Part shown: positions 1 to 62,723 of the stretch, in pieces
How positions within the stretch are numbered: position 1 is the stretch's first letter
Layout: every line of letters starts with the position of its first letter
Assembly: GCA_945890755.1 (NCBI GenBank)
Contig: CAMDDA010000002.1
Location: 1-62,723 of the forward strand
DNA length: 62,723 bases
Source of the DNA: Candidatus Kuenenia stuttgartensis
Lineage (GTDB): Bacteria; Planctomycetota; Planctomycetia; Pirellulales; UBA1268
Direction of reading: 5' to 3'
Notes under the pieces: generated by a model
The model's input: only the letters and a program-made list of their open reading frames with translations
What the model was told of the DNA's origin: nothing
Databases searched by the model: none
Position numbers and translations under genes: made by a program

Positions 1-326
<326 letters not shown>

Positions 327-343
327 AAAAAGGAATCCCTCGC

Positions 344-1483
344 ATGGCTAAGCAACTCCGCATCGGCATGATCGGCTACGGCTTCATGGGCCGCGCCCAT
401 TCGAATGGCTACAACCGCGTCAAGGACTTCTTCGACCTCGAGTACCTGCCGAAACTGCAGGTCGTGGCAGCCCGCGACGCCGAGAAGGCCAAGGCCTTTG
501 CCGACCGCTGGGGCTACGCCCGGGTGGAGACCGACTGGCGGAAGGTCGTGGCGGCCGACGACGTCGATGCGATCGACATCTGCACGCCCAACAACCTCCA
601 CGCCGAGATCGCGATCGAGGCGGCCAAGCACGGCAAGGCGATCCTGTGCGAGAAGCCGCTGTCGATGGACACGGCCGAAGGCGAGAAGATGTGCGCGGCC
701 GTCGAGAAGGCCGGTGTGCCCAACATGGTCTGGTACAACTACCGCCGCATTCCGGCGGTGACGTTCGCCAAGCAGATCATCGATTCAGGCAAGCTCGGCC
801 GCGTGTTTCACTACCGGGCCGAGTTCCTGCAGGACTGGACGATCAACGCCGACCTGCCGCAGGGGGGGGCCGCCCTGTGGCGGCTCGACTCGGCTGCGGC
901 CGGCAGCGGTGTGACGGGTGATCTCCTGGCCCACTGCATCGACACGGCCCTGTGGCTCAACGGGTCGGTGACCGACGTCACGGCGATGACCGAGACGTTC
1001 GTGAAGGAGCGGAAGCACCAGCTCACCGGCAAGGTGGAGAAGGTGAACATCGACGACGCCTGTTCCTTTCTCTGCCACTTCAAGAATGGCTCGCTCGGCC
1101 TCTTCGAGAGCACTCGGTATGCCCGTGGCCACAAGGCCCTCTACACGTTCGAGATCAACGGCGAGCACATGAGCCTCAAGTGGGATCTCCACGATCTGCA
1201 CCGGCTGCAGGTGTTCGACTACCGGGACGAGGGCCCGATGCGGGGCTGGAAGAGTATCCACGTGACCGACGGCGACCACCCCTACATGGACAAGTGGTGG
1301 GTGCCGGGCTTGGCGATCGGCTACGAGCACTCGTTCGTCCACCAGGTGGCCGACTTCCTCGAGGCCTACGCCAAGAAGCAGCCCGCCCATCCCACGTTCC
1401 GCGACGCGCTCGAGACCCAGAAGGTCTGCGACGCCGTTCTCCAGAGCGCCAAGAGCCACCAGTGGGTCAACGTGGGCGGCTGA
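344..1483 (+). CDS. Gfo/Idh/MocA family NAD(P)-dependent oxidoreductase
   Basis: N-terminal Rossmann motif [19 protein letters not shown], followed by ...[29 protein letters not shown] (the EKP motif). ATG at 344 is preceded by AAAAAGGAA. The longer track ORF from 125 starts at TTG in an Arg-rich frame. Confidence 0.9.
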
Positions 1484-2439
1484 TCGCCGGTGCAGCCGGG
1501 GCGGCAGTGGCCGTCGCGGCCGTCGCCTGCCTGCCCGTGCGGTATGTCGTCGAGGGCGTGTCGATGGCGCCCGGGCTCCTGGCCGGGGAGGTCGTGCGGT
1601 CGGGGTGGTTTCCGGCCGGGGATCGCTGGCGGCGGCCGCGGCGGTTCGAACGCTGGGCGGTCGCGGCGACCGATGGCACGGCGATCAAGCGGGTCGTGGG
1701 GCTGCCGGGAGAGCAGCTGGCGCTTCGCGACGGCGACGTCGTGATCGACGGCCGCATGGCGATCAAGGGACCACGGCTGCTTGCGAAACTTGGGCGTGCC
1801 GTCGCTCCCGAAGCGCCGCACAGGGTCACCAGTGGCCTGGATGATGAACTCTGGGCGGCGGCGCCGCAGGAGGTGCTCGACGATTCGGGCGTGGAGGCGG
1901 TTCGGAGTCATGTGCTCCTGCCGGTGCGGGACGTGGGCGTCGCGGCCGTCCTGCGGGTGAAGAAGTTGCCGCGAGACGGCTTCGTCCGCGTACGGGTGCA
2001 GGTGGGATCGCGGCTCGTGCCGTGGCGGCTCACCGCGACCGGCTGGCATGCGATCGTGGCCGGGCGGCTCGACGGGCATCTGGTGGCGGCGGCCTGGCAA
2101 CTCCCTGCTGCTGGCACGTCCAACGAGAGCGTCCGCTGGTGCCTGCCGGCATGTGCACCGGCGCGGTGGCAGGTGGCCGAGCCCTGGTCAGCCAACGGCG
2201 TTGACGAGCCGATGTCGCCGCAACTGGCAATCAGGTGCGAGGCGCCGCACCACGTGGTTGCCCTGGAGCGGGCCTCGGTGTGGCGCGACGTGCTCTACCG
2301 TCTTGGCGCGAACGCCGGCGATTTCTGGTCCCTGGGCGCCGACGAATACTTCGTGCTCGGTGATCACCCGGCCGCGAGCACCGACTCGCGACAGTGGGGC
2401 CCGATCCAACTCGCTCGTCTGCGGCATCGCCTCCCGTAA
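1462..2439 (+). CDS. lepB: signal peptidase I (S26 family)
   Basis: Box B GVSMAPGL (catalytic Ser), box [12 protein letters not shown] (catalytic Lys), box [20 protein letters not shown]. The N-terminus is a basic stretch followed by a TM segment ([22 protein letters not shown]). I chose GTG at 1462, which overlaps the upstream gene by 22 nt; the start is uncertain. Confidence 0.8.
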
Positions 2440-2453
2440 GCCACTTGCGCCCC

Positions 2454-2531
2454 GTAGGCCCGTTGCTTCGCAACGGGCAGTTCCAAGTGCCCGTCACGGA
2501 GTGACGGGCCTACGCCGTGTGACGGGCCTGC
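2454..2531 (-). repeat. REP-A double-hairpin element, reverse orientation, with an extra half unit
   Basis: GTAGGCCCGTTGC-TTC-GCAACGGGC ... GCCCGTCAC-GGA-GTGACGGGCCTAC, then GTGACGGGCCTGCTCACCC. It lies between convergent lepB and the larA-like gene. Confidence 0.9.
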
Positions 2532-3752
2532 TCACCCCGCGTTCGGGAGCATCAGGTCGGCCTCGTGCAGCACTGCGATGCTGTCCGCCCGGTGGGCGAG
2601 TCGATCGATGACATCGGACGACTCGGCGTAGCCGAACGACAGCTCTTCCACCGCGGCCTCGTCGATGTCGGAAAGCAGCACGAGCCGCCGTTCCCCGAGG
2701 GCCCGCGCGAACAGCCGTGTCTGCAGGGCATCGGCGATGAGCGTTGGATCGCCCGTGGCCACCGCCTCGTGAACGAGCTGCTCGAGTGGTGCGCCCTGCC
2801 GCCACCGCAGAAAGATCAGGCCCGGCCCGGCCGCCACGCGGGAGGCCACGCAGATCGTGCCCCCGGGCTGGGTCACGCGGGCCGCCGCCGCGACCGCCCG
2901 CGTGACGCATCCAAAATCGGCATGCGGATCGGAGAGCGAGGCGATCGACAGTTCGACCGGGTCGTCGACCTGCGGACACCAGGCCGCCGCGGCGGTCCGC
3001 GCCTGACGTGCGGCCGACTCGGGAAGACCGAAAAACGCCCGATGCAGCGTGCCGTGGCGGCCGGGCACGAGCCGCAGGCTCGCGCAGACTCCCAATTGCC
3101 AGGTGATCTCCTGCATGCCTGTCCGCCAGTCGGCGAGTGCATGGCGGCCGCGGCGGGCGAGCGCACGCACAAGGTCGAGCCGGCACTGTCGCCTGCCGAA
3201 TGCCGGCCACAACTCCCCCTCGAGCGACCGTCCACCGAGGGCTGCGTTCCAGCCCCATCCTCCGACCGCGACGACGACATCGGCATCGACGAGCCCGCGG
3301 GCGAGATAGAGCGGATGACCGGATTCGTCGGCGACGAGATACGCCGTGGCAGCCTCGTTCGCCGGGTCGAACATGGCCACCTCACCGAAGCCATCCGGCG
3401 CCGGCACCAGGGGCTCGGCCCCGGGCCGGAGCGGCTCGAGTGGCTCGGCACACAACGCCGTCGTTGCGGCCGCCTCGACTCCCGCGGTCCGCAGCCGTTC
3501 GGTGATCGCCGCCAGCACGGCCTCCACCTGCGGCACGAGCCCGGCCAACGCCACCACCGCCCGGTCACCGGGCACCACATGGGCCTCGAGCGGCGGGGCA
3601 TCCGCCGGCGCCGCGACCGCATCTCGCACGACCGCTCGAGCGGCGTCTCCCGCCATGCCCTCGGGGCCGGCGCACTCCACGACATCGGTGCCCGACACGG
3701 GCTCGAGCAGCAATGGTTCGTCGTGGCCGGAACGAATCTCGATGGGGTGCAC
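2532..3752 (-). CDS. lactate racemase (LarA) N-terminal-domain-like / DUF2088-like protein
   Basis: 406-aa ORF with a GTG start. It shows distant LarA-like blocks (VVVAVGGWGWNAALGGRS..., ...GGTICVASRVAAGPGLIFLRW). I could not confirm the catalytic residues. Confidence 0.45.
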   Translation of the reverse strand: MHPIEIRSGHDEPLLLEPVSGTDVVECAGPEGMAGDAARAVVRDAVAAPADAPPLEAHVVPGDRAVVALAGLVPQVEAVLAAITERLRTAGVEAAATTALCAEPLEPLRPGAEPLVPAPDGFGEVAMFDPANEAATAYLVADESGHPLYLARGLVDADVVVAVGGWGWNAALGGRSLEGELWPAFGRRQCRLDLVRALARRGRHALADWRTGMQEITWQLGVCASLRLVPGRHGTLHRAFFGLPESAARQARTAAAAWCPQVDDPVELSIASLSDPHADFGCVTRAVAAAARVTQPGGTICVASRVAAGPGLIFLRWRQGAPLEQLVHEAVATGDPTLIADALQTRLFARALGERRLVLLSDIDEAAVEELSFGYAESSDVIDRLAHRADSIAVLHEADLMLPNAG

Positions 3753-3976
3753 GGTGATGGGAGCCTGGAGTGGAAAGCGGGAACAGCCAAAATCGTACGG
3801 CAGCCTCCGCCCGAACGGCAGTCTCCCGCCGCGACGCGGCGGCCAAACGGCGGTACAGCTTCACCGGCCCGCGCATCCGGACCCTTCGGTGCGACCGCTC
3901 ACCGCGGAGCCACCGGACCGCCGACACTCCTTGCGGGCAGGCAACCCCCGCAGCCCACACCCCGAGGAGTCCTCCG

Positions 3977-4369
3977 GTGATCCATCTCCGCCTCGCTTTC
4001 GCCGCGTTCATCATCGCCGCGTGCGGCTTGCCGCTTCGGGAGTCGCTTGCCCAGGAGACGACCATCGTGATGGACGATTCGGGGCCGGCCGCGGGCGATT
4101 GCAACTGCCGCAGCCAGCAGTCGCCCCCATGGCATGGCAACGTCAACGGAATGAGCTGCCCGCCGATGCATCACGGCAACAGGATCTTCCAGGCAAACCC
4201 GAGCGGGCAGCTCGGCATGCTCTGCCCGTGGAACCGCGGCTGTGCCCAGTTGCCCCCATGCTTCCCGCGGCTGCACGGCCTGTGCGCAGATGGGTTCATG
4301 CCGACACCCAGGCCGATCGCGATCCCACGCTGCCACCAGTGCGGTGCGCTGATCGAAGGGGGCTTCTAG
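3977..4369 (+). CDS. small Cys-rich putative lipoprotein, hypothetical
   Basis: GTG at 3977 sits 7 nt after GAGGAG. Signal peptide IHLRLAFAAFIIAAC has a lipobox-like IAAC. The mature part has about 11 Cys plus His/Met/Pro (CNC, CPPMHH, CHQC). Confidence 0.5.
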   Translation: MIHLRLAFAAFIIAACGLPLRESLAQETTIVMDDSGPAAGDCNCRSQQSPPWHGNVNGMSCPPMHHGNRIFQANPSGQLGMLCPWNRGCAQLPPCFPRLHGLCADGFMPTPRPIAIPRCHQCGALIEGGF

Positions 4370-4380
4370 GCCGACCCCCC

Positions 4381-4431
4381 GTAGGCCCGTCACTCCGTGA
4401 CGGGCAGCCCGTTGCGGAGCAACGGGCCTAC
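4381..4431 (+). repeat. REP-A double-hairpin element, canonical 51-nt copy
   Basis: GTAGGCCCGTCACTCCGTGACGGGCAGCCCGTTGCGGAGCAACGGGCCTAC. Its terminal CTA (4428-4430) is the TAG stop of the minus-strand SLC13 gene. Confidence 0.95.
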
Positions 4432-5840
4432 GGAAGGCTCCAGAGGCTCGTGACGGCGAGCACGATCGCGGTGATCACGACGGTGCCGATCACGTCGAGA
4501 ATCGCGCCCGCGGCCATCATCGCCCGCAGCGGAATCCGGCCCGAGCCGTAGACGATCGCGTTGCAAGGCGTGCTCACGGGCATCATGAAGCCGAGGCTCG
4601 CCGCGAACGTCGCCGCCAGCGCCGCCGCGGCCGGCTCGGCCCCTGTAGCCTGTCCCAACGCGATCACGATCGGCACCACCATCGTGGCACTGGCCACGTT
4701 GCTGGTGAACTCGCTCGTGACGACCGCCACGACGGCCGCCACCGCCACGAGCACGGTGCCCGCCCACGGGCCGGTCGGAATCCAGGTGGTGATCCCCTGG
4801 CCGGCAGCCGCAGCCAGCCCCGTCGAGAAGCAGAGTTCGCCGAGCGCGAGCCCCCCGCCGTAGAGCAGCACGATATCCCAGTCGATCCGGGCCTCGCTCC
4901 AGATGACAGCCCGTAGCCTCCGGCCGTCCGCCCGCCGATCGCCCGGCAACAGGAAGAGGAGAATTCCGCCGATGAGCGCCGCCACACCCTCCGGGAGCCT
5001 GTTTCTCAGCCACTGGCTCAGCGGATGATCAGGACCCACGGCCACGAGCACGAACCCGGGCGCCACCCACAGCGTCACCGTGATCGCGAAGGCGACCGCC
5101 GTCGATTTCTGCCCGGTCGTCCAGACGCCGAGCTGCCGACGCTCCGCCCGCACGAACGCCGTCACGCCATCCAGTCGCTCGACGCCGGCTGGGAACAGCC
5201 GGGCAAGTACGGCGACGAGGATCGCGCCGAGGATCGCCACGGTCGGCAGGCTCACGGCGCACCAGCCGGGAAACGACACGGCGATCCCGAGCTGGTCGCG
5301 AATGAATCCCAGGCCGATCAGGTTCGTGGGCGTGCCGATCGGTGTGGCCAGGCCGCCGATCGACGCCGCGAAAGCGATGCAGAGAAACAGCCCGGTCGCG
5401 AAGCCGGATGCCGGCCTCCGCCCCTCCCCGGCCGCCTCCTCGACCGCCGCCAAAATCCCCGACACGATCGCCAGCATCATCGCCGCCGTGACCGTATTGG
5501 AAATGAAGGCGCTGATGACCATCGACACGACGGCCACCGCCGCGAGGATCCGCACCGGCCGCTCCCCCACCCAGGGCCACGCGAGCACGGCGAATGCAAG
5601 CCGTCGGTCGAGCCGATGCAGCCGGATCGCCTCCGCCAGGAGAAACGACCCGATGAACAGAAAGATCAGCGGATCGGCGAACGGCCGAAACACTTCCTTC
5701 GCGGACGCCACGCCACACACCACGCAGGCCACCGCTCCGAGCAGCGCGGTCACCGCCAGCGGCAAGCTCTCGGTGAACCAGAGCACGACGACGACCCCGA
5801 CGATCACCGCCAGCCGCTGCGCTTCAGGGGTCAGGTCCAT
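4428..5840 (-). CDS. SLC13/DASS family divalent-anion:sodium symporter
   Basis: 470-aa polytopic membrane protein. The N-terminus ...LWFTESLPLAVTALLG..., SNT motifs (AFISNTVTAAMM, SEFTSNVASATMVVPI) and an internal repeat are typical of DASS transporters. Confidence 0.8.
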   Translation of the reverse strand: MDLTPEAQRLAVIVGVVVVLWFTESLPLAVTALLGAVACVVCGVASAKEVFRPFADPLIFLFIGSFLLAEAIRLHRLDRRLAFAVLAWPWVGERPVRILAAVAVVSMVISAFISNTVTAAMMLAIVSGILAAVEEAAGEGRRPASGFATGLFLCIAFAASIGGLATPIGTPTNLIGLGFIRDQLGIAVSFPGWCAVSLPTVAILGAILVAVLARLFPAGVERLDGVTAFVRAERRQLGVWTTGQKSTAVAFAITVTLWVAPGFVLVAVGPDHPLSQWLRNRLPEGVAALIGGILLFLLPGDRRADGRRLRAVIWSEARIDWDIVLLYGGGLALGELCFSTGLAAAAGQGITTWIPTGPWAGTVLVAVAAVVAVVTSEFTSNVASATMVVPIVIALGQATGAEPAAAALAATFAASLGFMMPVSTPCNAIVYGSGRIPLRAMMAAGAILDVIGTVVITAIVLAVTSLWSLP

Positions 5841-5887
5841 GAGCCGGAGTGTACCGGTCGGGCGGCTGAGCGGCGGGAAGGCTTGAG

Positions 5888-6297
5888 CGTATTGGTTCGG
5901 CCGGCGGCAAGACGCTCCGTCGTCGCTACGGGATTCCTCCCGCCACCCGTGTACCCGGTGGCACGCACATAGCTACGGATATCCCTGCGCTCCTCCTCCG
6001 GTCTCGCCGACCGTCCTCCTCACGATCGGATATCCAGTCTCGCAATCGTCGTTTGGCAATCGGGCGCAGTCGAACCTCGACTCTGGATCGTGAGGAGGCC
6101 GGTCGGGGACGCCGCGCAGCCGTCCGGTGAATTTTGACTGCCAGAGTTAGCGCACCACATCAGTTGAGCATGCGACGTCACACCGAAGGTGCCCCGAAGG
6201 GGTTAAATCCGCCGGCGGCGAGCACGTCACCGCCGGCCGAACCAATACGGACTCTCCTATCCGCCGCCCGCATTACCGCCGGCCGAACCAATACGGC
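5888..6297. repeat. inverted-repeat-bounded structured element (MITE-like or large structured RNA)
   Basis: CGTATTGGTTCGGCCGGCGG at 5888-5907 has its reverse complement twice: at 6230-6249 and 6276-6295, inside a 22-nt direct repeat at 6229-6250 and 6275-6296. A central imperfect hairpin pairs 6007-6027 with 6086-6106 (21 bp, 1 mismatch). Confidence 0.6.
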
Positions 6298-6333
6298 CCT
6301 GTCTTACTCCACGCCCCTCCGACCGCCCTTCCG

Positions 6334-9123
6334 TCAGTAAGTCTTCCCGAGGGCAGCCTGGGCGGCGGCGAGACGGGCGACCGGGAGGCGGAACGGCGAG
6401 CAGCTCACGTAGTCGAGGCCCACGTGGTGGCAGAACACCACCGAGTGGGGATCGCCGCCGTGTTCGCCGCAGATGCCGAGCTTGATGTCCTTCCGGGTCT
6501 TGCGGCCCTTCTCGACCGCGACCTCCATCAGCTGTCCCACGCCCGAAACGTCGATCGAGGCGAAAGGATTCGCCTTGAAGATGCCGGCGTCGGTGTAGGT
6601 CTGTAGGAACGAGCCCATGTCGTCGCGGCTCATGCCGAGGCAGGTCTGGGTGAGGTCGTTGGTGCCGAACGAGAAGAACTCGGCCGTCTCGGCGATCTCG
6701 TCGGCCGTGAGGGCGCCGCGCGGGATCTCGATCATCGTGCCGACCAAATACTTGATCTTCTGGCCTGTCTCCTTCTGCACCTTCTCCGCCACGGCGTGCA
6801 CGATCTCCACCTGGTTGTCGAGCTCCTTCTTGAAGCCGACGAGCGGGATCATGATTTCCGGCTTCACCTTGATGCCGGCCTTCTGCACCTTGGCCGCAGC
6901 CTCGAACACGGCCCGGGCCTGCATCTCCGAGATCTCGGGATAGCTGATGCCAAGGCGGCAGCCGCGGTGGCCGAGCATCGGGTTGAACTCGTGCAGGGCG
7001 TGCACGCGGGCCTTCACCGTCTCGACGGGCAGCTTGAGCTTCTTGGCGAGGTCGGCCTGGGCCTTCTCGTCGTGCGGCACGAATTCGTGCAGCGGCGGAT
7101 CGAGGAAGCGGATCGTGGCGGGCCGGCCGTCGAGAGCCTTGAAGATGCCCTCGAAGTCGTCCCGCTGGTAGGGGAGCAGCTTGGCGAGCGCCTCGCGGCG
7201 GGCCTCCTCGTTCTCGGCGAGGATCATCTCCCGCATCGCGTCGATGCGGTCACCCTCGAAGAACATATGCTCCGTCCGCGTGAGGCCGATGCCCTCGGCG
7301 CCGAAGGCGATCGCGTGCCGCACCTGCTCGGGGGTGTCGGCGTTGGTGCGGATGCCCAGCTTCCGGTGCTTGTCGGCGAGCTTCATGATGAAGTCGTAGT
7401 ACTGGAAGACCTCGGAGTCGGCCGGCTTCATCGTCTTGGCGATGAGCACCTGCTTGAGCTCGCTGTCGGCCGTCTTGATCCCGCCGGCGAACACCTCGCC
7501 CGTCGAGCCGTTGATGGAGATCGCGTCGCCTTCCTTGAGCGTCTTGCCGGCACACTTGAGCGTGCCCTTCGCATAGTCGATCTGGATCGCACCGGCCCCG
7601 GCCACGCAGACCTTGCCCATCTGTCGCGCCACGAGGGCCGCATGGCTCGACACACCGCCGCGGCTCGTGAGGATGCCCTCGGCGGCGATCATGCCGCGGA
7701 GATCCTCGGGGCTCGTCTCGACGCGGGCGAGCACCACCTTCACCCCCTTGTTGGCCAGTTCCTCTGCCTTCACGGCGGTGAACACGAGCTGCCCGGTGGC
7801 GGCGCCGGGGCCGGCCGGTAGGCCGGTCGTCAGGCCGCGGCCCGCCTTCTTGGCGGCCTCGTAGTCGGCCCGATCGAAGATCGGAGCCAGGAGCTGCGAG
7901 AGGGCGTCGGGATCGGCCGACTGGATCGCGTGCTCCGGCGACATGAGCTTCTGCTTCACCATGTCGTGGGCGATCTTGACGTAGGCGAGCGCCGTCCGCT
8001 TCCCGTGCCGCGTCTGCAGCATGTAGAGCTTCTTCTTCTCGACCGTGAACTCGAAGTCCTGCACGTCGCCGAACTTCTTCTCCAGCGTCTGGCGGACCTT
8101 CTCCAGCTCCTTGTAGGTGCTGGCGAACATCGCCTCGTGCTTCATCTCGGCAACGGGCTTGGGCGTCCGCACGCCGGCCACGACGTCTTCTCCCTGGGCG
8201 TTGACGAGATACTCGCCGTAGAAGACGTCTTCACCGGTGGCGGGGTCGCGGGTAAAGGCCACGCCGGTGGCGCAGTCGTCGCCCATATTGCCGAACACCA
8301 TGCTCTGCACGTTCACGGCCGTGCCCCATTCGTCGGGGATCTTGTACTTGCGGCGGTAGAGGATCGCACGCTCGTTCATCCAGCTGCCGAACACCGCCCC
8401 CACGGCGCCCATGAGTTGCTCGAAGGGGTCCTGCGGGAAGCCCTTGCCGGTCCGCTCCTTGATCAGCTTGAGGTACCGCTTGATCAGCTCGCGGAGGTGC
8501 TCTTCGCCGAGGTCGGTGTCGTCATGGATACCGAGCTGGTGCTTCAGCCCCTCCATCGTCTCCTCGAAGGGATCGTGCTCGTTCTCGTGCCGCTTCTGCA
8601 CGCCCATCACCACGTCTCCATACATCTGGATGAAGCGGCGGTAGGAGTCGTAGGCGAACCGGGGATTGCCGGTGGCCGCGGCCAGCCCCTTCACCGTCTC
8701 GTCGTTGAGGCCGAGGTTCAGGATCGTGTCCATCATGCCCGGCATGCTGTCGCGGGCACCGGACCGGACACTCACGAGCAGGGCATTCTTCGGATCGCCG
8801 AACTTTTTCCCCGTTTCCTTCTCCATGAGCCTCATGGCGGAGGCGACCTCGTCCTCGAGGCCCTTGGGGAACTTCTTGCCGTGCGCGTAGTAGTCGATGC
8901 AGACCTGGGTCGTGATCGTGAAGCCAGGGGGCACGGGCAGGCCGATCTTCGTCATCTGCGCGAGGTTGGCCCCCTTGCCGCCGAGGAGCGACTTCATCGT
9001 GCCGTCACCGTCGCACTTCTTGGCCCCGAAGTAGTAGATCATCCGCCCGGCCTTGCCCCCGGCACCTCCCGACTTCGAGCTGGCTTTGCTGGCGGCGGAC
9101 TTCGTGCGGGTCGTGGTGGCCAT
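6334..9123 (-). CDS. ppdK: pyruvate, phosphate dikinase
   Basis: Full-length PPDK signature: YYFG...[12 protein letters not shown], phospho-His region [16 protein letters not shown]-terminal ...[10 protein letters not shown]. The N-terminal 27 aa are low-complexity Ser/Lys/Ala, so the alternative start at 9042 (MIYYFG) is possible. Confidence 0.95.
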
Positions 9124-9365
9124 GAGGGGGACGATACCTTTCGAAAGAGGAACGGGAAGGGGCGGGTTTTCTGCGGGAAACCAGCCAGAATCTACGTTCG
9201 CGGCCGGAGGGCGTCAACGACGCCGGGCGGTGGGAACTTCGGCGGGAAAAGTCGGAAAAACTGGCCCCGACGCGGCCAGCTCCTTCTGGTACACCCTCCC
9301 GCGACGATCCATCTCAGGGGTCGGCCCCGACTTCCGGCTCTCCCCACCCTCGAGGCGTCCCCCCC

Positions 9366-9929
9366 ATGCCGCTGGCCCTGCAGATCATCGCCTGGTTCGT
9401 CGCGCTTTCGGTCGTGATGTCGATCGTCGAGCATCAGGTGCATGCCCGCATGATGCACAAGCGGCCCAAGCTCGCCTTTCTCCGCAACGTCCGGGCCCGG
9501 CAAAAGATGTTCAAGAGCCACGCCATCGAGCACCACCGGCAATACCTCAAGGAATTTCACGACGAGCCGGTGCCCCACGGGGAGGACCGCGGAATTCGGC
9601 TCAACGTCGTGGAGGGACTCGTCGAGTCGCTGCCGCTCACCCTCCTGCTCGCGCCGTTTTCATACGTCGGTGCCCTCACGTTTCCGGTCGTCGTCTGCCT
9701 CCACCACCTCACGTGGAACCTGGTGCACCTGGAGATGCACAAGCCGCGGGGCAGCTTCTTCTCGCAGTGGCCCCTCTACAAGAAGCTGGCCCAGCACCAC
9801 TTCCTGCATCACCGCCACCCCGACAAGAACTTCAACGTCTTCCTGCTCGTCGGCGACTGGCTCTTCGGCACGATGGCGACGCCCACCGCAGCCGACCTCG
9901 AGGCGATGAAGGCCCAGGGCATCGCCTGA
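9366..9929 (+). CDS. fatty acid hydroxylase / sterol desaturase superfamily membrane protein
   Basis: His boxes HQVHARMMH, HAIEHH and HHFLHHRH sit in a small membrane protein. Confidence 0.6.
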   Translation: MPLALQIIAWFVALSVVMSIVEHQVHARMMHKRPKLAFLRNVRARQKMFKSHAIEHHRQYLKEFHDEPVPHGEDRGIRLNVVEGLVESLPLTLLLAPFSYVGALTFPVVVCLHHLTWNLVHLEMHKPRGSFFSQWPLYKKLAQHHFLHHRHPDKNFNVFLLVGDWLFGTMATPTAADLEAMKAQGIA

Positions 9930-9955
9930 AACGGGGCAGGTAGCCGCTTCTATTC

Positions 9956-10006
9956 GTAGGCCCGTCACTCCGTGACGGGCAGCCCGTTGCGGAGCAACAG
10001 GCCTAC
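9956..10006 (+). repeat. REP-A double-hairpin element
   Basis: 51 nt, one mismatch to the 4381-4431 copy. It lies between convergent genes. Confidence 0.95.
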
Positions 10007-10065
10007 GGGGGCCCCTCATCAGACTCCCGATGGGTTGCCCCGAGCTCTCACCACAAGACGCCCCG

Positions 10066-11190
10066 TCAGTCGTGCTTGCCGAGCCATTCCTCGATGTACC
10101 GCCCGAGGCTGCCGTCCTCCCGCATCCGCAGGATCGCGGTGTTGAGCGGCTCGCGGAGGGGGCTGCCCGCAGGCAGGCCGAGACCGTAGTCGAACGACTC
10201 GAAGACCGGCCCCACGAGTCGGAGCGAACTGCGGCCAGCCTGCGACACGAGAAACATCAGCTGCTGGTTCTCCGAAACGACGGCCTCGATCATCCCCAGG
10301 TCGAGCGCGTCGAGCGCGGCATTGATCGAGGGAAACTCCTGCGGGATAGCCCCTCGTTGCCGCACCGCCGCGCCCGTCACCGCGGCCGCCTGCACGCCGA
10401 CGACCCGGCCGGCGAGGTCGCGCGGGCCGTGGATCGTGCCCGTCACGCGGTCGGCCGTCATCGTCGCGGTGAGCACGCTCGTGAAGGCGGCGATGAGACT
10501 GATGCCCCCGACCATCCAGGCAAAGGCGATGACCCGACCGAGCAGGCTGTCCACGTGCTTGTCGTCGCAGCCGCCGGTCATGATCGTGGACATGATCCAC
10601 CAGATCGCCTCCCCGACGCCACGCGGATAGGCCGACGGAAATGAATGGCCGTTGCGGCCGCGCTCGAACCACCACAGCAGGTGGCCCGAAATGAGGGCGA
10701 GGGAAACCACGATGCCCAGCAGCTTCAGGAGATCCCACGAGATCATCGACCGCACCGCTCCCAGGAAGCCCGTGTCGTTCCGTTGGCGGACGGCGACCCG
10801 CAATCCCGAGTGGAAGATCGAGTGGGTGAGATCGAGCACCCGCTCCCGGTCCTCGGTGATCGCGATCGGCCCGAGCACCACGTCGGCCTGGCCCGTGGTG
10901 GCGAGCGCGAGCAATCCGGGAAACGTGTCGGCGCGGATGAACGTCGTCTCGGCACCGAGCCGGCCCGCCAGATTCTCCCAGATGTCGATCATCACGCCGA
11001 CGGGCGCGTCGCCGCTCCAGTCCACCGCCGAGGCGATCGGCATCACGCCCACCCTGAGGTGCTGCACCTCCGCGGCCGCGGCTGCGGGCTCGGGTGCGAC
11101 CGGGGCGGGGGCGTCGGCCCAGGCGGCCGCGACGCCGCCGCCCGCCAACGCAACCGTCCACCCGATCCATCGTCTCGATCGCCGCATCAT
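10066..11190 (-). CDS. iGluR/GluR0-like chimera: family-3 solute-binding protein interrupted by a two-TM ion-channel pore
   Basis: SBP lobe 1 (LRVGVMPIASAV...ADVVLGPIAITEDRERVLDLTHS), then M1, pore helix and M2 (GVGEAIWWIMSTIMTGGCDD...LLGRVIAFAWMVGGISLIAAF), then SBP lobe 2. The filter TIMTGGCDD (nt 10561-10587) replaces the K-channel T(V/I)GYGD. ATG overlaps the upstream stop (ATGA). Confidence 0.7.
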   Translation of the reverse strand: MMRRSRRWIGWTVALAGGGVAAAWADAPAPVAPEPAAAAAEVQHLRVGVMPIASAVDWSGDAPVGVMIDIWENLAGRLGAETTFIRADTFPGLLALATTGQADVVLGPIAITEDRERVLDLTHSIFHSGLRVAVRQRNDTGFLGAVRSMISWDLLKLLGIVVSLALISGHLLWWFERGRNGHSFPSAYPRGVGEAIWWIMSTIMTGGCDDKHVDSLLGRVIAFAWMVGGISLIAAFTSVLTATMTADRVTGTIHGPRDLAGRVVGVQAAAVTGAAVRQRGAIPQEFPSINAALDALDLGMIEAVVSENQQLMFLVSQAGRSSLRLVGPVFESFDYGLGLPAGSPLREPLNTAILRMREDGSLGRYIEEWLGKHD

Positions 11191-13391
11191 GCGTCATCTC
11201 CCTTCGACGAGCCCGCGGTGTGGGCAATCCGGATCCCCACGGCGAAGAGCGCGACGCCGCACACCATGCCCATCACCGCCGCCGCCACGCCCCACGGTGG
11301 AATGCCCGTGAGGTCGGTGGTCGAGCCCCCTGCTTCGGCTGCCGCAGCCAGGGCCGCGCGGCCCCCCGCGAGGGCGACGAGCCCGAGCGGGATGCTGTTG
11401 TGCACGAGATGACAGACGATCGCCGGCAGGATGCTGTGTGTGGCCACCGTCATCGCGCCGAGGGCGATGCCGAGCGCGAATGTCTGCGGCATCCGCTCGG
11501 GCAGCAGGTGAAACAGGGCGAAACAGGCCGCCTGCGCCACGACGGCGACTGCCAGCCGCCGCAGCGACGCACCCGCACCGGCGAACGCGGCGAGCACCCA
11601 GCCGCGAAACAGGAATTCCTCGCAGACCGCGGGCACGACGGCCATCAGGCACCAGGCCAGCCAGCCCGGCCGCTCGAGCATCAGGTGGAGCAGGCGGCGG
11701 TTGAGATCCTCCGCCTCGGCCGACAGGGCGGTCCCCTTCACCGCGAGCAGCGCCGCCGCGCCGATCCCGAACAAGCCGGCGCCCACGAGTCCTGCGCCCC
11801 CCAGGCAGGCCGTCAGGGAGGCGACGTGTCTGCCCGACCCGCCGGCGCCGAGCGGCATGCCCCCGGGCCAACGGACGGAGAACGTGCGGACGAGGTTCAC
11901 CCGTTGCCACCAGACGACCAGCGCCAGCGGCCCCAGCACGGTGAGTACCTGCTGCAGCGGAATGGCCAGCGTCAGGTCGTCGGGAGTGAGTCCCTGTGCG
12001 TACCAGAGCGCCGCCAGTCCGGCGACGAGTGGCACGACACCCTCGACGACCGTGGGCCGCTCCCGGCGACTCGGCCGCGCCAAGCCCTTCGTCGCGGCGT
12101 CGGGGCCGCGGAACAGGATGTCTTCGTCGGTGAGCATCAACGCCGTCACGCCGAGCAACAGCCAGGTGAGCAACAGGGACGACACGATGGTGGCCGCCAG
12201 AGGTCCGGCCACGCCGCCGCTCGCCTCGTCGAATGCCGTGCGGGCGACCAGCACCTGGCCGGCAAAGGGCACGGCCGCCACCGGACTCGCCGCCCGCATG
12301 CCGGGAAGCAGTGCCGTGCCCGCCAGCGCGCTGACCAGGAGGATCACCGGTGTGAGCGTGTTTTGGGCCTCCTTGCCGCTCTTGGCCGCCGTCGTCACCG
12401 CCAGGCAGGTCGCCGACGCAAGGGCCGCCAATCCGGTGAACGCCGCCACGCCGACGGCCGCCGGCCAGACGACGCCGCGCGGCAGTTCGAGACTCAGCCC
12501 GGCCGGCAGATACCGACCGGCTACCGCCGCCGTGGCGCCGATCGAGGCCACGTTGACGACGAGCGTGACGAGCGTGATCGCGAACACGGCGAGAAATTTC
12601 CCGAACACGATGTCGCGGGCCGCACAGGGAGCGATGAGGAGGGTTTCGATCGTGCCGCGCTCCTTCTCGCCGGCGATCGCATCGATGGCGGGATAGAAGG
12701 CCCCGGTGAGCGTGAGCACGGCGAGCAACACGAGCACGCCCCCGGCGACGATCGGCACGATCTGCTTGGGCGCCGCGGCCGCAGCCGTCTCGCCCGGAAA
12801 CGTGAGCCGCACCGGCTCCAAGAATGCCGCCGGCACACCGGCAGCCGAGAGCCGTCGCCGGCGGGCCTCGTCGGCGACCTCGGTCATGACCGCCGTGAAC
12901 TGCTCCTGGACCCTCGCCGGCGGCGGCGGTTTCGCCGCCCAAGAGACGGGCAGTTCGACCGTCCCCGCGCCGTCGAGCAGGCGATCACAGTCCGCCGGCA
13001 CGTCCACCCACACATCCGCCTCGGCTGCGTCGAGCCTCCGCTTCGCCTCCGCGGCCGTGACCGTCTCGAGGCGGATCTGTGCCGGCCAGACGGATCGCGG
13101 ACGGCGGCGGGCCGTGGCATCGGCCGCGGTGATCCGCCGGGCGAGGGCGTCCGCACCGTCCCCGGAGAGCACCACCGCGATCCGCGCCGGGGCCCGCTCG
13201 ACCTGTATCTCGGTGGCGGCCGTGCGCAGCCCCAGCGCGGTGGAGAGCGCGAGCATGGGATACATCGCCACCGGGAGGATCAAGGTCACGACGAGCGTGC
13301 GGCGGTCGCGGACGAACTCCACGAGGTCGCGGCGGGCGATGGCCAGCGCCGCATGGAGACCACCCGGTCGGTTGCGACCTGCACCGGTCAT
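11187..13391 (-). CDS. ABC-2 type (NatB-like) transporter permease fused to a CPBP/CAAX intramembrane protease domain
   Basis: The N-terminus ...IARRDLVEFVRDRRTLVVTLILPVAMYPML is typical of ABC-2 permeases. The C-terminus carries CPBP motifs EEFLFRGW, FALFHL and HLVHN. There are ATGA overlaps at both ends. Confidence 0.75.
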   Translation of the reverse strand: MTGAGRNRPGGLHAALAIARRDLVEFVRDRRTLVVTLILPVAMYPMLALSTALGLRTAATEIQVERAPARIAVVLSGDGADALARRITAADATARRRPRSVWPAQIRLETVTAAEAKRRLDAAEADVWVDVPADCDRLLDGAGTVELPVSWAAKPPPPARVQEQFTAVMTEVADEARRRRLSAAGVPAAFLEPVRLTFPGETAAAAAPKQIVPIVAGGVLVLLAVLTLTGAFYPAIDAIAGEKERGTIETLLIAPCAARDIVFGKFLAVFAITLVTLVVNVASIGATAAVAGRYLPAGLSLELPRGVVWPAAVGVAAFTGLAALASATCLAVTTAAKSGKEAQNTLTPVILLVSALAGTALLPGMRAASPVAAVPFAGQVLVARTAFDEASGGVAGPLAATIVSSLLLTWLLLGVTALMLTDEDILFRGPDAATKGLARPSRRERPTVVEGVVPLVAGLAALWYAQGLTPDDLTLAIPLQQVLTVLGPLALVVWWQRVNLVRTFSVRWPGGMPLGAGGSGRHVASLTACLGGAGLVGAGLFGIGAAALLAVKGTALSAEAEDLNRRLLHLMLERPGWLAWCLMAVVPAVCEEFLFRGWVLAAFAGAGASLRRLAVAVVAQAACFALFHLLPERMPQTFALGIALGAMTVATHSILPAIVCHLVHNSIPLGLVALAGGRAALAAAAEAGGSTTDLTGIPPWGVAAAVMGMVCGVALFAVGIRIAHTAGSSKGDDA

Positions 13392-14149
13392 GACGACGCT
13401 CCGAGGCCCCGTGTTTCGATCACGGCGAAGAAGGCCGCCTCGAGTGTGGCCGGGCCGCCGGCCGGCGCCGCCGCGACGAGATCCTGTCGCGTGCCCGCGG
13501 CCACCACCCGGCCGCCGTGGATCACCACGAAGCGGTCGCAGCGCTGCTCGATCTCGTGCAGCCGGTGCGTGGAGAGCAGGATGGCGTGTCCCGCCGACCG
13601 GAGTTCGGCCAGCAGCTCGAGCAGGTCGCGGGCGCCCACGACGTCGAGGGCGTTGGTCGGCTCATCGAGCACGAGGGCCGGCGGACCGTGCACCAGCGCG
13701 CGGCCGAGCGACACCCGCTGTCGTTGCCCCGACGACAGCCGGCCCGCGGGCCGGTCGGCACACGACCGGAGGCCCAGCACGTCGAGTAGCTGTTCCACCC
13801 GCGCCCGGCGAGCCGCCGGTTCGAGCCCGTGCAGCCTGCCGAACGAATCGAGCACCTCCCGCGGCGTGAGCCGGTCGGGTACGCCGGTCGTCGCGGACAC
13901 ATACCCGAGCCGCTGCCGGACGCCGACGGGATCGGTGCACACGTCGCAGCCGCCGACCACGGCCGTGCCTGACGTGGGCTTGAGCAGCGTCGCGAGCACC
14001 CGCAGCGTGGTCGTCTTGCCGGCCCCATTGGCACCGAGCAGGCCCACCATCTCGCCGGCGGCGACGCCGAACGAAACACCATCGACCGCCTTCACGACAC
14101 CGCCGTCACTCGCCCGGTAGTGCTTCACGAGATCGACGACTTCGATCAC
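13388..14149 (-). CDS. ABC transporter ATP-binding protein (NatA-like)
   Basis: Walker A GANGAGKTT, signature LSSGQRQR, Walker B LVLDEPT. Confidence 0.9.
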   Translation of the reverse strand: MIEVVDLVKHYRASDGGVVKAVDGVSFGVAAGEMVGLLGANGAGKTTTLRVLATLLKPTSGTAVVGGCDVCTDPVGVRQRLGYVSATTGVPDRLTPREVLDSFGRLHGLEPAARRARVEQLLDVLGLRSCADRPAGRLSSGQRQRVSLGRALVHGPPALVLDEPTNALDVVGARDLLELLAELRSAGHAILLSTHRLHEIEQRCDRFVVIHGGRVVAAGTRQDLVAAAPAGGPATLEAAFFAVIETRGLGASS

Positions 14150-14186
14150 AGGCCGGCTCCCGGCGGTTGGTGGCCAGGGCCCGGAG

Positions 14187-14747
14187 TCACTGCTCCATGA
14201 CCTCGGCTTCCTTCGCCTTCGCGAGGTCGCCGACCTTCGTCTCGTACTTCTTCGTCAGCTCCTGCACCTCTTCCTTGCACGAGTCGCAGTCGTCCTCGGT
14301 GAGCGTGCCGTCCCCCTGCTCGGTGTCGGCCGCCTTGTTGGCGTCGCGACGGACGTTGCGGATCGCAACGCGGGCCTCCTCCGCCAGCTCCTTGATGCGG
14401 GCCGACATCTTCCGGCGGACGTCGGTCGAGAGCGCCGGAATCGTGATCCGGATCACGCGGCCGTCGCTCTGTGGATTGAAGCCGAGGTCGCTCGCCTGGA
14501 TCGCCTTTTCGATGTCCTTGATCGTGCCCGGGTCGAACGGCCGCACGACGATCTGGTTGGGCTCGGGGGCCCCCACGCTGGCCAGGGCCTTGATCGGCGT
14601 CGGCGAGCCGTAGACTTCGACCCGCAGCGAATCGACCAGGCCGGGGTTGGCCCGGCCCGTGCGAATGCCCGTCAGTTGCTGACGGAAGACATCGGCCGCC
14701 TTTTCCATCCGCTCCTCGGCATCCAGCAGTATGTCGTCGACGGGCAT
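14187..14747 (-). CDS. frr: ribosome recycling factor
   Basis: MPVDDILLDAEERMEKAADVFRQQLTGIRTGRANPGLVDSLRVEVYG...; 186 aa. The track ORF extends further 5' in an Arg/Pro-rich frame, which I rejected. Confidence 0.93.
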   Translation of the reverse strand: MPVDDILLDAEERMEKAADVFRQQLTGIRTGRANPGLVDSLRVEVYGSPTPIKALASVGAPEPNQIVVRPFDPGTIKDIEKAIQASDLGFNPQSDGRVIRITIPALSTDVRRKMSARIKELAEEARVAIRNVRRDANKAADTEQGDGTLTEDDCDSCKEEVQELTKKYETKVGDLAKAKEAEVMEQ

Positions 14748-14857
14748 CACGGCCGCTCCTGGGGTTGGCGATTCCCGCGCGGTCGAGCCGGCGGAGAATC
14801 GTCGATTGTGGCACGGGCTCGGTGCGGCGGGCAAGCAGGCGGACGGCCGCCCCTCGC

Positions 14858-15604
14858 TCACGCCCCCGCAGCAACCACTTCGGGGCTGCCGATCAGCGTG
14901 CCGATCCGGTCGCCGGCCACAGCCCGCTCGATGTTGCCATCGCGGCGGTAGTTGAAGACGAGGATCGGCATCCGGTGCTCCATGCACTGCGAGATGGCCG
15001 TCGCGTCCATCACCCGTAGGTTCTGCTCCCGGACCTGCTGATAGGAGAGCTCGCGGTAGAGCACGGCATGCGGGTTCTTCTCAGGATCGTCGGAATAGAC
15101 GCCGTCGACGCGGGTGGCCTTCATGAGGATGTCGGCGCCGAGTTCGAGGGCCCGCTGGGCCGCGGCCGTGTCGGTCGTCACGAAGGGGCTGCCTGTGCCC
15201 GCGGCGAGGATCACGATCCGACCCTTCTCGAGGTGTCGCCGCGCCCGCCGGCGGATGTAGGGCTCGGCCACGCCATCCATACGGATGGCGGTCATCAGCC
15301 GCGTCTGGGCCCCGAGGCTTTCGAGCGCATCCTGCAGGGCCAGGCCATTGATCACCGTGGCCAGCATGCCCATGTAGTGGGCGGTGGCCTCTTGGATCGC
15401 GGCATTGCCCGCCGTGAACGAGCCGCCGCGGAGGATATTCCCGCCGCCGATTACGACGGCGAGCTCGACGCCTCGGGCCACCGCCTGCACGGTCTGTCGG
15501 GCGATGTGGACGATCTCGTCCATCGAGATGCCCCGCTCGCCCTGCCGGGCGAAGCTCTCGCCAGAGAGCTTGAGGAGCACGCGCTTGTGAGGGGCCGCAG
15601 ACAT
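14858..15604 (-). CDS. pyrH: UMP kinase
   Basis: [10 protein letters not shown]..., [34 protein letters not shown]. Start ATG at 15604; an alternative ATG is at 15625. Confidence 0.93.
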
Positions 15605-15651
15605 GGCGTCACCGTACACAGTCATTGAGCGAGGCAACAACGCTGCAAACC

Positions 15652-15737
15652 GTAGGCCCGTCACTCCGTGACGGGCTGCCCACCGTAGGCCCGTCACTCC
15701 GTGACGGGCTTTGCCCGTTGCGGAGCAACGGGCCTAC
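15652..15737 (+). repeat. REP-A element, expanded to three hairpins
   Basis: Two copies of GTAGGCCCGTCACTCCGTGACGGGC followed by GCCCGTTGCGGAGCAACGGGCCTAC. It sits in the tsf-pyrH intergenic space of a co-directional operon. Confidence 0.9.
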
Positions 15738-15740
15738 ACC

Positions 15741-16583
15741 TCAACCACCCAATTTCCAATTCTCGACCGACTTCACCTCGAGGCCGGCCGACTTCGCGAG
15801 TTGGCCGACGGTCTGCTTGTCGTCCTTCACGAACGGCTGCTCGAGCAGCACGCACTGACTGAAGAAGTTTCGCAGCCGGCCCTCGATCATCTTGGCGATG
15901 ATGTTCTCCGGCTTGCCTTCGTTGCGGGCGGCCTCGGAGAGGATCTCCCGCTCCTTGTCGACCACGGCCGGATCGAGATCGGCCTTGCTGATCGCCTGCG
16001 GAGCGAGGGCCACCACGTGCATGGCGATGTCCTTGGCCACCTCGGCCGCGGTCGCGGCCGACGTGTTGCCGGCGATCTCGACGATCGCAGCCTTCGAGCC
16101 GTCGTGGTGGGCGTAGCCGCCGCACGGGGCGTCGACCCGCTTGATCCGAGACAGTTCGAACACCTCCCGCATCCGGTTGAAGAGATCGTCCTTCAGTTCG
16201 GCGAGTGTCTTGTCGGGATGGGCCTGACTCTTCTGAGACATGAGATCTGCCGGAGTCGCGGCGCCAGGCCCGAGGGCCAGCGTCTTCGCGATGTCGTTGC
16301 ACAGATCTTTGAAGTCAGGGCTACCGGCCACCGGCGGGCTTTCGCACTTGAACTCGATGATCGCACCCACGCCCTTCACCGGATCGGTGTAGACGGCGAG
16401 GCGGCCGCAGGAGGTCTCTCGGTCGGCCCGCATCGACTGGGTCTTGACGCCCTGCTTCCGCAGCCACTCAACGGCCTGCTCCGTGTTACCGCCACACTCC
16501 TGGAGGGCCTTCTTGCACTCCATCATCGGCAGTCCGGTCTTCTCGCGGAGGGCCATCACGGACCCGGCAGTGATCTCAGCCAT
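15741..16583 (-). CDS. tsf: translation elongation factor Ts
   Basis: MAEITAGSVMALREKTGLPMMECKKALQECGGNTEQAVEWLRKQG (UBA-like N-terminus). AGGAG lies 8 nt upstream of the ATG. Confidence 0.95.
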   Translation of the reverse strand: MAEITAGSVMALREKTGLPMMECKKALQECGGNTEQAVEWLRKQGVKTQSMRADRETSCGRLAVYTDPVKGVGAIIEFKCESPPVAGSPDFKDLCNDIAKTLALGPGAATPADLMSQKSQAHPDKTLAELKDDLFNRMREVFELSRIKRVDAPCGGYAHHDGSKAAIVEIAGNTSAATAAEVAKDIAMHVVALAPQAISKADLDPAVVDKEREILSEAARNEGKPENIIAKMIEGRLRNFFSQCVLLEQPFVKDDKQTVGQLAKSAGLEVKSVENWKLGG

Positions 16584-16732
16584 TGGTCAAACTCCTGTCA
16601 AAATGAATGTGGACATGCATGCGGAGAACGTGAATGCAGTGGGGCCGCAGCGGCCGACGGGCCCATTCTGCCACGGACGAAATCTGATTCAGCGGGCGTC
16701 CAGCGGGCGACACCGGCGCCGGAAGCCCGAGT

Positions 16733-17533
16733 TCAGGTCGCAGGCTTCGGCACCGATCGCTTGGCCACCATCGGGCGGGCCTTCGGCTTCGGCTTGCCAC
16801 CGGTGGCCTCGGCATCCACGCCTTCGGCAGCGGCCTGGCTGTCGGCGGCCGTCGAGGCCTTCCCCTCGGCGATCGCATCGGCGAGCCGCGCCGCCACCAA
16901 TTCGATCGAGCGGATCGAATCGTCGTTGCCGGGAATGGGCAGGTCGACGACATCGGGATCACAGTCGGTGTCGATGAGGGCGACGGTCGTGATGCCCATC
17001 TTGCGGGCCTCGTTGATCGCGTTCTTCTCTTTCTTGGGATCGAACACGACGAGGCACTCAGGCAGCCGCGACAGGGTGCGGATGCCGCCGAGGTTGCGAA
17101 GCATCTTGCGGTGCTCACGCCGCAGCGATGACTGCATCTTTTTCGAATAGGTGGAGAAGGCCTCCGAGGGCAGCAGCGCCTCGAGTTCTTCCAGTCGGGC
17201 CAGCCGGTTGCGGATCGTCCGAAAGTTGGTGAGCGTGCCGCCGAGCCACCGCTCGTTGACATAGGGCATGCCACAGCGGGCGGCCTCGCGGGCCACCGCC
17301 TCGGCTCCCTGCCGCTTGGTGCCTACGAAGAGCACGATGCTGCCAGTCGAGGCGACCTGCTTCAGGTACTTCTTGGCCCGCAGCAAGCCCCGGATGGTCT
17401 CGCGGACGTCGATGATGTGGATGAGGTTGCGGCGGCCATGGATGTAGGGCCGCATCTTCGGGTTCCACCGGCTGGCACGATGGCCATAGTGGACGCCGGC
17501 TTCGATCAATTCCTGGGCCAGGACGTTCGACAC
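16733..17533 (-). CDS. rpsB: 30S ribosomal protein S2
   Basis: [19 protein letters not shown]..., [20 protein letters not shown]. It has an Ala/Lys/Pro-rich C-terminal tail. Confidence 0.95.
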
Positions 17534-17803
17534 GCAGACACGCTCTTCGGAGGGAGGGGGAGGACAACCCGGGGTCGGGGACGCGAACCTGAGCCGGGAA
17601 ACCTTGACACTATCGGCTTTTTTCTGGCCGTGTCAACGCGGCCCCGCCACCCCCGGAAATGCCGCCGCCTGGGCGGTGAGACTGGATTTTTCCGGGCGGA
17701 TGCTAGACTCGCCGGGCTCGGAGTCGCCTTGGACTCGAAGTCGCTTCGTTGCCCCGATTCCCTCCGCCCCTTTGACCGGCCTCGCAGCCGTTTTTCCGCA
17801 GAC

Positions 17804-18361
17804 ATGCGTCACGTCCTCTCGGCCACGGTCCAGAACGTCCCGGGAGTGCTCGCCCACGTCTCGGGCATGCTGGCCTCCCGCGGCTACAACATCGACAGCC
17901 TCGCCGTCGGCGAGACGGAAGACCACCGGTTTTCCCGGATGACGTTCGTGCTCCGGGGCGACGACCGGGTGCTCGACCAGGTCCGTCGCCAGCTCGAAAA
18001 GATCATCACGGTCGTGCGTGTCGACGACATCAGCTCCCGCAATTACGTGGAGCGGGACCTGATGCTGCTCAAGGTTGCGGCTCCGGCCGGACCGGCCCGC
18101 ACCGAGGTGAAGGAACTCGCGGAGATTTTCCGCGGCCGAATCGTCGACGTCGCCGGCGACAGCGTGATCGTCGAGATCTCCGGCACGGAGAAGAAACTCG
18201 AGGGCTTCATCGAACTGATGCGGCCCCGTGGCATCCTCGAACTCGTCCGCACCGGCCGGATCGCGATGGTGCGGGGCAGCCTGCCCACCCGCGAACTCAC
18301 CGAGGCTGCCGACGGCGGCCGACCTGCCGACGCCGCCGACGCCACCGACTCACTCGCCTGA
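17804..18361 (+). CDS. ilvN: acetolactate synthase small (regulatory) subunit
   Basis: ACT domain [40 protein letters not shown]...; it is followed directly by ilvC. Confidence 0.9.
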
Positions 18362-18392
18362 CACACACCCCTCACCACGCCAGGAGCATCCC

Positions 18393-19397
18393 GTGCCCGC
18401 GACGATTTATTACGACGCCGACGCCGACCTCGCCGCCCTCAAGGGCAAGACCATCGCCATCATCGGCTACGGTTCCCAGGGCCATGCGCAGGCCCAGAAC
18501 CTCCGCGACAGCGGGCTGAATGTCGTCGTGGCCCAGCGTCCAGGCGGCCCCAACTACGAGCTGGCGAAGAGCCACGGCTTCTCGCCGATGTCGGTGGAAG
18601 ATGCGGTGAAGCAGGCCGACGTGATCAACATCCTCCTGCCGGACGAACTGGCCGGCGACGTCTATCGCGCGGCGATCAAGCCGAATCTCAAGAAGGGCGC
18701 CGTGCTGATGGCCAGCCACGGGTTCAACTTCCACTTCGGCCAGATCGAGCCCCCGGCCGGCCACGACATCCTCCTCGTGGCGCCCAAGGGGCCCGGCCAC
18801 CTCGTGCGGAGCGAATACGTGAAGGGGGGCGGCGTGCCCTGCCTGATCGCGCTGGGGCCGAATGCGTCGGCCGAGACGAAGAAGATCGGCCTGGCCTACG
18901 CCAAGGGCATCGGCGGCACCCGTGGCGGCGTGATCGAAACCACAATCGCCGAGGAGACCGAGACCGACCTGTTCGGCGAGCAGGCCGTGCTCTGCGGCGG
19001 TGTGTCGGAGCTGATCAAGGCGGGCTTCGACACGCTCGTCGAGGCGGGCTACCAGCCCGAAATGGCCTACTTCGAGTGCCTCCACGAAATGAAGCTCATC
19101 GTCGACCTGCTCTACCAGGGCGGACTGGAGTACATGCGGTACAGCGTGTCGAACACGGCCGAGTATGGCGACTACACCCGCGGCAAGCGGATCATCACCG
19201 ACGAGACCCGCGCGGAAATGAAGAAGATCCTCGAGGAGATCCGCTCGGGCGAGTTCGCCCGCGACTGGATCCTGGAGAACCGTGCCGGCGCCGCGATGTT
19301 CAAGAGCACCCGCCGCCGCGAGCGCGAGCACCAGCTCACGCACACCGGCCGCCAGCTCCGCAAGATGATGAAGTGGATCGAGAGCAAGGAAGTCTGA
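18393..19397 (+). CDS. ilvC: ketol-acid reductoisomerase (class I)
   Basis: [21 protein letters not shown], ...[11 protein letters not shown].... GTG at 18393 sits 6 nt after CAGGAG. Confidence 0.95.
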
Positions 19398-19424
19398 TCC
19401 GAGGAGCCTGAGCGAGGGAGTGCG

Positions 19425-19700
19425 ATGACGCCCGAGGAATACCAGGCCCGCAGCCTCTACGAGCAGCTCCAGCCGGGCGACCGGGTGGAGGTGGCGCACG
19501 GCGTGACGGTGGGCTCGAGCGCGAAGTGGAGCACCACGACCGTGGGCAAGGTGCTGCGGACGGAGCGGCGGCGGCATGGTCTCCACTTCCGCCGCAACGC
19601 CGACGACAAGGTCTACAGCGACGTGTTGATCCTCGCCCGCGACGACGGCGAACTCACCACGGTGACGATCGACGAATACACGCGGCTCCGTAAGCTGTAG
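19425..19700 (+). CDS. hypothetical small protein (91 aa)
   Basis: ATG is preceded by GGGAG. GC-rich third positions and balanced composition support coding. The TAG stop lies inside the first GTAGGCC of the following REP-A copy. Confidence 0.55.
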   Translation: MTPEEYQARSLYEQLQPGDRVEVAHGVTVGSSAKWSTTTVGKVLRTERRRHGLHFRRNADDKVYSDVLILARDDGELTTVTIDEYTRLRKL

Positions 19701-19774
19701 GCCCGTTGCTCCGCAACGGGCAAGGCCGCAGCCCGTCACGGCGTGACGGGCCTACGGGGGCATGACGGGCCTAC
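19697..19774 (-). repeat. REP-A element, reverse orientation, with an extra half unit
   Basis: GTAGGCCCGTTGCTCCGCAACGGGC...GCCCGTCACGGCGTGACGGGCCTAC...ATGACGGGCCTAC. The flanking TCACCC carries the stop of the minus-strand gene, as at 2532. Confidence 0.9.
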
Positions 19775-22700
19775 TCACCCGCGCTTGCCGAGCACGGTGA
19801 TGCAGTCGCCGAACCGCGGCACGCCGATCCGCAGGCGACCACGCGGCGACTGCCATGTCCATTGCGATTCCTGCCTCATGACCGTAAGCCCCGCCGCACG
19901 GGCCCAGCTCCGCACGTCGGCCCGCGACACCGGTGACCGCCAGCCGTGATCCTCGGGCTGATCGGCCGGCGCGTCTCGGCCAGTCGCGACCTCCGCTCCA
20001 CCCCCCCGCCAGCGTGCGAGCCGGCGCAAGGCGTGTTGCAGGAGCCCGCCACCGCCGCGATCGGCATGGTGCAGCACCGCCAGGCCGCCTGGCCGCAGCA
20101 CCCGCGAGATTTCGAAGAGATAGCGGCGGAACTCCTCCGGGCCCACGTGCACGAGGCAGTCGTAGCTCCACACGCCATCGACCGCCGCAGTGAGATCGGC
20201 GGGCAGGTCGGCAGCCCGGGAGAGGTGGGTTCGCAGCCGGCCGCGGCCGGCGAGCCGCTGGCGGCAGGCATCGAGGCAGTTCGGCGCGATGTCACAGAGC
20301 ACGAGCAGGCCAGCATGGCCGATGATGAGATCCGACCAGCGGCCGTGGCCCGGGCCGATCTCCAGGATCGTGCCCCGCGGCCGGAAGAGCGGCAGGTAGC
20401 GGGCGATGAGGCCGGCCTTCCAGTCGGGGTAGGGCACGCCGCAGGCCCGCGCCTGACCGTCCCAGCCATCGCCGTCCCCCGTCCACGGATCGCGGGCATC
20501 CCACTGGGAGAGATTGTTGTGCACGGTGTGCTCGCGGCCGGCACCGCTCCCCGCGTCGGCCGCGCCGGCGGCCTCGATCCGCCGCTCGGCCGCGAGCCGC
20601 CACTGCTGCACCGGCTCGGGATGGCGACGCTCCAACTCCATCAGCATCGGCAGCCAGCGGCGCGAGACCGCCGCCTTCACCCGGGCGATTTCCGGCGCGG
20701 GCAACAGGATCTCGCCACGGTTGCGGGGAGTGAGGTGACCTGACTTGTCACCGACCTCCGCCTTCCGCGACTCGATCCCGAGGAACCTGCAGGTGCGATC
20801 GATCAAGGCCGCGGGATCGCGGGCCATGTCGTCGTGAAACAGCACGAGCAGCCGCTCGGCGGGCAGGTGCCGCTGCCAGATGTCGAGGGTCCGCACATAG
20901 TCGGTGCGCAGCACATTGGCCGGGGATTCGCAGGCCGCGAGCAGCTGGGCCGCCGTGGGCCGCTCGACCCCTTCCCGATGGAGTTGGTGCATCCCGCCGG
21001 AGACCGCGCGGGTGACCGGATCCCGCAGCATGAAGATCACCTTCACGTCGGGCATGACCCGCGCGATCTCCGCAACGGCCTCCTCGGCCAGCGTGGCATA
21101 TGCCGGCGTGAAGTCGCAGGCAAGCTGGTCGTCGGGAGCCGACTCGAAGATTGCCGCGTAGTTTTCCCACGACTCCGCCGGGGGAAACCCGTGCCGCAAC
21201 GCCATCCGGATCAGGCGGCTGCGGTGCATGTCATCCGGGCTGCCCGCTGCGGCGGTCGCCAGCACCGCCAGCGCCTGCCGCTGGCGAAACTCGCCGATGG
21301 CAGGATCGCTTCCATCCTGGTCGAAGTGATGAAACTCCTTGATGCCGCACCGCCAGACCTGCGGATGCTGCTGCAGTACGGCATGGAGCCAGGTGGTGCC
21401 CGAACGCTGGGCGCCGATGCAGAGCACGTCGGGCAGCCGCGGCCGGCCAGCGAAGTCGTCGAGCGTGCCGAGCGGATCGCCCAGCCGCACGGCCTCACTG
21501 CCCGCAGGCAGCGGCTGGAGCGAGGCGATCGCATCGGGGCCGACACCGATGCCCAATTCAAGAATCGGCTCCCGGGCATTGACGAGGATCGTGACCAGCT
21601 CACCAGGCTCGGCCGTGAACAGGACCGATCGGCCTCGGGTATAGGCTTCCGTCGTCCGCAGGAACACCGCCGTATCGTTCAGGTAGCCCGAGGTCGCAAC
21701 CGGTGGAGCGTGCCGAAAGCGGATGAGATACAGCCCGGCCGGTACGGCAGCATGGACCGTTGCACCGATCACTGGAAGCGGGAAACGTGGCACAGCGGCG
21801 AGGCTCGATCCATCGCCCTGAATCCTGACCTGCCGGGCTTGGCTGAAGAACTCCGGCAGAGGTGCGGGATCGGGCCAAGCCGCCACGGATGGCTCGAACC
21901 GCCAATGATCGAGCCGAGGCGAATTGGGAATTCGATCACTTGGCTCGCGGAGGTGCCAGTGCGCCAGACTCTCCGGCAGGACTCCGATCGCATGCCTCGC
22001 GGCGATGCGGCGGTTGAAGTGCCAGTCGCCCAGGGCGGGCAGGCCGGCGTGGAATGGTTCGACCTCTTCATAGGCACGGCGTCGGAACACGAATGCGATC
22101 GGTGGAAAGCGATTGGTCGTCGCAAGATCGTCGGCCGTGATGCGATCGATCATCGGGCCGAACTCGATCACCTTCCGCCGCACATACTCACTCCTCTCCC
22201 AGGCTTCGCGCACGAGCCGGCTGCGACTTACGGCCGCCATCTCGCCGGTGGTGTGCAGCCGGCCGACCATCCGCTCCAAAAACTCCGGGCTCCAGCTGTC
22301 GTCGTCGTCGTGGATCACGATGAACTCGCCCGGACCGGCCGCGATGCCGGCATTGCTCGCCGCCTCCATGCCGTGTTGACGGTCGCGGTGCAGGATGCCG
22401 AGCCGGCCCTCGAGCAGGTGGCGATAGGGGGTGACCTCGTCTTCCACCAGGTGCGGCGGTCCGCCATCGTTGACGATCTGCAGGAACCAGTGCGGGTAGG
22501 TCTGCGACAAGACGCTGCGAATCGCCCGTGGCAGCATGTGCAGCCTCCACCGCGTCCGCATCACGATGAGCACGCGTCCGAGGTCGGCCGGGCCGGCATC
22601 GGCCGGCGCGTCTGCCACGAGCTCGGCGGCGGTCACGCCGCCGGCCTGCTCGAGCGACCGGTGATGCCAGAGCTGCGGGTCAACGAATGCTGCCGCTGCC

Positions 22701-23320
22701 GAGGCGCGATCGGCTGCGTCGGAAATCCCGCACAAGGTCCCCATGGCGGTGAATGCCGCCAGCGGCTCGTGGAGCACGTCGTCGTGATGCACCACCAGCA
22801 CGGCGAGCCCCACGGTGTCGCGGTCGATGCTCCGCTGATGGTCGCTCCAGATCCGCACCGCCAGCTCGTGTGGCATCGCGTTGCGGGCGGCGAGCGATGC
22901 CGCCACGTCGTCGGCCGCGCGAAACACACGCACGATCCGCAGCTCGACACCCGCCCGCCGGGCCACCTCCCGCCACAGTGGAATGAGCAGGCTCGACCGC
23001 GGATCCTTCACCAGCCAGTGGCCGTGGGCGGCCAGCTCTTCAGCGGCGATCGCCACGAAGCGGTCGATGATCGCGCGGGCATCGGGCCATTCGAGCCACC
23101 GGGCCGGCAGCGGGCCCGGCGACGAGTGCCACTCGCGGCCAAACCGGATCAGGAGCCGCTCCTGCGCCTGCCAGACGTCGGCGTGCTCCCAGTGGCCGTG
23201 TGGATTGGCGGGATGCGGCGCCGTGTCGATCCGTGAGCCGAGATTCACGCCCATGGCGTGGAGACCGCGGGCCACGAGCGACGTGCCCGACCGGTGCATG
23301 CCCACGACGAGAATGATCAT
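19775..23320 (-). CDS. multidomain enzyme: sulfotransferase - GT2 glycosyltransferase - unknown region - sulfotransferase - class I SAM methyltransferase
   Basis: 1181 aa from ATG 23320.
- aa 1-220: VVGMHRSGTS (5'-PSB-like) and LVKDPRSS.
- aa ~248-470: GT2 (VLSQTYPHWFLQIVNDGG, IVIHDDDDSW).
- aa ~475-625: no recognisable motif.
- aa ~628-860: LCIGAQRSGTTWLH and FMLRDPVTRAVS.
- aa ~935-1181: ILEIGPGHGRW, LRPGGLAVLH.
The first 167 aa of the track ORF are Arg-rich and overlap rlmI, so I rejected them. Confidence 0.8.
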   Translation of the reverse strand: MIILVVGMHRSGTSLVARGLHAMGVNLGSRIDTAPHPANPHGHWEHADVWQAQERLLIRFGREWHSSPGPLPARWLEWPDARAIIDRFVAIAAEELAAHGHWLVKDPRSSLLIPLWREVARRAGVELRIVRVFRAADDVAASLAARNAMPHELAVRIWSDHQRSIDRDTVGLAVLVVHHDDVLHEPLAAFTAMGTLCGISDAADRASAAAAFVDPQLWHHRSLEQAGGVTAAELVADAPADAGPADLGRVLIVMRTRWRLHMLPRAIRSVLSQTYPHWFLQIVNDGGPPHLVEDEVTPYRHLLEGRLGILHRDRQHGMEAASNAGIAAGPGEFIVIHDDDDSWSPEFLERMVGRLHTTGEMAAVSRSRLVREAWERSEYVRRKVIEFGPMIDRITADDLATTNRFPPIAFVFRRRAYEEVEPFHAGLPALGDWHFNRRIAARHAIGVLPESLAHWHLREPSDRIPNSPRLDHWRFEPSVAAWPDPAPLPEFFSQARQVRIQGDGSSLAAVPRFPLPVIGATVHAAVPAGLYLIRFRHAPPVATSGYLNDTAVFLRTTEAYTRGRSVLFTAEPGELVTILVNAREPILELGIGVGPDAIASLQPLPAGSEAVRLGDPLGTLDDFAGRPRLPDVLCIGAQRSGTTWLHAVLQQHPQVWRCGIKEFHHFDQDGSDPAIGEFRQRQALAVLATAAAGSPDDMHRSRLIRMALRHGFPPAESWENYAAIFESAPDDQLACDFTPAYATLAEEAVAEIARVMPDVKVIFMLRDPVTRAVSGGMHQLHREGVERPTAAQLLAACESPANVLRTDYVRTLDIWQRHLPAERLLVLFHDDMARDPAALIDRTCRFLGIESRKAEVGDKSGHLTPRNRGEILLPAPEIARVKAAVSRRWLPMLMELERRHPEPVQQWRLAAERRIEAAGAADAGSGAGREHTVHNNLSQWDARDPWTGDGDGWDGQARACGVPYPDWKAGLIARYLPLFRPRGTILEIGPGHGRWSDLIIGHAGLLVLCDIAPNCLDACRQRLAGRGRLRTHLSRAADLPADLTAAVDGVWSYDCLVHVGPEEFRRYLFEISRVLRPGGLAVLHHADRGGGGLLQHALRRLARWRGGGAEVATGRDAPADQPEDHGWRSPVSRADVRSWARAAGLTVMRQESQWTWQSPRGRLRIGVPRFGDCITVLGKRG

Positions 23321-23346
23321 CGGTTCGCGGCAATCAGCCCCAGATG

Positions 23347-24573
23347 TCACGCCACGCGGGCGATGACGCACTTGAGGTATTCCCCCTCGAGGCAGCTGGC
23401 GCTCACGGGGTGGTCGGGGGCCGCGCCGCGGCATTCGAGCAACTGGATCGGCCGGCCCGACCGCTGGGCCACGCCGGCGAGCATCTGCAGGAAGTCGTCC
23501 CGGGGCACGGAGCCCGAGCAGGAGCAGGTGACGAGAATGCCCCCCGGCTCGAGCAAATCGACGGCCACGCGGTTGATCCGATGGTAGGCCCGGAGGGCGT
23601 CGTCGAGGCTCGCGCGGCTGCGGGCGAACTTCGGCGGATCGAGGATCACCATGCCGAACCGCTCGCCCGCGGCGCTCAGGGCATCGAGTTTCTCGAAGGC
23701 GTCGGACGTCTCGACCGTCACGTTCGCCGCACCGTTCAAATCGGCGTTGGCCTTCGCGAGTGTCGTCGCCTTCGCGCTCGAATCGACGGCCAAGACACTG
23801 CGGGCACCGCCTGCCGCGCACGACACGGCAAAGCCGCCGGAGTAGCAGAACATGTCGAGCACTCGCCGGCCGCGGGCATAGGCCGCCGCGGCCTGACGAT
23901 TGTCGCGCTGGTCGAGGTAGTAGCCCGTCTTCTGCCCCTCGGCGAGGTCCACGCCGAATCGCAGCCCACGCTCCGAGACGAAGATCGGGCCGGCCGGGGG
24001 CGTGCCGCGGATCACGCGATCGGGCAGGTGCAGGCCCTCGAGCTTCGCCAGGCCGCGGTCCGCACCTCGCAGCAGAATGCCCCGCGGTGCCAGGAGCGAC
24101 TCGAGGATGTCGCTGATCATCTCCAGCCGTGGCACGAGTGCCGCTGCCGTCACCTGCACGGCGAGATGCTCGCCGTAGCGATCCACGATCAGGCCCGAGA
24201 GGCTGTCCCCCTCGCTGTTCACCAGCCGGCAGCCACCCGTGCGGTCGTCGAGGCCGAGCGTCCGGCGCAGGCCGACAGCCGCCTCCAGTCGGGTCCGCCA
24301 GAACGCGGCATCGAGTTGCGTGGCCGCATCGAACGCATACAGCCGCACGCGGATCCGGCTGGCCGGATTCCAGAGGCCGCGGGCCACGAAGCTGCCGTCA
24401 TGCGTCGCCAGATCGACGACATCCCCCTCGGCCGGTTCACCATCGAGCCGGAGCACGGCCGAGTCGAGCACCCAGGGATGCCGCCCAAAAAACGGGCGGG
24501 CCCGCTTCGGTTTCAGCACCACGGTCGCGGTCGGCAGTCCGGTGCCGGGATCACTGTCCGGCCCGTCAGGCAT
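23347..24573 (-). CDS. rlmI: class I SAM-dependent rRNA (cytosine-C5) methyltransferase, RlmI/RlmK-like
   Basis: PUA-like N-terminus (RPFFGRHPWVLDSAV), ...QKTGYYLDQRDNR..., VLDMFCYSGGFAV, ILDPPKFA. Confidence 0.85.
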   Translation of the reverse strand: MPDGPDSDPGTGLPTATVVLKPKRARPFFGRHPWVLDSAVLRLDGEPAEGDVVDLATHDGSFVARGLWNPASRIRVRLYAFDAATQLDAAFWRTRLEAAVGLRRTLGLDDRTGGCRLVNSEGDSLSGLIVDRYGEHLAVQVTAAALVPRLEMISDILESLLAPRGILLRGADRGLAKLEGLHLPDRVIRGTPPAGPIFVSERGLRFGVDLAEGQKTGYYLDQRDNRQAAAAYARGRRVLDMFCYSGGFAVSCAAGGARSVLAVDSSAKATTLAKANADLNGAANVTVETSDAFEKLDALSAAGERFGMVILDPPKFARSRASLDDALRAYHRINRVAVDLLEPGGILVTCSCSGSVPRDDFLQMLAGVAQRSGRPIQLLECRGAAPDHPVSASCLEGEYLKCVIARVA

Positions 24574-27133
24574 GCACGACCTGCTTGGTCGGGCCTGGGA
24601 GTACGTGCGGCGTGGGCAGGCTGTCGCTGCCGGGATCGACCTTCACCTTGCGGCTGCCCTCGCGGGCGGCCTTCTTCCGCTCGAGCCGCAGTACACTCCA
24701 ACCGAAGACGGCGCCCAGTGGACCGGAGAGCAGCGCCGGCAGGAAGACGAGGTTGCCGACCAGCGCGACCGTGAGCATCGAGAGCATCATGTAGCCGAAC
24801 CGCTGCGTCGGGCCGAACGGCGACAGCGAGAAGACCGAAAGGCCGATCCCGATCACGCCCCAGCTCTGATACATCGCCCGGGCACAGCCCTTGTAGGCGA
24901 GCATCGTGGCCTGCCGGCGGTCGAGCCCTTCGGCGATGCCGCGGCGGAACCAGAGCATGAAGTGCACGACGTCGTCCACCGTCACGCCGAGCGCCACGCT
25001 CGGGGCCATCACGGTGCCGATGTCGATGAGCAGGTTGCCGGTGCCGAGCGACTTGAGGATCGCGTTGCCCCAGCCCATGCTGCCGAAGACCATGATCGCG
25101 GGAAACGCGGCGGGCAGGAGGAGCACGAGCCCGGCCGAGGCGGCACGGCAGAGCAGGATCATCACCGCCACGATGATCGCAAAGTCCCAGATGAAGCCGA
25201 TCTTGAGGCCGTCGAGCAGCGAGTGCTGGGCCTTGTAGACGAGCGGCACGAGGCCGGTGTAGTCCACCGACACGCCGGCCACGCCCTCGCTCTCGAGCCG
25301 CGCCAGGATCGGATCGATCTTCTTTTGCAGGTCGGCCTTGAAGAGGGCGTAGTCGACCTCCTTCACGGCGCTCACGCGGGCACTGATCCGCCACAGTTCC
25401 TGATCGTGGACCTCGCCGTCCGAGCCGGCGACCCGGGCCTCGCGGAGGTAATCGCCGGCCAGGAAGTCGTCGCGATGGGCGGTGAGCCGGCGATTGAGCA
25501 CGCTCCGCCGCGTGCGGCCGTTGAGGCCGATGGCCCGGCCCGCCACGCCGCCGATGCCGTCGCCCGATTCACCCACGTCGAGGCTGCGACCGAAGGTCAC
25601 CGTCGAGAGCGAACTCCCCACCTCGTCGAGGCCGCCGATCTCCCGTTGGATCTCACCGACGAGCTCCATCCGCTCGAGGAAGTTGAGCGGGCATGTCGTG
25701 TCGTCGATCCGGACGAGGATCTCCATCGGCACGAGCGGGCCGAGGTGATCTTCGAGCCACTTGTAATCGGCGCGGATCCGGGCCTTCGGCGAGAAGAGCC
25801 GCATCAGTTGCACGCTGCTCTCGACGCGCGTCATGCCATAGCCGACGCCGGCCATCACGAGCAGGCAGGCCGTGGCGGTGAGGGCATGGTGCCGCGTGAT
25901 CCACTCGCCCACCTTCCACCACGGGCTCGACTCGATCGGTCGCCATGAGGCCGACTCCTCATTGCCCCCGGCCGCGACTCCGATCTTGAGCTTGGGCGGA
26001 AAGAGCTCGAGGGCCGCCGGCATGAGCGTCACGAGGATGATGAAGCTCGTGAGCACGCCGAGCGCCGAGAAGATGCCGAACATCCGGATCGGCACGAGCT
26101 CGCTCACGCCGAGCGTGGCGAGGCCAACGGCCGTCGTGCCCGTGGCCAGCGAGAGCGGCAGGAGCGCGTGCTGGACCGCGTGGCCGGCCGCCCCCTCCTG
26201 AACGCCGGTTTCCGCGAGTTGGTCGCGGTAGTAATTGGCGAGGTGGATCGCCCCCGACGTCGTCGCCACGTAGACCAGCGATGGCATCGTGAGCAGGATC
26301 GCATCGACCGGATAGCCGGAGTACCAGACGATCGCGAGGCTCGCGAACATGCTGTAGACGCCCGACGCGATCACGAGCGTGACGAGCGTCGGACTCTTCA
26401 GGCTCCACCAGCTGACGATGCCACCCACGACGAGCGACAGGCCGAAGAGCACGGTCACGCTCGTCTGGCCGGCCTTGTCGATCGAGACGTTGTCAACCGG
26501 CGGCCCACCCATGTGGAACGACGCCTCCGGGATGCCGCATTCCTGCACCGCCACCCGCTTGATCGTGTCGATCGCCCCGTGGAGGTTGGCCCGGGCGGCG
26601 TCGGACAGCGTCAGCACCAGGCAGGTCTGGCGGGCGGCATGGTCGTCGGCGGGAGAGTTGGCCTCCACGCCGGCCGGCGGCGGCCCGATCAGGGCCCCGG
26701 TGAGCCGGCTGACGGCCTCGGCAGGGTCGAGGTTGAGCGGCTCCTGCGACATCTGGGCCACGGCCCGCGGGCCCGTCTGGGCCGTCTTGAAGTACAGCGG
26801 CCGCTCGATCCGGGAGGCCTCCTCCGGGGGCGGCAGGAGCTTCCGGGCCAGCAGCTCGAGCCGGGGATCGGCCATCGTGCAGCCGTCCCAACTGGCGAGG
26901 ACGAACTCCTCGCCCTGGAAGTTCTGGCGGAAGAACCGGTAGGTCTGGGTTTCTGGATATTCGAGGGGCAGCCAGCCTTTGACGTCGTTGCGATTGTTGC
27001 CCTTGGCCTTGATCGCCCCGATCACCACCAGCGGCAACAGAAACACGAGGACCGCGAGGATCCCCACGCTAGAGCGCTGGTAGAAGTTCTTCCGGGAGTG
27101 CGACTGCTGCGACATCGATGTCGTCCGGGCCAT
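24566..27133 (-). CDS. MMPL/RND superfamily transporter
   Basis: 855 aa with two 6-TM bundles and large periplasmic loops, the typical MMPL layout. It overlaps the rlmI start by 8 nt. Confidence 0.75.
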   Translation of the reverse strand: MARTTSMSQQSHSRKNFYQRSSVGILAVLVFLLPLVVIGAIKAKGNNRNDVKGWLPLEYPETQTYRFFRQNFQGEEFVLASWDGCTMADPRLELLARKLLPPPEEASRIERPLYFKTAQTGPRAVAQMSQEPLNLDPAEAVSRLTGALIGPPPAGVEANSPADDHAARQTCLVLTLSDAARANLHGAIDTIKRVAVQECGIPEASFHMGGPPVDNVSIDKAGQTSVTVLFGLSLVVGGIVSWWSLKSPTLVTLVIASGVYSMFASLAIVWYSGYPVDAILLTMPSLVYVATTSGAIHLANYYRDQLAETGVQEGAAGHAVQHALLPLSLATGTTAVGLATLGVSELVPIRMFGIFSALGVLTSFIILVTLMPAALELFPPKLKIGVAAGGNEESASWRPIESSPWWKVGEWITRHHALTATACLLVMAGVGYGMTRVESSVQLMRLFSPKARIRADYKWLEDHLGPLVPMEILVRIDDTTCPLNFLERMELVGEIQREIGGLDEVGSSLSTVTFGRSLDVGESGDGIGGVAGRAIGLNGRTRRSVLNRRLTAHRDDFLAGDYLREARVAGSDGEVHDQELWRISARVSAVKEVDYALFKADLQKKIDPILARLESEGVAGVSVDYTGLVPLVYKAQHSLLDGLKIGFIWDFAIIVAVMILLCRAASAGLVLLLPAAFPAIMVFGSMGWGNAILKSLGTGNLLIDIGTVMAPSVALGVTVDDVVHFMLWFRRGIAEGLDRRQATMLAYKGCARAMYQSWGVIGIGLSVFSLSPFGPTQRFGYMMLSMLTVALVGNLVFLPALLSGPLGAVFGWSVLRLERKKAAREGSRKVKVDPGSDSLPTPHVLPGPTKQVVHA

Positions 27134-27324
27134 TCACAGGGCGGGTGTCTGCCCGCCGGGACGTGAAACCCTACAGGTGTTTCCAGGGCCAGTCCATATC
27201 GTTCAGGCCACGCCGAGCCCATTTTTCCGTCGGGTCGGATGCCGTAAGTCGTTTTCAGGGAGGAGTTTCCACCACAGGCACCGGCCGCATATCCGGCACG
27301 GACACCGTCAACCTTGCCGGTCTG

Positions 27325-27657
27325 TCAGGATGGGGGGGCTGTCGGGATCACTCGATCGGAGGGGGCGACGTCGGCGGCCGCAAACCCACAGGCCGTGTGG
27401 GAGCCATCGCAGAACGGCCGCGACCTGGTTTTGCCGCAGCGGCAGAGCGCGACAGCCCGCTTGTGCGTCGGCAGCGGAAACGCCTGTCCGGTGTGGTCGG
27501 TCACCCGCAGCCCCACCTGCGCCTGGCCCTCGACGACCGGCAGTTCGACCACGAGCGGCCCGTGTTCCCGGCAGCGAATCGTCACCACCGGGCTCCCGGG
27601 CGGCGCGGGCCGCGGCGGCTGGTCGGCCGCACGCGGCGGCTGGTCGAACTGGCTCAT
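27325..27657 (-). CDS. CDGSH iron-sulfur domain-containing protein
   Basis: CRCGKTRSRPFCDGSH matches the C-X-C-X2-(S/T)-X3-P-X-C-D-G-(S/A/T)-H signature. ATG overlaps the lgt stop (ATGA). Confidence 0.8.
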   Translation of the reverse strand: MSQFDQPPRAADQPPRPAPPGSPVVTIRCREHGPLVVELPVVEGQAQVGLRVTDHTGQAFPLPTHKRAVALCRCGKTRSRPFCDGSHTACGFAAADVAPSDRVIPTAPPS

Positions 27658-28697
27658 GGCGACTTCCCACGGGTTGCAATCCACCACCAGAGTGCCGCGG
27701 CCAGGGCCAAGAGCACGAGCGACACGAGCTGCGAGATCGAGAGCGGCGTGCCGAGGGCTGGCGGCTCGTCCACGCGAATCGCCTCCAAGAGCAGCCGCGA
27801 GAGCGGATGGAGCGTGAGCACGAGGGCAAAGACCTCGCCGTCGCGACGCGCGAGCGGAGTGAACAGCATGGCCACGATGGCCAGGAGCGTTGCATCGATG
27901 GCGGCGTAGAGCTGCGCCGGGTGGATCGGCAGGCTCCAGGACTGGCTCCCCGAGTCTGCAGAGGGGCGCAGGAGTCCCCGGGCTGCCTGGTCGAGCCACG
28001 GCGGACTCTCCGGCGGAAACCGCACGGCCCACGGCAGGTCGCAGGGCCCACCGTAGCAGCAGCCATTGAGGAAACAGCCCACGCGTCCGAGGGCGAGACC
28101 CACGAGCAGGCCCGGCGCGATGCAGTCGGCGAGTTTCAGGATCGGCAGGCCGCGACGGCGGGCGAACCGCCAGGCGGCCCAGGCGGCCGTGGGCAGCGAG
28201 CCAAACACCACGAGTCCGCCGGCCGCGAGGTTGAGCACGCTGCCGAGCGACTCGACGAGGCTCATGCCGGGCCGAAAAAACTGCTCCCGGTATTCGATCA
28301 CATAAAAGAGCCGCGCGCCGACGAGCCCCCACAGAAAGACCTCCATCCCGAGCGCGAGGATCGTGTCCGCATCGAATCCGGCCGCCCGGCCCCGCACGAT
28401 CGAGAGCCAGGTGCCGGCCGCCGCCGCGGCGAGCAGCATCACCCCGTAGCCGCGCACGGGCACGCCCTGCCCGTCGTCGAGTGCCGGCAGGCCCCAGGCG
28501 ATCATCGCCCCCGCCACGAGCAGCGGCAGGCCGAGCGCCGACGCCGTCTGGCGCCAGCCGTGCCGCAGCCAGGCGCGGACGAACACCGCGCCGCCGGCCA
28601 CCGCCCAGACGGCCAGCAGGATGCCGAAGCCGAAGAGCGGCCAGGCGTCGGGCCCCGAACCCAGCTGCAGCGGCACGTGGAAGAGTGTCGAGCGCAT
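27654..28697 (-). CDS. lgt: prolipoprotein diacylglyceryl transferase
   Basis: ...GYGVMLLAAAAAG..., RLFYV, LGRVGCFLNGCCYG, HPAQLY. ATG at 28697; the upstream 101 aa of the track ORF were rejected. Confidence 0.9.
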   Translation of the reverse strand: MRSTLFHVPLQLGSGPDAWPLFGFGILLAVWAVAGGAVFVRAWLRHGWRQTASALGLPLLVAGAMIAWGLPALDDGQGVPVRGYGVMLLAAAAAGTWLSIVRGRAAGFDADTILALGMEVFLWGLVGARLFYVIEYREQFFRPGMSLVESLGSVLNLAAGGLVVFGSLPTAAWAAWRFARRRGLPILKLADCIAPGLLVGLALGRVGCFLNGCCYGGPCDLPWAVRFPPESPPWLDQAARGLLRPSADSGSQSWSLPIHPAQLYAAIDATLLAIVAMLFTPLARRDGEVFALVLTLHPLSRLLLEAIRVDEPPALGTPLSISQLVSLVLLALAAALWWWIATRGKSP

Positions 28698-28701
28698 CGG
28701 A

Positions 28702-29580
28702 TCAGCCGGGCCTCCGCCGCGGAGGCAGGAGACGGTTGTCGATGAGCCGCGTGCCGCCGAGGCGACCGGCCACGATGGCGATGGCCGGCGGCTGGGCGCC
28801 GGCGGCAGGCAGCGGCTCGAGGGTGTCGGCAGCCACGACGGCCGCATAGTCGATGGCGATGCCGCGCGTCTCGAGCGGATCGCGGATGGCCTGCTCGACT
28901 GCTGCCACCGCGCCCCCGCTCTGCCAGAGTCGCTCGGCGGCGCAGAGCCCTTCATGCAATGCCACGGCCCGCCGCCGTTCTTCGGCGGCGAGGTAGGCAT
29001 TCCGTGAACTCATCGCCAGGCCATCGGCCTCGCGCACGGTGGGGCAGACGGCGATCTCGATCGGCAGGCCGAGGTCGTGCACCATCCGTTTGACGACGAG
29101 CGTCTGCTGCCAATCTTTTGCGCCGAAGTAGGCGACGTCGGCGGGAACGCAGTGAAACAGCCGACAGACGACCGTCGCCACCCCCGCAAAATGCCCGGGG
29201 CGAATCTCCCCCTCGAACCGCCGCGCGGGCCCATCGACGACCACGCGGGTGGCCGCGCCCGGCGGATACATGTCGGCGGCCTCGGGTACGAAGATCCAGC
29301 GCACGCCGCGCGGCGCGAGGAGCGCCGCATCAGCGGCAAGCGTCCGCGGATAGCGGGCGAAGTCTTCCGTGGGACCGAACTGCGAGGGATTCACGAAGAT
29401 CGACACGACGACGTCGTCGCACTCGAGAGCCGCCTGCTCGACGAGGCTCGCATGCCCCGCATGCAGCGCGCCCATCGTGGGCACGAAGCCGACCCGCCTC
29501 CCGGCAGCCCGCGACTCGAGCACTGCGGCCCGCATCGCGGCCGGCTCGCGGATCTGCGCCACCGTCACGGCCGCCGTCAT
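28702..29580 (-). CDS. panC: pantoate--beta-alanine ligase
   Basis: GFVPTMGALHAGHASLV, SIFVNPSQF, FGAKDWQQ, MSSRN. Confidence 0.95.
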   Translation of the reverse strand: MTAAVTVAQIREPAAMRAAVLESRAAGRRVGFVPTMGALHAGHASLVEQAALECDDVVVSIFVNPSQFGPTEDFARYPRTLAADAALLAPRGVRWIFVPEAADMYPPGAATRVVVDGPARRFEGEIRPGHFAGVATVVCRLFHCVPADVAYFGAKDWQQTLVVKRMVHDLGLPIEIAVCPTVREADGLAMSSRNAYLAAEERRRAVALHEGLCAAERLWQSGGAVAAVEQAIRDPLETRGIAIDYAAVVAADTLEPLPAAGAQPPAIAIVAGRLGGTRLIDNRLLPPRRRPG

Positions 29581-30674
29581 CAGAGCATCGCCTCGACCGC
29601 CGCCGTCGCTTCGGCGGTGGCGCGGCCCAGATCGTCGGCCGGCACCACCACCACGGCCTTCGGCGCCCGGGGCGAGCGGGCCTCGCGCGACCGCAGTCGC
29701 TCGACGAGCCGCTCCTGCATCCGCATGAGCGTTGCGACGGCCACATCGGGCGCCGTGCAGACCGCAACACCGCTCCGCGTCACGTCGGCGAACACGTTCG
29801 ACCAGCGGTCGGCCTGCCGACAGCTGAAGGCGACCCGCTCCTCGAGCGTCGCCGCATCCGCCACGAGCAGGATCGCCACGTGCGGCTGGATCGTGGTGCG
29901 GGCCACGGCGTCCAGTTCCGCTTCGAGTCGCGCCAGCGATTCGCGAGGCAGTTCATCCGCGGCCGCCACGGCGAGCGAGTCGAGCCAAAAATCGGCGATC
30001 GCGCCGTGCGGCTCGTCGTGCCAGCCGGCCGCGGCCAGCGGCCGCGCCCAAGAGGAGAGGGTCTGCGACCATGCAGCCGATCCGGGAGGCAGCGCCGCGG
30101 GCAGCGGCACGGGGGCCCGCACGAGCCGTGAGAGCGTGGCGTCGGCCACGGCCTCGGCCACCTCGTGCGCCCCGCTCCCGGGCACGCCGACGACGGCGAC
30201 GAGCGGGTGCGACACGGAAATGTTGTCGAGCAGGTCCCGCACCGTGCAGGAAGCTGTCGGAATGGTAAGGTCGCCGGCGATCTCGACGGACGGTTCGAGC
30301 ACGAACCGCCGGGTGGCCATCCGCGGATGCGGCACCGTCAGCTCCGCCGTCTCGACCACCAGGTCTTCATAGAGCAAGAGATCGAGATCGATCGTTCGCT
30401 CTCCCCACCGTTCGAGCCTCTCCCGGTGCAGCGTGTTCTCAACGGCTGCCAGCATGCCGAGCACGTCTTCAGGCGGCAGGTCTGTCTCGATCAGGCAGGC
30501 GCCGTTGAGATACGCATCCTGGCCTACGGGGCCGCCGACGGGCCGCGTCTCACGAAAGCGGCTGACGGCGACGAGCGCCACGCCGGGCATGAATCGCAGC
30601 AGTTCGACAGCCCTGTCGAGTTGCTCACGTCGTTTGCCCAGGTTGGAGCCGCATCCGATGAGGCATCGTGCCAT
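29580..30674 (-). CDS. folK: HPPK (2-amino-4-hydroxy-6-hydroxymethyldihydropteridine diphosphokinase) fused to a C-terminal P-loop-kinase-like domain with a degenerate Walker A
   Basis: N-terminal ~160 aa: IGCGSNLG...R...TIDLDLLLY...LTVPHPRMATRRFVLEP. The C-terminal ~200 aa start with VAVVGVPGSGAHEV, which is GxxGxGK-like but has Ala in place of Lys. Confidence 0.8.
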   Translation of the reverse strand: MARCLIGCGSNLGKRREQLDRAVELLRFMPGVALVAVSRFRETRPVGGPVGQDAYLNGACLIETDLPPEDVLGMLAAVENTLHRERLERWGERTIDLDLLLYEDLVVETAELTVPHPRMATRRFVLEPSVEIAGDLTIPTASCTVRDLLDNISVSHPLVAVVGVPGSGAHEVAEAVADATLSRLVRAPVPLPAALPPGSAAWSQTLSSWARPLAAAGWHDEPHGAIADFWLDSLAVAAADELPRESLARLEAELDAVARTTIQPHVAILLVADAATLEERVAFSCRQADRWSNVFADVTRSGVAVCTAPDVAVATLMRMQERLVERLRSREARSPRAPKAVVVVPADDLGRATAEATAAVEAML

Positions 30675-31105
30675 GGCTGTTCCCGTCCCTTGTGCCGTAG
30701 CCTGAGCGAACCGGATCGCCGCATTCTACAGGCCGATGGGCTCGTCGAGGCAAATCCTCACGTGGTGAGCAGGCAGGCAGACCACCCCGAGTGCCGCATC
30801 AGGAGCACAAAACACTCCAAAAACAGGGGAAGCCGACGGAAAGCGGGGGGGACATCCAGGCCACGACCAAGGTCGTCGACAGTCGATCCCTCAAGTCGTC
30901 GCCCCCCGAAATATCCGGCGGAATCCTCTGTTTTTTGTTTGCGACGCTGGCCTTCATGACCAACGCGGTGCGAAGATGAAACGCATTCTGTGAATGCCGT
31001 GGGCGTTGTCAAGGCAACGCAGGCGCACACGAGCACCGCGCGAACAAGTCGCGCGAGCAAGCCTCGCGATACTGGTTTCACAGTTGGCCCGAGGCAACCT
31101 GTTCG

Positions 31106-32002
31106 ATGCCTGCTTCCTCCTCCGCTCTGCCCGACGATCCGCCTGGCGACGACGCCGAACAGGCGTACGCAGATGGGCTGCCCGCGAACCTGGGCCCGCT
31201 GGATGACGCGCTGACGCACGCCACGGATTTCGCCGCGGAACAGATCGCCCCCGCAGCTGAATCACCGCCGGCGCCGAGCTATTGGACAGTCTCGCGCACG
31301 CCGCTGACGAGCCTCGTGTTCTCGTTGCCACTCGTGCTCGCCTACGAAGGAGGCGTGCTCTGGCTGGGCCGCGGCACACCCCGCAATGGTGCCGACGTCT
31401 GGCTGCGGCATGTGCTCGACGCCTGCGGTTTCGGGGCTTATTTTCTGCTGCCAGTGCTCACGATCGTGGGCCTGCTCGCCTGGCACCATGTGGAGCACGA
31501 CCGCTGGCACTTCAGCCCGGCCGTGCTCATGGGCATGGCTGGCGAATGCGTGCTCTGGGCCATGCTGCTCATCGGCATTGCCAGGCTGCAGCAGCAGCTT
31601 TGGCCTGTGTCGCTGCATTTGGCGGAGATGTGGCCACGGGCCCTCGTCGCGGGCCCCCCCGCGGGCTTGCTGGAAGGAGCGGTTGCCCGCGTGATCGGCT
31701 ATTGCGGCGCCGGACTCTACGAGGAGGTGTTGTTTCGGCTGCTGCTCCTGCCGGCCGTCGCATGGCTGCTCGGCCGGCTCGGCTCCGGACCGATCGCGGC
31801 GGCAGTCTGGGCAATTCTGATCACGAGCATCCTCTTCAGCCTCGCCCACTATGTCGGCCCGCTCGGCGATGCCTTCGACCTCTACAGCTTTTCGTTCCGG
31901 CTGGCGGCCGGCGTGTTCTTCGCCGTCGTATTTCTCCTACGCGGCTTCGGCATCGCCGCGGGCACGCATGCGTTGTACGACCTGTTCGTGGGGCTCGTAT
32001 AG
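31106..32002 (+). CDS. CPBP family intramembrane glutamic endopeptidase (CAAX protease-like)
   Basis: EEVLFR, FSLAHY and HALYD motifs sit in a polytopic membrane protein. The N-terminus is acidic and Pro-rich. Confidence 0.75.
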   Translation: MPASSSALPDDPPGDDAEQAYADGLPANLGPLDDALTHATDFAAEQIAPAAESPPAPSYWTVSRTPLTSLVFSLPLVLAYEGGVLWLGRGTPRNGADVWLRHVLDACGFGAYFLLPVLTIVGLLAWHHVEHDRWHFSPAVLMGMAGECVLWAMLLIGIARLQQQLWPVSLHLAEMWPRALVAGPPAGLLEGAVARVIGYCGAGLYEEVLFRLLLLPAVAWLLGRLGSGPIAAAVWAILITSILFSLAHYVGPLGDAFDLYSFSFRLAAGVFFAVVFLLRGFGIAAGTHALYDLFVGLV

Positions 32003-32144
32003 CGGCACGATCGGCAGGCGGGTCGTGCCTGCCGGCCGTGGCTTGGTGGCCCCCGCAGCCGGCTCCTATACTTGCGATCCGGAATCATGCACCGCGATCG
32101 GTCCAGCCACGAGGCTGGGAGCCGTCGCGGCAGGGAGTGTCGTC

Positions 32145-32684
32145 GTGCTATCGGTTCGGCCCAAGGCAACGGATCTCGTCTTTCAGCTCTACGGGAGGGT
32201 GGTGCACCCTGAGCTGTTCGAGATCTGCACGTCACGATCGATCGACCGCGGCGGCTATTCGGCCAGCATCGCGATCACGACCGCCGGCCACCTGCTCACC
32301 TGGCGGCGGGAGGGGTTGACGCTCACCGAAGTGGCCACCGCTGCCGCCCAGCCGCTGCCGCTCAAGCGCCGACTGCTCTCGCATCGCATCGTCGGCGAAC
32401 GGGGCGACCGCATGGAATGCCGGGGCGGCACGACCTATGAAACCTGCTTTCAGCTCGAGAAGGTGGCCGACGACGTGCTCTGGTCGTTCCAGCAGGAACT
32501 GGTCGCGGCCGGCACCAAACGTGGCCTGCTCTACCGTTTTCAGGATGGCGGGCGGCTCGCACTGGGCGCCGTGAGCTTCATCGACATCGAGACCCGTCCC
32601 CGCGGCCTGCTCGTGCAGGCGTTCCACACGTTCCCCGAGGATCGGGCGATCGTGAAGAGTCAGTCGCTCTTCGAGTTTCCCTGA
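32145..32684 (+). CDS. conserved hypothetical protein (possibly DUF2617-like)
   Basis: GTG at 32145 sits 7 nt after GGGAG. VLSVRPKATDLVFQLYGRVVHPELF... has non-biased composition. The DUF assignment is from memory only. Confidence 0.5.
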   Translation: MLSVRPKATDLVFQLYGRVVHPELFEICTSRSIDRGGYSASIAITTAGHLLTWRREGLTLTEVATAAAQPLPLKRRLLSHRIVGERGDRMECRGGTTYETCFQLEKVADDVLWSFQQELVAAGTKRGLLYRFQDGGRLALGAVSFIDIETRPRGLLVQAFHTFPEDRAIVKSQSLFEFP

Positions 32685-32714
32685 TCGGGTCACCCTTCTT
32701 TTCTGGAATCGTTC

Positions 32715-33209
32715 ATGCCGAAGCCCGCTTCAGCCACAGCTCAGGCCTCCGCGCCAGCCGCCGAGGCCCGTCGCAGCCGCGTGCTCATCGCCGACGACAA
32801 CGAGCCGAACCGCGAGTTGCTCGAGGTCTATCTGGCCGAAGTCGATTGCACGATCGCCACGGCCGTCGATGGCCGCGATACGCTCGACAAGGTGGCGAGC
32901 TTCGCCCCCGACGTGATTCTGCTCGACGTGATGATGCCGAAGCTGTCGGGTTTCGAGGTCTGCCAGCAGCTGAAGTCGAATCCGGCGACGAGCCGGATCA
33001 TGATCCTGATGGTGACGGCCCTCGGCGAGCTCGGCGACATCGAGCGGGCCGTCGAGGCAGGCACCGACGACTTCCTCTCGAAGCCGGTCAACAAGGTGGA
33101 GCTCGTGAAGCGGGTCGAGAACATGCTCAAGCTCCGCCATGTGAGCGACGAGCTGGAGCGGCTGCGGAGCTACATCCGCACCATGGACGACGACCAGCCG
33201 CCACGATAG
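32715..33209 (+). CDS. single-domain response regulator (REC only)
   Basis: RVLIADDNEPNRELL..., VILLDVMMPKLSGFEV (phospho-accepting Asp), MVTAL, FLSKP. The TAG stop lies in the first TAGGCCC of REP-A. Confidence 0.9.
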   Translation: MPKPASATAQASAPAAEARRSRVLIADDNEPNRELLEVYLAEVDCTIATAVDGRDTLDKVASFAPDVILLDVMMPKLSGFEVCQQLKSNPATSRIMILMVTALGELGDIERAVEAGTDDFLSKPVNKVELVKRVENMLKLRHVSDELERLRSYIRTMDDDQPPR

Positions 33210-33290
33210 GCCCGTCACTCCGTGACGGGCAGCCCTCCCGTAGGCCCGTCACTCCGTGACGGGCAGCCCGTTGCGGAGCAACGGGCCTAC
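33207..33290 (+). repeat. REP-A element, expanded to three hairpins
   Basis: TAGGCCCGTCACTCCGTGACGGGC, a spacer, then the canonical 51-nt copy. It lies between the convergent response regulator and metF. Confidence 0.9.
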
Positions 33291-33310
33291 GTCAGCAGCG
33301 AGCCCTCTCA

Positions 33311-34186
33311 CTACCTCGCCCGGAGGCCGACGTGCTCCAGCACTCGCTTCGTCGCGGGCGACTTGTTGAGCACGTAGAAGTGAATGCCGGGCACTCCCGC
33401 GGCCATGAGCCCTTCGACCTGCCGAGCCGCGAACGTCACACCGGCCTCGAACTGGGCCGCCTCGTCGTCCCCCGCCGCCTCGAACGCGCGGGTGAAGTCG
33501 TCGGGCAGCCGCGCCTTGCACAGGCTGGCGATGCGGCGGATCTGGGCATAGTTGGTCACGGGCATTACGCCGGGCACGATCGGAACCGTGATCCCGAGCG
33601 CGTCACACTGCTCCCGAAACCGCAGGAAGTCGGCGTTGTCGTAGAACAGTTGCGTCACCACGGCCTCACCGCCGGCGTCGCACTTCCGCTTGAGGTTCTC
33701 GAGATCGGCCGCAGGGCTCACGGCCTCCTGGTGGGTCTCCGGATAGCCGGCCACGAGGATGCCGAATTCGGGAAATTCGCCACGGATAAGGGCCACGAGT
33801 TCCGACGCATACCGGAGGCCGCCGGCCACGGGCGTAAACGACGTTTCGCCTTTCGGCGGATCACCCCGCAGGGCGACGATCGCCGCCACGCCGCGGTCGC
33901 GGGCCTCGCGCAGGTAGTGACGAAGCTCGTCCACCGAGCTGCCCACGCAGGTGAGGTGACTGGCCACCGGCACGTCGTGCCGGGACTTCACGCCCGAGAT
34001 GACGTCGAGCGTCTTCGTCTGCGTGGAGCCTCCCGCGCCATACGTGCACGTGATCAGCGCGGGTTCGTAGGCCATGAGCTCGTCCACCGTGTGCCACATC
34101 ACGGCTTCCGACTCGGGCGTCTTGGGCGGAAACAGTTCGAACGAGAGTCCGAAGCGACCGGCGGCGTAGGTGTCTGTGATCATCAT
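33311..34186 (-). CDS. metF: 5,10-methylenetetrahydrofolate reductase
   Basis: FSFELFPPKT, TCTYGAGGST, ASHLTCVG, ALRGDPP. Confidence 0.93.
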   Translation of the reverse strand: MMITDTYAAGRFGLSFELFPPKTPESEAVMWHTVDELMAYEPALITCTYGAGGSTQTKTLDVISGVKSRHDVPVASHLTCVGSSVDELRHYLREARDRGVAAIVALRGDPPKGETSFTPVAGGLRYASELVALIRGEFPEFGILVAGYPETHQEAVSPAADLENLKRKCDAGGEAVVTQLFYDNADFLRFREQCDALGITVPIVPGVMPVTNYAQIRRIASLCKARLPDDFTRAFEAAGDDEAAQFEAGVTFAARQVEGLMAAGVPGIHFYVLNKSPATKRVLEHVGLRAR

Positions 34187-34223
34187 GACGATGTATCGTA
34201 GCCCGCACGCGGCAGAAGCGGAA

Positions 34224-35495
34224 TCAGCCCGGAGCGGGGCCGCCGGCGACGGCCTGCACGAGGTCGCGGTCGGCGGGCAGGATTTCGAGGCCGCGGCGGG
34301 CCATCATCCGGCCGAGCACCGTGGTCACCTGCTCGACCGTCGCACGGCTGCCGCCTGCGCCGCCGCCGATCAGGGTGGAAAACCCGGGCACCACCTCGGG
34401 CACGCTTCCCCCGACGGTGGCCGCCGGGCCGATGCGGCAGCCGCAGGGGAGCGACGAGTGGATCGCCGTCTTCGTGAAGTCGCCGATCAATGCGCCGAGA
34501 AACTGCCGCCCGGTGTCGATCACGTCGGTGCTGCCGTCACGCCGCGGCTCGTGCACCCGGATCGGACCGTAGCTCGTCTTGAGGTTGCTCGTGATGGTGC
34601 CGGCCCCGATGTTCACCCAGCTGCCCAGATGGCTGTGGCCGAGGAAACCCTCGTGGGCCTTGTTCGAGAACGCCTCGAGCACGCTCGCCTCGATCTCGCC
34701 CCCCACGCGGCAGCCGCGGCCCACGGCCGTGCCGCCCCTCAGCCAGGCGTGTGGATTCACGCGGGACCCCGGCCCGATCCAGATCGGACCATCGAGGCAG
34801 ACGAACGGGCCGATCTCGGCGCCGGCTTCGACGACCACCGGGCCGTTGCGCACGACGACGGCGTCGGCCACATGGCCGCCGGCGGCGACGAACAGGCCGG
34901 GACGAATCTCCTGATACGCCCCAGAGTCGATTCGCACGCTCAGCGAGCCGGCGAGCGCTCGCTCATGGGCGGTGACGATGTCGTGGGGCGCGGCAATGAC
35001 CGCAAGCTCTGCAGCTGCATCCGGGAGCGTGAGCGATTCGATCTCGGCGACGGGATCATGGTCACCGGTGAGCAGTCGCTCGACGACGGCCTGATCGGGG
35101 CCGCCGCCGTCGGCGTCGAGATGCAGAACGGCAGCGGCGATGCTGCCGAACTGCCGCACCGCGCCACGGTGGCCCGCCTCGACGAGCCCCCGGAGCGCGA
35201 GGAGGTTCTCACGACTGGGCACGACCCGCGCGTTCACGAGCAGGACGAGCGCCCCGTGCCGTGACGCGGGCGGCTGCCAGCCTGCGTCAGCCGCGCCGCC
35301 CCAGACGGCGAGGCGACCGCCGAGGCCGGCGAGATGCACCGCCAGGTGCGGCCGCACGGCCCGCCGCACATGCCCGAGATGCCCGAGCCCTTCGACGAGC
35401 GTGTGCGATCCGAGCGTGAGGTCGCAGGCGGGGCGGGCGGCGATGAGATCTCCGAGCTGTGCGACGGCGGCATCCTCGAATACGACGACGTTCAT
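34224..35495 (-). CDS. putative sugar nucleotidyltransferase with a left-handed beta-helix domain (alternative GlmU-like)
   Basis: The C-terminal hexapeptide-repeat region reads [24 protein letters not shown]...[22 protein letters not shown] at 35495. Confidence 0.6.
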
Positions 35496-35609
35496 GCGGG
35501 CACACTCCCGAAGCGCACAAAACCAGCAGGATCGGCCCAGACACTTTACCGCCGCTGGCAATGCCGCGGGCGACGGCGTAGGCTTCGGACGTGACGACGC
35601 CCCTCACGA

Positions 35610-35692
35610 GCCGGAGTGGCGGAATGGCAGACGCGGCGGACTCAAAATCCGTTGCCCGCAAGGGCGTGTGGGTTCAAGTCCCACCTCCGGCA
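35610..35692 (+). tRNA. tRNA-Leu (anticodon CAA), type II with a long variable arm
   Basis: Acceptor GCCGGAG/CTCCGGC plus discriminator A. Anticodon stem GCGGA/TCCGT with loop CTCAAAA. T arm GTGGG-TTCAAGT-CCCAC. No CCA is encoded. Confidence 0.93.
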
Positions 35693-35845
35693 TTGCGTAT
35701 TCTTCCCCGACCAACGCTTGCCAGGACGATCGCAGGGCGGAGTTTTGCCTGCGAGAGGTCCGAGAAGGGGAACGGCACCAGCGCTACCGAACCTCGCCCA
35801 AGTGCGACCACGCCGCATCCTCCGCGGGGCAAGTCCGCGGCCTGA

Positions 35846-35874
35846 TGACGGCCGTATCACAGCCAAGCTAGAAT
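35846..35874 (+). promoter_or_regulatory. candidate sigma70-like promoter giving a leaderless transcript
   Basis: TGACGG-N17-TAGAAT. The -10 element ends 6 nt before ATG 35881, and there is no SD. Confidence 0.3.
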
Positions 35875-35880
35875 GCTCAT

Positions 35881-36108
35881 ATGTTGAGCCCCGAAACCAT
35901 TGCCGAATACCGCCGGATGACGCCCGGCCAACGGCTGCAGTTCAGTTTCGCCATGATCCGAGAAAACACTCCCTACCTCTTGCGCGGGCGAGAGGAGGTG
36001 GTCCAACGGCGGTTTGAGTTGCTGCAGCGGGAAAACGACCTCCGGAACGACGGGATCCTGCGGGGAATGGCCCGGCTGGGTCATGTCGTGGTAACCGTGG
36101 CCCGATGA
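35881..36108 (+). CDS. hypothetical small protein (75 aa) in the tRNA-adjacent islet
   Basis: ATG-initiated ORF whose stop overlaps the next ATG (ATGA), suggesting a two-gene module. I recognise no family. Confidence 0.4.
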   Translation: MLSPETIAEYRRMTPGQRLQFSFAMIRENTPYLLRGREEVVQRRFELLQRENDLRNDGILRGMARLGHVVVTVAR

Positions 36109-36272
36109 CCGATTTGACGGCGGTGATCCACGACCTGGTCGGCTTATTCGACCGGCTCCGGCTGCCTTACGCGATCATGGGCGGCATCGCCGTTCGTGCC
36201 CACGGCCAATGGCCCTCCCTCGACGCCGAGCCCGCTGGTCGTCGAACAGCGGTGAGTTGGTCATCACCTTGA
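36105..36272 (+). pseudogene. truncated nucleotidyltransferase-like gene remnant
   Basis: MTDLTAVIHDLVGLFDRLRLPYAIMGGIAVRAHG resembles the N-terminus of MNT/AbiEii-type nucleotidyltransferases. The frame then degenerates and stops after 55 aa. Confidence 0.35.
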
Positions 36273-36482
36273 CCTGCCCCCATGAATGGAACCAGTCTCT
36301 ATCATCAGGGTAGACCTGCCAAGGGATCGCCCCGGTCAGGCTTGGCCGTGATGAACCCGAACACGATGAACCGTCGCACTTTTCCTGCAGATCGGGCCAG
36401 TCGATGGATCGCCAGAAGCCGCCGGGCGGCCGCGACCCGTTCGGGCGTACCGCTCCCGAGCCGAATCTACGTCTTCGAGCCC

Positions 36483-36568
36483 AATGATGGTCAGGTCAAC
36501 GGCACTTCCTCACCGGTCTTCCGGCCGATGAGCGACTTGTGAGCCTCTTGAGAAGCGGACCGGCGTCC
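36483..36568 (+). repeat. left copy of an 86-nt imperfect direct repeat bracketing the vapBC cassette
   Basis: It aligns base-for-base at offset 925 with 37408-37493. I count about 6 mismatches by eye. Confidence 0.85.
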
Positions 36569-36687
36569 GGAGCGGTTTTCTCGAACCGCCCCGCACCCGG
36601 ATCGGTGGCGTTTTTCTCGCGTCTGCGCAGACCGCGTTTACAGCCAACGGGAGAACAGTCTCTTGCTCTTGACGAGACGCCCCACAT

Positions 36688-36710
36688 AAAGTAGTGTTCA
36701 ACACTACTTT
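36688..36710. promoter_or_regulatory. perfect 23-bp palindrome, likely the antitoxin operator overlapping the vapBC promoter
   Basis: AAAGTAGTGTT-C-AACACTACTTT lies 12 nt upstream of the vapB ATG. TTGACG at 36669-36674 with N17 then TAGTGT, or TTGCTC with N18 then TAAAGT, both overlap it. Confidence 0.5.
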
Positions 36711-36722
36711 TAGCTGGATATC

Positions 36723-36965
36723 ATGCGCATGAAAACAATCTCGGCCGCCGACGCCAACCGGCATTTTTCCCGCGTCCTCCGCGAAGTGTCGCAGGGAGAG
36801 CATGTGACTGTGGTGTCGCGCGGCAGGCCCGTGGCGACCATCGCACCGGTTCGCGGGAGCGGTCGCGAGCGACGGGCGGCGAAACGCATGTTGCTCGAGC
36901 GATTGCGACGACAGCCTGCAGTCGGGGCCCGCAACTGGACCCGTGACGAACTCTACGAGAACTGA
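36723..36965 (+). CDS. type II antitoxin, Phd/YefM (prevent-host-death) family
   Basis: MKTISAADANRHFSRVLREVSQGEHVTVVSRGRPVATI is the typical Phd/YefM N-terminal fold signature. It is followed 2 nt later by a PIN gene. Confidence 0.8.
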   Translation: MRMKTISAADANRHFSRVLREVSQGEHVTVVSRGRPVATIAPVRGSGRERRAAKRMLLERLRRQPAVGARNWTRDELYEN

Positions 36966-36967
36966 CC

Positions 36968-37408
36968 GTGCGGGTCGCCATCGATACCAACGTGCTCGCA
37001 TACGCCGAGGGTGTCGGAGATGCGGAGCGGTGTCGCGTTGCCATCGGCCTCATCGAGCGATTGCCCGAATCGGCCGTCGTGCTGCCGGCGCAGGTGCTTG
37101 GCGAGTTGATGCTGGTCCTCACACGCAAGGCGGGGCGGACTCGCGAGGCTGCCCGCGACGCCGTGCTTGGCTGGGCCGATTCGTTTGACGTCAGCGACTC
37201 GACGTGGGCTTCGTTTCAGTCGGCGTTCGATCTCTCCGTGAACCACGAGTTTCGAATGTGGGACGCCATCGTGATGGCGGTTGCTGCGGAAAATTGCTGC
37301 CGCATCGTGCTCAGCGAGGACCTTCAGCATGGTTTTACATGGCGCGGTGTGACGATCGTCAACCCATTTCTACCGGATGAGTCGCCCCTGCTCGCGGCCA
37401 TTCTCTAA
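36968..37408 (+). CDS. vapC: type II toxin, PIN-domain ribonuclease VapC
   Basis: GTG start. Acidic PIN residues occur in VAIDTNVL, ...GEL..., WDAIVMA and LSEDL. Confidence 0.8.
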   Translation: MRVAIDTNVLAYAEGVGDAERCRVAIGLIERLPESAVVLPAQVLGELMLVLTRKAGRTREAARDAVLGWADSFDVSDSTWASFQSAFDLSVNHEFRMWDAIVMAVAAENCCRIVLSEDLQHGFTWRGVTIVNPFLPDESPLLAAIL

Positions 37409-37493
37409 AGGATGGCCCGGTCAACGGCACTTCCTCGCCGGTCTTCCGGCCGATGAGCGACTCGTGAGCCTCGTGAGAAGCGGACCGGCGTCC
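37408..37493 (+). repeat. right copy of the 86-nt direct repeat bracketing the vapBC cassette
   Basis: See 36483-36568. It begins at the last base of the vapC stop codon. Confidence 0.85.
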
Positions 37494-37722
37494 TTCGACG
37501 GGACTGCCCTCCAGACCTACCCGTCGTCGTTCGGGCTTTCCGGCTCCCGAAAACGGTGCTGGGCCAGTACCTTCGACGCGCCCGATCCCGACCCTGTTGC
37601 CTTCGAGCGGGCCAGCCATGACGAGGCGTGGGGCTGTGCCTATTCACGACGCGAGTCGTGCGGACCGTTTGCGGAGCCGAACCGGCAGCGACTATCCTTC
37701 CGAACCTCCCAGGAGTGAACTC

Positions 37723-39159
37723 ATGTCCCACTGGCCCGTGCATGCGGCAATCGACGGCCCCATCGTCATGATCGGCTTTGGCTCGATCGGTCGCGGAACG
37801 CTGCCGCTCATCGAACGCCATTTCACGTTCGACCGCTCACGGTTCGTGGTCATCGATCCCGATGACCGTGACCGCGGCATCCTCGACAAGCACGGCATCC
37901 GGTTTATCCACCAGGCGGTCACCCGCGACCGCTATCGGCATCTGCTGGAGCCGCTCCTCACCGCCGGCGGGGGCGGCGGCTTCTGTGTCAACCTGTCGGT
38001 CGACACCTCTTCTCTCGACATCATGCGGCTCTGCCGGGAACTCGGCACGCTCTACATCGACACGGTGGTCGAACCCTGGCCGGGCTTCTATTTCGATCGC
38101 AGCGCCGGCCCGGAGGCCCGCACGAACAATGCCCTGCGGACGACGGTTCGCGAGGAGAAGGCCCGCCATCCCGGCGGCCCCACCGCCGTGTCGTGCTGCG
38201 GCGCGAATCCGGGGATGGTGTCGTGGTTCGTCAAGCAGGCCCTCGTCGATCTCGCCCGCGACATCGGGCACGGCGGCCCGGAACCGGCGGCAGACGACCA
38301 GGCAGGCTGGGCGACGCTGATGCGCGACCTGGGCGTGAAGGGGATTCACATCGCCGAGCGGGACACGCAACGGGCGAAGAACCCCAAGCCGATCAACACG
38401 TTCGTCAACACCTGGTCGGTCGAGGGATTTCTTTCGGAGGGCATGCAGCCCGCCGAGCTCGGCTGGGGTACGCACGAGCGGTGGCTTCCCGAAAACGGTC
38501 GGCTGCAAACGATCGGATCGAAGGCGGGTGCGTATCTGTTGCAGCCGGGGGCCAATACGCGGGTTCGTTCCTGGTGCCCGACACCAGGGCCCCAGTATGG
38601 GTTCCTCGTGACCCACAACGAGTCGATCTCGATCGCCGACTACTTCACGCTCCGCGACGGCGACACGGTCGTCCACCGCCCCACGTGCCACTATGCCTAC
38701 CACCCCGCCGATGACGCCGTGCTTTCGCTGCACGAACTCTTCGGCCGCGCCGGCGAGCGACAGGAGGCGATTCACATCCTCGGCGAGGAAGAGATCGTCG
38801 ATGGTGTCGATGAACTGGGCGTGCTGCTCTACGGCCACGAGAAGAACGCCTACTGGTATGGCTCCCAGCTCTCGATCGACGAGGCCCGTGATCTCGCCCC
38901 GTACCAAAACGCCACCGGACTGCAGGTCACGTCGGCGGTGCTGGCCGGGATGGTGTGGGCCCTCGAAAATCCCCAGGCGGGCATCGTCGAGGCCGACGAG
39001 ATGGACTTCCGGCGGTGTCTTGCCGTCCAGCGGCCCTACCTCGGACCGGTGACCGGCCACTACACCGACTGGACCCCCCTGACCGGTCGCCCCGGCCTCT
39101 TTGCCGAAGACATCGACCCGACCGATCCGTGGCAGTTCCGCAACGTCCTCGTGCACTGA
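37723..39159 (+). CDS. hss: homospermidine synthase
   Basis: WPVHAAIDGPIVMIGFGSIGRGTLPLIERHF...VVIDP..., ...SCCGANPGMVSWFVKQAL..., 478 aa. ATG sits 7 nt after AGGAG. Confidence 0.88.
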   Translation: MSHWPVHAAIDGPIVMIGFGSIGRGTLPLIERHFTFDRSRFVVIDPDDRDRGILDKHGIRFIHQAVTRDRYRHLLEPLLTAGGGGGFCVNLSVDTSSLDIMRLCRELGTLYIDTVVEPWPGFYFDRSAGPEARTNNALRTTVREEKARHPGGPTAVSCCGANPGMVSWFVKQALVDLARDIGHGGPEPAADDQAGWATLMRDLGVKGIHIAERDTQRAKNPKPINTFVNTWSVEGFLSEGMQPAELGWGTHERWLPENGRLQTIGSKAGAYLLQPGANTRVRSWCPTPGPQYGFLVTHNESISIADYFTLRDGDTVVHRPTCHYAYHPADDAVLSLHELFGRAGERQEAIHILGEEEIVDGVDELGVLLYGHEKNAYWYGSQLSIDEARDLAPYQNATGLQVTSAVLAGMVWALENPQAGIVEADEMDFRRCLAVQRPYLGPVTGHYTDWTPLTGRPGLFAEDIDPTDPWQFRNVLVH

Positions 39160-39168
39160 CCGAATGCG

Positions 39169-39861
39169 TCAGGCCCTCAGTTCCTGCTCGAGCGATGCGA
39201 GCCGGGCGACAACGTCGGCCACCTGGGCCTCGAGCCGTGCGACCCGGTCGTCGAGTTGCGTGCCGCCGGTGCTGCTGCGGTCAACCGCCGGCGGCTCCGT
39301 CGCCGCGGCCATCTCCAGTTGCGACCGCACCTTCTCGAGCTTCTCTGCGGGCAACAGGCCATGCGTGAGCAGCCGGCCGCGGCCGGGAGGCGAAAGCCAG
39401 ACGATGAGTCCCTTCGTCGCCAGCCGGTCGAGGAAGCCGCGGAGCAGGACGAGGTCCGGGATCGGATCCATCCGGCTGGCACGACCGCGGAGATCCCCCT
39501 CCGTCTGCTCGCCGCGGAGCAGGAGTTCGCCCATGATCGCGAGCTCTTCCTTCTCGACGCCGAGCCAATCGTAGGCGAGGTGGCGATACCGCGGAATCTT
39601 GCCGCTGCCATACACCTCCGCCACGGTGCCGGCATGCCGAAGGCTGGTAAGGGCCCGCATCACCTGCTCCTCGTCGAGTGTCATCACGGGGTCGCGGTTG
39701 CTCTTCTGGTTGCAGCCGGTGACGACACCGTTGAGCGACAACGGATACTGGTCGGGCGTGGTCTTCGCCTTCTCGATCAACACGCCGAGCACCCGCCGCT
39801 CGACGGCGTCCAGCGGCCGGACGGTCGCGGCGGCACGCGGGGCGTTATCCGGATCGGTCAT
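39169..39861 (-). CDS. DUF480 (YceH) family protein
   Basis: LDAVERRVLGVLIEKAKTTPDQYPLSLNGVVTGCNQKSNRDPVM... with a C-terminal coiled coil. An alternative ATG is at 39897. Confidence 0.8.
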   Translation of the reverse strand: MTDPDNAPRAAATVRPLDAVERRVLGVLIEKAKTTPDQYPLSLNGVVTGCNQKSNRDPVMTLDEEQVMRALTSLRHAGTVAEVYGSGKIPRYRHLAYDWLGVEKEELAIMGELLLRGEQTEGDLRGRASRMDPIPDLVLLRGFLDRLATKGLIVWLSPPGRGRLLTHGLLPAEKLEKVRSQLEMAAATEPPAVDRSSTGGTQLDDRVARLEAQVADVVARLASLEQELRA

Positions 39862-39939
39862 GAGCGTTTCCTGGTCATGGTCGTGTTCGGGGGGCATGCC
39901 GTGCAGCCACGGCTCAGGTAGATTATCTTGTATTTCCCA

Positions 39940-40293
39940 ATGATGACCTGCCTCCTCAAGTCGAAAATCCACCGTGCGGCGGTGACCGGCGCCTCGGTCG
40001 ATTACGAGGGCAGCCTGACGATCGCGGCTGATCTCGCCGAGCGGGTCGGCCTGCGGCCTTACGAGCGGATTCTCGTGGGGAATCTCGCCAACGGCGAGCG
40101 GTTCGAGACCTACGTGATCTACGGGCCGCCGGGCTCGGCCGTGATCGAACTCAACGGGGCGACTGCCCACCTCGGCAAGCCCGGCGACCGGCTGACGATC
40201 ATGTCGTTCACCTGGCTCGATGCCGATGCCGCGGCCCGACACGCCCCGGCCATCATCGTGCTCGACGAGCACAACCGCGTCGCCCGGGGCTGA
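39940..40293 (+). CDS. panD: aspartate 1-decarboxylase (pyruvoyl-dependent)
   Basis: LLKSKIHRAAVTGASVDYEGSLTI contains the self-cleavage G-S site. There are two adjacent ATGs at 39940 and 39943. Confidence 0.92.
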   Translation: MMTCLLKSKIHRAAVTGASVDYEGSLTIAADLAERVGLRPYERILVGNLANGERFETYVIYGPPGSAVIELNGATAHLGKPGDRLTIMSFTWLDADAAARHAPAIIVLDEHNRVARG

Positions 40294-40305
40294 TCTCCAG
40301 CTGCG

Positions 40306-41799
<1,494 letters not shown>

Positions 41800-41809
41800 C
41801 AGGTGTTCC

Positions 41810-44800
41810 TCACTTGCAGAGGGTTTCGTCGAGGTTCATGAGTTCGTTCGTGAGCATCGTCCAGGCGGCCAGCTGTGCCGCGTCGGCCGTGGTCGCCTTC
41901 GCCTCTCCGACGGCGACGAGCTTCTGGGCCTCGTCAGGATGCCCCCCGTACCAGGCCGAGAGATCCGAGAGCGACTGTTTCACGACCGCCAGTTCGTCGG
42001 CGGTGAACGGCCGCGACAGGACGTGCTTCACGATGAAGTCGATCCGGGCGTCGTCGGTGCCGGCCGTCTGGATCGCCCGGTCGGCGAGCACCCGGGCCGC
42101 CTCCACGAACTGCGGATCGTTGAGCGTGACGAGCGCCTGCAGCGGCGTGTTGGTCCGCTCCCGCTTCACCGTGCAGGTCTCACGCGACGGGGCGTTGAAG
42201 ATGTCCATCGACGCCGGCGGCGCCGACCGCTTCCAGAACCAATACATGCTCCGCCGGTAGAGGGCGTCCCCCTTGTCCCGTTGGTAACGGCTCGTGTTGC
42301 CCCCCATCGACACCGCCTCCCACACACCGTCGGGCTGATAGGGCTTCACGCTCGGGCCGCCCATCTGCTTCACGAGCAGGCCGCTCGCGGCGAGGGCCGA
42401 ATCGCGGACCATCTCGGCATCCATGCGGAACCGCGGGCCCCGGGAGAGCAGGCGATTGGCATTGTCTTTCACGAGCTTGTCGGGCGTGGTCGCCGCACTC
42501 TGGCGGTAGGCCGCGCTCGTGAGCAGGAGCCGAAACAGTTTCTTGACATCCCAGCCGCTTTCACGGAACTCGACGGCCAGCCAGTCGAGCAACTCGGGAT
42601 GACTCGGCAGTTCGCCGGTGATGCCGAAGTCGCCCGCTGTTCGCACGAGTCCCGTGCCAAACACCTCCTGCCAGAACCGATTCACCGTCACCCGCGTCGT
42701 GAGCGGGTGATCCTGCAGCAGGAGCCACTTCGCCAGGCCGAGCCGGTTCTTGGGCAGGTCGGCCGGGAATGCCGGCAGGACCGCCGGCGTGGACGGCTGC
42801 ACCTCGTCCTTCCGCTTGTCGTACTCGCCGCGGTCGAGGATGTAGGCCTTCGCCATCTCGTTCTTCTCGTTCATCACATGGGCGACCGTGCCCCGCTTGC
42901 GGATGTCGGCATGCTCGCTCTCGAGCTGGGCCAGGTCGGCCGTCGCCGCCTTGTAGGTCTCGTCGAGGCTCGCGAGCCACCAGTCGTAGAGGCCGCCGGC
43001 GGCCTTGACCCGCTCCTCGGGGGCGAGCTTCACGATCTGCGCGAGGGCCTGGGCCTTGGAGAGACCCTCCACTTCACCCGCGGAGAGGGCTCGGCCCCAG
43101 AGTTCGATGCCGGCCAGGCCCACGCCATGCGCCGTCGCCGCCTGCGACCGGCCGCCGATCACCAGCGGCGTCTCGGTCTTGATGGTGTGCTTCTTGAAGG
43201 TGTTGGTCTCGACCTTGGGCTTTTGAAGCTTGCCGTCGTAGTAGATCTTCACCCCCTCGGCCTTGCCCGAGCCGTCGTAGGTGACCGACACGAGCGTCCA
43301 GGCATCGGCCTTGAGCTGGGCCGACGACAGCACCTTGATCGCGTCGGCGGGATACGCATGGACTAGGTGCATGCCGACGCGGCGGCCCTGCACCCAGACG
43401 TCCCAGCCACGGAAGGCATTGGCTTCGTCCATCCGCGCGATCACGGCATACGACGTGTCGTTCGCCGGCGGCCGGATCCAAAAAGTGGCACTGAACGGCT
43501 GATCGTGCTCGAAGTCGCCGACGTTCGGCAGCTCCGCCGCCCGCCCGTCGAGGAGCACCGCGGCCGCGCCGCTCGGGCCGGCCTGCCACTTCGTGGTGGT
43601 CGTCAGCGGCAGGTCGGTGTCCTTGCCCACGAGGCGGGCCCGCGTCTTCGAGCCCTCGCCTTCGAGCAGGTCGATCTCCAAGAGTGGCGTGTCCTGCGGT
43701 GCGGCCTTTGCCACCGCATCCGGCGTCGCCTCCTTGATCCAGCTGTCGAACTCTCCGCGGGCCGCCTGCTTGCGGGCCTCGACCGCCTTGCGGCCGGCGG
43801 CCAGTTCCTTCTCGAGCGCCGTGAAACGCTGCCGATCCTCCGGCTTCGGCACCACGACGATCGGGGGCGTGTCGTGGATGTTGCCGTCCATCGCGTTCTG
43901 CGTCGTGTTGTTGAAGAATGCCGCCAGTTCGTAGAACTCCTTCTGCGAGAGCGGATCGAACTTGTGGTTGTGGCAGACGGCGCAGCCCGCCGTGAGGCCC
44001 AGCCACACCGCGGCCGTCGTCTCCGTGCGGTCGCGGGTGTAGAGCACGAGATACTCTTCCGGGATCGTGCCCCCTTCGTTGGTCGTCATGTTGCAGCGGT
44101 TGAAGCCACTGGCGATCTGCCGCTCGAGAACCTCGTCGGGACTGCCCTCTGTCTCCTTGGCGAGCAGATCACCCGCGAGTTGCATGATCGTGAACTGGTC
44201 GAACGGCAGGTTGCGGTTGAACGCGTTCACCACCCACTGCCGATACGTCCACATCTCGCGATAGTTGTCGAAGTGAATGCCGTGCGTGTCGGCGTAGCGG
44301 GCATAGTCGAGCCAGTGCCGGCCACGGTGCTCGCCCCACTCGGGCTTCGCCAGCAACTGATCGACGAGCTGTTCGTAGGCGTCGGGCCGCGTGTCGGAAA
44401 CGAATGCCTCGACGACGGCCGGCTCCGGCGGCAGCCCCGTGATGTCGAGCGCGACCCGGCGGGCCAACGTCCGGCGATCGGCCTCGGGGGCCGGCGCGAG
44501 TCCTTCGGCCTCCAGCTGGGCCAGAATGAACCGGTCGATCGGGTTCTTGACCCAGGCCTCGTTCTTCACGGCCGGGGGCTGGGGCCGCGCCGGCGGGATG
44601 AACGACCAGTGTGGCTGATACTCAGCCCCCTCGGCGATCCACCGCTTGAGCAGCTCTTTCTGCTCGGCCGTCAGCACCTTCTTGAGGCTCGGCGGCGGCA
44701 TCACCTCCTCTGGATCGTCGGAGAAGATGCGGTCGAGGGCCACACTCGAATCGGGGTCGCCCGGGGCGATGGCGCCGCTCTCGACTGCCGCGTCGCGGTC

Positions 44801-45010
44801 GTCGAGCCGGAGGTCGGCCTTCCGGCCGGCACTGTCGGCGCCGTGACACCCGAAGCAGTTTTCCACCAGGATCGGCCGGATGTCCCTGTTGAAGGACAGC
44901 GGGGCGGCTGCGGCGGCCAACGGCACGCTGGCCAGGCACAGGGCGATTAGTGAAAATGCCGGCGGCTTGGCGAGCTGGCGCGTGGATGTGCTGCAACGAG
45001 GCTGACGCAT
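41810..45010 (-). CDS. PSCyt (planctomycete cytochrome c) / DUF1549 / DUF1553 domain protein
   Basis: Signal peptide, then FNRDIRPILVENCFGCHG (CxxCH), then long DUF1549/DUF1553-like regions. ATG at 45010 sits after AAGGAG. The upstream part of the track ORF runs through a REP-A copy and was rejected. Confidence 0.85.
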   Translation of the reverse strand: MRQPRCSTSTRQLAKPPAFSLIALCLASVPLAAAAAPLSFNRDIRPILVENCFGCHGADSAGRKADLRLDDRDAAVESGAIAPGDPDSSVALDRIFSDDPEEVMPPPSLKKVLTAEQKELLKRWIAEGAEYQPHWSFIPPARPQPPAVKNEAWVKNPIDRFILAQLEAEGLAPAPEADRRTLARRVALDITGLPPEPAVVEAFVSDTRPDAYEQLVDQLLAKPEWGEHRGRHWLDYARYADTHGIHFDNYREMWTYRQWVVNAFNRNLPFDQFTIMQLAGDLLAKETEGSPDEVLERQIASGFNRCNMTTNEGGTIPEEYLVLYTRDRTETTAAVWLGLTAGCAVCHNHKFDPLSQKEFYELAAFFNNTTQNAMDGNIHDTPPIVVVPKPEDRQRFTALEKELAAGRKAVEARKQAARGEFDSWIKEATPDAVAKAAPQDTPLLEIDLLEGEGSKTRARLVGKDTDLPLTTTTKWQAGPSGAAAVLLDGRAAELPNVGDFEHDQPFSATFWIRPPANDTSYAVIARMDEANAFRGWDVWVQGRRVGMHLVHAYPADAIKVLSSAQLKADAWTLVSVTYDGSGKAEGVKIYYDGKLQKPKVETNTFKKHTIKTETPLVIGGRSQAATAHGVGLAGIELWGRALSAGEVEGLSKAQALAQIVKLAPEERVKAAGGLYDWWLASLDETYKAATADLAQLESEHADIRKRGTVAHVMNEKNEMAKAYILDRGEYDKRKDEVQPSTPAVLPAFPADLPKNRLGLAKWLLLQDHPLTTRVTVNRFWQEVFGTGLVRTAGDFGITGELPSHPELLDWLAVEFRESGWDVKKLFRLLLTSAAYRQSAATTPDKLVKDNANRLLSRGPRFRMDAEMVRDSALAASGLLVKQMGGPSVKPYQPDGVWEAVSMGGNTSRYQRDKGDALYRRSMYWFWKRSAPPASMDIFNAPSRETCTVKRERTNTPLQALVTLNDPQFVEAARVLADRAIQTAGTDDARIDFIVKHVLSRPFTADELAVVKQSLSDLSAWYGGHPDEAQKLVAVGEAKATTADAAQLAAWTMLTNELMNLDETLCK

Positions 45011-45157
45011 GCGATCTCCTTGGGGCAGACAGGCCGCGGCGGTCAGACCGGCACGGCTTTCGGCGTTGAATACCAGGAGTCGGCGTTGCGCTCCGCCGGC
45101 TCGACCTTGAAATTGTAGCATCCTGTATGGGGGCGAACCACGGCTATTCTGCCGACA

Positions 45158-45248
45158 GGAGGCCCGTTGCTCCGCAACGGGCTGCCCGTCACGGAGTGAC
45201 GGGCCTACGGTAGGCAACGGGCTTCCCGTCACGGAGTGACGGGCCTAC
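45158..45248 (-). repeat. REP-A element, reverse orientation, expanded
   Basis: GGCCCGTTGCTCCGCAACGGGC-T-GCCCGTCACGGAGTGACGGGCCTAC, then GTAGGCAACGGGC-TT-CCCGTCACGGAGTGACGGGCCTAC. It lies in a divergent promoter region. Confidence 0.9.
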
Positions 45249-45386
45249 GAGACCGCTGCTCGCCAAACTGCGTATTCTGGTCTGCCTGACCCTGACCTTC
45301 CTCCTGCCTGTAACAGGCGTACCGCGGGGGAGTGATCTGGATGGGGCCGTCCGTATTCCCATCCGTATTCATTGGAGAAGCGTGTC

Positions 45387-48300
45387 ATGCTGCTTTGCCC
45401 GTCGCGGCGGCTGCCGGCTGTCAGCGTCCTGATCGGCCTCGTGATCCTCGGAGGAATCGCCGTGATGCACCGCTCGAGTCAGGCCACCGAAAATGCCGCC
45501 AGCCCACGGGCCGCAGCCTGGGGCAGCGTGCAGCAGGCGCTCGAAGAGGGCAAGCCGAAGACGGCCCTCGAATCGCTCGCCGGCATCGAGCAGGCTGCCA
45601 TTCAGGAGAAGGCCTGGGCCGAGGCTGCCCGAGCCATCGCGACGCGTATCCTCGCCGAGACGGGCGACCGCCCCGGCGACGACCCTGAGCGTGTGATCCG
45701 CCTCGCCGCCGCGATCGAAACCGCACCAGCCGAGACGCGGGGTGTGCTTCAGGCGATCCGCGCCAACTGGACCTGGGGCTACTTTCAGGCGAACCGCTGG
45801 CGGTATCAGCAGCGGACGCCAGGTTCCGTGTCGCCTCCGCAGGGCGGAGCAGACGCCACCGAGCTCGCGAAACTCGCCGAGTGGGACCTGCCCACGATCG
45901 TGGCCGAGATCCGCAGCCGGTTTGCCGCCGCGGTCGGTGCGGCTGGCAGCCCCGAGCGAAAGCTCCTCCAGTCGCTCCCCGTGGCCGACTGGTCGATGCT
46001 CATCGAAAAGGGCACGCAGCCCGATGCCTATCGGCCCACCGTCTGGGACGTGGTCATCCGCAATGCAGTCGAGTTCGCCGCGTCGGGCGAGCGGGGCCTC
46101 GTCGATCCTGAAGACGCGTTCGAACTCGTGGGGTCGAGCCCTGCCCTGGGCACGCGCGACGAGTTTCTGGCCTGGAAGCCCGAAGCCGACCCGGCAGTGA
46201 CCGACACGGCCGCCCCCGTGCTCGACACGCTGCGGCTGTATCGCGAGCTGATCGCATTTCACACAGCCGACGCCGACAAGACGGCTCTGCTCTCGGCCGA
46301 TCTCGACCGGATTCTGTGGGCAGGCAGCGTGGCAGTGGCCGACGACGGCCCCGCGGCGCTCGCCGCGCGAAAGCGGCAGGCGCTCGAGGCCTTCGCCGCA
46401 CGGGCCGGCGACCATGAGACGGCGGCGCTGGCCACGTATCACGCCGCCGCGAGCCTGCACGGCGAGGGGGATCTCGTCGCGGCACGAAGGCTCGCCGCCG
46501 GCGTGATCGATGCGCAGCCGAACTCGCCCGGCGCGGCGCTGTGCCGCAACCTGATCGCCGAGATCGAGGCGAAGAATCTCGCGCTGGCGACGGAGCGGTC
46601 GTGGGCGGAGCCCTGGCCCGCGATCCGCGTGAGCTATCGCAACCTGGCGAGGCTGCACCTGCGGCTCGTGAAGGCCGACTGGCTCGAGCGGCTGCGAGCC
46701 GGCAAGCAGCTTGACTGGTTCGACGACGAAGATCGTGCCGCGATCCTGAAGCTGCCCGCGGTGCGGGAGCAGGCCGTCGATCTGCCGGCCACACCTGACT
46801 ATCAGGAGCGGCACGAGGACGTGCCCGTCACCGAGCTCGATCCGCAGGGCCTCGAGCCGGGGGGCTACTTCGTGATCGCGACCGCACGCCCCGACTTCGG
46901 TGGCACCGACAACGTCGTGGCGGCGGCGTTCGTGCGCGTGACGCGGCTGGCGATCGTCATCGAGCAGGGTGGAGCCGGGCACGTCGTGAACATCGCCACG
47001 GGTGAGCCGGTGGCTGGGGCGAACGTGAAGGCGTATGTCGGCTCGTGGGACAACGCCCGGAACCGGCAGGTGTTCAAGGAGCACGGCCCCGCGACGACCG
47101 ACAAGGATGGCCGGTTTTCGCTGAAGGTGCCCGAGCCGGCCCACAACGTCGTGATCGTGGCCTCCGCGACGCTCGACGGCGCGACGCACGAAGCGTCGAC
47201 CGACCGAACGCAGATCTGGCAGCAGCATCGGCCCCACCCGCACGGCGCCGTCGTGCTCGTCACCGACCGCGGCATCCACCGGCCTGGGCAGATGGTGCAC
47301 TACAAGGGCATTGCCTGCAGTGTGGATCAGGCCGGGGCGAAGTACGCCGCGGCGGCGAGCGTCGCCGTCGATGTCGTGTTCCGCGATGCGAACGGCCGCG
47401 AGGTGGCGAAGGCGCGACACACGACGACGGCCAATGGCTCGTTTCACGGCAATTTTCCGATCGCGACCGGCGCGCTCCCCGGCCAGTGGTCGATCCAGGC
47501 GCAGGCGGCCGGACAGCAGCCGGCCGCGGGGGGCGTGGGCGTGCGGGTGGAGGAGTACAAGCGGCCGAAGTTCAAGGTCGAGCTGGCGAAGCCCGCAGAG
47601 GCCGTGCCGCTCGGCGGCACCGTGACGCTCACCGGCACGGCCACCACCTACACCGGCCTCCCGGTGGCGGGCGCGAAGGTTGCCTGGCGGGTCGAGCGGC
47701 AGGTCCGCTGGCCGATCTGGTGCCGCTGGTTCTTCCCCTGGCTGCCGTTCGACTCGGGTGGTCAGCGGATCGCGCGGGGCACTGCCGTCAGTGATGCCAA
47801 CGGGGCATTCGCGATCGCGTTTCCGGCGAAGCCCGACCGCAGCGTGCCCAAGGACTCGCTGCCCGTGTTCACATTCGCCGTCACGGCCGACATCACCGAC
47901 GCCGGTGGCGAGACGCGAAGTGCGGAGCAGAGCGTGAGCGTGGGCTACACCGACGTCGAGGCCACGGTGACGGCCGACGCCTGGCAGGCGGTCGGCGGCG
48001 CGGGCGAGCCTGCGGCGGTCGCGGTGACGGTCAACACGACCACGCTGGATGGCGTGGCGAAGGGAGCCACCGGCACGCTCACGGTCTCGCGGCTCGTACA
48101 GCCGGCCGAGGTCGATCGCGGCAGCTTCGCCGGGCCGATGCCACGCCCCGTGCCATTCCGCGGCGACCAGGCCGGCCTTCCCCGGCCATCGGAGGTCGAT
48201 CCCGCGAACCCCGACACATGGGCCACGGGCGAGGCCCTGCTCACGGAAAAGCTCGTCACCGACGCCGCCACCGGCAAGGCCGTCGCCACGGCGAAGCTCC

Positions 48301-51300
48301 CGGCGGGCATCTATCGCGCGGTGTTCGCGATTCCCGCCGCGGGCGACGTACCGGCGGTGAAGGCCGAGCAGGTGGTCGAGGTGCTCGATCCACGGGCCGA
48401 GCGATACGGCGTCAAGCGACCGCTCGCGCTCGTCTCGGCCACGACCACGGTCGAACCTCTTTCCGAATACACGGGCCTGATCGGCACCGGCTACGACCGC
48501 GGGCGGGCGTTCGTCGAGATCTCGCAGGCGGGCAAGGTGCTCGAGCGGTTCTGGACGCAGCCGGGCCGAACGCAGTGGCCGGTAAAGTTCAAGGTGGGGG
48601 CCGAGCACCGCGGCGGCTTCACCGTTCGCACCTGGATGGTCCGCGACGGCCGGCTGCATGACCGTACGCAGGTGGTGGACGTGCCGTGGACCGACAAGAA
48701 GCTCGCCGTCACCTGGGAGCGGTTCACGCGGCGGCTGGAGCCGGGAGCGAAGGAAGTCTGGCGGGCGAAGATCATGTCGGTGGCCGATCCGGTCGCGGGG
48801 CCGGCCGCGCCGGCCCGGGCTGAAATGCTCGCGATCCTCTACGACCAGTCGCTCGATGCGCTCGCCGCACACGAGTGGCCGGCTGCGGGGCTCGCAGGCC
48901 TCTTCCGCCGCGAGTCGGGGCCGATGCCGCTGGCATTCACGAACGCCGGCTGCGGGCTCGTGCAACTCCTCTGGGCGTTCGACGTGAAGCATGTGGACGT
49001 GCCCGAACTGACCTATCGGCAGTTCCGCGAGCCGTTCGGCCCGCAGCCGTGGGGCATGTTCGGCGCGGGTGCGAGGCTGATGCGCGGGGGCCGGATGATG
49101 GCCGACCGCGGGATGCCGATGCCGGCTGCAGCGATGGCGGCCGACGCGGAGCCGGAGCGGGCTGAGTCGCTGACGGCGGCCCTGGTGGAGAAGGCCGTCA
49201 ACCGCAGAAAGCAGAGCGCGGCCGAGGATGGCACGGGCGGCCTACGTCCAGCTGCCGCCGCGACGGCCGCGCCCCCACCGCCCCGCAAGAACCTCGTCGA
49301 GACGGCGTTTTTCCTCCCCGCCCTCTCCTCCGACACGGAGGGCAACGTGACGATCGAGTTCACCGTGCCCGACACGCTCACGACCTGGCAGTTCAAGGCG
49401 CTGGCCCACGATGCCGCCCTGCGGAGTGGCACGCTCGTGGACACCTGCGTGTCTGCCAAAGACCTCATGGTCGAGCCGCTCATGCCGCGGTTCCTCCGCG
49501 AGGGAGACGTCGTGAGGATCCCGGTGAAGGTGGGCAACAAGTCCACGGGCCGGCTCACCGGCACGGTGACGTTCGCGCTCGCCGATGCGCGAACGGACGC
49601 ATCGCGCGACGACCTCATCGAGGGTTCGCGGGAGCAGGCGTTCGACCTCGCGGCGGGTGAATCGAAGCCGTTCGTGTTCACCGTGAAGGTGGCCGACGGC
49701 ACCGACGCCCTGCGGTACCTGGCGACCGGCCGCGCCGGCACCGCGAGCGACGGCGAGGAGGCGATGCTCCCGGTGCTGCCGCGGCGGGTGCTCGTCACCG
49801 AGACGGTGCCGGTCACGATCCGCGGGCCGGGCGAACGTGTCGTTTCTCTCGACCGGCTCGCGAAGACCGTCGGCACCGACATCCAGAGCCAGTCGCTGGT
49901 GGTGCAGGCGGCGTCGAATCCCGCCTGGTACGCCGTGCTCGCGCTGCCCGCGATCATGGAGCAGGCCGACGAGAGCACCGAGACGCTCTTCACGCGGCTC
50001 TACGCCAACGCGCTCGCCCGGCATCTCGCCACGCGGGATCCGCGGATCGCGAAGGTGTTCGAGCAATGGAAGGGCACCGACGCCCTCACGAGTCCACTCG
50101 AAAAGAATACGGACCTCGTGAAGACGCTCCTCGCGGAAACGCCGTGGGTTCGCGACGCGGTGGACGAAACGGAGGCGCGGGCCCGGATCGCGTTGCTCTT
50201 CGACGCCACCCGCGCAGACAACGAAGCGGCGGCCGCCCTCCAGCGGCTCACGGCCCTGCGCAACGGCGACGGCGGCTGGCCGTGGTTTCCCGGGGGCCAA
50301 ACCTGCGACTCCGTCACGCTCGGGATCATCGCGGGCTTCGGTCGGCTGCGGGCGGCTGGCGTGCCGCTCGACATGCAGCCCGCGCTCCAGGCGATTCCCT
50401 GGCTCGACCGACGGCTCGTCGAGGAGCGGACGTGGGCGGCGAAGCGGTGGGGTGACAAGCCCGACGACGTCGTGCTCACGCCGATCGGCGGCTATGCCCT
50501 CTACGCCCGAAGCTTCTTCCGTGACGACGCGCCGCCGCAGGGTGAAGCGGCCGCCGCGATTCGCTGGGGCCTCGACGTCGCCAAGCGCACCTGGGCCAAG
50601 CTCGACGGCCGGATGACGCAGGGGCATGCGGCGATCGCGCTCGTGCGGGCGGGCGAGCGGGAGACGGCCCTCTCGATCATCGACAGCCTGAAGCAGCGGG
50701 CCGTGGATGCCGACGTGAAGCCGGGCGCGGAGAAGGACTCCTGGCAGGGAATGTGGTGGCGCGACCCGCATCCGGGCTGGTGGAGCTGGAACTACGCCCC
50801 GATCGCCACGCAGACGATCATGATCGAGGCCTTCGACGAGGTGGCCGGCGACAAGGATTCCGTCGAGGCGATGAAGGTCTGGCTCCTCGCGCAGAAGCGG
50901 ACGAGCCAGTGGCCGGGGAGCCGGGCCACGGCCGACGCCGTCTCGGCGCTGCTCGGCCGCGGCACCGACCTGTTCGCCTCGCAGGAACTCCTCGAGGTGA
51001 CGATCGGCGGCGCGCGGATCGAGCCTGCGAAGATGGAGGCCGGCACCGGCTTCTTCGAGGAGCGGCTCGTCCGCCGCGAGATCACGCAGCAGGCGGCCGA
51101 GATCAGGCTCGTGAAAAAGGATGCGGGGCTCGCCTGGGGTGGCGTCCACTGGCAGTATCTCGACGACATCTCGCAGGTGCCCGCGGCGGGCCGAGAGGAA
51201 CTGGCCATCGAGAAGCAGCTGTTCGTGAAGCGGTTCACGAAGGCGGGGCCGGAGCTGGTGCCGATCGCAGGTGCCGCCGGCGGCGCGGCCGTCGAACCCG

Positions 51301-51626
51301 GCGACGAGCTCGTGGTGCGGCTCGTGGTGACGAGCGACCGCGACTACCAGTTCCTGGAACTGGCCGATCACCGGCCGAGCCTCACCGAGCCGGTGGACGT
51401 GCTCTCCGGCTGGCGGTGGGGGGACGGCGCCGGCTGGTACGTCGCCATCCGTGACGCCTCCACGCAGCTGTTCTTCGAGCGGCTGCCGCGGGGCACGCAT
51501 GTGTTCGAGTATTCGCTGCGGGCGGTCCACCGGGGCACGGCCTCGAGCGGCTTCGCCACGATCCGCAGCCGCTACGCCCCCGAATTCAGCGCCCACTCCG
51601 CCAGCGTGAACCTCGAGGTGAAGTAG
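45387..51626 (+). CDS. alpha-2-macroglobulin family protein, thioester-less, 2079 aa
   Basis: Signal/anchor MLLCPSRRLPAVSVLIGLVILGG and a long series of MG-type beta-sandwich regions. The thioester-domain context LPAIMEQADESTETLFTRLYANAL has Ile-Met where G-C-x-E-Q is expected (nt 49953-49964). ATG at 45387 sits 6 nt after GGAGAAG. Confidence 0.85.
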   Translation: MLLCPSRRLPAVSVLIGLVILGGIAVMHRSSQATENAASPRAAAWGSVQQALEEGKPKTALESLAGIEQAAIQEKAWAEAARAIATRILAETGDRPGDDPERVIRLAAAIETAPAETRGVLQAIRANWTWGYFQANRWRYQQRTPGSVSPPQGGADATELAKLAEWDLPTIVAEIRSRFAAAVGAAGSPERKLLQSLPVADWSMLIEKGTQPDAYRPTVWDVVIRNAVEFAASGERGLVDPEDAFELVGSSPALGTRDEFLAWKPEADPAVTDTAAPVLDTLRLYRELIAFHTADADKTALLSADLDRILWAGSVAVADDGPAALAARKRQALEAFAARAGDHETAALATYHAAASLHGEGDLVAARRLAAGVIDAQPNSPGAALCRNLIAEIEAKNLALATERSWAEPWPAIRVSYRNLARLHLRLVKADWLERLRAGKQLDWFDDEDRAAILKLPAVREQAVDLPATPDYQERHEDVPVTELDPQGLEPGGYFVIATARPDFGGTDNVVAAAFVRVTRLAIVIEQGGAGHVVNIATGEPVAGANVKAYVGSWDNARNRQVFKEHGPATTDKDGRFSLKVPEPAHNVVIVASATLDGATHEASTDRTQIWQQHRPHPHGAVVLVTDRGIHRPGQMVHYKGIACSVDQAGAKYAAAASVAVDVVFRDANGREVAKARHTTTANGSFHGNFPIATGALPGQWSIQAQAAGQQPAAGGVGVRVEEYKRPKFKVELAKPAEAVPLGGTVTLTGTATTYTGLPVAGAKVAWRVERQVRWPIWCRWFFPWLPFDSGGQRIARGTAVSDANGAFAIAFPAKPDRSVPKDSLPVFTFAVTADITDAGGETRSAEQSVSVGYTDVEATVTADAWQAVGGAGEPAAVAVTVNTTTLDGVAKGATGTLTVSRLVQPAEVDRGSFAGPMPRPVPFRGDQAGLPRPSEVDPANPDTWATGEALLTEKLVTDAATGKAVATAKLPAGIYRAVFAIPAAGDVPAVKAEQVVEVLDPRAERYGVKRPLALVSATTTVEPLSEYTGLIGTGYDRGRAFVEISQAGKVLERFWTQPGRTQWPVKFKVGAEHRGGFTVRTWMVRDGRLHDRTQVVDVPWTDKKLAVTWERFTRRLEPGAKEVWRAKIMSVADPVAGPAAPARAEMLAILYDQSLDALAAHEWPAAGLAGLFRRESGPMPLAFTNAGCGLVQLLWAFDVKHVDVPELTYRQFREPFGPQPWGMFGAGARLMRGGRMMADRGMPMPAAAMAADAEPERAESLTAALVEKAVNRRKQSAAEDGTGGLRPAAAATAAPPPPRKNLVETAFFLPALSSDTEGNVTIEFTVPDTLTTWQFKALAHDAALRSGTLVDTCVSAKDLMVEPLMPRFLREGDVVRIPVKVGNKSTGRLTGTVTFALADARTDASRDDLIEGSREQAFDLAAGESKPFVFTVKVADGTDALRYLATGRAGTASDGEEAMLPVLPRRVLVTETVPVTIRGPGERVVSLDRLAKTVGTDIQSQSLVVQAASNPAWYAVLALPAIMEQADESTETLFTRLYANALARHLATRDPRIAKVFEQWKGTDALTSPLEKNTDLVKTLLAETPWVRDAVDETEARARIALLFDATRADNEAAAALQRLTALRNGDGGWPWFPGGQTCDSVTLGIIAGFGRLRAAGVPLDMQPALQAIPWLDRRLVEERTWAAKRWGDKPDDVVLTPIGGYALYARSFFRDDAPPQGEAAAAIRWGLDVAKRTWAKLDGRMTQGHAAIALVRAGERETALSIIDSLKQRAVDADVKPGAEKDSWQGMWWRDPHPGWWSWNYAPIATQTIMIEAFDEVAGDKDSVEAMKVWLLAQKRTSQWPGSRATADAVSALLGRGTDLFASQELLEVTIGGARIEPAKMEAGTGFFEERLVRREITQQAAEIRLVKKDAGLAWGGVHWQYLDDISQVPAAGREELAIEKQLFVKRFTKAGPELVPIAGAAGGAAVEPGDELVVRLVVTSDRDYQFLELADHRPSLTEPVDVLSGWRWGDGAGWYVAIRDASTQLFFERLPRGTHVFEYSLRAVHRGTASSGFATIRSRYAPEFSAHSASVNLEVK

Positions 51627-51637
51627 ACTTCGGGGTC

Positions 51638-52039
51638 ATGGCTGATCCAGTTGCCGACGAACCGCTCTCGCTCACGAATGAGCTGGCCCGCGAGCGTAAC
51701 CGCGAGGCGGCCGACCGCACGCTGCTCGCCTGGATCCGCACGAGCCTGGCGATGATCTCGCTCGGCTTCGGCATCGAGCGGCTGGGTCAGGCGGCCGTCG
51801 GACTCGATGCCGCGTTGGTCGGCTTTTCTCCGCTCAAGACCCGGATCGCCGGTGGCCTTCTCATCGCGCTCGGCATGGCCGCCACGCTGGCAGGCATCTG
51901 GGAGCACCGGCACATGCTCCGGGCGATTTGCGACGCGGACTACCGCTACGCCGACCGTCCGGCGATCGCACAATACATGGGCTATGCCTTGCTGGCGGTG
52001 GCCGCAGCGGCCCTGATCGTCATCCTCTTCGGGCTGTAG
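51638..52039 (+). CDS. DUF202 (YidH) family membrane protein
   Basis: NELARERNREAADRTLLAWIRTSLAMISLGFG followed by two further TM segments. Confidence 0.75.
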   Translation: MADPVADEPLSLTNELARERNREAADRTLLAWIRTSLAMISLGFGIERLGQAAVGLDAALVGFSPLKTRIAGGLLIALGMAATLAGIWEHRHMLRAICDADYRYADRPAIAQYMGYALLAVAAAALIVILFGL

Positions 52040-52040
52040 C

Positions 52041-52216
52041 CACCATGGACGCCGCCCCGGCGTCATGATCCCCCGGCTTGCGCCTGGGGGCTTCCTTGAA
52101 TGCCACATAGAAGCCCTGAGCGCGAGCGAGGGGATCGCAACGCATGATCCCCCGGCTTGCGCCCGGCGGCTTCCTTGAATGTCCGATAGAAGCCCTGAGC
52201 GCGAGCGAGGGGATCC
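52041..52216 (+). repeat. REP-B composite cluster: leader plus two tandem ~79-nt hairpin units
   Basis: CACCATGG... leader, then the unit GATCCCCCGGCTTGCGCCTGGGGGCTTCCTTGAATG.C..ATAGAAGCCCTGAGCGCGAGCGAGGGGATCGCAACGCAT at 52064-52142. A truncated second unit follows at 52143-52216. Confidence 0.9.
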
Positions 52217-52315
52217 TTGACCGCCGGCGTAAAATTCGGGTGCAGGGGCAGGAGCACTCGTCAGACGCTGGTTACCGGTCGCATGTGCCGGTCGCCGCCT
52301 GCGCGGAGGTGATGC

Positions 52316-54160
52316 ATGACGCCGCCATTCTTCGCCCGCCCCCGGCCGCGACGCCCCCGGCTCGAGCTGCTCGTGATCGAATATTGCGAGTCGCGGCTCG
52401 CCCTCGCCGCCCCCGAACTCCCGGCCTACGACATCGGCAGTCCCGACTTCCTGGAGATCTGGGTCGATCCCGCCGCCGGCGACGACGCCCGCGGCGGGGG
52501 TTCGCGAGATGAGGCGGTGCGCACCGTGAGCGAGGCCTGGCGCCGCATCCCCGTCGGCGTGCCGCTCGCCCGGGGCGTGCGGATCAATCTCGCTGCCGGC
52601 ATCTACGGCGAATCGCTCGTGCCGAACTACTGGGAGCGACGGCACGGCACGGCCACGGCGCCGATCATGATCCACGCTGCCGATGGCAGCGGTACCGTCA
52701 CGCTGCCGAACATGAACGTCTTCGACTGCCGCCACCTCGTGCTCGACGGCCTCACACTCACGGCCGGCGGCGGCGACGTGCTCCACCTCGAGGCCTGCAC
52801 CCACGTGCTCGTCCGCAACACCACGCTCCGCGGCACCGGCGACATCGCCGCATACGCGGCGCCGCAGGAGACGTTCAAGGCCAACCAGTGCCAATACGTC
52901 TACGTCGAGAACTGCGACATCTCGGGCGCCACCGACAACGCGATCGACTTCGTGGCCGTACAGTTCGGCCACGTGGTGGGCAGCCGCATTCATCGGGCCG
53001 GCGACTGGGCGATGTATGTGAAGGGGGGCTCGACCGCGCTCACGATCACCGGCAACGAGATTTTCGATGCAGGCACCGGGGGCTTCACCGCGGGGCAGGG
53101 CACTGGGTTCGAGTTCATGGTGGCGCCCTACCTCACCTATGAAGCCTCCGACATCACGTTCACCCACAATGTGATCCACGATACGCAGGGCGCCGGCATG
53201 GGCGTGAACGGCGGCTTCAACATCCTGCTCGCCGACAACACGCTCTACCGCGTGGGCACGCGAAGCCACGTGATCGAGGTGGTGCACGGCCTGCGGAGCT
53301 GCGACGGCGACGCGGTCACCTGCCGGGCCCATCTTGCTCGAGGCGGCTGGGGCACTGCGGTGGTCGGCCACGAGGAGTCGATCCCGAATCGCAATGTGTT
53401 CATCTACAACAACGTGGCATTGAATCCGGAGGGTGTGGTGAGCCGCTGGCAGCAGTTCGCCGTCGCCGGTCCACGCACGCCGTCGGCCGGCTCGAACATC
53501 CCGTCGCCAGCCCGCGCCGATGACAACCTGCAGATCCGTGGCAACGTGATCTGGAACGGGCCGGTCGAGCACGCCCTCGGCATCGAATCCACTGCCCTCG
53601 CGGCCGACGTTCGGTCTCACAACGCGATCAACACGCTGCGACCCGTGCTCGTCGATCCGACTCGCGGCGACTATCGGCTCGCGCCGTCGTTCACGCCGCC
53701 GCGGTACGCGGTGCCCGCCTTCGCTGAAACGCTGCCGGGGGGCCCGGTCGTGCTGCCCCCCGTCACGTCGCCGGTCGGCCCGCCGGCTGACACCGTCGCG
53801 CCGCGAGCGGTGCGAATCGAGATGCCGGCCGCAGGCCGTTACCGCGTGGGTGATGCCCTCGTCTTCACCGTTCGGTTCTCCGAGCCGGTGGCCGTCGCGG
53901 GGGCGCCGCAGCTCACGATCTCAGTCGGCGGCCGCCGCCGCGTGGCGGTCTACGAGTCGGGCTCTGGCTCCGATGCGGTCGTCTTTCGCTACACGCTCCG
54001 ATCGGGCGACGGCACGCGGCCGACGGTGAAGGTCGCGCGAACCCTGGCCACCGAGATGGCGGCGTTGATCACCGACGCCACAGGCAACCGTGCCGAGACC
54101 AGCCTGCCGCGGGCGGCCAGCCGCAGCCTGCGGATCCGTGCCGCGACGATCGCCCGCTGA
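52316..54160 (+). CDS. right-handed parallel beta-helix repeat protein with a C-terminal Ig-like domain, secreted
   Basis: The Arg-rich leader [26 protein letters not shown] is typical of planctomycetal secreted proteins. Repeated ...N..I... beta-helix rungs follow (VRNTTLRG, VENCDISG, ITGNEIFD, FTHNVIHD, LADNTLY). ATG sits 6 nt after GGAGG. Confidence 0.75.
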   Translation: MTPPFFARPRPRRPRLELLVIEYCESRLALAAPELPAYDIGSPDFLEIWVDPAAGDDARGGGSRDEAVRTVSEAWRRIPVGVPLARGVRINLAAGIYGESLVPNYWERRHGTATAPIMIHAADGSGTVTLPNMNVFDCRHLVLDGLTLTAGGGDVLHLEACTHVLVRNTTLRGTGDIAAYAAPQETFKANQCQYVYVENCDISGATDNAIDFVAVQFGHVVGSRIHRAGDWAMYVKGGSTALTITGNEIFDAGTGGFTAGQGTGFEFMVAPYLTYEASDITFTHNVIHDTQGAGMGVNGGFNILLADNTLYRVGTRSHVIEVVHGLRSCDGDAVTCRAHLARGGWGTAVVGHEESIPNRNVFIYNNVALNPEGVVSRWQQFAVAGPRTPSAGSNIPSPARADDNLQIRGNVIWNGPVEHALGIESTALAADVRSHNAINTLRPVLVDPTRGDYRLAPSFTPPRYAVPAFAETLPGGPVVLPPVTSPVGPPADTVAPRAVRIEMPAAGRYRVGDALVFTVRFSEPVAVAGAPQLTISVGGRRRVAVYESGSGSDAVVFRYTLRSGDGTRPTVKVARTLATEMAALITDATGNRAETSLPRAASRSLRIRAATIAR

Positions 54161-54163
54161 TGC

Positions 54164-54315
54164 ACCATGGCCGACGCTCCCGCGTCGCGATCCCCCGGCT
54201 TGCGCCTGGGGGCTTCCTTGAATGTCCGATAGAAGCCCTGAGCGCGAGCGAGGGGATCGCAACGCATGATCCCCCGGCTTGCGCCTGGGGGCTTGTATTG
54301 AGGCGAGGGGATCGC
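54164..54315 (+). repeat. REP-B composite cluster, second locus
   Basis: Same CACCATGG... leader, a full unit at 54187-54264, and a second unit with an internal deletion at 54265-54315. Confidence 0.9.
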
Positions 54316-54374
54316 GCGGCGGAAGCCGCGGACGGGCCGCACACGATTCACTCCGGCCGGTATCCTGTGCGGCC

Positions 54375-56057
<1,683 letters not shown>

Positions 56058-56144
56058 CTCTCATGCCCCCGAGAGCGCGCGAGTGGGTATGCTCTCCACG
56101 CGTGTTCACGCCACGTGACGCACAACCTCTCGGAGAAACCGTTC

Positions 56145-56723
56145 ATGGCGAAGAAGAAGGCGAAGGCGGGCAAGGGGTCGACGGGGCGGATCGTTCTGCG
56201 GACGGGCGAGGCGCTCGTGGAGGACGAGGCCGCATGGAGCGCCGCGGAGCCGGAGGTGGTGATCGGCGAACTCGACGGCCCCGTGGGCTACGCGATCGCC
56301 AATCTCATCGGCGACCAGACGAAGGGGCATTCCCGTGTGTTCGCGATCCTCAATTCCGACGTGCAGGTCCGCCCCGCCACATTGATGGTCAGCAAGGTGA
56401 CGGTGAACAACTCGAAGTACACCAATATCCTCATGGGCACCGTGCAGGCGGCGATCGCCCACGGCGTGCTCGACGCCGTTCGCGCGGGCGACATTCCTGA
56501 GAAGAAGGCCAACGACCTCGGCATCATCGTGTCGGTGTGGCTCGATCCGTCGATCACCGAAGTGGAGTATGACCCCGAGATCCTGTTCCGCACGAATCGC
56601 GAGGCGACGGCCAAGGCGCTCCGTAAGGCGATGAACCACGAGCCGTCGATCAAGTGGCTGCTGGCCAACCAGGCGAAGGTGCCGCACTACTTTCACGACC
56701 TCGCCGTCAAGGGCGAGCTCTGA
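56145..56723 (+). CDS. fae: formaldehyde-activating enzyme (Fae) family protein
   Basis: It aligns by eye to Fae: TGEALVEDE...VVIGELDGP, TLMVSKVTVNN, GTVQAAIAHGVLDAVRAGDIPEKKANDLGIIVSVW. It has a Lys-rich N-terminal extension MAKKKAKAGKG. ATG sits after GGAGAAA. Confidence 0.7.
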   Translation: MAKKKAKAGKGSTGRIVLRTGEALVEDEAAWSAAEPEVVIGELDGPVGYAIANLIGDQTKGHSRVFAILNSDVQVRPATLMVSKVTVNNSKYTNILMGTVQAAIAHGVLDAVRAGDIPEKKANDLGIIVSVWLDPSITEVEYDPEILFRTNREATAKALRKAMNHEPSIKWLLANQAKVPHYFHDLAVKGEL

Positions 56724-56738
56724 CGGGCAGCTCGATCG
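56658..56738 (+). repeat. left copy of the 81-nt direct repeat bracketing the rhuM insertion
   Basis: It contains the last 21 codons and stop of fae, plus the reverse-strand remnant of the apbE 3' end. I count 79/81 identity to 58031-58111 by eye. Confidence 0.9.
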
Positions 56739-58030
56739 CGCTTGGCACCTTCTCTGTTCGTCACGGTCATTCGTTCTTCTTTCGTGCCGGGACCCCCCCG
56801 ATCCGTTTCACCTCGGCCTCGAAGTCGCTCTCGAACTCCTGATCCTGGCGGACGCGAAACGTGTCGTAGTGCTCTTCGGCAAGGCGTTTTGCCACCTCGG
56901 CCGATACCTTTCCGGCATTCGTGAGCACCTCGTATTCGTTGAACTGAAGAAATGTGTCGAGTTTGGCGACCCAATCGGCCATCTTCATCGGGATCTGTCG
57001 AGCAGCCTGGTTCTCGGCGTAGTCGAGGTACATCGCCACGATACGTTCCAGTTCTTTGATTTCGCGCTCGATCAGGTAGTTCTTTGCGACAGCGACGTCG
57101 CTCTTGAGAATCTTGCCTTTGGGCGCATTCTTCCAGGTAGTAAGCCCCATGGAGGGCTTGGACGCATCAGCCCGTTCGGCGACGAGTTCGGCTGCCGTCT
57201 TGCCGGTCACCGCCCAGTGCAGCTTGTTCTGTACAGTCTTGAAAAATGTCTGGGTCGTCACGGCGTGCGCGTCATAGTCGATGCTGCACTGTTCGTAGAT
57301 GTCGGTGATCTTGAGATAGAACCGTCGCTCGCTGGCGCGGATCTCCCGGATCCGCTCGAGTAGTTCGTCGAAGTAGTCCTTACCGAACCGCTTATTGAGC
57401 TTGAGACGTTCGTCGTCCAGCACGAAGCCTTTGATGATGAACTCTCGCAGCGTCTGGGTAGCCCAGATGCGGAACTGCGTGGCCTGCGTGCTGTTGACGC
57501 GATAGCCGACCGAAATGATGGCGTCAAGGTTGTAGAACTCGACCTGGCGCTTGACATCCCGATTGCCCTCCCGCTGAACTCTCCAACTTTTTTGGAGAGT
57601 TGCCTCCGGCGTCAGTTCCCCGGACGCGTACACCTCTTTCAGGTGATAGCTCACTGTGCGAACGTCCACGCCGAAAAGCTCCGCCATTCGTCGCTGGTCG
57701 AGCCAAAATGTTTCCGCTTTGAACAGCACCTCCACCCGCACCGAGTCGTCTGCCGTGCGGTAAAGGATCACATCGGCCGAAGGTGGCTCAGATTCGTTCA
57801 CGTCGCTGTATTCTCTCCGAGCAACTGGCCTGGCAGGCCGGATGACTACGTCGACATTTCGGGAAGGTCCGGCCCGGTCACCTGGATGTTGGCCAGCTGT
57901 ACGGCACCATACCTCAAAACAGCCAAATACTCAACAGGCGTTCACTATCTGCGGTGAACCGGCTCACGACGGACGTTACGAGTAGCCTGCCAGGCTCGGG
58001 CGTGGAAACGGCATGATCGCGACCCGGCCA
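56739..58030. mobile_element. 1.29-kb insertion carrying only rhuM, bounded by an 81-nt target duplication (integrase-less islet)
   Basis: It is flanked by direct repeats that regenerate both convergent gene ends. GC content is visibly lower than the surroundings. Confidence 0.55.
56767..57801 (-). CDS. rhuM: RhuM family virulence/DNA-binding protein
   Basis: DVILYRTADDSVRVEVLFKAETFWLDQRRMAELFGVDVRTVSYHLKEVYASGEL..., AIISVGYRVNSTQATQFRIWAT. GTG start. Confidence 0.85.
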   Translation of the reverse strand: MNESEPPSADVILYRTADDSVRVEVLFKAETFWLDQRRMAELFGVDVRTVSYHLKEVYASGELTPEATLQKSWRVQREGNRDVKRQVEFYNLDAIISVGYRVNSTQATQFRIWATQTLREFIIKGFVLDDERLKLNKRFGKDYFDELLERIREIRASERRFYLKITDIYEQCSIDYDAHAVTTQTFFKTVQNKLHWAVTGKTAAELVAERADASKPSMGLTTWKNAPKGKILKSDVAVAKNYLIEREIKELERIVAMYLDYAENQAARQIPMKMADWVAKLDTFLQFNEYEVLTNAGKVSAEVAKRLAEEHYDTFRVRQDQEFESDFEAEVKRIGGVPARKKNE

Positions 58031-58111
58031 CTGCTGGCCAACCAGGCGAAGGTGCCGCACTACTTCCACGACCTTGCCGTCAAGGGCGAGCTCTGACGGG
58101 CAGCTCGATCG
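58031..58111 (+). repeat. right copy of the 81-nt direct repeat
   Basis: It contains the intact apbE 3' end (minus strand) and a fae 3' remnant. The two mismatches are synonymous in the fae frame (TTT/TTC, CTC/CTT). Confidence 0.9.
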
Positions 58112-58940
58112 TGCCGTCGGGGCCGGGCGGAATGCCGAGCACAAGCGCGGCAACCGCCCAGGCGTCGGCGACGGCACACGATGACGCCCGCACCATGGCG
58201 GACGGGGCCGACGGGCTCACGACCTGTCCCGTCCGCGGATCGATCGGCGACCGTCCGAGGCGGCCCGTCGCTGTTGCCAGCGCGAGGCCATCGGCAAGTT
58301 CGATGACGCGACCGCCCGCGCCGAGGGCCACCCGCCAGGCCGTGCCGTCCGGCCGCCGCCCCCACGCCCGCACCTCGCCCCCCAGCTCGACCAGGTGCGC
58401 CGTCGAGCCGAGCTCGCGGAGCCGATCCCCGATCGCATCGACCCCGTAGCCGGGGCCGATCCCGCTCAAGTCGATCGCGATGCCCGCGACGGTCTTGCGT
58501 AGGGCGGGGGGCGTACTCCGTACTTCGACATACTCCATGCCCACGGCGCGATCGCCCCCCGGCGGCGCAGACGTGATGTCGAACGCCCCGTGCGAATCGG
58601 CATGCACCGTGCGGGCGATCTCCACGACAGCCACGAGATCGTCAGCCACCTCGACCCACTCACCAGCCGTGGCGCGATTGAAGCGGCTGGCGTCGGAATC
58701 GTCCCGCCACGTGTTCAGTGCCCGGTCGAGCCGCGCAAGCACGCCCTCCACCTCCCGGTGCACCTCGCCGATCGCCATGCCTGGAACCCCGCGGGCCAGC
58801 GTCACGCGAAACGTCGTGCCCATCGCCGGGCCGGCGAACGTCGGCAGCCCGTCGGCACTCGCTGAAAAAGGTGCCAGCCACCAAATCTGGGCAAGACAGC
58901 AAACTACCCAGATTTGGTGGCTGGCACCTTTTCTGTTCAT
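58080..58940 (-). CDS. apbE: FAD:protein FMN transferase (ApbE family)
   Basis: MGTTFRVTL..., W..DS..S.FN, AFDIT, GIAIDLSGIGPGYGVD, AVADAWAVAL. ATG at 58940 overlaps the upstream stop (ATGA). The predicted signal peptide is MNRKGASHQIWVVCCLAQIWWLAPFSASA/DG. Confidence 0.85.
   Translation of the reverse strand: MNRKGASHQIWVVCCLAQIWWLAPFSASADGLPTFAGPAMGTTFRVTLARGVPGMAIGEVHREVEGVLARLDRALNTWRDDSDASRFNRATAGEWVEVADDLVAVVEIARTVHADSHGAFDITSAPPGGDRAVGMEYVEVRSTPPALRKTVAGIAIDLSGIGPGYGVDAIGDRLRELGSTAHLVELGGEVRAWGRRPDGTAWRVALGAGGRVIELADGLALATATGRLGRSPIDPRTGQVVSPSAPSAMVRASSCAVADAWAVAALVLGIPPGPDGTIELPVRARP
58866..58932. repeat. 26-bp perfect inverted repeat with a 15-nt loop, inside the apbE signal-peptide codons
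   Basis: AAAAGGTGCCAGCCACCAAATCTGGG (58866-58891) pairs with CCCAGATTTGGTGGCTGGCACCTTTT (58907-58932). Confidence 0.95.
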
Positions 58941-60700
58941 CGGGGCCACCAGTGGACGAGGGCCGCGACGGCGAGGCAGGCCAGCAGCAGATAGTCGCGC
59001 CAGCTGATCCGGTCAGCCTTGCCGTGGAACCGGAGATGATCGAGCAGGGCACCGGTGGGGCAGCCGTGGCGGCAGTAGGCCATCGGCAAGAAGGCACTGG
59101 CCACGAGGCTCACGCCGAAGATCACGAGCGCGGCGACACCGGCCACCGTCGGTAGGTAGCCGTCGAAGGGCTCGATGTCCACGAGTGAGAGCGGCAGATG
59201 GAGCACGGCCGTGAGGATCGCCACCACGAGCAGCGCCCAGGGCAGAGTCGTGAGCCAGGGCCGGAGCCGCTTGGGAATCGTCCGCTTCGGCTTTACAAAC
59301 CGCACGAGCAGCTGCTGCGCCGCGCCGTGGGCGCAGAGATGCGAGCAATAGACATTGCGACGGGTCGTCACCGGCAGCACGACTGCCGCCACCGCGAGAG
59401 CCACCAAGACGACCGCCCCGCGCGGCACGCCGGCCTGGGCCCAGCCCCACACTTGTGCCTGCGAGAGCAGGGCGCCGGCCCCGAAGCCGAGATAGAGGAG
59501 CACGGCAACAGGGAGCGCGAGCCGCCCGAACCACGTGCCGCGCAGCCGCGTGAAGGCCGTCACGATGCCTGCGGCGATCACGCCGAGCGCCCCGAGCCTG
59601 GGCCCATCGAGGCTGCGCAGGATCCCGCTCCAGCCCCCGGCATCCGCCCGCGTGTCGAGCGCGGCCACCTGCTGCCGCGCGGCTAGCACGATCCCGCGAG
59701 CCACCGCCTGGCTCGTCATCGTGGCGCCGCTCACGCCTTCGACGCCCGTGTCGCCGTCGTCGATGCCGGCCACCTGCTCGAACGTCATCCCGCGATACAC
59801 ACCGCGAAACGCCTCGTCGTCGCGAACGTAACCAACGTAGGGCTCGTTGTCGTAGCTGGCGAGCACCGCGACGCCCGCAACTTGTCCCGTAGCGTCAAAG
59901 CCGATCAGCGCATCGGTCGGCCCCTGGTAGCCGATCACGCGATCCGCCGCAGGGCTCGTTCGCATCGCCCAGCCGAGCGGAATCCGCTCGGGGGCATAGA
60001 CGCGGATCACGGCGGGATCACCGGCGTCCGCTTCGATCGCGACCGCCTCAGGAAAGATCCGCTGGAGATCGACCAAAGTGGGGGCCGTCTCAAACCGGCC
60101 GCCACCGGCCGTGCCGCCGAGCCGGAGCGCCAAGGCCTCGGCGATCGCGATGCAGGTGAGCGTCGAGCCGCCCACCGCATCGACCCGGCCTGCATCCCGT
60201 ACGGCCAGCTCATCGAGCGACATGCCGGCGAACGACTTCAGGAACGCCGCATCCTGCTCGATCGCCGCCACATGGTCGCGGGTATCGCGGCTGGCGAGGA
60301 TCTCGACGCCGGCCACCCGAAGGCCGGCATCGCAAACGACGAGCAGGTCGGTCGGCCCCGAGAACCCGATCGCCGCATCACCGGCGGGTGACGTGCGAAA
60401 CATGGCACCGACCCGCTCGCCGGCGGCATCGAGGAGATCGAGGCCACCCGCGATTGCCGGCGACGGGCCGCCGATCGCAGCCGCCGCGGCGAGATGTCGC
60501 TGCACCCGCGAGAGCGGCAGCGAATCAAGCGCGGCGGCCTGCTGCCGCCCCAGAAACGCCCCGTGCTCGGCATGCACGAGCCACACGAGCGCCGCCACGA
60601 CGGCGACGCGGCCGCCGTGCGTGAGGAGACGACGAAAACGAGTGCTGGCGTGCGGCCGCATGCCCCACACTGTACGCGATCGACTGCATCTCGGGGACAT
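58937..60700 (-). CDS. NosR/NirI-like membrane protein: two FMN-binding domains plus a Cys-motif polytopic domain, no C-terminal ferredoxin domain
   Basis: FMN_bind 1 is degenerate (VDAVGGSTLTCIAIAEAL). FMN_bind 2 is canonical (VEGVSGATMTSQAVARGI, the ApbE flavinylation motif). The TM domain carries CSHLCAHG and CRHGCPTG. The start is uncertain: ATG at 60700 or 60661. Confidence 0.7.
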   Translation of the reverse strand: MSPRCSRSRTVWGMRPHASTRFRRLLTHGGRVAVVAALVWLVHAEHGAFLGRQQAAALDSLPLSRVQRHLAAAAAIGGPSPAIAGGLDLLDAAGERVGAMFRTSPAGDAAIGFSGPTDLLVVCDAGLRVAGVEILASRDTRDHVAAIEQDAAFLKSFAGMSLDELAVRDAGRVDAVGGSTLTCIAIAEALALRLGGTAGGGRFETAPTLVDLQRIFPEAVAIEADAGDPAVIRVYAPERIPLGWAMRTSPAADRVIGYQGPTDALIGFDATGQVAGVAVLASYDNEPYVGYVRDDEAFRGVYRGMTFEQVAGIDDGDTGVEGVSGATMTSQAVARGIVLAARQQVAALDTRADAGGWSGILRSLDGPRLGALGVIAAGIVTAFTRLRGTWFGRLALPVAVLLYLGFGAGALLSQAQVWGWAQAGVPRGAVVLVALAVAAVVLPVTTRRNVYCSHLCAHGAAQQLLVRFVKPKRTIPKRLRPWLTTLPWALLVVAILTAVLHLPLSLVDIEPFDGYLPTVAGVAALVIFGVSLVASAFLPMAYCRHGCPTGALLDHLRFHGKADRISWRDYLLLACLAVAALVHWWPR

Positions 60701-60772
60701 GGCAGACGGCCCCTTCGCGTCTGGCGCTGGCACAACTCCGTCTTGCGGACGAACCGCGGACACGTCCAGACT

Positions 60773-61993
60773 TTGCCGCACGTCCGTCACGTCGGAAAGG
60801 AGCCCACCCTGCCGATTATCGTCCGCAACCTGCAGAGCCACTCCACGAATGGCTCGTTCGACTGCACTGCTGCCGTCACGCTCGACGGCGTGGAACGGCC
60901 GCTCACGCTCAGCCGCTACGGTGACCATCCCGAGCTCAGCCGCCGGACCGACACGTACGATCCCTTCGCGGTGGCCTTGCTCGTGCCGGCGATGCTCAGG
61001 GGCGAGCCGCTGGTGATCGAGGGAAGCATCGACGAGATGCTGCTCGACTCACTCCGCGGCCCCGTGCAGCACACGCTGCGGCTGATGGCGCCGGGTTGGC
61101 GACACGTGGCGATCGAAGCAGATGCCCGACCCGCGCCGACCACGACCGACTGGACGCGAGGAGCCGCGATGGCCATGAGCGGGGGCATCGACAGCATGCA
61201 TCTCGCCCGCCACAGGATCCTTGCCCCCGACGTGCCCGAGCCGCTCCAGGTGCGGCTGCTCGTGCATCACCACGTCGGAGCGCATGGCGACGACGACCGG
61301 GTGTTCGAGGAGCAGTTCTCCCATGCCCGGCGCATCGCCGACCGCCTCGGGCTGCCGATCGTGGGCACCCGCTGTTCGCTCACCGCCGCCTTCCGGGGCA
61401 TGAGACACATCCACGCCGTGACCACGCGGAATCTCGCGGCCTCGCTGGCACTCGACCACCTGTTCACCGCGTTTCATTACGCCTCGACCGAGCCGATCGG
61501 CGAGCGGCCCCAGATGAGCGAGATCGGCGGCGCGTCGATCCTCGACGCCACGCTGCTGCCCCTCTTCAATACGACGCGCACGGTGTGGCTCCCCTTCGGT
61601 GGCGATACCACCCGCCTTCGCAAGACGGCCGAAGTGATTTTCGACGACCGGCTGTGCGGCGATCTGCTCGTCTGCATCCGCGGCTTTCGCCGCGACCGTG
61701 CCGCGCTCAACTGCGGACGCTGCTACAAGTGCGCCCGGGTGCTCCTCCAGGCCGAGGCCGACGGCCGCTTCGATGCCGTCGCGGGCACGTTCGACGTGGA
61801 GGGCTATCGCCGCGGCAAATCACACTCGATCCTCAGACTGCTTCGCTGGTCGCTCGGCTTCAGCCGCAATGACAACGAGATCGACCTCGTGAAGCATCTC
61901 CACACCCGCCGGTATCCTTTCCCGGCCTGGGCCCGCCCCGGCGTCGCCCTCACGCTCCTGCTGCACGGCGTGGAAGCCCGAAGCGCAAGCTAA
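60773..61993 (+). CDS. PP-loop (adenine nucleotide alpha-hydrolase superfamily) protein of unknown function, QueC-like C-terminal Cys cluster
   Basis: AMAMSGGIDSMH contains the SGGxDS PP-loop. The C-terminus has LNCGRCYKCARVLL. An N-terminal domain of ~130 aa is unassigned. The start is uncertain: TTG at 60743 or 60773, or CTG at 60809, which sits 6 nt after AAGGAG. Confidence 0.6.
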   Translation: MPHVRHVGKEPTLPIIVRNLQSHSTNGSFDCTAAVTLDGVERPLTLSRYGDHPELSRRTDTYDPFAVALLVPAMLRGEPLVIEGSIDEMLLDSLRGPVQHTLRLMAPGWRHVAIEADARPAPTTTDWTRGAAMAMSGGIDSMHLARHRILAPDVPEPLQVRLLVHHHVGAHGDDDRVFEEQFSHARRIADRLGLPIVGTRCSLTAAFRGMRHIHAVTTRNLAASLALDHLFTAFHYASTEPIGERPQMSEIGGASILDATLLPLFNTTRTVWLPFGGDTTRLRKTAEVIFDDRLCGDLLVCIRGFRRDRAALNCGRCYKCARVLLQAEADGRFDAVAGTFDVEGYRRGKSHSILRLLRWSLGFSRNDNEIDLVKHLHTRRYPFPAWARPGVALTLLLHGVEARSAS

Positions 61994-62107
61994 GGGAATA
62001 CGCGTGGCTGCACATGATGCAGGCCGTCTTCCCTCGGCTCGCGCCACGGGCTTCCGGATCCGTCGGAACACCCGGGGCACCGAAGATCGCTTGTGTGGAA
62101 ATCGCAG

Positions 62108-62723
62108 TCACCGCCGCGGCCGCCGGGTGCTGCCGGGGAGCGTGAGAAGTTCGTCCAGCTCGCCCCAGTGCTTTTCATACACGCCCCGCGGCGTGGTGCC
62201 GTGTGCGATGGCCACGCTCGCCGCCTTGCCCACCACCTCCCCCATCATGCCGCAGGTTTTCATCACGCGGACGGTACCGAGCGCCTCGTGCGTGACCGAC
62301 ACGCAGCGGCCCGCCATGAACAGGTTCTCGACGTCCTTCGAGTAGAAGCAGCGGTAGGGCACCGGATAGCCGTAGGCCCGATCGACCCGGCGATCGTGGA
62401 CGGCGATCGAGATGAACGGATTGTCGGGATACGTCGTCGCATACTGCTTCTTGGGATAGTGCAGGTCGATCGACCAGGTGGAGGGCACGCAGCCGTCGGG
62501 GAACTCCCTCTTCGTCACGATGTCGTCCTGCGTGAGCACGACGTCGCCGAGAATCCGGCGGCTCTCCCGCGGGCCGCCGATGGAAGCCACCCAGGTGAGC
62601 ATGGCGTTGTCATGGTCGGCCTTGCCAGCGCCGTTCTTGATGGCATTCCAGGCGCCGAAGACGGCTCGCAGGTTCCAGTCGCGGATGCCCTCCGCGTCCC
62701 CCAGCGGATCCTTGTCGAAGCCG
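62108..62723 (-). CDS. FAD-dependent oxidoreductase (C-terminal part; 5' end outside the window)
   Basis: The frame is open to the window edge (GFDKDPLGDAEGIRDW...). The C-terminal FAD-binding motif is ENLFMAGRCVSVTHEALGTVRVMKTCGMMGEVVG. Confidence 0.65.
   Translation of the reverse strand, partial: GFDKDPLGDAEGIRDWNLRAVFGAWNAIKNGAGKADHDNAMLTWVASIGGPRESRRILGDVVLTQDDIVTKREFPDGCVPSTWSIDLHYPKKQYATTYPDNPFISIAVHDRRVDRAYGYPVPYRCFYSKDVENLFMAGRCVSVTHEALGTVRVMKTCGMMGEVVGKAASVAIAHGTTPRGVYEKHWGELDELLTLPGSTRRPRR

Follow-up and report, generated by a model that had tools for sequence, protein, structure and literature searches.

Three genes lie in a row on the minus strand of the window, the 62,723-nt stretch of DNA that was analysed, and all coordinates below refer to this strand unless stated otherwise. 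An ABC transporter ATPase gene (gene 1; 13388..14149, 253 aa, GTG start, the NBD alone) is followed by a fusion of an ABC-2 permease with a CPBP intramembrane protease (gene 2; 11187..13391, 734 aa, ~14 TM helices) and by the gene for a predicted ligand-gated channel subunit of GluR0 architecture (gene 3; 10066..11190, 374 aa). The preliminary description had these genes chained by two ATGA overlaps, and both the ORFs and direct reading of the DNA bear this out: at the ATPase/permease-protease junction (13388..13391) and at the permease-protease/channel junction (11187..11190), the ATG of the downstream gene shares bases with the TGA of the upstream gene. On the same strand, only 35 nt separate the stop of frr (14187) from the start of the ATPase gene downstream of it. 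This gap showed neither a promoter-like nor a terminator-like site, so the transcription unit may begin further upstream than the ATPase. At the other end, 87 nt 3' of the channel stop, lies a REP-like palindrome, CCCGTCAC-GGA-GTGACGGG (9961..9979, assigned to neither strand), which may mark where the transcription unit ends and might act as a terminator. The window holds 10 copies of this palindrome versus 0.16 expected by chance; the next upstream copies on this strand are at 15657 and 15690, between tsf and pyrH. The host is an uncultured freshwater Pirellulales-type planctomycete from lake water.

Gene 1 encodes an ABC ATPase resembling NatA, with a match to Pfam ABC_tran (1e-29); its best NCBIfam matches were exporter ATPases of the DrrA, RbbA, GldA and NodI type. 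The protein carries Walker A GANGAGKT at residue 39, the signature LSSGQ at 138, LVLDEP and the H-loop STH at 193. The alignment of its homologues begins at residue 1, and a C-terminal regulatory domain is absent. The 4-nt overlap with the permease gene was also called in L001, L003, L004 and L005.

Gene 2 is an ABC-2 permease of type V that carries a NatB-like outer domain and is joined to a CPBP protease with intact catalytic motifs. Its Pfam matches were ABC2_membrane_2 (1e-20), ABC2_membrane_3 and Rce1-like (2.6e-17). The permease domain (residues 1-430; 12102..13391) has six TM helices in the hydropathy profile, and between TM1 and TM2 hydropathy and the AF2 model (pLDDT 79.7) place an outer domain of 160 residues (51-210; nt 12762-13241), modelled as five strands (70-76, 105-110, 127-130, 145-150 and 194-197) with flanking helices. 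Foldseek matched the model to the type-V exporters ABCH-9C, NosY, ABCA and ABCG, and the region of the EKERGTIETLL motif matched NosY; no solved structure of the NatAB/YhaQP/LnrLMN subgroup was found among these matches. The Rce1-like protease region (residues 445-727; 11211..12059) has ~8 TM helices and the catalytic motifs EEFLFR (11598-11621, a span that includes GW), FALFH (11508-11522) and HLVHN (11397-11411); the motifs first reported (EEFLFRGW, FHL and HLVHN) are all found in the 734-aa protein, within VCEEFLFRGW, FALFHL and CHLVHN. Virtually every one of 69 homologous loci has the three motifs, which are invariant in alignment A4.

Gene 3 scored above the gathering score for SBP_bac_3 (1e-17), Lig_chan (3e-11) and Ion_trans_2 (5e-7). 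The parts follow in the order signal peptide, S1, M1, pore loop, M2, S2, without an amino-terminal domain and without M4. The best sequence matches in the PDB were 2pyy, the ligand-binding domain of Nostoc GluR0 (2e-24), and GluA1/2/4 (1e-19). In the AF2 model, pLDDT was 82.3 overall and ~82-92 in the inserted segment, M1-pore helix-loop-M2. Foldseek returned AMPA-receptor LBD-TMD chains as all of the best 50 PDB matches (E ~1e-23 to 1e-21). The GluR0/iGluR topology claimed at the outset is supported both by the Pfam families and by an AMPA-like fold. The preliminary description had also named beforehand a pore prediction as decisive, and AF2 gave M1, a short pore helix, a loop and M2.

The N-terminal signal peptide (residues 1-27; 11110..11190) has a hydrophobic N-terminus and an A-x-A site, ending AAAWA before DAP, and is probably cleaved; an A-A-E/D-P motif at its end is kept in unfused, fused and exporter-less relatives. 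Conservation in the channel was read from 58 sequences of 59-87% identity. Lobe S1 (residues ~43-140; 10771..11064) was placed by alignment to GluA2, in which GPIAITEDRE pairs with APLTITLVRE. R115 and E116 are invariant, and the S1 Arg is the binder of the ligand's alpha-carboxylate (Ger et al. 2010, PLoS One 5:e12827). Lobe S2 (residues ~250-370; 10081..10443) aligned to lobe 2 of 2pyy and of GlnH, and its invariant E307 takes the position at which GluR0-type proteins bind the alpha-amino group of the ligand through an Asp. Between the lobes lie the M1 helix (residues 152-176; 10663..10737; AF2 and hydropathy), the re-entrant pore helix (190-205) with the filter loop (206-215; together 10546..10623; AF2 and HMMER alignment), and the AF2 helix M2 (residues 216-249; 10444..10545), the equivalent of eukaryotic M3, in which AAFTSVLTATMTA aligns to SSYTANLAAFLTV of GluA2. 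Translation places TIMTGGCDD at 10561-10587 in the pore loop, exactly where it was first reported. HMMER aligned 'stimTGGCDd' of gene 3 to 'gafmQ/RQGCDi' of GluA2, and W197, W198, G206, C208, D209, K211 and H212 of the pore segment are invariant. The loop M-T-G-G-C-D matches M-Q/R-Q-G-C-D of GluA2 and not a K+ filter, from which we infer that the channel would not be K+-selective. A characterised bacterial channel with this type of pore loop was not found in the literature, and a search for expression data returned none.

The linkage of exporter and channel was followed across 75 informative GTDB species-level genomes, all of them uncultured Planctomycetota and mostly lake-derived. ATPase, permease/CPBP and channel genes stood in a row in 64 of the 75, and this, with many natural in-frame fusions, answers the co-occurrence check proposed beforehand in the affirmative. 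Permease and channel genes overlapped by 1 nt (TGATG) or 4 nt (ATGA/GTGA) in ~40 of 48 unfused genomes. The recurrence of gene order and junction type in dozens of other genomes is more than chance. In 16 genomes the stop was lost, and permease, protease and channel form one ORF of ~1,100 aa; full-length fusions of 1,099-1,185 aa made up ~35 of the best 120 permease homologue clusters. One fusion (P0122, 1,113 aa) occurred on four contigs in the collection, at least three of them from different samples; another (P0123, 1,101 aa) has a channel part just 46% identical. In the channel tree, fused forms occupied the deepest branches and one large clade. With 14 TM helices, gene 2 would end in the cytoplasm, which makes the fusion to the channel topologically sound. 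At the joint, the fused proteins retain an A-A-E-P site like those cut by signal peptidase, so they are possibly cleaved after synthesis. The fusions themselves may be neutral.

All linked genomes are relatives with the common synteny rpsB-tsf-pyrH-frr ... PPDK, so their co-occurrence is partly just inherited and is to that extent no independent evidence. The channel occurred without the exporter in 11 genomes, directly after frr in six of them, and at the same place between frr and PPDK, four close relatives carried ATPase and permease/CPBP genes but lacked the channel. A further 40 distant ABC2-CPBP loci had the ATPase and no channel. The nearest outgroup channels (P0124 and P0125) stand alone, which suggests that the channel clade originated with the exporter association. 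Each partner also occurs by itself at this locus in sister lineages, so the coupling is not obligate. We conclude that the pairing of exporter and channel is real and ancient in the lineage, and that the three genes are a genuine lineage-specific membrane module.

Such a distribution might also arise if the genes were neighbours without a shared function, a possible reading that we regard as rather doubtful. The space between frr and PPDK would then be a permissive, well-expressed spot for variable membrane-transport genes, with overlaps arising from genome compaction and fusions from stop loss within an ATGA overlap, tolerated since the topology fits and signal peptidase splits the products. 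Consistent with this, one locus shows all four states (both modules, fused, channel only and exporter only), up to two extra ABC ATPase/ABC-2 pairs are inserted there in L004, L005 and L092, both modules are autonomous elsewhere, and the A-A-E-P signal-peptide end is kept in fusions as well as in exporter-less channels. However, the 1- or 4-nt overlap was retained in ~40 species despite differing flanks, the fusions are abundant in independent assemblies and persist both across one large clade and among deep-branching forms with 44-48% channel identity, and the channel clade apparently arose together with the association. A reading in which gene 3 is no channel at all is very unlikely. It would make the protein a membrane-tethered binding protein, a periplasmic receptor or regulator of the ABC system, with M1-P-M2 a mere anchor, as the source annotation 'polar amino acid transport system substrate-binding protein' and the fusion to an ABC permease in many genomes might suggest. 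Yet few parts of the protein are as conserved as the pore helix and loop, and the entire LBD-TMD matches AMPA receptors. We also know of no type-V exporter that uses SBP_bac_3 receptors. For proteins with the topology of gene 3, moreover, Ger et al. (2010) deemed such annotations erroneous.

The pair could instead form an ion cycle, the bacterial counterpart of the neuronal pump plus receptor, in which a NatAB-type pump for Na+ or another cation resets the gradient after a non-selective cation channel has opened. JGI names of homologues ('sodium transport system permease protein', 'ABC-type Na+ efflux pump permease') point this way, although such names rest on transfer from weakly homologous proteins; both the topology of the outer domain and the lack of a regulatory domain in the ATPase fit the description of NatAB, and the pore loop lacks a K+ filter and retains the +4 Asp. 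We nevertheless consider an ion cycle unlikely: among solved folds, the nearest belong to type-V systems for lipids or other non-ion substrates (ABCH-9C with ceramide, NosY, ABCA, ABCG), a linearmycin-resistance pump belongs to the same outer-domain family, the conserved protease is left unexplained, and the exporter is widespread without any channel. The freshwater habitat also counts against it, as the Na+ load in fresh water is small. Least probable of the alternatives is a peptide signal loop, in which protease and exporter would mature and export a small peptide or amino-acid derivative whose presence the channel clamshell senses; the channel would then be the ionotropic receptor of an autocrine or quorum-type circuit. 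The protease motifs are intact, and by analogy only, CPBP proteases such as MroQ and the myxosortases process signal or sorting peptides, families of that type being weaker NCBIfam matches of gene 2. Against this, the unit has no precursor gene, the ligand-binding residues are those for free alpha-amino acids, and the channel survives without the exporter in 11 genomes.

We lean, by a modest measure, towards an amino-acid-gated, non-K+-selective channel with a co-made and facultative exporter-protease partner. Genes 1 and 2 would form a NatAB-like ABC exporter of two ATPases and two type-V-fold permeases, each permease bearing the large outer domain and a C-terminal CPBP protease with intact catalytic motifs. 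Gene 3 would form a GluR0-type, presumably tetrameric channel, whose periplasmic clamshell retains the Arg/Glu pair expected to bind free alpha-amino acids and whose pore loop, predicted to face the cytoplasm, belongs to the AMPA/kainate type (x-G-G-C-D, with an acidic residue at +4) rather than to the K+ filter type. An external amino acid would close the clamshell and open a cation pore that is not K+-selective, so that the cell could read dissolved amino acids as an electrical or ionic signal. The exporter-protease, made from a common message at a predicted 1:1 ratio or within one polypeptide with the channel, is probably a partner that assembles with, matures or compensates for it. This partnership would be facultative, as each module appears to work alone elsewhere.

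Among known systems, the ABC-2::CPBP fusion is already a named family, NF041647 (ABC_perm_CPBP, 'ABC transporter permease subunit/CPBP intramembrane protease'), with the two-domain architecture of gene 2. The match was full-length (residues 14-669 versus profile positions 4-631 of 636) at 387.7 bits, under the cut-off of 435. Loci of this type with upstream sequence had an ABC ATPase gene directly upstream in all cases examined; unlike the gene 2 locus, the 40 distant members sampled had no channel gene. The six-TM ABC-2 permease is shared with NatAB, YhaQP and LnrLMN of Bacillus subtilis ('type V/VI hybrid'), and the five-stranded sheet with flanking helices between TM1 and TM2 with NatB, YhaP and LnrMN. 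NatA, like gene 1, lacks a regulatory domain, and calling the permease NatB-like, as was first done, is reasonable on the outer domain and the ATPase, both as described for NatAB. Unlike gene 2, these systems have no CPBP domain, and the similarity to them is too low for transfer of a substrate (Na+ or linearmycin). BceAB-type systems, in which a complex of ABC transporter and signalling protein links transport to sensing, serve as a working analogy only: their partner is a histidine kinase and the transporter of another type, whereas the exporter-channel pair is known here from genes and models. Pairing of an exporter-protease with a channel is undescribed; the preliminary description knew of no such coupling, and a literature search for a paper on this combination found none.

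Gene 3 has the signal peptide and S1-M1-P-M2-S2 order of Synechocystis GluR0 (Chen et al. 1999), likewise without amino-terminal domain and M4. For its ligand-binding lobes, the top PDB hit by sequence is Nostoc GluR0 (2pyy), and the GluR0-type ligand-binding Arg and acidic residue are conserved. In GluR0 the filter is T-V-G-Y-G-D and K+-selective, whereas the loop of gene 3 reads T-G-G-C-D-D, and gene 3 differs from GluR0 also in its coupling or fusion to an ABC exporter-protease. Non-K+ prokaryotic iGluRs were already catalogued in 2010: 'Group 2' of Ger et al. has the topology of gene 3, lacks the K+ filter, was judged nearer to eukaryotic iGluRs than Group 1, and was likewise annotated as ABC binding proteins, in their judgement erroneously. 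Their sequences came from cyanobacteria and proteobacteria, and the paper nowhere uses the word Planctomycetes; by their account, no Group 1 or 2 member had an ABC-transporter domain, gene neighbourhoods lying outside their analysis. With AMPA receptors GluA1-4, the gene 3 model shares the whole LBD-TMD fold (Foldseek E ~1e-23, TM-score up to 0.70) at 17-19% sequence identity, and a single continuous HMMER alignment to GluA1/2/4 runs through S1-M1-P-M3. Both have x-G-C-D in the pore loop, its Asp at +4; at the Q/R site gene 3 has Thr (Ala or Val in relatives) and at +1 Gly. The SYTANLAAF gate motif is loosely retained as FTSVLTATM, and unlike AMPA receptors, gene 3 has no amino-terminal domain, M4 or C-terminal tail. 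A lake planctomycete appears in this way to carry a bacterial relative of the glutamate-receptor channels of the brain, with an animal-like pore loop.

Three minus-strand genes, encoding an ABC ATPase (gene 1, 13388-14149; 253 aa, GTG start), an ABC-2 permease joined to a CPBP protease domain (gene 2, 11187-13391; 734 aa) and a GluR0-like channel (gene 3, 10066-11190; 374 aa), were called at exactly the coordinates that the preliminary description had assigned to them. The ATGA start/stop overlaps noted there were read directly from the DNA at 13391-13388 (...GTCATGACC...) and 11190-11187 (...GCATGATG...), where the ATG of each downstream gene overlaps the upstream TGA, and the filter segment it had quoted, TIMTGGCDD, is encoded at 10587-10561. 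The trio lies downstream of rpsB-tsf-pyrH-frr and is followed by a convergent gene for a fatty-acid-hydroxylase-like protein (9366-9929, plus strand) and by PPDK (6334-9123). On the same strand, frr ends at 14187, 35 nt ahead of the ATPase start (spacer 14150-14186). Scanning 9000-15800 for promoters and terminators revealed no site between frr and the ATPase gene and none within the three-gene unit, where the single terminator-like match (10647-10659, inside gene 3) was within chance expectation. Since the 35-nt spacer carries no promoter- or terminator-like site, genes 1-3 may be transcribed together with the housekeeping genes pyrH and frr. No paralogues were found in the window, and ~20 lake or freshwater DNA runs contain the region, with no RNA run among those listed.

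The window contains 10 copies of a REP-like palindrome (CCCGTCAC-GGA-GTGACGGG), where chance alone would give 0.16 (19-nt sites at 2490, 4386, 9961, 15657, 15690, 19732, 33211, 33245, 45185 and 45225). The copies are intergenic and often paired ~35 nt apart; one lies after the channel gene and two between tsf and pyrH, and jointly they bracket pyrH-frr-ATPase-permease-channel. The convergent gene at 9366-9929 (+) encodes a 187-aa His-rich protein whose Fatty acid hydroxylase match (31.1 bits) is just at the cut-off of 31. It is missing here from the relatives with downstream genes listed (loci L001-L005 and L094); what comes after their channel genes is a DinB-like gene, a sulfatase, a small unannotated ORF or PPDK.

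Gene 3 follows the plan of GluR0, with the two halves of a periplasmic binding protein (S1 and S2) split by M1, a re-entrant pore loop and M2, as the preliminary description had proposed from its topology. In Pfam, SBP_bac_3 covered residues 61-372 and was interrupted by Lig_chan/Ion_trans_2 at 162-260; the secondary structure of the AlphaFold model and the Foldseek matches gave the same arrangement. The proposal had been tied to a predicted re-entrant pore, and the model (pLDDT 82.3) had M1 at residues 152-176 and M2 at 216-249, with a pore helix (190-205) and the loop (206-215) between them. The 50 best PDB matches in Foldseek were all LBD-TMD chains of AMPA receptors (E ~1e-23 to 1e-21; ~370 aligned columns, TM-score up to 0.70), and in the sequence search full AMPA-receptor chains aligned with gene 3 continuously over residues 90-369. 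An N-terminal signal peptide is present and an amino-terminal domain is not; the modelled chain stops 4 residues past the last S2 helix, and gene 3 therefore has no M4. The gate region reads AFTSVLTATMTA, without the SYTANLAAF gate of eukaryotic iGluRs.

For the binding lobes, the best solved relative was the ligand-binding domain of Nostoc GluR0 (2pyy, 2e-24). The S1 segment GPIAITEDRE aligned with APLTITLVRE of GluA2; R115 (S1) aligned with the GluA2 Arg, and E307 (S2) with an Asp of 2pyy. In the prokaryotic iGluR/GluR0 family the S1 Arg binds the alpha-carboxyl of the ligand and the S2 acidic residue its alpha-amino group. Both residues were invariant across 58 homologues of 59-87% identity, as were the pore residues W197, W198, G206, C208, D209, K211 and H212.

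The pore loop itself, S-T-I-M-T-G-G-C-D-D, does not have the K+ signature T-x-V-G-Y-G-D. When the central 202 residues of gene 3 were used as query, GluA1/2/4 alone appeared among the 60 best matches listed (~2e-13), with 'wwimstimTGGCDdkhvdsllGR' of gene 3 set against 'wfslgafmQ/RQGCDis-prslsGR' of GluA2. From this alignment, gene 3 has Thr at the Q/R site and Gly at +1, and shares G-C-D and the +4 Asp with the M-Q/R-Q-G-C-D loop of AMPA/kainate receptors. Most iGluRs keep an acidic residue at +4, a position that has been linked to polyamine block and ion permeation. An exhaustive search yielded 5,238 channel relatives, 530 of them below 1e-30. Among the best 148 representatives, classified by regular expression, 80 had T-x-G-Y/F-G-D/E and 15 had G-G-C-D/E/N, the remainder carrying other loops such as GGDAEK or QAEEMP. 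The GGC[D/E/N] loops were seen in register in an alignment of wider-family representatives, and several of these channels (35-45% identity) are of stand-alone length (~360-395 aa); two of them, P0124 and P0125, were confirmed to have no exporter gene upstream. No characterised channel with a GGC[D/E/N]-type loop was found. The pore type is not entirely new, as non-K+ prokaryotic iGluRs were catalogued by Ger et al. (2010), who listed ten 'Group 2' members without the K+ filter and judged them closest to eukaryotic receptors.

In other bacteria we also observed GluR0-type channels of 650-715 aa that carry an additional OpuAC (glycine-betaine-type) binding domain at the N-terminus. Three of these (P0145, P0158 and P0185) have the K+ filter and one (P0264) a different pore loop. 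Their two-tier build recalls the layering of amino-terminal domain and LBD in eukaryotic iGluRs.

Gene 1 matched Pfam ABC_tran (1e-29), its top NCBIfam matches being exporter ATPases of the DrrA, RbbA, GldA and NodI kind. Its Walker A, signature, Walker B and H-loop motifs are all intact, with no additional regulatory domain. In gene 2, ABC2_membrane_2/3 covered residues 16-423 and the Rce1-like (CPBP) domain 577-666. Hydropathy indicated six TM helices, the first of them followed by an outer domain of 160 residues, and then ~8 further helices; the 14 TM helices would leave both termini cytoplasmic, and this topology lets the channel's signal-anchor follow the protease's cytoplasmic tail. In the AlphaFold model (pLDDT 79.7) the outer domain consists of five strands and flanking helices. 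A structural survey of B. subtilis ABC systems gave the identical description for the outer domains of NatB, YhaP and LnrMN, and found NatA alone to be without a regulatory domain. Foldseek matched gene 2, with weak scores, to the type-V exporters ABCH-9C, NosY, ABCA, ABCG, TarG and CcmB, and Rce1 was absent from the 50 best matches; a profile-sequence search of the PDB returned NosY only, marginally (E 0.002). The 'NatB-like' label of the preliminary description thus agrees with hydropathy, model, type-V matches and the description of the NatAB group: a six-TM type-V permease whose outer domain sits between TM1 and TM2, with an ATPase resembling DrrA/NatA.

The permease::CPBP fusion is already catalogued, since gene 2 aligned end to end with NCBIfam NF041647 ABC_perm_CPBP ('ABC transporter permease subunit/CPBP intramembrane protease'; 387.7 bits, E 1e-115) and has its layout, a single protein with an ABC-2 permease ahead of a CPBP domain, with an ABC ATPase gene adjoining. 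With a curated whole-protein cut-off of 435 bits, gene 2 is by score a relative of the same architecture and not an equivalog member. The segments quoted in the preliminary description were found in the 734-aa protein as VCEEFLFRGW, FALFHL and CHLVHN, and contain the CPBP motifs E-E-x-x-x-R (EEFLFR), F-x-x-x-H (FALFH) and H-x-x-x-N/D (HLVHN). These catalytic motifs were present in essentially all of 69 homologous loci and invariant in a 52-sequence alignment, so the CPBP domain is probably an active protease.

More than 280 close channel homologues were found, essentially all from metagenome bins of Planctomycetia or Pirellulales. We scanned one genome per GTDB species for the channel and obtained 80 loci, all from uncultured Planctomycetota and mostly from lakes, which were compared with the window proteins by tblastn and junction analysis; 75 had enough upstream sequence to judge. 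The ATPase and permease/CPBP genes lay immediately upstream of the channel in 64 of these 75 loci, as separate genes in 48 and with permease, protease and channel in a single ORF in 16. The preliminary description had staked its case beforehand on co-occurrence in other genomes, and co-occurrence of this kind, in-frame fusions included, is what we found. At the 48 unfused permease/channel junctions, ~40 had a 4-nt (ATGA/GTGA) or 1-nt (TGATG) overlap, six had gaps of 2-30 nt and two were anomalous.

Independent protein searches also recovered CPBP::channel fragments on short contigs and two full-length fusions with all domains, P0122 (1,113 aa) and P0123 (1,101 aa), the channel part of the latter being only 46% identical. 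Of the 120 best clusters of permease homologues, ~35 were fusions of 1,099-1,185 aa. A rough NJ tree built for the channel had fused forms on the deepest branches of the linked clade and in one large monophyletic group. We rejected the possibility that the fused ORFs are assembly artefacts, because they form such coherent clades and because the identical P0122 was present on four contigs of the collection, of which the three listed come from different samples. In one locus (L087, 8886-10505) the permease/CPBP frame continues past the start of the channel match and the channel is read in a different one; the break resembles a frameshift, whether genuine or introduced during assembly, and the closest relatives of L087 (L085, L086) are fusions. 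Several bins with this syntenic locus (L015, L016, L023, L028, L030, L063, L086, L091 and others) are labelled 'Candidatus Kuenenia', 'Chitinophaga sp.' or 'Planctomicrobium piriforme', which probably reflects placeholder or wrong taxonomy on metagenome bins.

The channel stood without the exporter in 11 of the 75 genomes, directly after frr in six and in other contexts in five. These exporter-less channels fell at at least four separate places in the rough NJ tree, indicating repeated loss of the exporter. A second sampling, from the permease side and so not biased by the channel, gave frr-ATPase-permease/CPBP-PPDK without the channel in two of three look-ups; among close permease relatives in a metagenome scan (43-57% identity), seven had the channel and four did not. 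None of 40 distant ABC2-CPBP loci (22-36% identity; soil, marine and other sources) had a channel, and an ATPase gene lay directly upstream in every one having upstream sequence. The nearest outgroup channels (45%, 41% and 38% identity) were unlinked to an exporter. Beside the closest of them, P0124 (locus L008), an exporter was considered and rejected, the upstream 667-aa gene being unrelated to the permease-protease and the 196-aa gene to the ATPase. These exporter-only loci and unlinked outgroup channels indicate that the ATPase and permease/CPBP form a widespread autonomous pair and that the channel family is autonomous too. Only in a single lineage of freshwater planctomycetes are the two joined, and there one and the same frr-to-PPDK locus shows all four states (both, fused, channel only, exporter only). 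The coupling of the three genes therefore stands as regards co-occurrence and overlap or fusion, and does not hold as an obligate one, since channel-only and exporter-only genomes exist.

Three relatives carry two extra ABC ATPase/ABC-2 permease pairs between frr and the ATPase of the trio (L004, 3369-7231; L005, 3247-7231; L092, 457-4264), the second of the extra permeases being without a Pfam match. With these pairs, the frr-to-PPDK interval behaves like a cassette site whose content of ABC-2 systems varies. A 623-655-aa protein without a Pfam match was also seen directly upstream of frr in four loci, between pyrH and frr in three (L001, 2473-4344; L003, 2465-4336; L005, 548-2515) and with no pyrH called upstream in the fourth (L093, 1622-3577). 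The window does not have this gene, and pyrH and frr are adjacent there.

Domain identities, fold, pore-loop type, intact catalytic and ligand-binding residues and the conserved gene overlap or fusion are demonstrated features of the locus. The reading we favour, to which we give slightly better than an even chance, is an amino-acid-gated, non-K+-selective tetramer with the exporter-protease as a facultative partner. Four channel subunits would assemble, free periplasmic amino acid would gate them, and the pore would pass cations without K+ selectivity; the exporter-protease, made 1:1 or on the same chain, might act in assembly, maturation or compensation. Gene 3 could conceivably be a binding protein rather than a channel, and here the invariance of the pore residues, R115 and E307 speaks for a functional pore and a functional amino-acid site, and against a simple membrane anchor. 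The main rival reading, which we consider unlikely if well within reason, is that channel and exporter are merely neighbours at a permissive locus. Overlaps and fusions would then be tolerated because a signal-peptidase-like A-A-E-P site stays at the joint, and this site is indeed kept both in fusions and in exporter-less channels. Cleavage of the channel signal peptide at A-A-E-P by the CPBP domain was unsupported, the motif being equally conserved in channels from exporter-less genomes.

The partner could also, though improbably, be a Na+ pump that resets the gradient. What suggests ATP-driven Na+ export by genes 1 and 2 is the transferred names of their homologues; the lipid-type fold matches in Foldseek and the freshwater habitat speak against it, and such a pump would leave the protease unexplained. 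A peptide signal loop is a further remote idea; like the Na+ pump and the binding protein, it has analogies alone to recommend it. In the most far-reaching version of a partnership, the fusions and overlaps would stem from a single physical machine: two dimeric ABC exporter-protease units would flank a tetrameric channel (a dimer of dimers) opened by amino acids, ligand gating would regulate ATP-driven transport or proteolysis and be regulated by it in turn, and the exporter would serve as a bacterial 'auxiliary subunit' of an iGluR. The GGCD-loop channels would in addition be the non-K+-selective prokaryotic stock of the eukaryotic iGluR pore. We regard this combined proposal as quite improbable.

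To our knowledge, K+-selective GluR0-type channels are the only bacterial relatives of iGluRs to have been characterised. A large, well-conserved bacterial clade whose pore loop has the G-C-D core and +4 Asp of AMPA/kainate receptors bears on how animal and plant receptors came by a cation pore that is non-selective, and the compact size of the subunit (374 aa) makes it suited to expression and structure work. The natural single-chain fusions of ligand-gated channel, ABC exporter and intramembrane protease are a new domain architecture. If the parts interact, they would represent a new wiring of sensing to transport and give a first functional handle on the widespread, unstudied ABC2-CPBP family. 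As lake metagenomes commonly contain the host organisms, the module may be relevant to the sensing of dissolved amino acids by planctomycetes of fresh water.

Among known systems, gene 3 belongs by architecture to the prokaryotic iGluR family of GluR0, but does not have the K+ filter of GluR0 proper ('Group 1'). It is not a eukaryotic-type (AMPA/kainate) iGluR, since it has neither the amino-terminal domain nor M4 and resembles the gate motif only loosely. Gene 2 shares the architecture of NF041647, at a score under the family cut-off. The preliminary description knew of no system that couples a ligand-gated channel to an exporter-protease, and our literature searches (on CPBP proteases with ABC transporters and ligand-gated channels, on CPBP/ABC-2 fusions, and on iGluRs in Planctomycetes) likewise found no description of the combination; Ger et al. 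(2010) had stated in their survey that an ABC-transporter domain is present in no prokaryotic iGluR. The new element is the pairing of the channel with an ABC exporter-protease.

What the first reader, a model, noticed from the sequence alone, without database searches (positions are those of the whole stretch)
19775..23320. Five-module single polypeptide: sulfotransferase, GT2, unknown region, sulfotransferase, methyltransferase
**Modules.** One 1181-aa ORF strings together four recognisable catalytic modules and one unassigned region:
- a PAPS-type sulfotransferase (GMHRSGTS / KDPRSS)
- a GT2 glycosyltransferase (DDDD motif)
- a second, different sulfotransferase (GAQRSGTTW / LRDPVTRAVS)
- a class I SAM methyltransferase (ILEIGPGHG)
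- a ~150-aa region (aa ~475-625) with no motif I recognise

**Possible function.** This would be a self-contained line for making a sulfated, methylated glycoconjugate.

**Context.** It lies at the end of a long co-directional minus-strand run: folK-fusion, panC, lgt, CDGSH, MMPL, rlmI, then this gene. An MMPL lipid/glycolipid exporter sits two genes upstream. Mycobacterial sulfolipid loci likewise combine a sulfotransferase with an MmpL exporter, so a sulfoglycolipid or sulfated envelope glycan is a reasonable but unproven product.
Basis: partly seen in the sequence, partly recalled or inferred. Interest (0 to 1): 0.7.

Follow-up and report, generated by a model that had tools for sequence, protein, structure and literature searches.

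The report
Five-module sulfated-glycan tailoring enzyme
A planctomycete gene fuses two different sulfate-adding enzymes, a sugar-adding enzyme, a small beta-sandwich domain and a methyl-adding enzyme into one protein that most likely decorates a cell-surface polysaccharide; the fusion is real and undescribed, but each part is a familiar kind of enzyme.

Summary
Window 19775..23320 (-) is one uninterrupted 1181-aa ORF. Its order is sulfotransferase (ST1), GT2 glycosyltransferase, beta-sandwich, heparan-sulfate-type sulfotransferase (ST2), class I methyltransferase.

The same co-linear architecture occurs in about 40 protein clusters at 36-97% identity. These come mainly from Planctomycetota and Verrucomicrobiota metagenomes, so a frameshift merger is excluded. 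Split-gene versions and 4-module versions also exist.

The "unknown" region is a confidently modelled beta-sandwich with no significant PDB match. At sequence level it occurs only directly in front of ST2-type sulfotransferases.

MMPL adjacency is seen only in the window's own clade, inside a housekeeping block (folK-panC-lgt-CDGSH-MMPL-rlmI). In about 13 other contexts the neighbours are:
- giant multi-GT proteins, RgpF and GT2/GT4/GT11 enzymes;
- Wzm/Wzt ABC-2 exporters;
- PAPS-supply genes (CysD, CysNC, APS kinase, SulP).

Best reading: a soluble cytoplasmic tailoring enzyme that adds a sugar to a lipid-linked surface polysaccharide, sulfates it twice and methylates it. Its partners are encoded elsewhere in this genome. 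I class it as a new variant of a known kind, of moderate interest.

The parts
19775..23320 (-). Complete CDS, 1181 aa plus stop (stop codon 19775-19777). The ATG at 23320 lies 27 nt downstream of the rlmI stop.
   Evidence: co-linear full-length homologues; the identical protein was called on public contigs
22655..23320 (-). Module 1 (aa 1-222): ST1, a Sulfotransfer_3-like PAPS sulfotransferase domain. 5'-PSB loop GMHRSGTS; 3'-PB-like KDPRSS; invariant W44-E45-H46.
   Evidence: Pfam PF13469, 22.7 bits, spanning profile positions 2-212 of 216. AF2 pLDDT 88. Foldseek top hits 4gox, 3ap2 and 4gbm are all sulfotransferases, E 7e-5 to 3e-4. Stand-alone homologues carry PF13469.
22580..22654 (-). 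Linker (aa 223-247): Ala/Pro-rich, poorly conserved, modelled with pLDDT below 50.
21881..22579 (-). Module 2 (aa 248-480): GT2 (GT-A fold) glycosyltransferase. Invariant HDDDD (337-341) and GDW (431-433).
   Evidence: Pfam PF00535, 67.2 bits. PDB sequence hits GalT1, PglI, heparosan synthase B and SpsA. Invariant columns.
21479..21841 (-). Module 3 (aa ~494-614): beta-sandwich domain with no Pfam, NCBIfam or PDB assignment. It is the least conserved part and shows a GC3 dip.
   Evidence: AF2 gives eight strands with block pLDDT 80-95. Foldseek PDB finds nothing below E 0.09. Pfam finds nothing at E<=10. A profile search finds 26 proteins in 1.84 billion. In the eight clean single-stretch hits I scanned, the domain lies directly N-terminal of an ST2-type domain. 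GC3.
20606..21445 (-). Module 4 (aa 626-905): ST2, a heparan-sulfate 3-OST/NDST-like carbohydrate sulfotransferase. Motifs: GAQRSGTTW, K661-E662-F-H664-H-F, DFTPAY, LRDPVTRAVS.
   Evidence: Pfam PF13469 98.5 bits and PF00685 61.8 bits. PDB 3-OST-3A at E 9e-14, with residue-level alignment of the PSB loop, the E-x-H-F-F-D motif and the RDPVTRA motif.
20546..20605 (-). Ala/Gly-rich linker (aa 906-925).
19778..20545 (-). Module 5 (aa 926-1181): class I SAM methyltransferase. It has a conserved N-terminal extension (NNLxQWD...DGDxW) and a conserved C-terminal GWRS...GVPRFGDCI tail. Motif I is LEIGPGHG.
   Evidence: Pfam PF13649, PF08241, PF08242 and PF13489, all above cut-off. The module occurs as a stand-alone ~245-aa gene, in L027 inside a polysaccharide operon.
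23347..27133 (-). Upstream neighbours rlmI (23347-24573) and an MMPL/RND transporter (24566-27133). They are listed only as context and are NOT judged part of the system.
   Evidence: the adjacency is conserved only within the window's clade

Best explanation
The gene encodes a soluble, cytoplasmic, five-module tailoring enzyme for a cell-surface polysaccharide.

**Proposed mechanism.**
1. The GT2 module (DxD-type GT-A) transfers one sugar from a nucleotide sugar onto a lipid-linked glycan.
2. ST1 (Sulfotransfer_3-like) and ST2 (3-OST/NDST-like) each use PAPS to put sulfate on two different positions or residues.
3. The C-terminal class I methyltransferase O-methylates the glycan with SAM.
4. 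The beta-sandwich immediately before ST2 is an accessory, probably glycan-binding, domain of ST2.

Backbone polymerisation would be done by giant multi-GT and RgpF-type enzymes. Export would go through a Wzm/Wzt ABC-2 transporter. In this genome those partners are encoded outside the 62.7-kb window.

**Shown:** domain identities, conservation of the fusion, split-gene versions, and the recurrent neighbourhood in relatives.

**Inferred:** the acceptor, the order of reactions, the activity of every module, and the role of the beta-sandwich.
For: **Domains.** Searches identify the four catalytic modules.

**Conservation.** About 40 clusters share the co-linear architecture. The catalytic motifs are invariant: PSB loops, KDPR/RDP, HDDDD, K-E-x-H, GPGxG.

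**Split-gene versions (Rosetta-stone logic).**
- L042: GT4 | ST1-like | ST2-like.
- L008: ST1-like | MT | oxidoreductase | MT24.
- L017: GT4 | ST1-like | GT2 | MT.

**Neighbours in relatives.**
- Giant GT2+GT4 proteins: P0021 and P0014 and L007.
- RgpF: P0021, L002 and P0031 as neighbours, and fused to the family in P0043-46.
- Wzm/Wzt immediately adjacent: P0033 and P0041. In L013 an ABC2_membrane protein and a Wzt-like match lie nearby.
- GT2s, a GT11 and an MT: P0011.

**PAPS supply next to the gene.**
- CysD + CysN/C: P0033 and L015.
- APS kinase directly upstream: P0031.
- SulP sulfate transporter: P0047.

**Other points.**
- The stand-alone MT module in L027 sits in an operon with Bac_transf, GT2, GT4 and sugar epimerases.
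- No transmembrane segment: the maximum Kyte-Doolittle 19-residue mean is 1.72, in the Rossmann beta-1 strand. This fits action on the cytoplasmic face, where PAPS, SAM and NDP-sugars are available.
Against: - In the window itself no glycan-synthesis or Wzm/Wzt gene was found among the ORFs I scanned; the neighbours are housekeeping. The assignment therefore rests on relatives at 36-66% identity.
- Two Phycisphaerales loci (L003, L004) show no glycan genes in their short flanks.
- No member of the family is characterised, and no product is known.
- ST1 is below the Pfam gathering score. P-loop kinases also appear among the weaker structural matches.
Confidence: 0.6

Rival explanations
1. Chain-terminating or capping enzyme, a special case of the best explanation. 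The GT2 adds one non-reducing-end sugar. That sugar is then sulfated and methylated, and the cap stops polymerisation and licenses export by an ABC transporter. This would resemble WbdD or ORF6(O7) methyl-phosphate caps and WbbB Kdo caps, but use sulfate chemistry.
For: - Wzm/Wzt genes are directly adjacent in two relatives.
- The protein has a single GT module plus three tailoring modules, unlike a polymerase.
- Known terminators combine a methyltransferase with a second group-transfer enzyme. One of them (ORF6 of K. pneumoniae O7) also has a predicted Ig-like CBM (PMC11231755).
- The beta-sandwich could bind the chain end.
Against: - The adjacent Wzt proteins are only 249 and 257 aa, with no room for the C-terminal CBM that couples export to a terminal cap (the CBM requirement is described in PMC11231755).
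- No long coiled-coil ruler is evident. The only inter-module helical stretch is about 45 aa, judged by eye and not modelled.
- Two sulfotransferases plus a methyltransferase acting on one terminal sugar would be an unusually dense cap.
Confidence: 0.2
2. One reading: the enzyme builds a sulfated glycolipid that the neighbouring MMPL transporter exports, by analogy with mycobacterial SL-1 (Stf0 plus MmpL8).
For: - MMPL lies two genes upstream on the same strand and is possibly co-transcribed. MMPL and rlmI overlap by 8 nt, and there is a 27-nt gap to the target.
- The arrangement is kept in a relative at 71% identity.
Against: - The whole block (folK-panC-lgt-CDGSH-MMPL-rlmI | target | ilvC-ilvN-rpsB-tsf) is housekeeping synteny.
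- In a relative at 61% identity with the same rpsB-tsf-pyrH-frr-ABC block, the gene sits elsewhere, next to a giant GT, RgpF and MT24.
- No MMPL neighbour appears in about 13 other contexts.
- No Stf0-type PF09037 hit, and no pks or acyltransferase genes among the ORFs scanned.
- The MMPL protein scores 53-73 bits against HpnN, HAE3 and actII models whose cut-offs are 352-875 bits.
Confidence: 0.07
3. The acceptor is a protein-linked glycan (pilin, S-layer or PEP-CTERM protein O-glycan) or a secreted EPS made by another route, rather than an ABC-exported lipid-linked polymer.
For: - In the Comamonadaceae 4-module version the neighbours are a pilin, a PglL/Wzy_C-type O-oligosaccharyltransferase and Ugd.
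- In P0011 a PATR/PEP-CTERM protein lies downstream.
- In P0031 the neighbours include a TPR-GT41/GT61 protein.
Against: These are single occurrences. Wzm/Wzt, RgpF and giant GT associations recur more often.
Confidence: 0.1
4. ST1 is not an active sulfotransferase. It could be a degenerate, regulatory or PAP(S)-binding domain, or a P-loop kinase-like module, leaving only one sulfation step.
For: - ST1 is below the Pfam gathering score and has no NCBIfam hit.
- It has no PDB sequence hit.
- Gluconokinase and nucleoside-kinase folds appear at E 3e-3 to 4e-2.
Against: - The loop is R-S-G-T-S (the sulfotransferase 5'-PSB type) and lacks the Walker-A lysine.
- K105-D106-P107-R108, E45-H46, R134 and S142 are invariant across 18 diverse sequences.
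- All six structural hits at E<=3.3e-4 are sulfotransferases.
- Stand-alone homologues pass PF13469, and some also PF00685.
Confidence: 0.1

Closest known systems
Multi-module enzymes of ABC-transporter-dependent O-polysaccharide assembly: WbdD (kinase + methyltransferase), K. pneumoniae O7 ORF6 (MT-kinase-CBM-coiled coil-2xGT2), WbbB
   Same: - Soluble or peripheral cytoplasmic proteins that string GT and group-transfer modules together.
- A methyltransferase paired with a second anionic-group transferase.
- A predicted beta-sandwich/CBM in ORF6(O7).
- Association with Wzm/Wzt (PMC11231755).
   Different: - The anionic group here is sulfate from PAPS, from two sulfotransferases, rather than phosphate from a kinase.
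- No recognisable long coiled-coil ruler.
- The adjacent Wzt proteins in relatives lack a CBM.
- No sequence relationship beyond the generic GT2 and class I MT folds.
Heparan sulfate 3-O-sulfotransferases and the NDST sulfotransferase domain (Sulfotransfer_1, PF00685)
   Same: ST2 aligns with human 3-OST-3A across the 5'-PSB loop, the catalytic E-x-H-F-F-D segment (here K-E-F-H-H-F-D), the acceptor-binding TPxY segment and the RDPVTRA 3'-PB motif (E 9e-14).
   Different: - Bacterial, cytoplasmic and fused to four other modules.
- Preceded by a family-specific beta-sandwich.
- Identity is low, and the acceptor is certainly not heparan sulfate.
Bacterial glycan sulfotransferases encoded as separate genes: NodH, M. 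loti KpsS, S. meliloti LpsS, Actinoplanes wps-1 WpsB/WpsH + WpsF
   Same: - PAPS-dependent sulfation of a bacterial surface glycan or glycolipid.
- The Actinoplanes wps-1 cluster likewise combines two sulfotransferases of different families with a SAM methyltransferase (PMC13390465; PMC11625862).
   Different: - Those are single-domain proteins in Wzx/Wzy or nod clusters.
- Here the activities are fused with a GT2 in one polypeptide.
- The gene can sit away from any glycan cluster.
Mycobacterial sulfolipid-1 locus (Stf0, Pks2, PapA1/2, MmpL8)
   Same: A sulfotransferase gene near an MMPL-family transporter gene.
   Different: - No Stf0-family match, no pks or acyltransferase genes among the ORFs scanned, and no trehalose logic.
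- MMPL adjacency is not conserved outside one clade.

Membership tests
PAPS-dependent sulfotransferase superfamily - ST2 module (aa 626-905) | Profile match above the curated cut-off (PF13469 / PF00685) | tested here: met
   98.5 bits against a cut-off of 27, and 61.8 bits against 22
PAPS-dependent sulfotransferase superfamily - ST2 module (aa 626-905) | 5'-PSB loop, 3'-PB motif and catalytic Glu/His aligned to a solved carbohydrate sulfotransferase | tested here: met
   Residue-level alignment to 3-OST-3A (1t8t): GAQRSGTTW vs GVKKGGTRA; KEFHHFD vs AEPHFFD; LRDPVTRAVS vs VRDPVTRAIS. K661, E662 and H664 are invariant.
PAPS-dependent sulfotransferase superfamily - ST1 module (aa 1-222) | Profile match above the curated cut-off | tested here: inconclusive
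   PF13469 at 22.7 bits, below 27, although it spans profile positions 2-212 of 216. No NCBIfam hit. Stand-alone homologues do pass PF13469, and the L008 and L042 orthologous single genes score 27.6 and 34.4 bits.
PAPS-dependent sulfotransferase superfamily - ST1 module (aa 1-222) | Sulfotransferase fold with a conserved PSB loop (RSGT[ST]) and a 3'-PB Arg/Ser | tested here: met
   AF2 pLDDT 88. The top six Foldseek PDB hits are sulfotransferases, TM about 0.5. GMHRSGTS, K105-D-P-R108 and S142 are conserved.
PAPS-dependent sulfotransferase superfamily (both modules) | Sulfate transfer from PAPS to an acceptor | not testable with these tools
   Only indirect evidence: CysD, CysNC, APS kinase and SulP genes lie beside family members.
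GT2 glycosyltransferases (GT-A fold) | PF00535 match above cut-off and a DxD motif | tested here: met
   67.2 bits against 23.3. H337-D-D-D-D341 is invariant. PDB sequence hits to GalT1, PglI, heparosan synthase B and SpsA.
Class I SAM-dependent methyltransferases | Rossmann-type MT profile above cut-off and motif I, (E/D)xGxGxG | tested here: met
   PF13649 at 50.2 bits against 27, plus PF08241, PF08242 and PF13489. E987-x-G989-P-G991-x-G993 is invariant.
WbdD-type chain terminators of ABC-transporter-dependent O-antigen pathways | Coiled-coil molecular ruler separating the terminator from a membrane/polymerase anchor | not tested
   No coiled-coil predictor or full-length model was run. By eye only about 45 helical residues (aa ~870-915) lie between ST2 and MT.
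WbdD-type chain terminators of ABC-transporter-dependent O-antigen pathways | Partner Wzt carries a C-terminal CBM that reads the terminal cap | tested here: not met
   The Wzt proteins adjacent to P0033 and P0041 are 249 and 257 aa, i.e. the nucleotide-binding domain only. L013 may have a longer Wzt (447-aa ORF), but this is unresolved.
Mycobacterial-type sulfoglycolipid loci (Stf0 + MmpL + Pks/Pap) | Stf0-family sulfotransferase (PF09037) | tested here: not met
   PF09037 is absent from the Pfam scans at E<=1 (whole protein) and E<=10 (sub-regions).
Mycobacterial-type sulfoglycolipid loci (Stf0 + MmpL + Pks/Pap) | Conserved linkage to the MMPL exporter and lipid-building genes | tested here: not met
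   MMPL is adjacent only in the window/P0007 clade, inside housekeeping synteny, and in none of the other contexts. No pks or acyltransferase genes among the window ORFs scanned.

The most novel reading that the evidence does not exclude
The protein is a new type of glycan chain-capping machine. It adds a single terminal sugar and converts it into a doubly sulfated, O-methylated cap. Sulfate would then be a previously undocumented termination or export-licensing chemistry for ABC-transporter-dependent polysaccharides. The family-specific beta-sandwich would read the chain end in cis, in place of a CBM on Wzt. It would also mean that freshwater Planctomycetota and Verrucomicrobiota, known for degrading sulfated glycans, coat themselves with sulfated glycans of their own.
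Probability: 0.15. Interest if true: 0.7.

Novelty: new variant of a known kind. Interest (0 to 1): 0.45.

Why it matters
- **Few characterised examples.** Bacterial polysaccharide sulfation is known from only a handful of characterised enzymes (NodH, KpsS, LpsS). A 2026 paper still describes bacterial sulfated polysaccharides as exclusively cyanobacterial so far (PMC13390465; PMC11625862).
- **A compact marker.** This family packs two distinct sulfotransferases, a GT2 and a methyltransferase into one soluble protein. That gives a sequence-recognisable marker for sulfated, methylated surface glycans in Planctomycetota, Verrucomicrobiota and some Proteobacteria and Actinobacteria.
- **Annotation.** Public annotation calls it only "SAM-dependent methyltransferase".
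- **Practical use.** It is a candidate one-protein toolkit for chemo-enzymatic sulfation and methylation of glycans.
- **A new accessory domain.** It defines a beta-sandwich tied to 3-OST-like bacterial sulfotransferases.
- **Limit.** All four catalytic folds are ordinary and no new chemistry is demonstrated, so the finding is useful rather than surprising.

Tried and rejected
- **Frameshift or merger artefact: rejected.** The ORF is uninterrupted, GC3 stays in frame, and about 40 co-linear homologues exist.
- **MMPL functional link: rejected** on context conservation.
- **Central region searches.**
  - Pfam at E<=10 found nothing.
  - Foldseek against the PDB gave only jelly-roll-like noise (haemagglutinin head, TNF, cupins; E>=0.09, TM<=0.27).
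  - The profile search of 1.84 billion representatives returned 26 proteins. The clean single-stretch hits are family members or beta-sandwich-ST2 proteins. The multi-stretch hits in large proteins (for example P0181) look like low-complexity matches.
- **ST1 against NCBIfam and PDB by sequence:** no hits.
- **Promoter and terminator scan of 19300-24700:** no promoter-like site, and one terminator-like hairpin inside the CDS at chance level.
- **Partner genes in the window:** tblastn with Wzm, Wzt, giant GT, RgpF, MT24, CysD and CysNC markers found only the generic ABC ATPase and CPBP-permease pair at 11187-14149.
- **Organism names:** the cluster look-up returned none.
- **Literature:** Mann, Kimber & Whitfield 2019 on termination chemistries is not held in the library. 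I could not check whether sulfotransferases were already proposed there as terminators.
- **L013 Wzt:** I could not settle whether it carries a C-terminal extension, because ORFs overlap in high-GC DNA.

Full report
**1. The observation**

The window is high-GC (about 68%). It carries planctomycete hallmark genes: PSCyt1/PSCyt2/PSD1, DUF1501 and Fae.

On the minus strand a maximal ORF runs 19775..23821. The upstream rlmI gene ends at 23347. An ATG at 23320 opens with MIILVVGMHRSGTS, which is where nearly all homologues start.

GC3 is 0.80-0.93 in the reading frame over most of the gene. It dips to 0.65-0.71 only over aa 400-600, which is the least conserved part. There is no sign of a frame change.

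**2. Domain identities**

Pfam places the following above gathering score:
- Sulfotransfer_3 and Sulfotransfer_1 at aa 630-855
- Glycos_transf_2 at aa 253-419
- Four class I methyltransferase models at aa 971-1148

A family profile searched against PDB sequences hits:
- heparan sulfate 3-O-sulfotransferases (8e-13) for ST2
- GalT1, PglI, heparosan synthase B and SpsA for the GT2
- assorted class I methyltransferases

At residue level, ST2 aligns with human 3-OST-3A through the PSB loop, the catalytic E-x-H-F-F-D segment (KEFHHFD here), TPxY and RDPVTRA. K661, E662 and H664 are invariant in the family.

The N-terminal module is weaker by sequence:
- Sulfotransfer_3 scores 22.7 bits, below the cut-off of 27, although it spans almost the whole profile.
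- There is no NCBIfam hit and no PDB sequence hit.

Structure and homologues support it:
- An AlphaFold2 model built on 33 sequences is confident (pLDDT 88).
- All six Foldseek PDB hits at E<=3.3e-4 are sulfotransferases: the olefin-synthase ST, TPST2 and the CurM ST. P-loop kinases appear only further down.
- The loop is RSGTS, the sulfotransferase type, with no Walker-A lysine.
- KDPR, E45-H46, R134 and S142 are invariant.
- Free-standing homologues of 250-390 aa carry PF13469, some also PF00685, and one is named sulfotransferase.

I therefore accept two sulfotransferase folds of different subtypes.

**3. The "unknown" region**

An AlphaFold2 model of aa 425-640 shows three helices that finish the GT2 domain. 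These are followed by an eight-strand beta-sandwich at about aa 494-614, with block pLDDT mostly 80-95.

- Foldseek finds no PDB match better than E 0.09.
- Pfam finds nothing.
- A profile of the region searched against 1.84 billion representative proteins returns only 26 hits.
- I scanned eight of the clean single-stretch hits against Pfam. In each, the beta-sandwich lies directly N-terminal of an ST2-type sulfotransferase. This includes shorter architectures: beta-ST2-MT (P0188, 683 aa) and beta-ST2 (P0183).

The domain thus behaves as an accessory of ST2, not of the GT2. A glycan-binding role is an inference.

**4. The fusion is a conserved family with variants**

A search of 5.8 billion proteins gives about 40 clusters at 36-97% identity with 98-100% coverage and the same Pfam set. 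Nearly all are metagenomic and are annotated at best as "SAM-dependent methyltransferase".

Variants:
- P0039 and P0042, about 915 aa, lack the methyltransferase.
- P0043-46, about 1400 aa, replace the methyltransferase with an RgpF domain.

In species-representative genomes, full-length copies occur in Pirellulales, Planctomycetia, Phycisphaerales and Chthoniobacter MAGs. Four-module copies occur in Comamonadaceae and Planctomycetaceae.

Split versions exist as adjacent genes:
- GT4 | ST1-like | ST2-like (Steroidobacteraceae, L042)
- ST1-like | MT | oxidoreductase | MT24 (Acidimicrobiaceae, L008)
- GT4 | ST1-like | GT2 | MT (an alphaproteobacterium, L017)

One Planctomycetaceae MAG has the four-module protein on one contig and the MT module on another (L007, L009). 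This is classic evidence that the modules act in one pathway.

**5. Genomic context**

In the window the gene closes a co-directional run: folK, panC, lgt, CDGSH, MMPL, rlmI. It faces ilvC/ilvN and then rpsB-tsf-pyrH-frr. A relative at 71% identity has exactly the same arrangement.

A relative at 61% identity keeps the rpsB-tsf-pyrH-frr-ABC/CPBP block, but the gene sits after that block. There it lies next to Methyltransf_24, a 1361-aa GT2+GT4 protein, RgpF and PPDK. So the gene has moved between related genomes.

Other contexts:
- A divergent 1440-aa WbsX-GT2-GT1 protein plus methyltransferases.
- CysD, CysN/C, then Wzm and Wzt immediately upstream.
- GT2, Wzt and Wzm immediately downstream, plus STELLO, AlgX, MBOAT and methyltransferases.
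- GT4-RgpF, TPR-GT41/61, and an APS kinase directly upstream.
- GT2s, a GT11, a methyltransferase and a nucleotidyltransferase.
- A GT2 and a SulP sulfate transporter.
- A pilin, PglL/Wzy_C and Ugd.
- A TPR-GT2.
- RgpF (L002), CysD/CysNC (L015) and a Wzt-like match in L013. L013 also has an ABC2_membrane protein, and L007 has a 1198-aa GT2+GT1 protein.
- Two Phycisphaerales loci are uninformative.

MMPL appears only in the window's clade. The MMPL protein itself is a generic RND/HAE3-like transporter, far below the HpnN or actII cut-offs.

A stand-alone homologue of the MT module lies inside an acidobacterial polysaccharide operon with Bac_transf, GT2, GT4 and sugar epimerases.

**6. Mechanism**

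The protein has no transmembrane segment. All three donor types (PAPS, SAM, NDP-sugar) are cytoplasmic.

The best-supported model is a cytoplasmic tailoring enzyme acting on a lipid-linked surface polysaccharide. Its backbone would be made by separate multi-GT and RgpF-type enzymes, and it would be exported by an ABC-2 transporter. The enzyme would add one sugar, sulfate twice and methylate once. RgpF recurrence hints at a rhamnan-like backbone; this rests on the Pfam family name and general knowledge, and is an inference.

I cannot decide whether the modifications are per repeat unit or a terminal cap. The cap model is attractive by analogy with the methyltransferase-kinase terminators WbdD and ORF6(O7). 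ORF6(O7) also has a predicted CBM (PMC11231755). However, the adjacent Wzt proteins in relatives are NBD-only (249 and 257 aa), and no long coiled coil is apparent.

**7. Comparison with what is known, and novelty**

Each catalytic module belongs to a well-known superfamily.

Clusters that encode two different sulfotransferases plus a methyltransferase as separate genes have been described genetically (Actinoplanes wps-1; PMC13390465). Few bacterial glycan sulfotransferases are characterised (PMC11625862).

My literature searches found no description of an ST-GT2-beta-ST-MT fusion. The library is incomplete, and a key bioinformatic survey of termination chemistries was not available.

I rate it a new variant of a known kind. 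The new elements are the domain architecture and an accessory domain, not a new principle.

**8. Verdict**

- Observation: confirmed.
- Interpretation: partly supported. The sulfated, methylated glycoconjugate idea holds. "Self-contained" and "MMPL-exported sulfolipid" do not.
- Interest: 0.45.

Noticed in passing
window 11187-14149 (-): An ABC ATPase (253 aa) is followed by a 734-aa ABC-2 permease fused to a CPBP/Rce1-like intramembrane protease (NF041647, 388 bits). The pair sits right after rpsB-tsf-pyrH-frr. The same arrangement is conserved in a relative (L082), where the five-module gene follows it directly.
   Followed up: partly
window 29580-30674 (-): The folK ORF is 364 aa, but the HPPK domain covers only aa 6-133. 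About 230 C-terminal residues have no Pfam match at E<=0.001.
   Followed up: no
window 21500-22120 (target aa ~400-600): Third-position GC drops from about 0.87 to 0.65-0.71 exactly over the poorly conserved, indel-rich beta-sandwich region. This suggests relaxed or diversifying evolution of that module.
   Followed up: partly
window 40306-51626: Planctomycete hallmark genes: a DUF1501 protein next to a PSCyt1/PSCyt2/LamG/PSD1 protein (1144 aa), and a divergent 2096-aa bacterial alpha-2-macroglobulin.
   Followed up: no
window 10066-11193 (-): A 374-aa protein with SBP_bac_3 + Lig_chan (+ weak Ion_trans_2) hits, i.e. a prokaryotic glutamate-receptor-like ligand-gated channel (gene table of L084).
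   Followed up: no
window 56058-56723 (+) and 54270-56057 (+): A formaldehyde-activating enzyme (Fae) lies immediately downstream of an L-lactate permease.
   Followed up: no
L013 3598-7548 (Stella sp. MAG): Next to a family member there is a 636-aa protein with ABC2_membrane only in its C-terminal third. There is also a Wzt-like ATPase that may be 447 aa (possible C-terminal extension/CBM), overlapping an ORF that ends in a sulfotransferase domain. Gene boundaries are unresolved in the high-GC DNA.
   Followed up: partly
L002 123-3134 (Planctomycetia MAG): Two IS91-family (Y2 transposase) genes lie immediately upstream of the five-module gene, and RgpF lies downstream. This fits the gene's mobility between genomic sites.
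   Followed up: no

What the first reader, a model, noticed from the sequence alone, without database searches (positions are those of the whole stretch)
56658..58111. rhuM islet inserted into overlapping convergent 3' ends of fae and apbE, with an 81-bp duplication that regenerates both genes
**The duplication.** The 81 nt at 56658-56738 recur at 58031-58111 with 2 mismatches, both synonymous in the fae frame. The segment holds the last 21 codons and TGA of fae on the plus strand. It also holds the last ~10 codons and TGA of apbE on the minus strand. The ancestral genes must therefore have converged with about 17 nt of 3' overlap.

**The insert.** The 1292-bp insert (56739-58030) has visibly lower GC and carries only a RhuM-family gene. 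No integrase, transposase or terminal inverted repeats are present.

**Interpretation.** An 81-bp near-identical duplication is far too long for a transposase target-site duplication. It resembles attL/attR of an integrative element whose attP mimics a gene end. If so, this is a minimal, integrase-less cargo, possibly mobilised in trans.
Basis: seen in the sequence. Interest (0 to 1): 0.65.

Follow-up and report, generated by a model that had tools for sequence, protein, structure and literature searches.

The report
Lone anti-phage gene islet with repeats
A single foreign anti-phage gene (RhuM family) sits exactly where two converging housekeeping genes of a freshwater planctomycete used to overlap, bracketed by an 85-base duplication that gives each gene back its own end; it is a real, recently exchanged insertion, but an ordinary kind of small genomic islet rather than a new type of mobile element.

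Summary
A direct repeat brackets a low-GC insert (0.58 against 0.69) that carries one intact RhuM gene. The repeat has 81 nt with 2 mismatches, and was 85 nt ancestrally.

Three sister lineages (L092, L093/L094, L005) show the empty site. There, fae and apbE converge with a single copy of the segment, and in L092 and L093 the overlap is exactly 17 nt.

The same islet, with the same junctions, occurs in at least three diverged lineages. Its synonymous divergence is far below that of its flanks (rhuM dS 0.009; fae 0.125; apbE 0.31). It was therefore exchanged horizontally and recently.

No integrase or transposase was found in the islet or among the gene-like ORFs scanned across the 62.7-kb window, which is core genome. 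The repeat is not a dispersed repeat.

RhuM matches PADLOC candidate PDC-S05, a single-gene system reported to block phages. Its closest relatives sit inside restriction-modification operons.

Two other solitary RhuM loci lie in integrase-less islands flanked by 3'-end duplications, one of them a tRNA end.

My best reading is an att-flanked, integrase-less remnant of a reciprocal integration, now passed between relatives by homologous recombination. A recombinase-free origin remains a serious rival.

This is a neat case of moderate interest, not a new kind of element.

The parts
56145..56723 (+). fae (formaldehyde-activating enzyme), intact. Its last 21 codons and TGA lie in the left repeat.
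   Evidence: PF08714, E 6e-58. The gene call in L089 gives 192 aa. It is 94-98% identical at the protein level to fae in the empty-site loci.
56658..56742 (.). Left copy of the 85-nt direct repeat. It serves as the working 3' end of fae and carries a dead copy of the apbE 3' end (minus strand, stop at 56707-56709).
   Evidence: In the window, positions 82 and 85 have drifted. L217, L218 and L219 keep the native bases.
56743..56766 (-). 24-nt spacer between the left repeat and the rhuM stop codon. With the stop codon (56743-56769) it resembles the nosR-end/apbE-start junction at 58922-58948 (22 of 27 bases).
   Evidence: The 17-mer occurs only at these two places (0.02 expected). A search of about 1.9 Mb of loci gives equally good chance hits (E about 1). 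This similarity is unexplained.
56767..57801 (-). rhuM: a complete 344-aa RhuM-family protein, matching the PADLOC PDC-S05 candidate single-gene anti-phage defence. It is the only gene of the islet.
   Evidence: PF13310, E 4.5e-114. PDC-S05, E 1e-155. It aligns over full length at 81-88% identity with homologues from several phyla. GC3 is 0.75 against 0.8-0.93 for host genes.
57802..58030 (-). 229-nt non-coding region upstream of rhuM, of unknown origin. It contains an 11-nt inverted pair (57828-57838 and 57985-57995). By eye there is a weak -35/-10 (TTGAGT-17-TATGGT on the minus strand).
   Evidence: It has no homology to any fetched locus outside the islet-bearing ones. The promoter scan at its own threshold found nothing.
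58031..58115 (.). Right copy of the 85-nt repeat. It serves as the working 3' end of apbE (stop at 58080-58082) and carries a dead copy of the fae 3' end (58031-58096).
58080..58949 (-). apbE (FAD:protein FMN transferase family), intact. The database gene call starts at 58940.
   Evidence: PF02424, E 4.7e-41. NCBIfam ApbE hit. Gene call.
58937..60928 (-). NosR/RnfG-like FMN-binding, 4Fe-4S membrane protein upstream of apbE. It provides context and is the likely substrate operon of ApbE.
   Evidence: PF04205 and PF12801. Weak NosR and RnfG NCBIfam hits.

Best explanation
**What it is.** The feature is a minimal genomic islet of 1288 nt of foreign DNA. It carries one defence gene (RhuM, PDC-S05) with its own upstream region. 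It sits at the 17-nt overlap of the convergent genes fae and apbE.

**How the repeats arose (inferred).** The 85-nt repeats are attL/attR-like footprints of a reciprocal, Campbell-type integration. A circular DNA carrying its own copy of the fae/apbE junction recombined with the chromosomal junction. That leaves one full junction copy on each side, so both genes keep a complete 3' end.

**Which enzyme (inferred).** The most likely enzyme was a site-specific, tyrosine-type integrase encoded on a larger parent island or elsewhere, and since lost. That would make this a CIME-like, integrase-less remnant.

**How it moves now (partly shown).** The islet has no mobility function of its own. It passes between related planctomycete lineages as a patch, by ordinary homologous recombination in the conserved fae end and repeats.

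**Status of each step.** Shown: the insertion, the empty site, the duplication, the absence of a recombinase, the foreign composition, and the recent horizontal exchange. Inferred: the circular intermediate, which enzyme acted, and the defence function.

**What the confidence covers.** The stated confidence is for the full reading, including the lost site-specific integrase. The facts listed as shown are close to certain. Reciprocal integration of a junction-bearing circle by any enzyme I put at about 0.6.
For: **Insertion and duplication**
- The repeat and the gene ends are in the sequence as described.
- Empty sites with a single junction copy occur in L005, L092 and L093/L094. The 17-nt overlap is measured in L092 and L093.
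- The insert has foreign composition.

**Horizontal exchange**
- The same islet with the same junctions occurs in L217, L218 and L219, and in runs X1-X10 from several lake studies.
- Window against L217: rhuM dS is 0.009 and the 229-nt upstream region differs by 1.7%. For comparison, fae dS is 0.125 and apbE dS is 0.31.
- By apbE, the window is no closer to L217 (filled) than to L092 (empty).
- The region is a recombination mosaic: lctP dS is 0.007, right next to fae at 0.125.

**No mobility genes**
- No integrase or transposase was found among about 40 ORFs across the window.

**Analogy for an att origin**
- L087 is an integrase-less island carrying RhuM, flanked by a duplicated tRNA-Ala 3' end.
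- L084 is an integrase-less island carrying RhuM, flanked by a 111-nt duplicate of a gene's 3' end.
- In L223, RhuM lies 855 nt from a P4-type integrase.
- The CIME concept is taken from PMC5704250.

**Cargo function**
- A PDC-S05 / RhuM-domain gene is reported to cut the plating of T7 and T5 about 1000-fold (bioRxiv 10.1101/2024.09.26.614923).
- RhuM is predicted to be a toxin domain of R-M loci (PMC3710099).
Against: - No integrase, integrase remnant or larger parent island was found. The variant in L218, X8 and X10 that first looked larger is in fact a derived deletion of apbE and nosR.
- The fae 3' end shows no second copy or recurrent integrase neighbour in 72-82 other fae loci.
- Both repeat copies share the lineage's own GGCC variant, where L092 and L093 have GGCG. 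The element-borne copy was therefore not from a distant host.
- Between the window and L217 there are no differences for 51 nt left of the left repeat and 15 nt right of the right repeat. About 4 would be expected in total; my rough combined estimate from expected difference counts is p about 0.02. This fits flanking homologous recombination better than repeat-limited site-specific exchange.
- The circular form and excision were not observable, because only assembled contigs of the runs were available.
- The 27-nt similarity of the islet's left end to the apbE start is not explained by this model.
Confidence: 0.45

Rival explanations
1. **Recombinase-free origin.** The gene arrived as naked or transduced DNA and was inserted by the host's general machinery. 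Two routes are possible:
- RecA-mediated single crossover of a circle that happened to carry junction homology.
- Homology-facilitated illegitimate recombination anchored in fae.

Only products that duplicated the 17-nt overlap survived, because any simple insertion would truncate fae or apbE. Later spread was by double homologous recombination in the flanks.
For: - No recombinase is present anywhere in the window.
- The locus is a recombination mosaic.
- The exchanged patch seems to exceed the repeats.
- Both repeat copies carry the host lineage's own variant.
- Many hotspots lack mobility genes and turn over by flanking homologous recombination (PMC5635113).
- The fae 3' end can duplicate on its own: L019 has three perfect tandem copies of a 49-nt unit.
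Against: - Insertions with an 85-bp duplication made by general recombination or repair are rare. From general knowledge, the usual outcome is deletion or replacement.
- This route needs either a pre-existing circle with homology or an illegitimate joint that happens to fall upstream of the anchor.
- The analogous RhuM islets at a tRNA end (L087) and at a gene end (L084) look integrase-made.
Confidence: 0.3
2. **Larger original duplication.** The incoming circle, or a tandem duplication, carried the whole apbE gene plus the fae end (58031-58948, about 0.9 kb) together with rhuM. Integration by homologous recombination produced two apbE copies. The redundant left copy then lost about 806 nt internally. 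What remains is the 85-nt repeat plus a 27-nt scrap of the apbE start directly beside it.
For: - 56743-56769 matches 58922-58948 at 22 of 27 bases.
- The match begins exactly where the repeat ends, and it ends at the apbE start codon.
- The 17-mer core is unique to these two places in 62.7 kb, with 0.02 expected.
Against: - The scrap is 19% diverged, while the repeat is 2-5% diverged. The two therefore cannot be the same age unless the donor apbE came from another lineage.
- Equally good 17-nt matches arise by chance in 1.9 Mb of other loci (E about 1).
- No lineage with a longer remnant was found.
Confidence: 0.12
3. **Not a real insertion.** The feature is an assembly artefact, a copy of a dispersed repeat family, or an ancestral fae-rhuM-apbE arrangement that was lost in relatives.
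For: - The contig comes from a metagenome assembly.
- This genome does hold dispersed repeats.
Against: - The same structure was assembled independently in several studies and lineages. The two copies carry different private mismatches.
- The segment is single-copy coding sequence in all relatives.
- rhuM has foreign GC content, and its dS is 14-34 times lower than that of its neighbours.
Confidence: 0.02

Closest known systems
CIMEs (cis-mobilizable elements): integrase-less remnants of ICEs or IMEs that keep attL and attR at the 3' end of a target gene (reviewed in PMC5704250)
   Same: - It is flanked by direct repeats that duplicate and regenerate the 3' end of the target gene.
- It has no integration or transfer genes.
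- It is small and carries cargo only.
- It shows presence/absence polymorphism with a clean empty site.
   Different: - No cognate ICE, IME or integrase is known for this site.
- No accretion or tandem partner is seen.
- att function is untested.
- The repeat regenerates two overlapping convergent genes at once.
- The observed spread fits homologous recombination.
Integrase-free hotspots of gene turnover between core genes, exchanged by homologous recombination in the flanks (PMC5635113; core defence hotspots in PMC10250203)
   Same: - A defence gene lies between conserved core genes.
- No mobility-associated proteins are present.
- The flanks show mosaic divergence.
- The islet is much younger than the host split.
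   Different: - Only one cargo (or none) is seen at this spot, not a varied repertoire.
- The flanking 85-nt duplication is not a feature of that model.
RhuM-family proteins: Salmonella SPI-3 RhuM, the RhuM-like genes embedded in R-M operons (PMC3710099), and PADLOC PDC-S05
   Same: - Full-length PF13310 and PDC-S05 matches.
- 81-88% identity to homologues that sit between hsdS-side genes and hsdR.
   Different: - Here the gene is solitary, with its own 229-nt upstream region.
- No R-M, Fic or PrrC partner lies nearby.
Genomic islands that integrate into tRNA or protein-gene 3' ends and carry a replacement end in attP
   Same: - The repeat covers the last 21 codons of the target gene plus downstream bases.
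- The target reading frames are preserved.
   Different: - There is no integrase.
- The island is only 1.3 kb.
- The element-borne copy is nearly identical to the host's own lineage-specific sequence.

Membership tests
RhuM family / PADLOC PDC-S05 | Pfam PF13310 match above the gathering score | tested here: met
   380 bits against a cut-off of 33.7, covering profile positions 2-250 of 252.
RhuM family / PADLOC PDC-S05 | Match to the PDC-S05 models over full length | tested here: met
   E 1e-155 to 1e-135 against several PDC-S05 models, residues about 5-334.
RhuM family / PADLOC PDC-S05 | Confers phage resistance | not testable with these tools
   The only support is a published test of another PDC-S05 representative.
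CIME-like integrase-less att-flanked element | Direct repeats at both ends that duplicate the 3' end of the target gene | tested here: met
   85-nt repeat holding the fae and apbE 3' ends.
CIME-like integrase-less att-flanked element | No integrase, excisionase or transfer genes inside | tested here: met
   RhuM is the only ORF with a family match. Nothing of this kind was found among the gene-like ORFs scanned across the window.
CIME-like integrase-less att-flanked element | Empty site with a single att-like copy in relatives | tested here: met
   L005, L092 and L093/L094.
CIME-like integrase-less att-flanked element | Derived from, or mobilised by, a related integrase-bearing element that uses the same site | tested here: inconclusive
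   None was found. The L218/X8/X10 variant is a deletion, not a parent. No recurrent integrase was seen next to fae in 72 loci. Only one genome per species and ±6 kb were examined.
CIME-like integrase-less att-flanked element | Repeats recombine site-specifically (excised circle and restored junction) | not testable with these tools
   Only assembled contigs of the runs were available, and no joints were seen.
Transposon or insertion sequence | Transposase gene, terminal inverted repeats and a short (2-15 bp) target duplication | tested here: not met
   No transposase, no terminal inverted repeats, and an 85-nt duplication.
Xer-dependent element (IMEX / dif module) | Flanking dif-like 28-bp sites at the replication terminus | tested here: not met
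   No GC-skew switch across the window. The repeat is GC-rich coding sequence with no dif-like core.
Homologous-recombination hotspot islet | Core-gene flanks, no mobility proteins, and a recombination signal in the flanks | tested here: met
   Housekeeping neighbours. Mosaic dS of 0.007, 0.125, 0.009 and 0.31 along lctP, fae, rhuM and apbE.
Homologous-recombination hotspot islet | Different cargoes at the same spot in different strains | tested here: not met
   Only rhuM or an empty site was seen in the clade.
R-M-embedded RhuM | Located within an hsd or other R-M operon | tested here: not met
   The neighbours are fae and apbE. Relatives P0002, P0017 and P0086 are embedded in such operons.

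The most novel reading that the evidence does not exclude
Solitary RhuM genes may travel as a distinct class of minimal, integrase-less elements. Each would consist of one defence gene plus a portable copy of a host gene's 3' end.

Such elements would integrate and excise either through host recombination functions or through an activity of RhuM itself. They would leave 40-110-nt duplications at tRNA or gene ends.

Three such loci were seen here: the window, L084 and L087.
Probability: 0.06. Interest if true: 0.8.

Novelty: new member of a known kind. Interest (0 to 1): 0.38.

Why it matters
- **A clean natural example.** A single-gene anti-phage system is lifted out of a restriction-modification context. 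It is parked in core genome without damaging two overlapping genes, then shared among related species.
- **A useful test case.** The empty and filled sites and the sequence of the junctions are all in hand. That allows a direct test of whether integrase-less, repeat-flanked defence islets move by a borrowed integrase or by RecA alone.
- **A caution for annotation.** Overlapping convergent gene ends can be silently duplicated, leaving dead gene fragments beside live genes.
- **Limits.** It does not reveal a new mechanism by itself.

Tried and rejected
- **Transposon target duplication.** Rejected: there is no transposase and no terminal inverted repeat, and the repeat is 85 nt.
- **Xer/dif element at the terminus.** Rejected: there is no GC-skew switch and no dif-like core.
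- **Dispersed repeat.** Rejected for this repeat. It does hold for a look-alike repeat pair of 83-86 nt around a Phd/PIN toxin-antitoxin pair at 36483/37408. Those repeat segments have 10-40 times the depth of their neighbours in metagenome contigs. I first took that pair for a second example and then dropped it.
- **A larger parent island in runs X8 and X10.** Rejected: locus L218 shows a derived deletion that joins 57971 to 60601, with scraps of apbE and nosR.
- **The swapped T at repeat position 36.** It lies in the left copy in the window and in the right copy in L217. It looked like evidence for variable crossover points. By my estimate, a coincidence of two C-to-T changes among about 57 G/C sites has p about 0.18, so I give it no weight.
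- **Flanking repeats in 91 RhuM loci.** Only the window, L084 and L087 have gene-end or tRNA-end duplications. The repeats in L199 and L150, and the 101-nt repeat in L084, are terminator or REP-like.
- **Structure prediction of RhuM.** It failed (mean pLDDT 44 with a shallow alignment), so no fold search was run. There was no PDB sequence match.
- **Origin of the 229-nt upstream region and the spacer.** No homology was found anywhere.
- **Reads for an empty site or a circle in the same species.** Only assembled contigs could be laid, and no joints were seen.
- **Calls that did not complete.** One context look-up failed.
- **A wasted search.** The first literature search on 'RhuM' returned only unrelated papers.
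Full report
**1.

Reading 56300-58500 and the repeat finder show a direct repeat at 56658 and 58031. It has 81 nt with 2 mismatches, or 84 nt with 3. A 35-mer from it occurs at only these two places in 62.7 kb, and never in 100 shuffles.

ORF listing and Pfam give the following order:
- lctP (+)
- fae (+, ending with TGA at 56721-23)
- a RhuM-family ORF (-, 56767-57801; PF13310, E 4.5e-114)
- apbE (-, stop at 58080-82)
- a NosR/RnfG-like gene (-)

Each repeat copy therefore holds the last 21 codons and stop of fae, and about the last 10 codons and stop of apbE on the other strand.

The insert has GC 0.576 against 0.69 on both sides. Its GC3 is 0.75 against 0.8-0.93 for host genes.

**2. Empty sites exist**

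A genome-collection scan with Fae and a metagenome scan with ApbE found relatives with the same neighbourhood and no insert:
- L005 (a Pirellulales MAG)
- L092
- L093/L094

In the alignment each has one copy of the segment. In L092 and L093 the fae and apbE stop codons overlap by exactly 17 nt. This is an insertion.

**3. The repeat was 85 nt, and the islet is shared by several lineages**

The 90% protein cluster of this RhuM has six members, and all those recovered sit at the fae site.
- L217 has the full structure, with both repeat copies 85 nt long and 2 mismatches.
- L218 and L219 have a left copy identical over 85 nt to the native sequence.

In the window, positions 82 and 85 of the left copy have drifted. 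The ancestral duplication is 56658-56742 and 58031-58115, and the insert is 56743-58030.

Logan contigs of ten lake and freshwater runs from several studies hold the filled form.

The variant in X8, X10 and L218 that leaves the window sequence at 57971 is not a bigger parent island. It joins to 60601 with 23-nt and 32-nt scraps of apbE and nosR between. It is therefore a later loss of apbE and nosR.

**4. The islet is much younger than its hosts**

Comparison of the window with L217:

| Segment | Divergence |
|---|---|
| rhuM | 2 differences in 1035 nt (dS 0.009) |
| 229-nt upstream region | 1.7% |
| fae | dS 0.125 |
| apbE | dS 0.31 (13.5% of bases) |

Against L218 and L219, rhuM dS is about 0.02, while fae dS is 0.125 (L218) and 0.28 (L219).

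By apbE, the window is no closer to L217 (filled) than to L092 (empty), and L217 and L092 are 84% identical. The islet has therefore passed between lineages recently.

The whole region is a mosaic. lctP is 99.8% identical between the window and L217 (dS 0.007), right beside the diverged fae. Homologous exchange is therefore frequent here.

The window-L217 near-identity runs from about 56607 to about 58130. That is roughly 51 nt and 15 nt beyond the two repeats. This is weak evidence, p about 0.02 by my own rough estimate from expected difference counts. It suggests that the last transfer used flanking homology rather than a crossover confined to the repeats.

**5. No mobility genes**

Pfam scans of about 40 gene-like ORFs across the window found only housekeeping and planctomycete-typical families. 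Examples are S2, EF-Ts, RRF, IlvN/C, PPDK, MTHFR, PSCyt, PSD1 and DUF1501. One toxin-antitoxin pair was also found (and the precomputed list).

Other checks were also negative:
- The only tRNA is Leu at 35610.
- Rfam finds nothing else.
- There is no GC-skew switch, so this is not a terminus or dif site.
- The islet has no terminal inverted repeats.

**6. The cargo**

The protein is full length and 81-88% identical to thousands of homologues from Planctomycetota, Acidobacteriota, Myxococcota and others.

The closest homologues with context sit inside type I or other R-M operons, with overlapping stop and start codons. DNA similarity to them is confined to the coding region, 56799-57770.

It matches PADLOC PDC-S05. 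A PDC-S05 gene with a RhuM domain was reported to reduce plating of T7 and T5 about 1000-fold. RhuM was earlier predicted to be a toxin domain of R-M loci.

There is no PDB sequence relative. My structure model was too poor to use.

**7. How did the duplication arise?**

Direct evidence is lacking, so I rely on comparison. I screened 91 RhuM loci for repeats that bracket the gene. Two loci besides the window stand out.
- **L087 (Myxococcota).** A 4.6-kb island carries RhuM, an XPB-like helicase and DUF790, and has no integrase. It is flanked by a roughly 40-nt duplicate of the 3' end of tRNA-Ala plus downstream bases. This is the classic signature of integrase-made islands.
- **L084 (Acidobacteriota).** A 4.6-kb island carries an unknown gene, two Fic genes and RhuM, and has no integrase. 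It is flanked by a 111-nt, 91% identical duplicate of the last 37 codons of an AAA_14/DUF4143 gene.

In L223, RhuM lies 855 nt from a P4-type integrase.

Outside R-M operons, RhuM is therefore typically cargo of island-type elements, and integrase-less repeat-flanked remnants recur. This favours the reading that the 85-nt repeats are attL/attR-like products of a reciprocal integration, by an integrase no longer present. In the sense of PMC5704250 it would be CIME-like.

Several points count against that reading:
- No integrase remnant and no parent island were found.
- No other use of the fae end was seen in 72-82 fae loci.
- Both copies share the lineage's own GGCC variant.
- The locus has a clear record of homologous exchange.

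A recombinase-free origin therefore stays a serious rival. It could be a RecA crossover of a circle with homology, or homology-facilitated illegitimate recombination. Selection would keep only products that duplicate the overlap.

L019 shows that the fae end can duplicate by itself, with three perfect tandem 49-nt units.

**8. An unexplained detail**

The 27 nt that follow the left repeat (56743-56769) resemble the nosR-stop/apbE-start junction (58922-58948) at 22 of 27 positions. The similarity starts exactly where the repeat ends.

This would fit an originally larger duplication of about 0.9 kb, covering the whole of apbE, that later lost its middle. However, the similarity is statistically marginal and more diverged than the repeat. 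I list this as a minor rival.

**9. Verdict**

The insertion model passes its own test.

The att-site reading is plausible but unproven. Spread by homologous recombination is the only movement for which there is direct sequence evidence.

It is a new member of a known kind: a small integrase-less genomic islet carrying a defence gene. Its attractive twist is that one duplication regenerates two overlapping convergent genes.

Noticed in passing
window 58866-58932 (and L217, reverse complement 4508-4574): - A perfect palindrome with 26-bp arms and a 15-nt loop lies inside the 5' end of apbE. It encodes the hydrophobic, Cys-containing signal-peptide region.
- It is conserved in L092 and L093, with a compensatory change in both arms in L093. 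It is absent from L005.
- A second copy sits in L217 at a site that is empty in the window (about 51621).
- It therefore looks like a mobile MITE/REP-like hairpin co-opted as coding sequence.
   Followed up: partly
window 36483-37493: - A Phd/YefM antitoxin (36723-36965) and a PIN toxin (36968-37408) are bracketed by an 83-86-nt direct repeat (36483-36568 and 37408-37493, 93% identical).
- The pair lies about 0.8 kb from tRNA-Leu(caa) at 35610-35692.
- In metagenome contigs the repeat segments have 10-40 times the depth of their neighbours. The repeat is therefore a dispersed high-copy element, not a target duplication.
   Followed up: partly
window 2439-2514, 4369-4432, 9955-10008, 15653-15737, 19697-19770, 33207-33291, 45160-45262; also 52041-52172 / 54163-54294: - A family of 50-85-nt intergenic repeats occurs in both orientations.
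- A 132-nt repeat, containing hairpins such as CCCCCGGCTTGCGCCTGGGGG, lies on either side of the beta-helix gene.
   Followed up: no
L019 6555-6690: In another planctomycete MAG, the last 11 codons and stop of fae, plus 13 nt, form a 49-nt unit present in three perfect tandem copies.
   Followed up: no
L087 3338-8078 and L084 424-5203: Two further integrase-less islands carry RhuM and are flanked by duplicated 3' ends.
- L087: tRNA-Ala, about 40 nt.
- L084: an AAA_14/DUF4143 gene, 111 nt at 91% identity.

The 267-aa ORF at the left edge of the L084 island has no Pfam match.
   Followed up: partly
L218 (whole), L001 3338-3700, L097-L099: The nosR-apbE pair is dispensable and the junction is plastic.
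- L218 (with rhuM) and L001 (without rhuM) have lost both genes and keep only scraps.
- In L097-L099, apbE converges directly on lctP with no fae between them.
   Followed up: partly
window 54375-58823 against L217: There is sharp mosaic divergence between two lineages: lctP dS 0.007, fae 0.125, rhuM 0.009, apbE 0.31. This indicates frequent homologous exchange in short patches.
   Followed up: partly
window 56743-56769 against 58922-58948: The spacer between the left repeat and the rhuM stop resembles the nosR-stop/apbE-start junction at 22 of 27 positions. The similarity begins exactly at the end of the repeat. It is unexplained.
   Followed up: partly
L218 / L219 rhuM: In the lineage that lost apbE and nosR, rhuM shows 8-9 non-synonymous against 4 synonymous differences from the window copy. 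The called product is shorter (312-322 aa; the L219 copy starts at the contig end). The gene may be decaying there.
   Followed up: no
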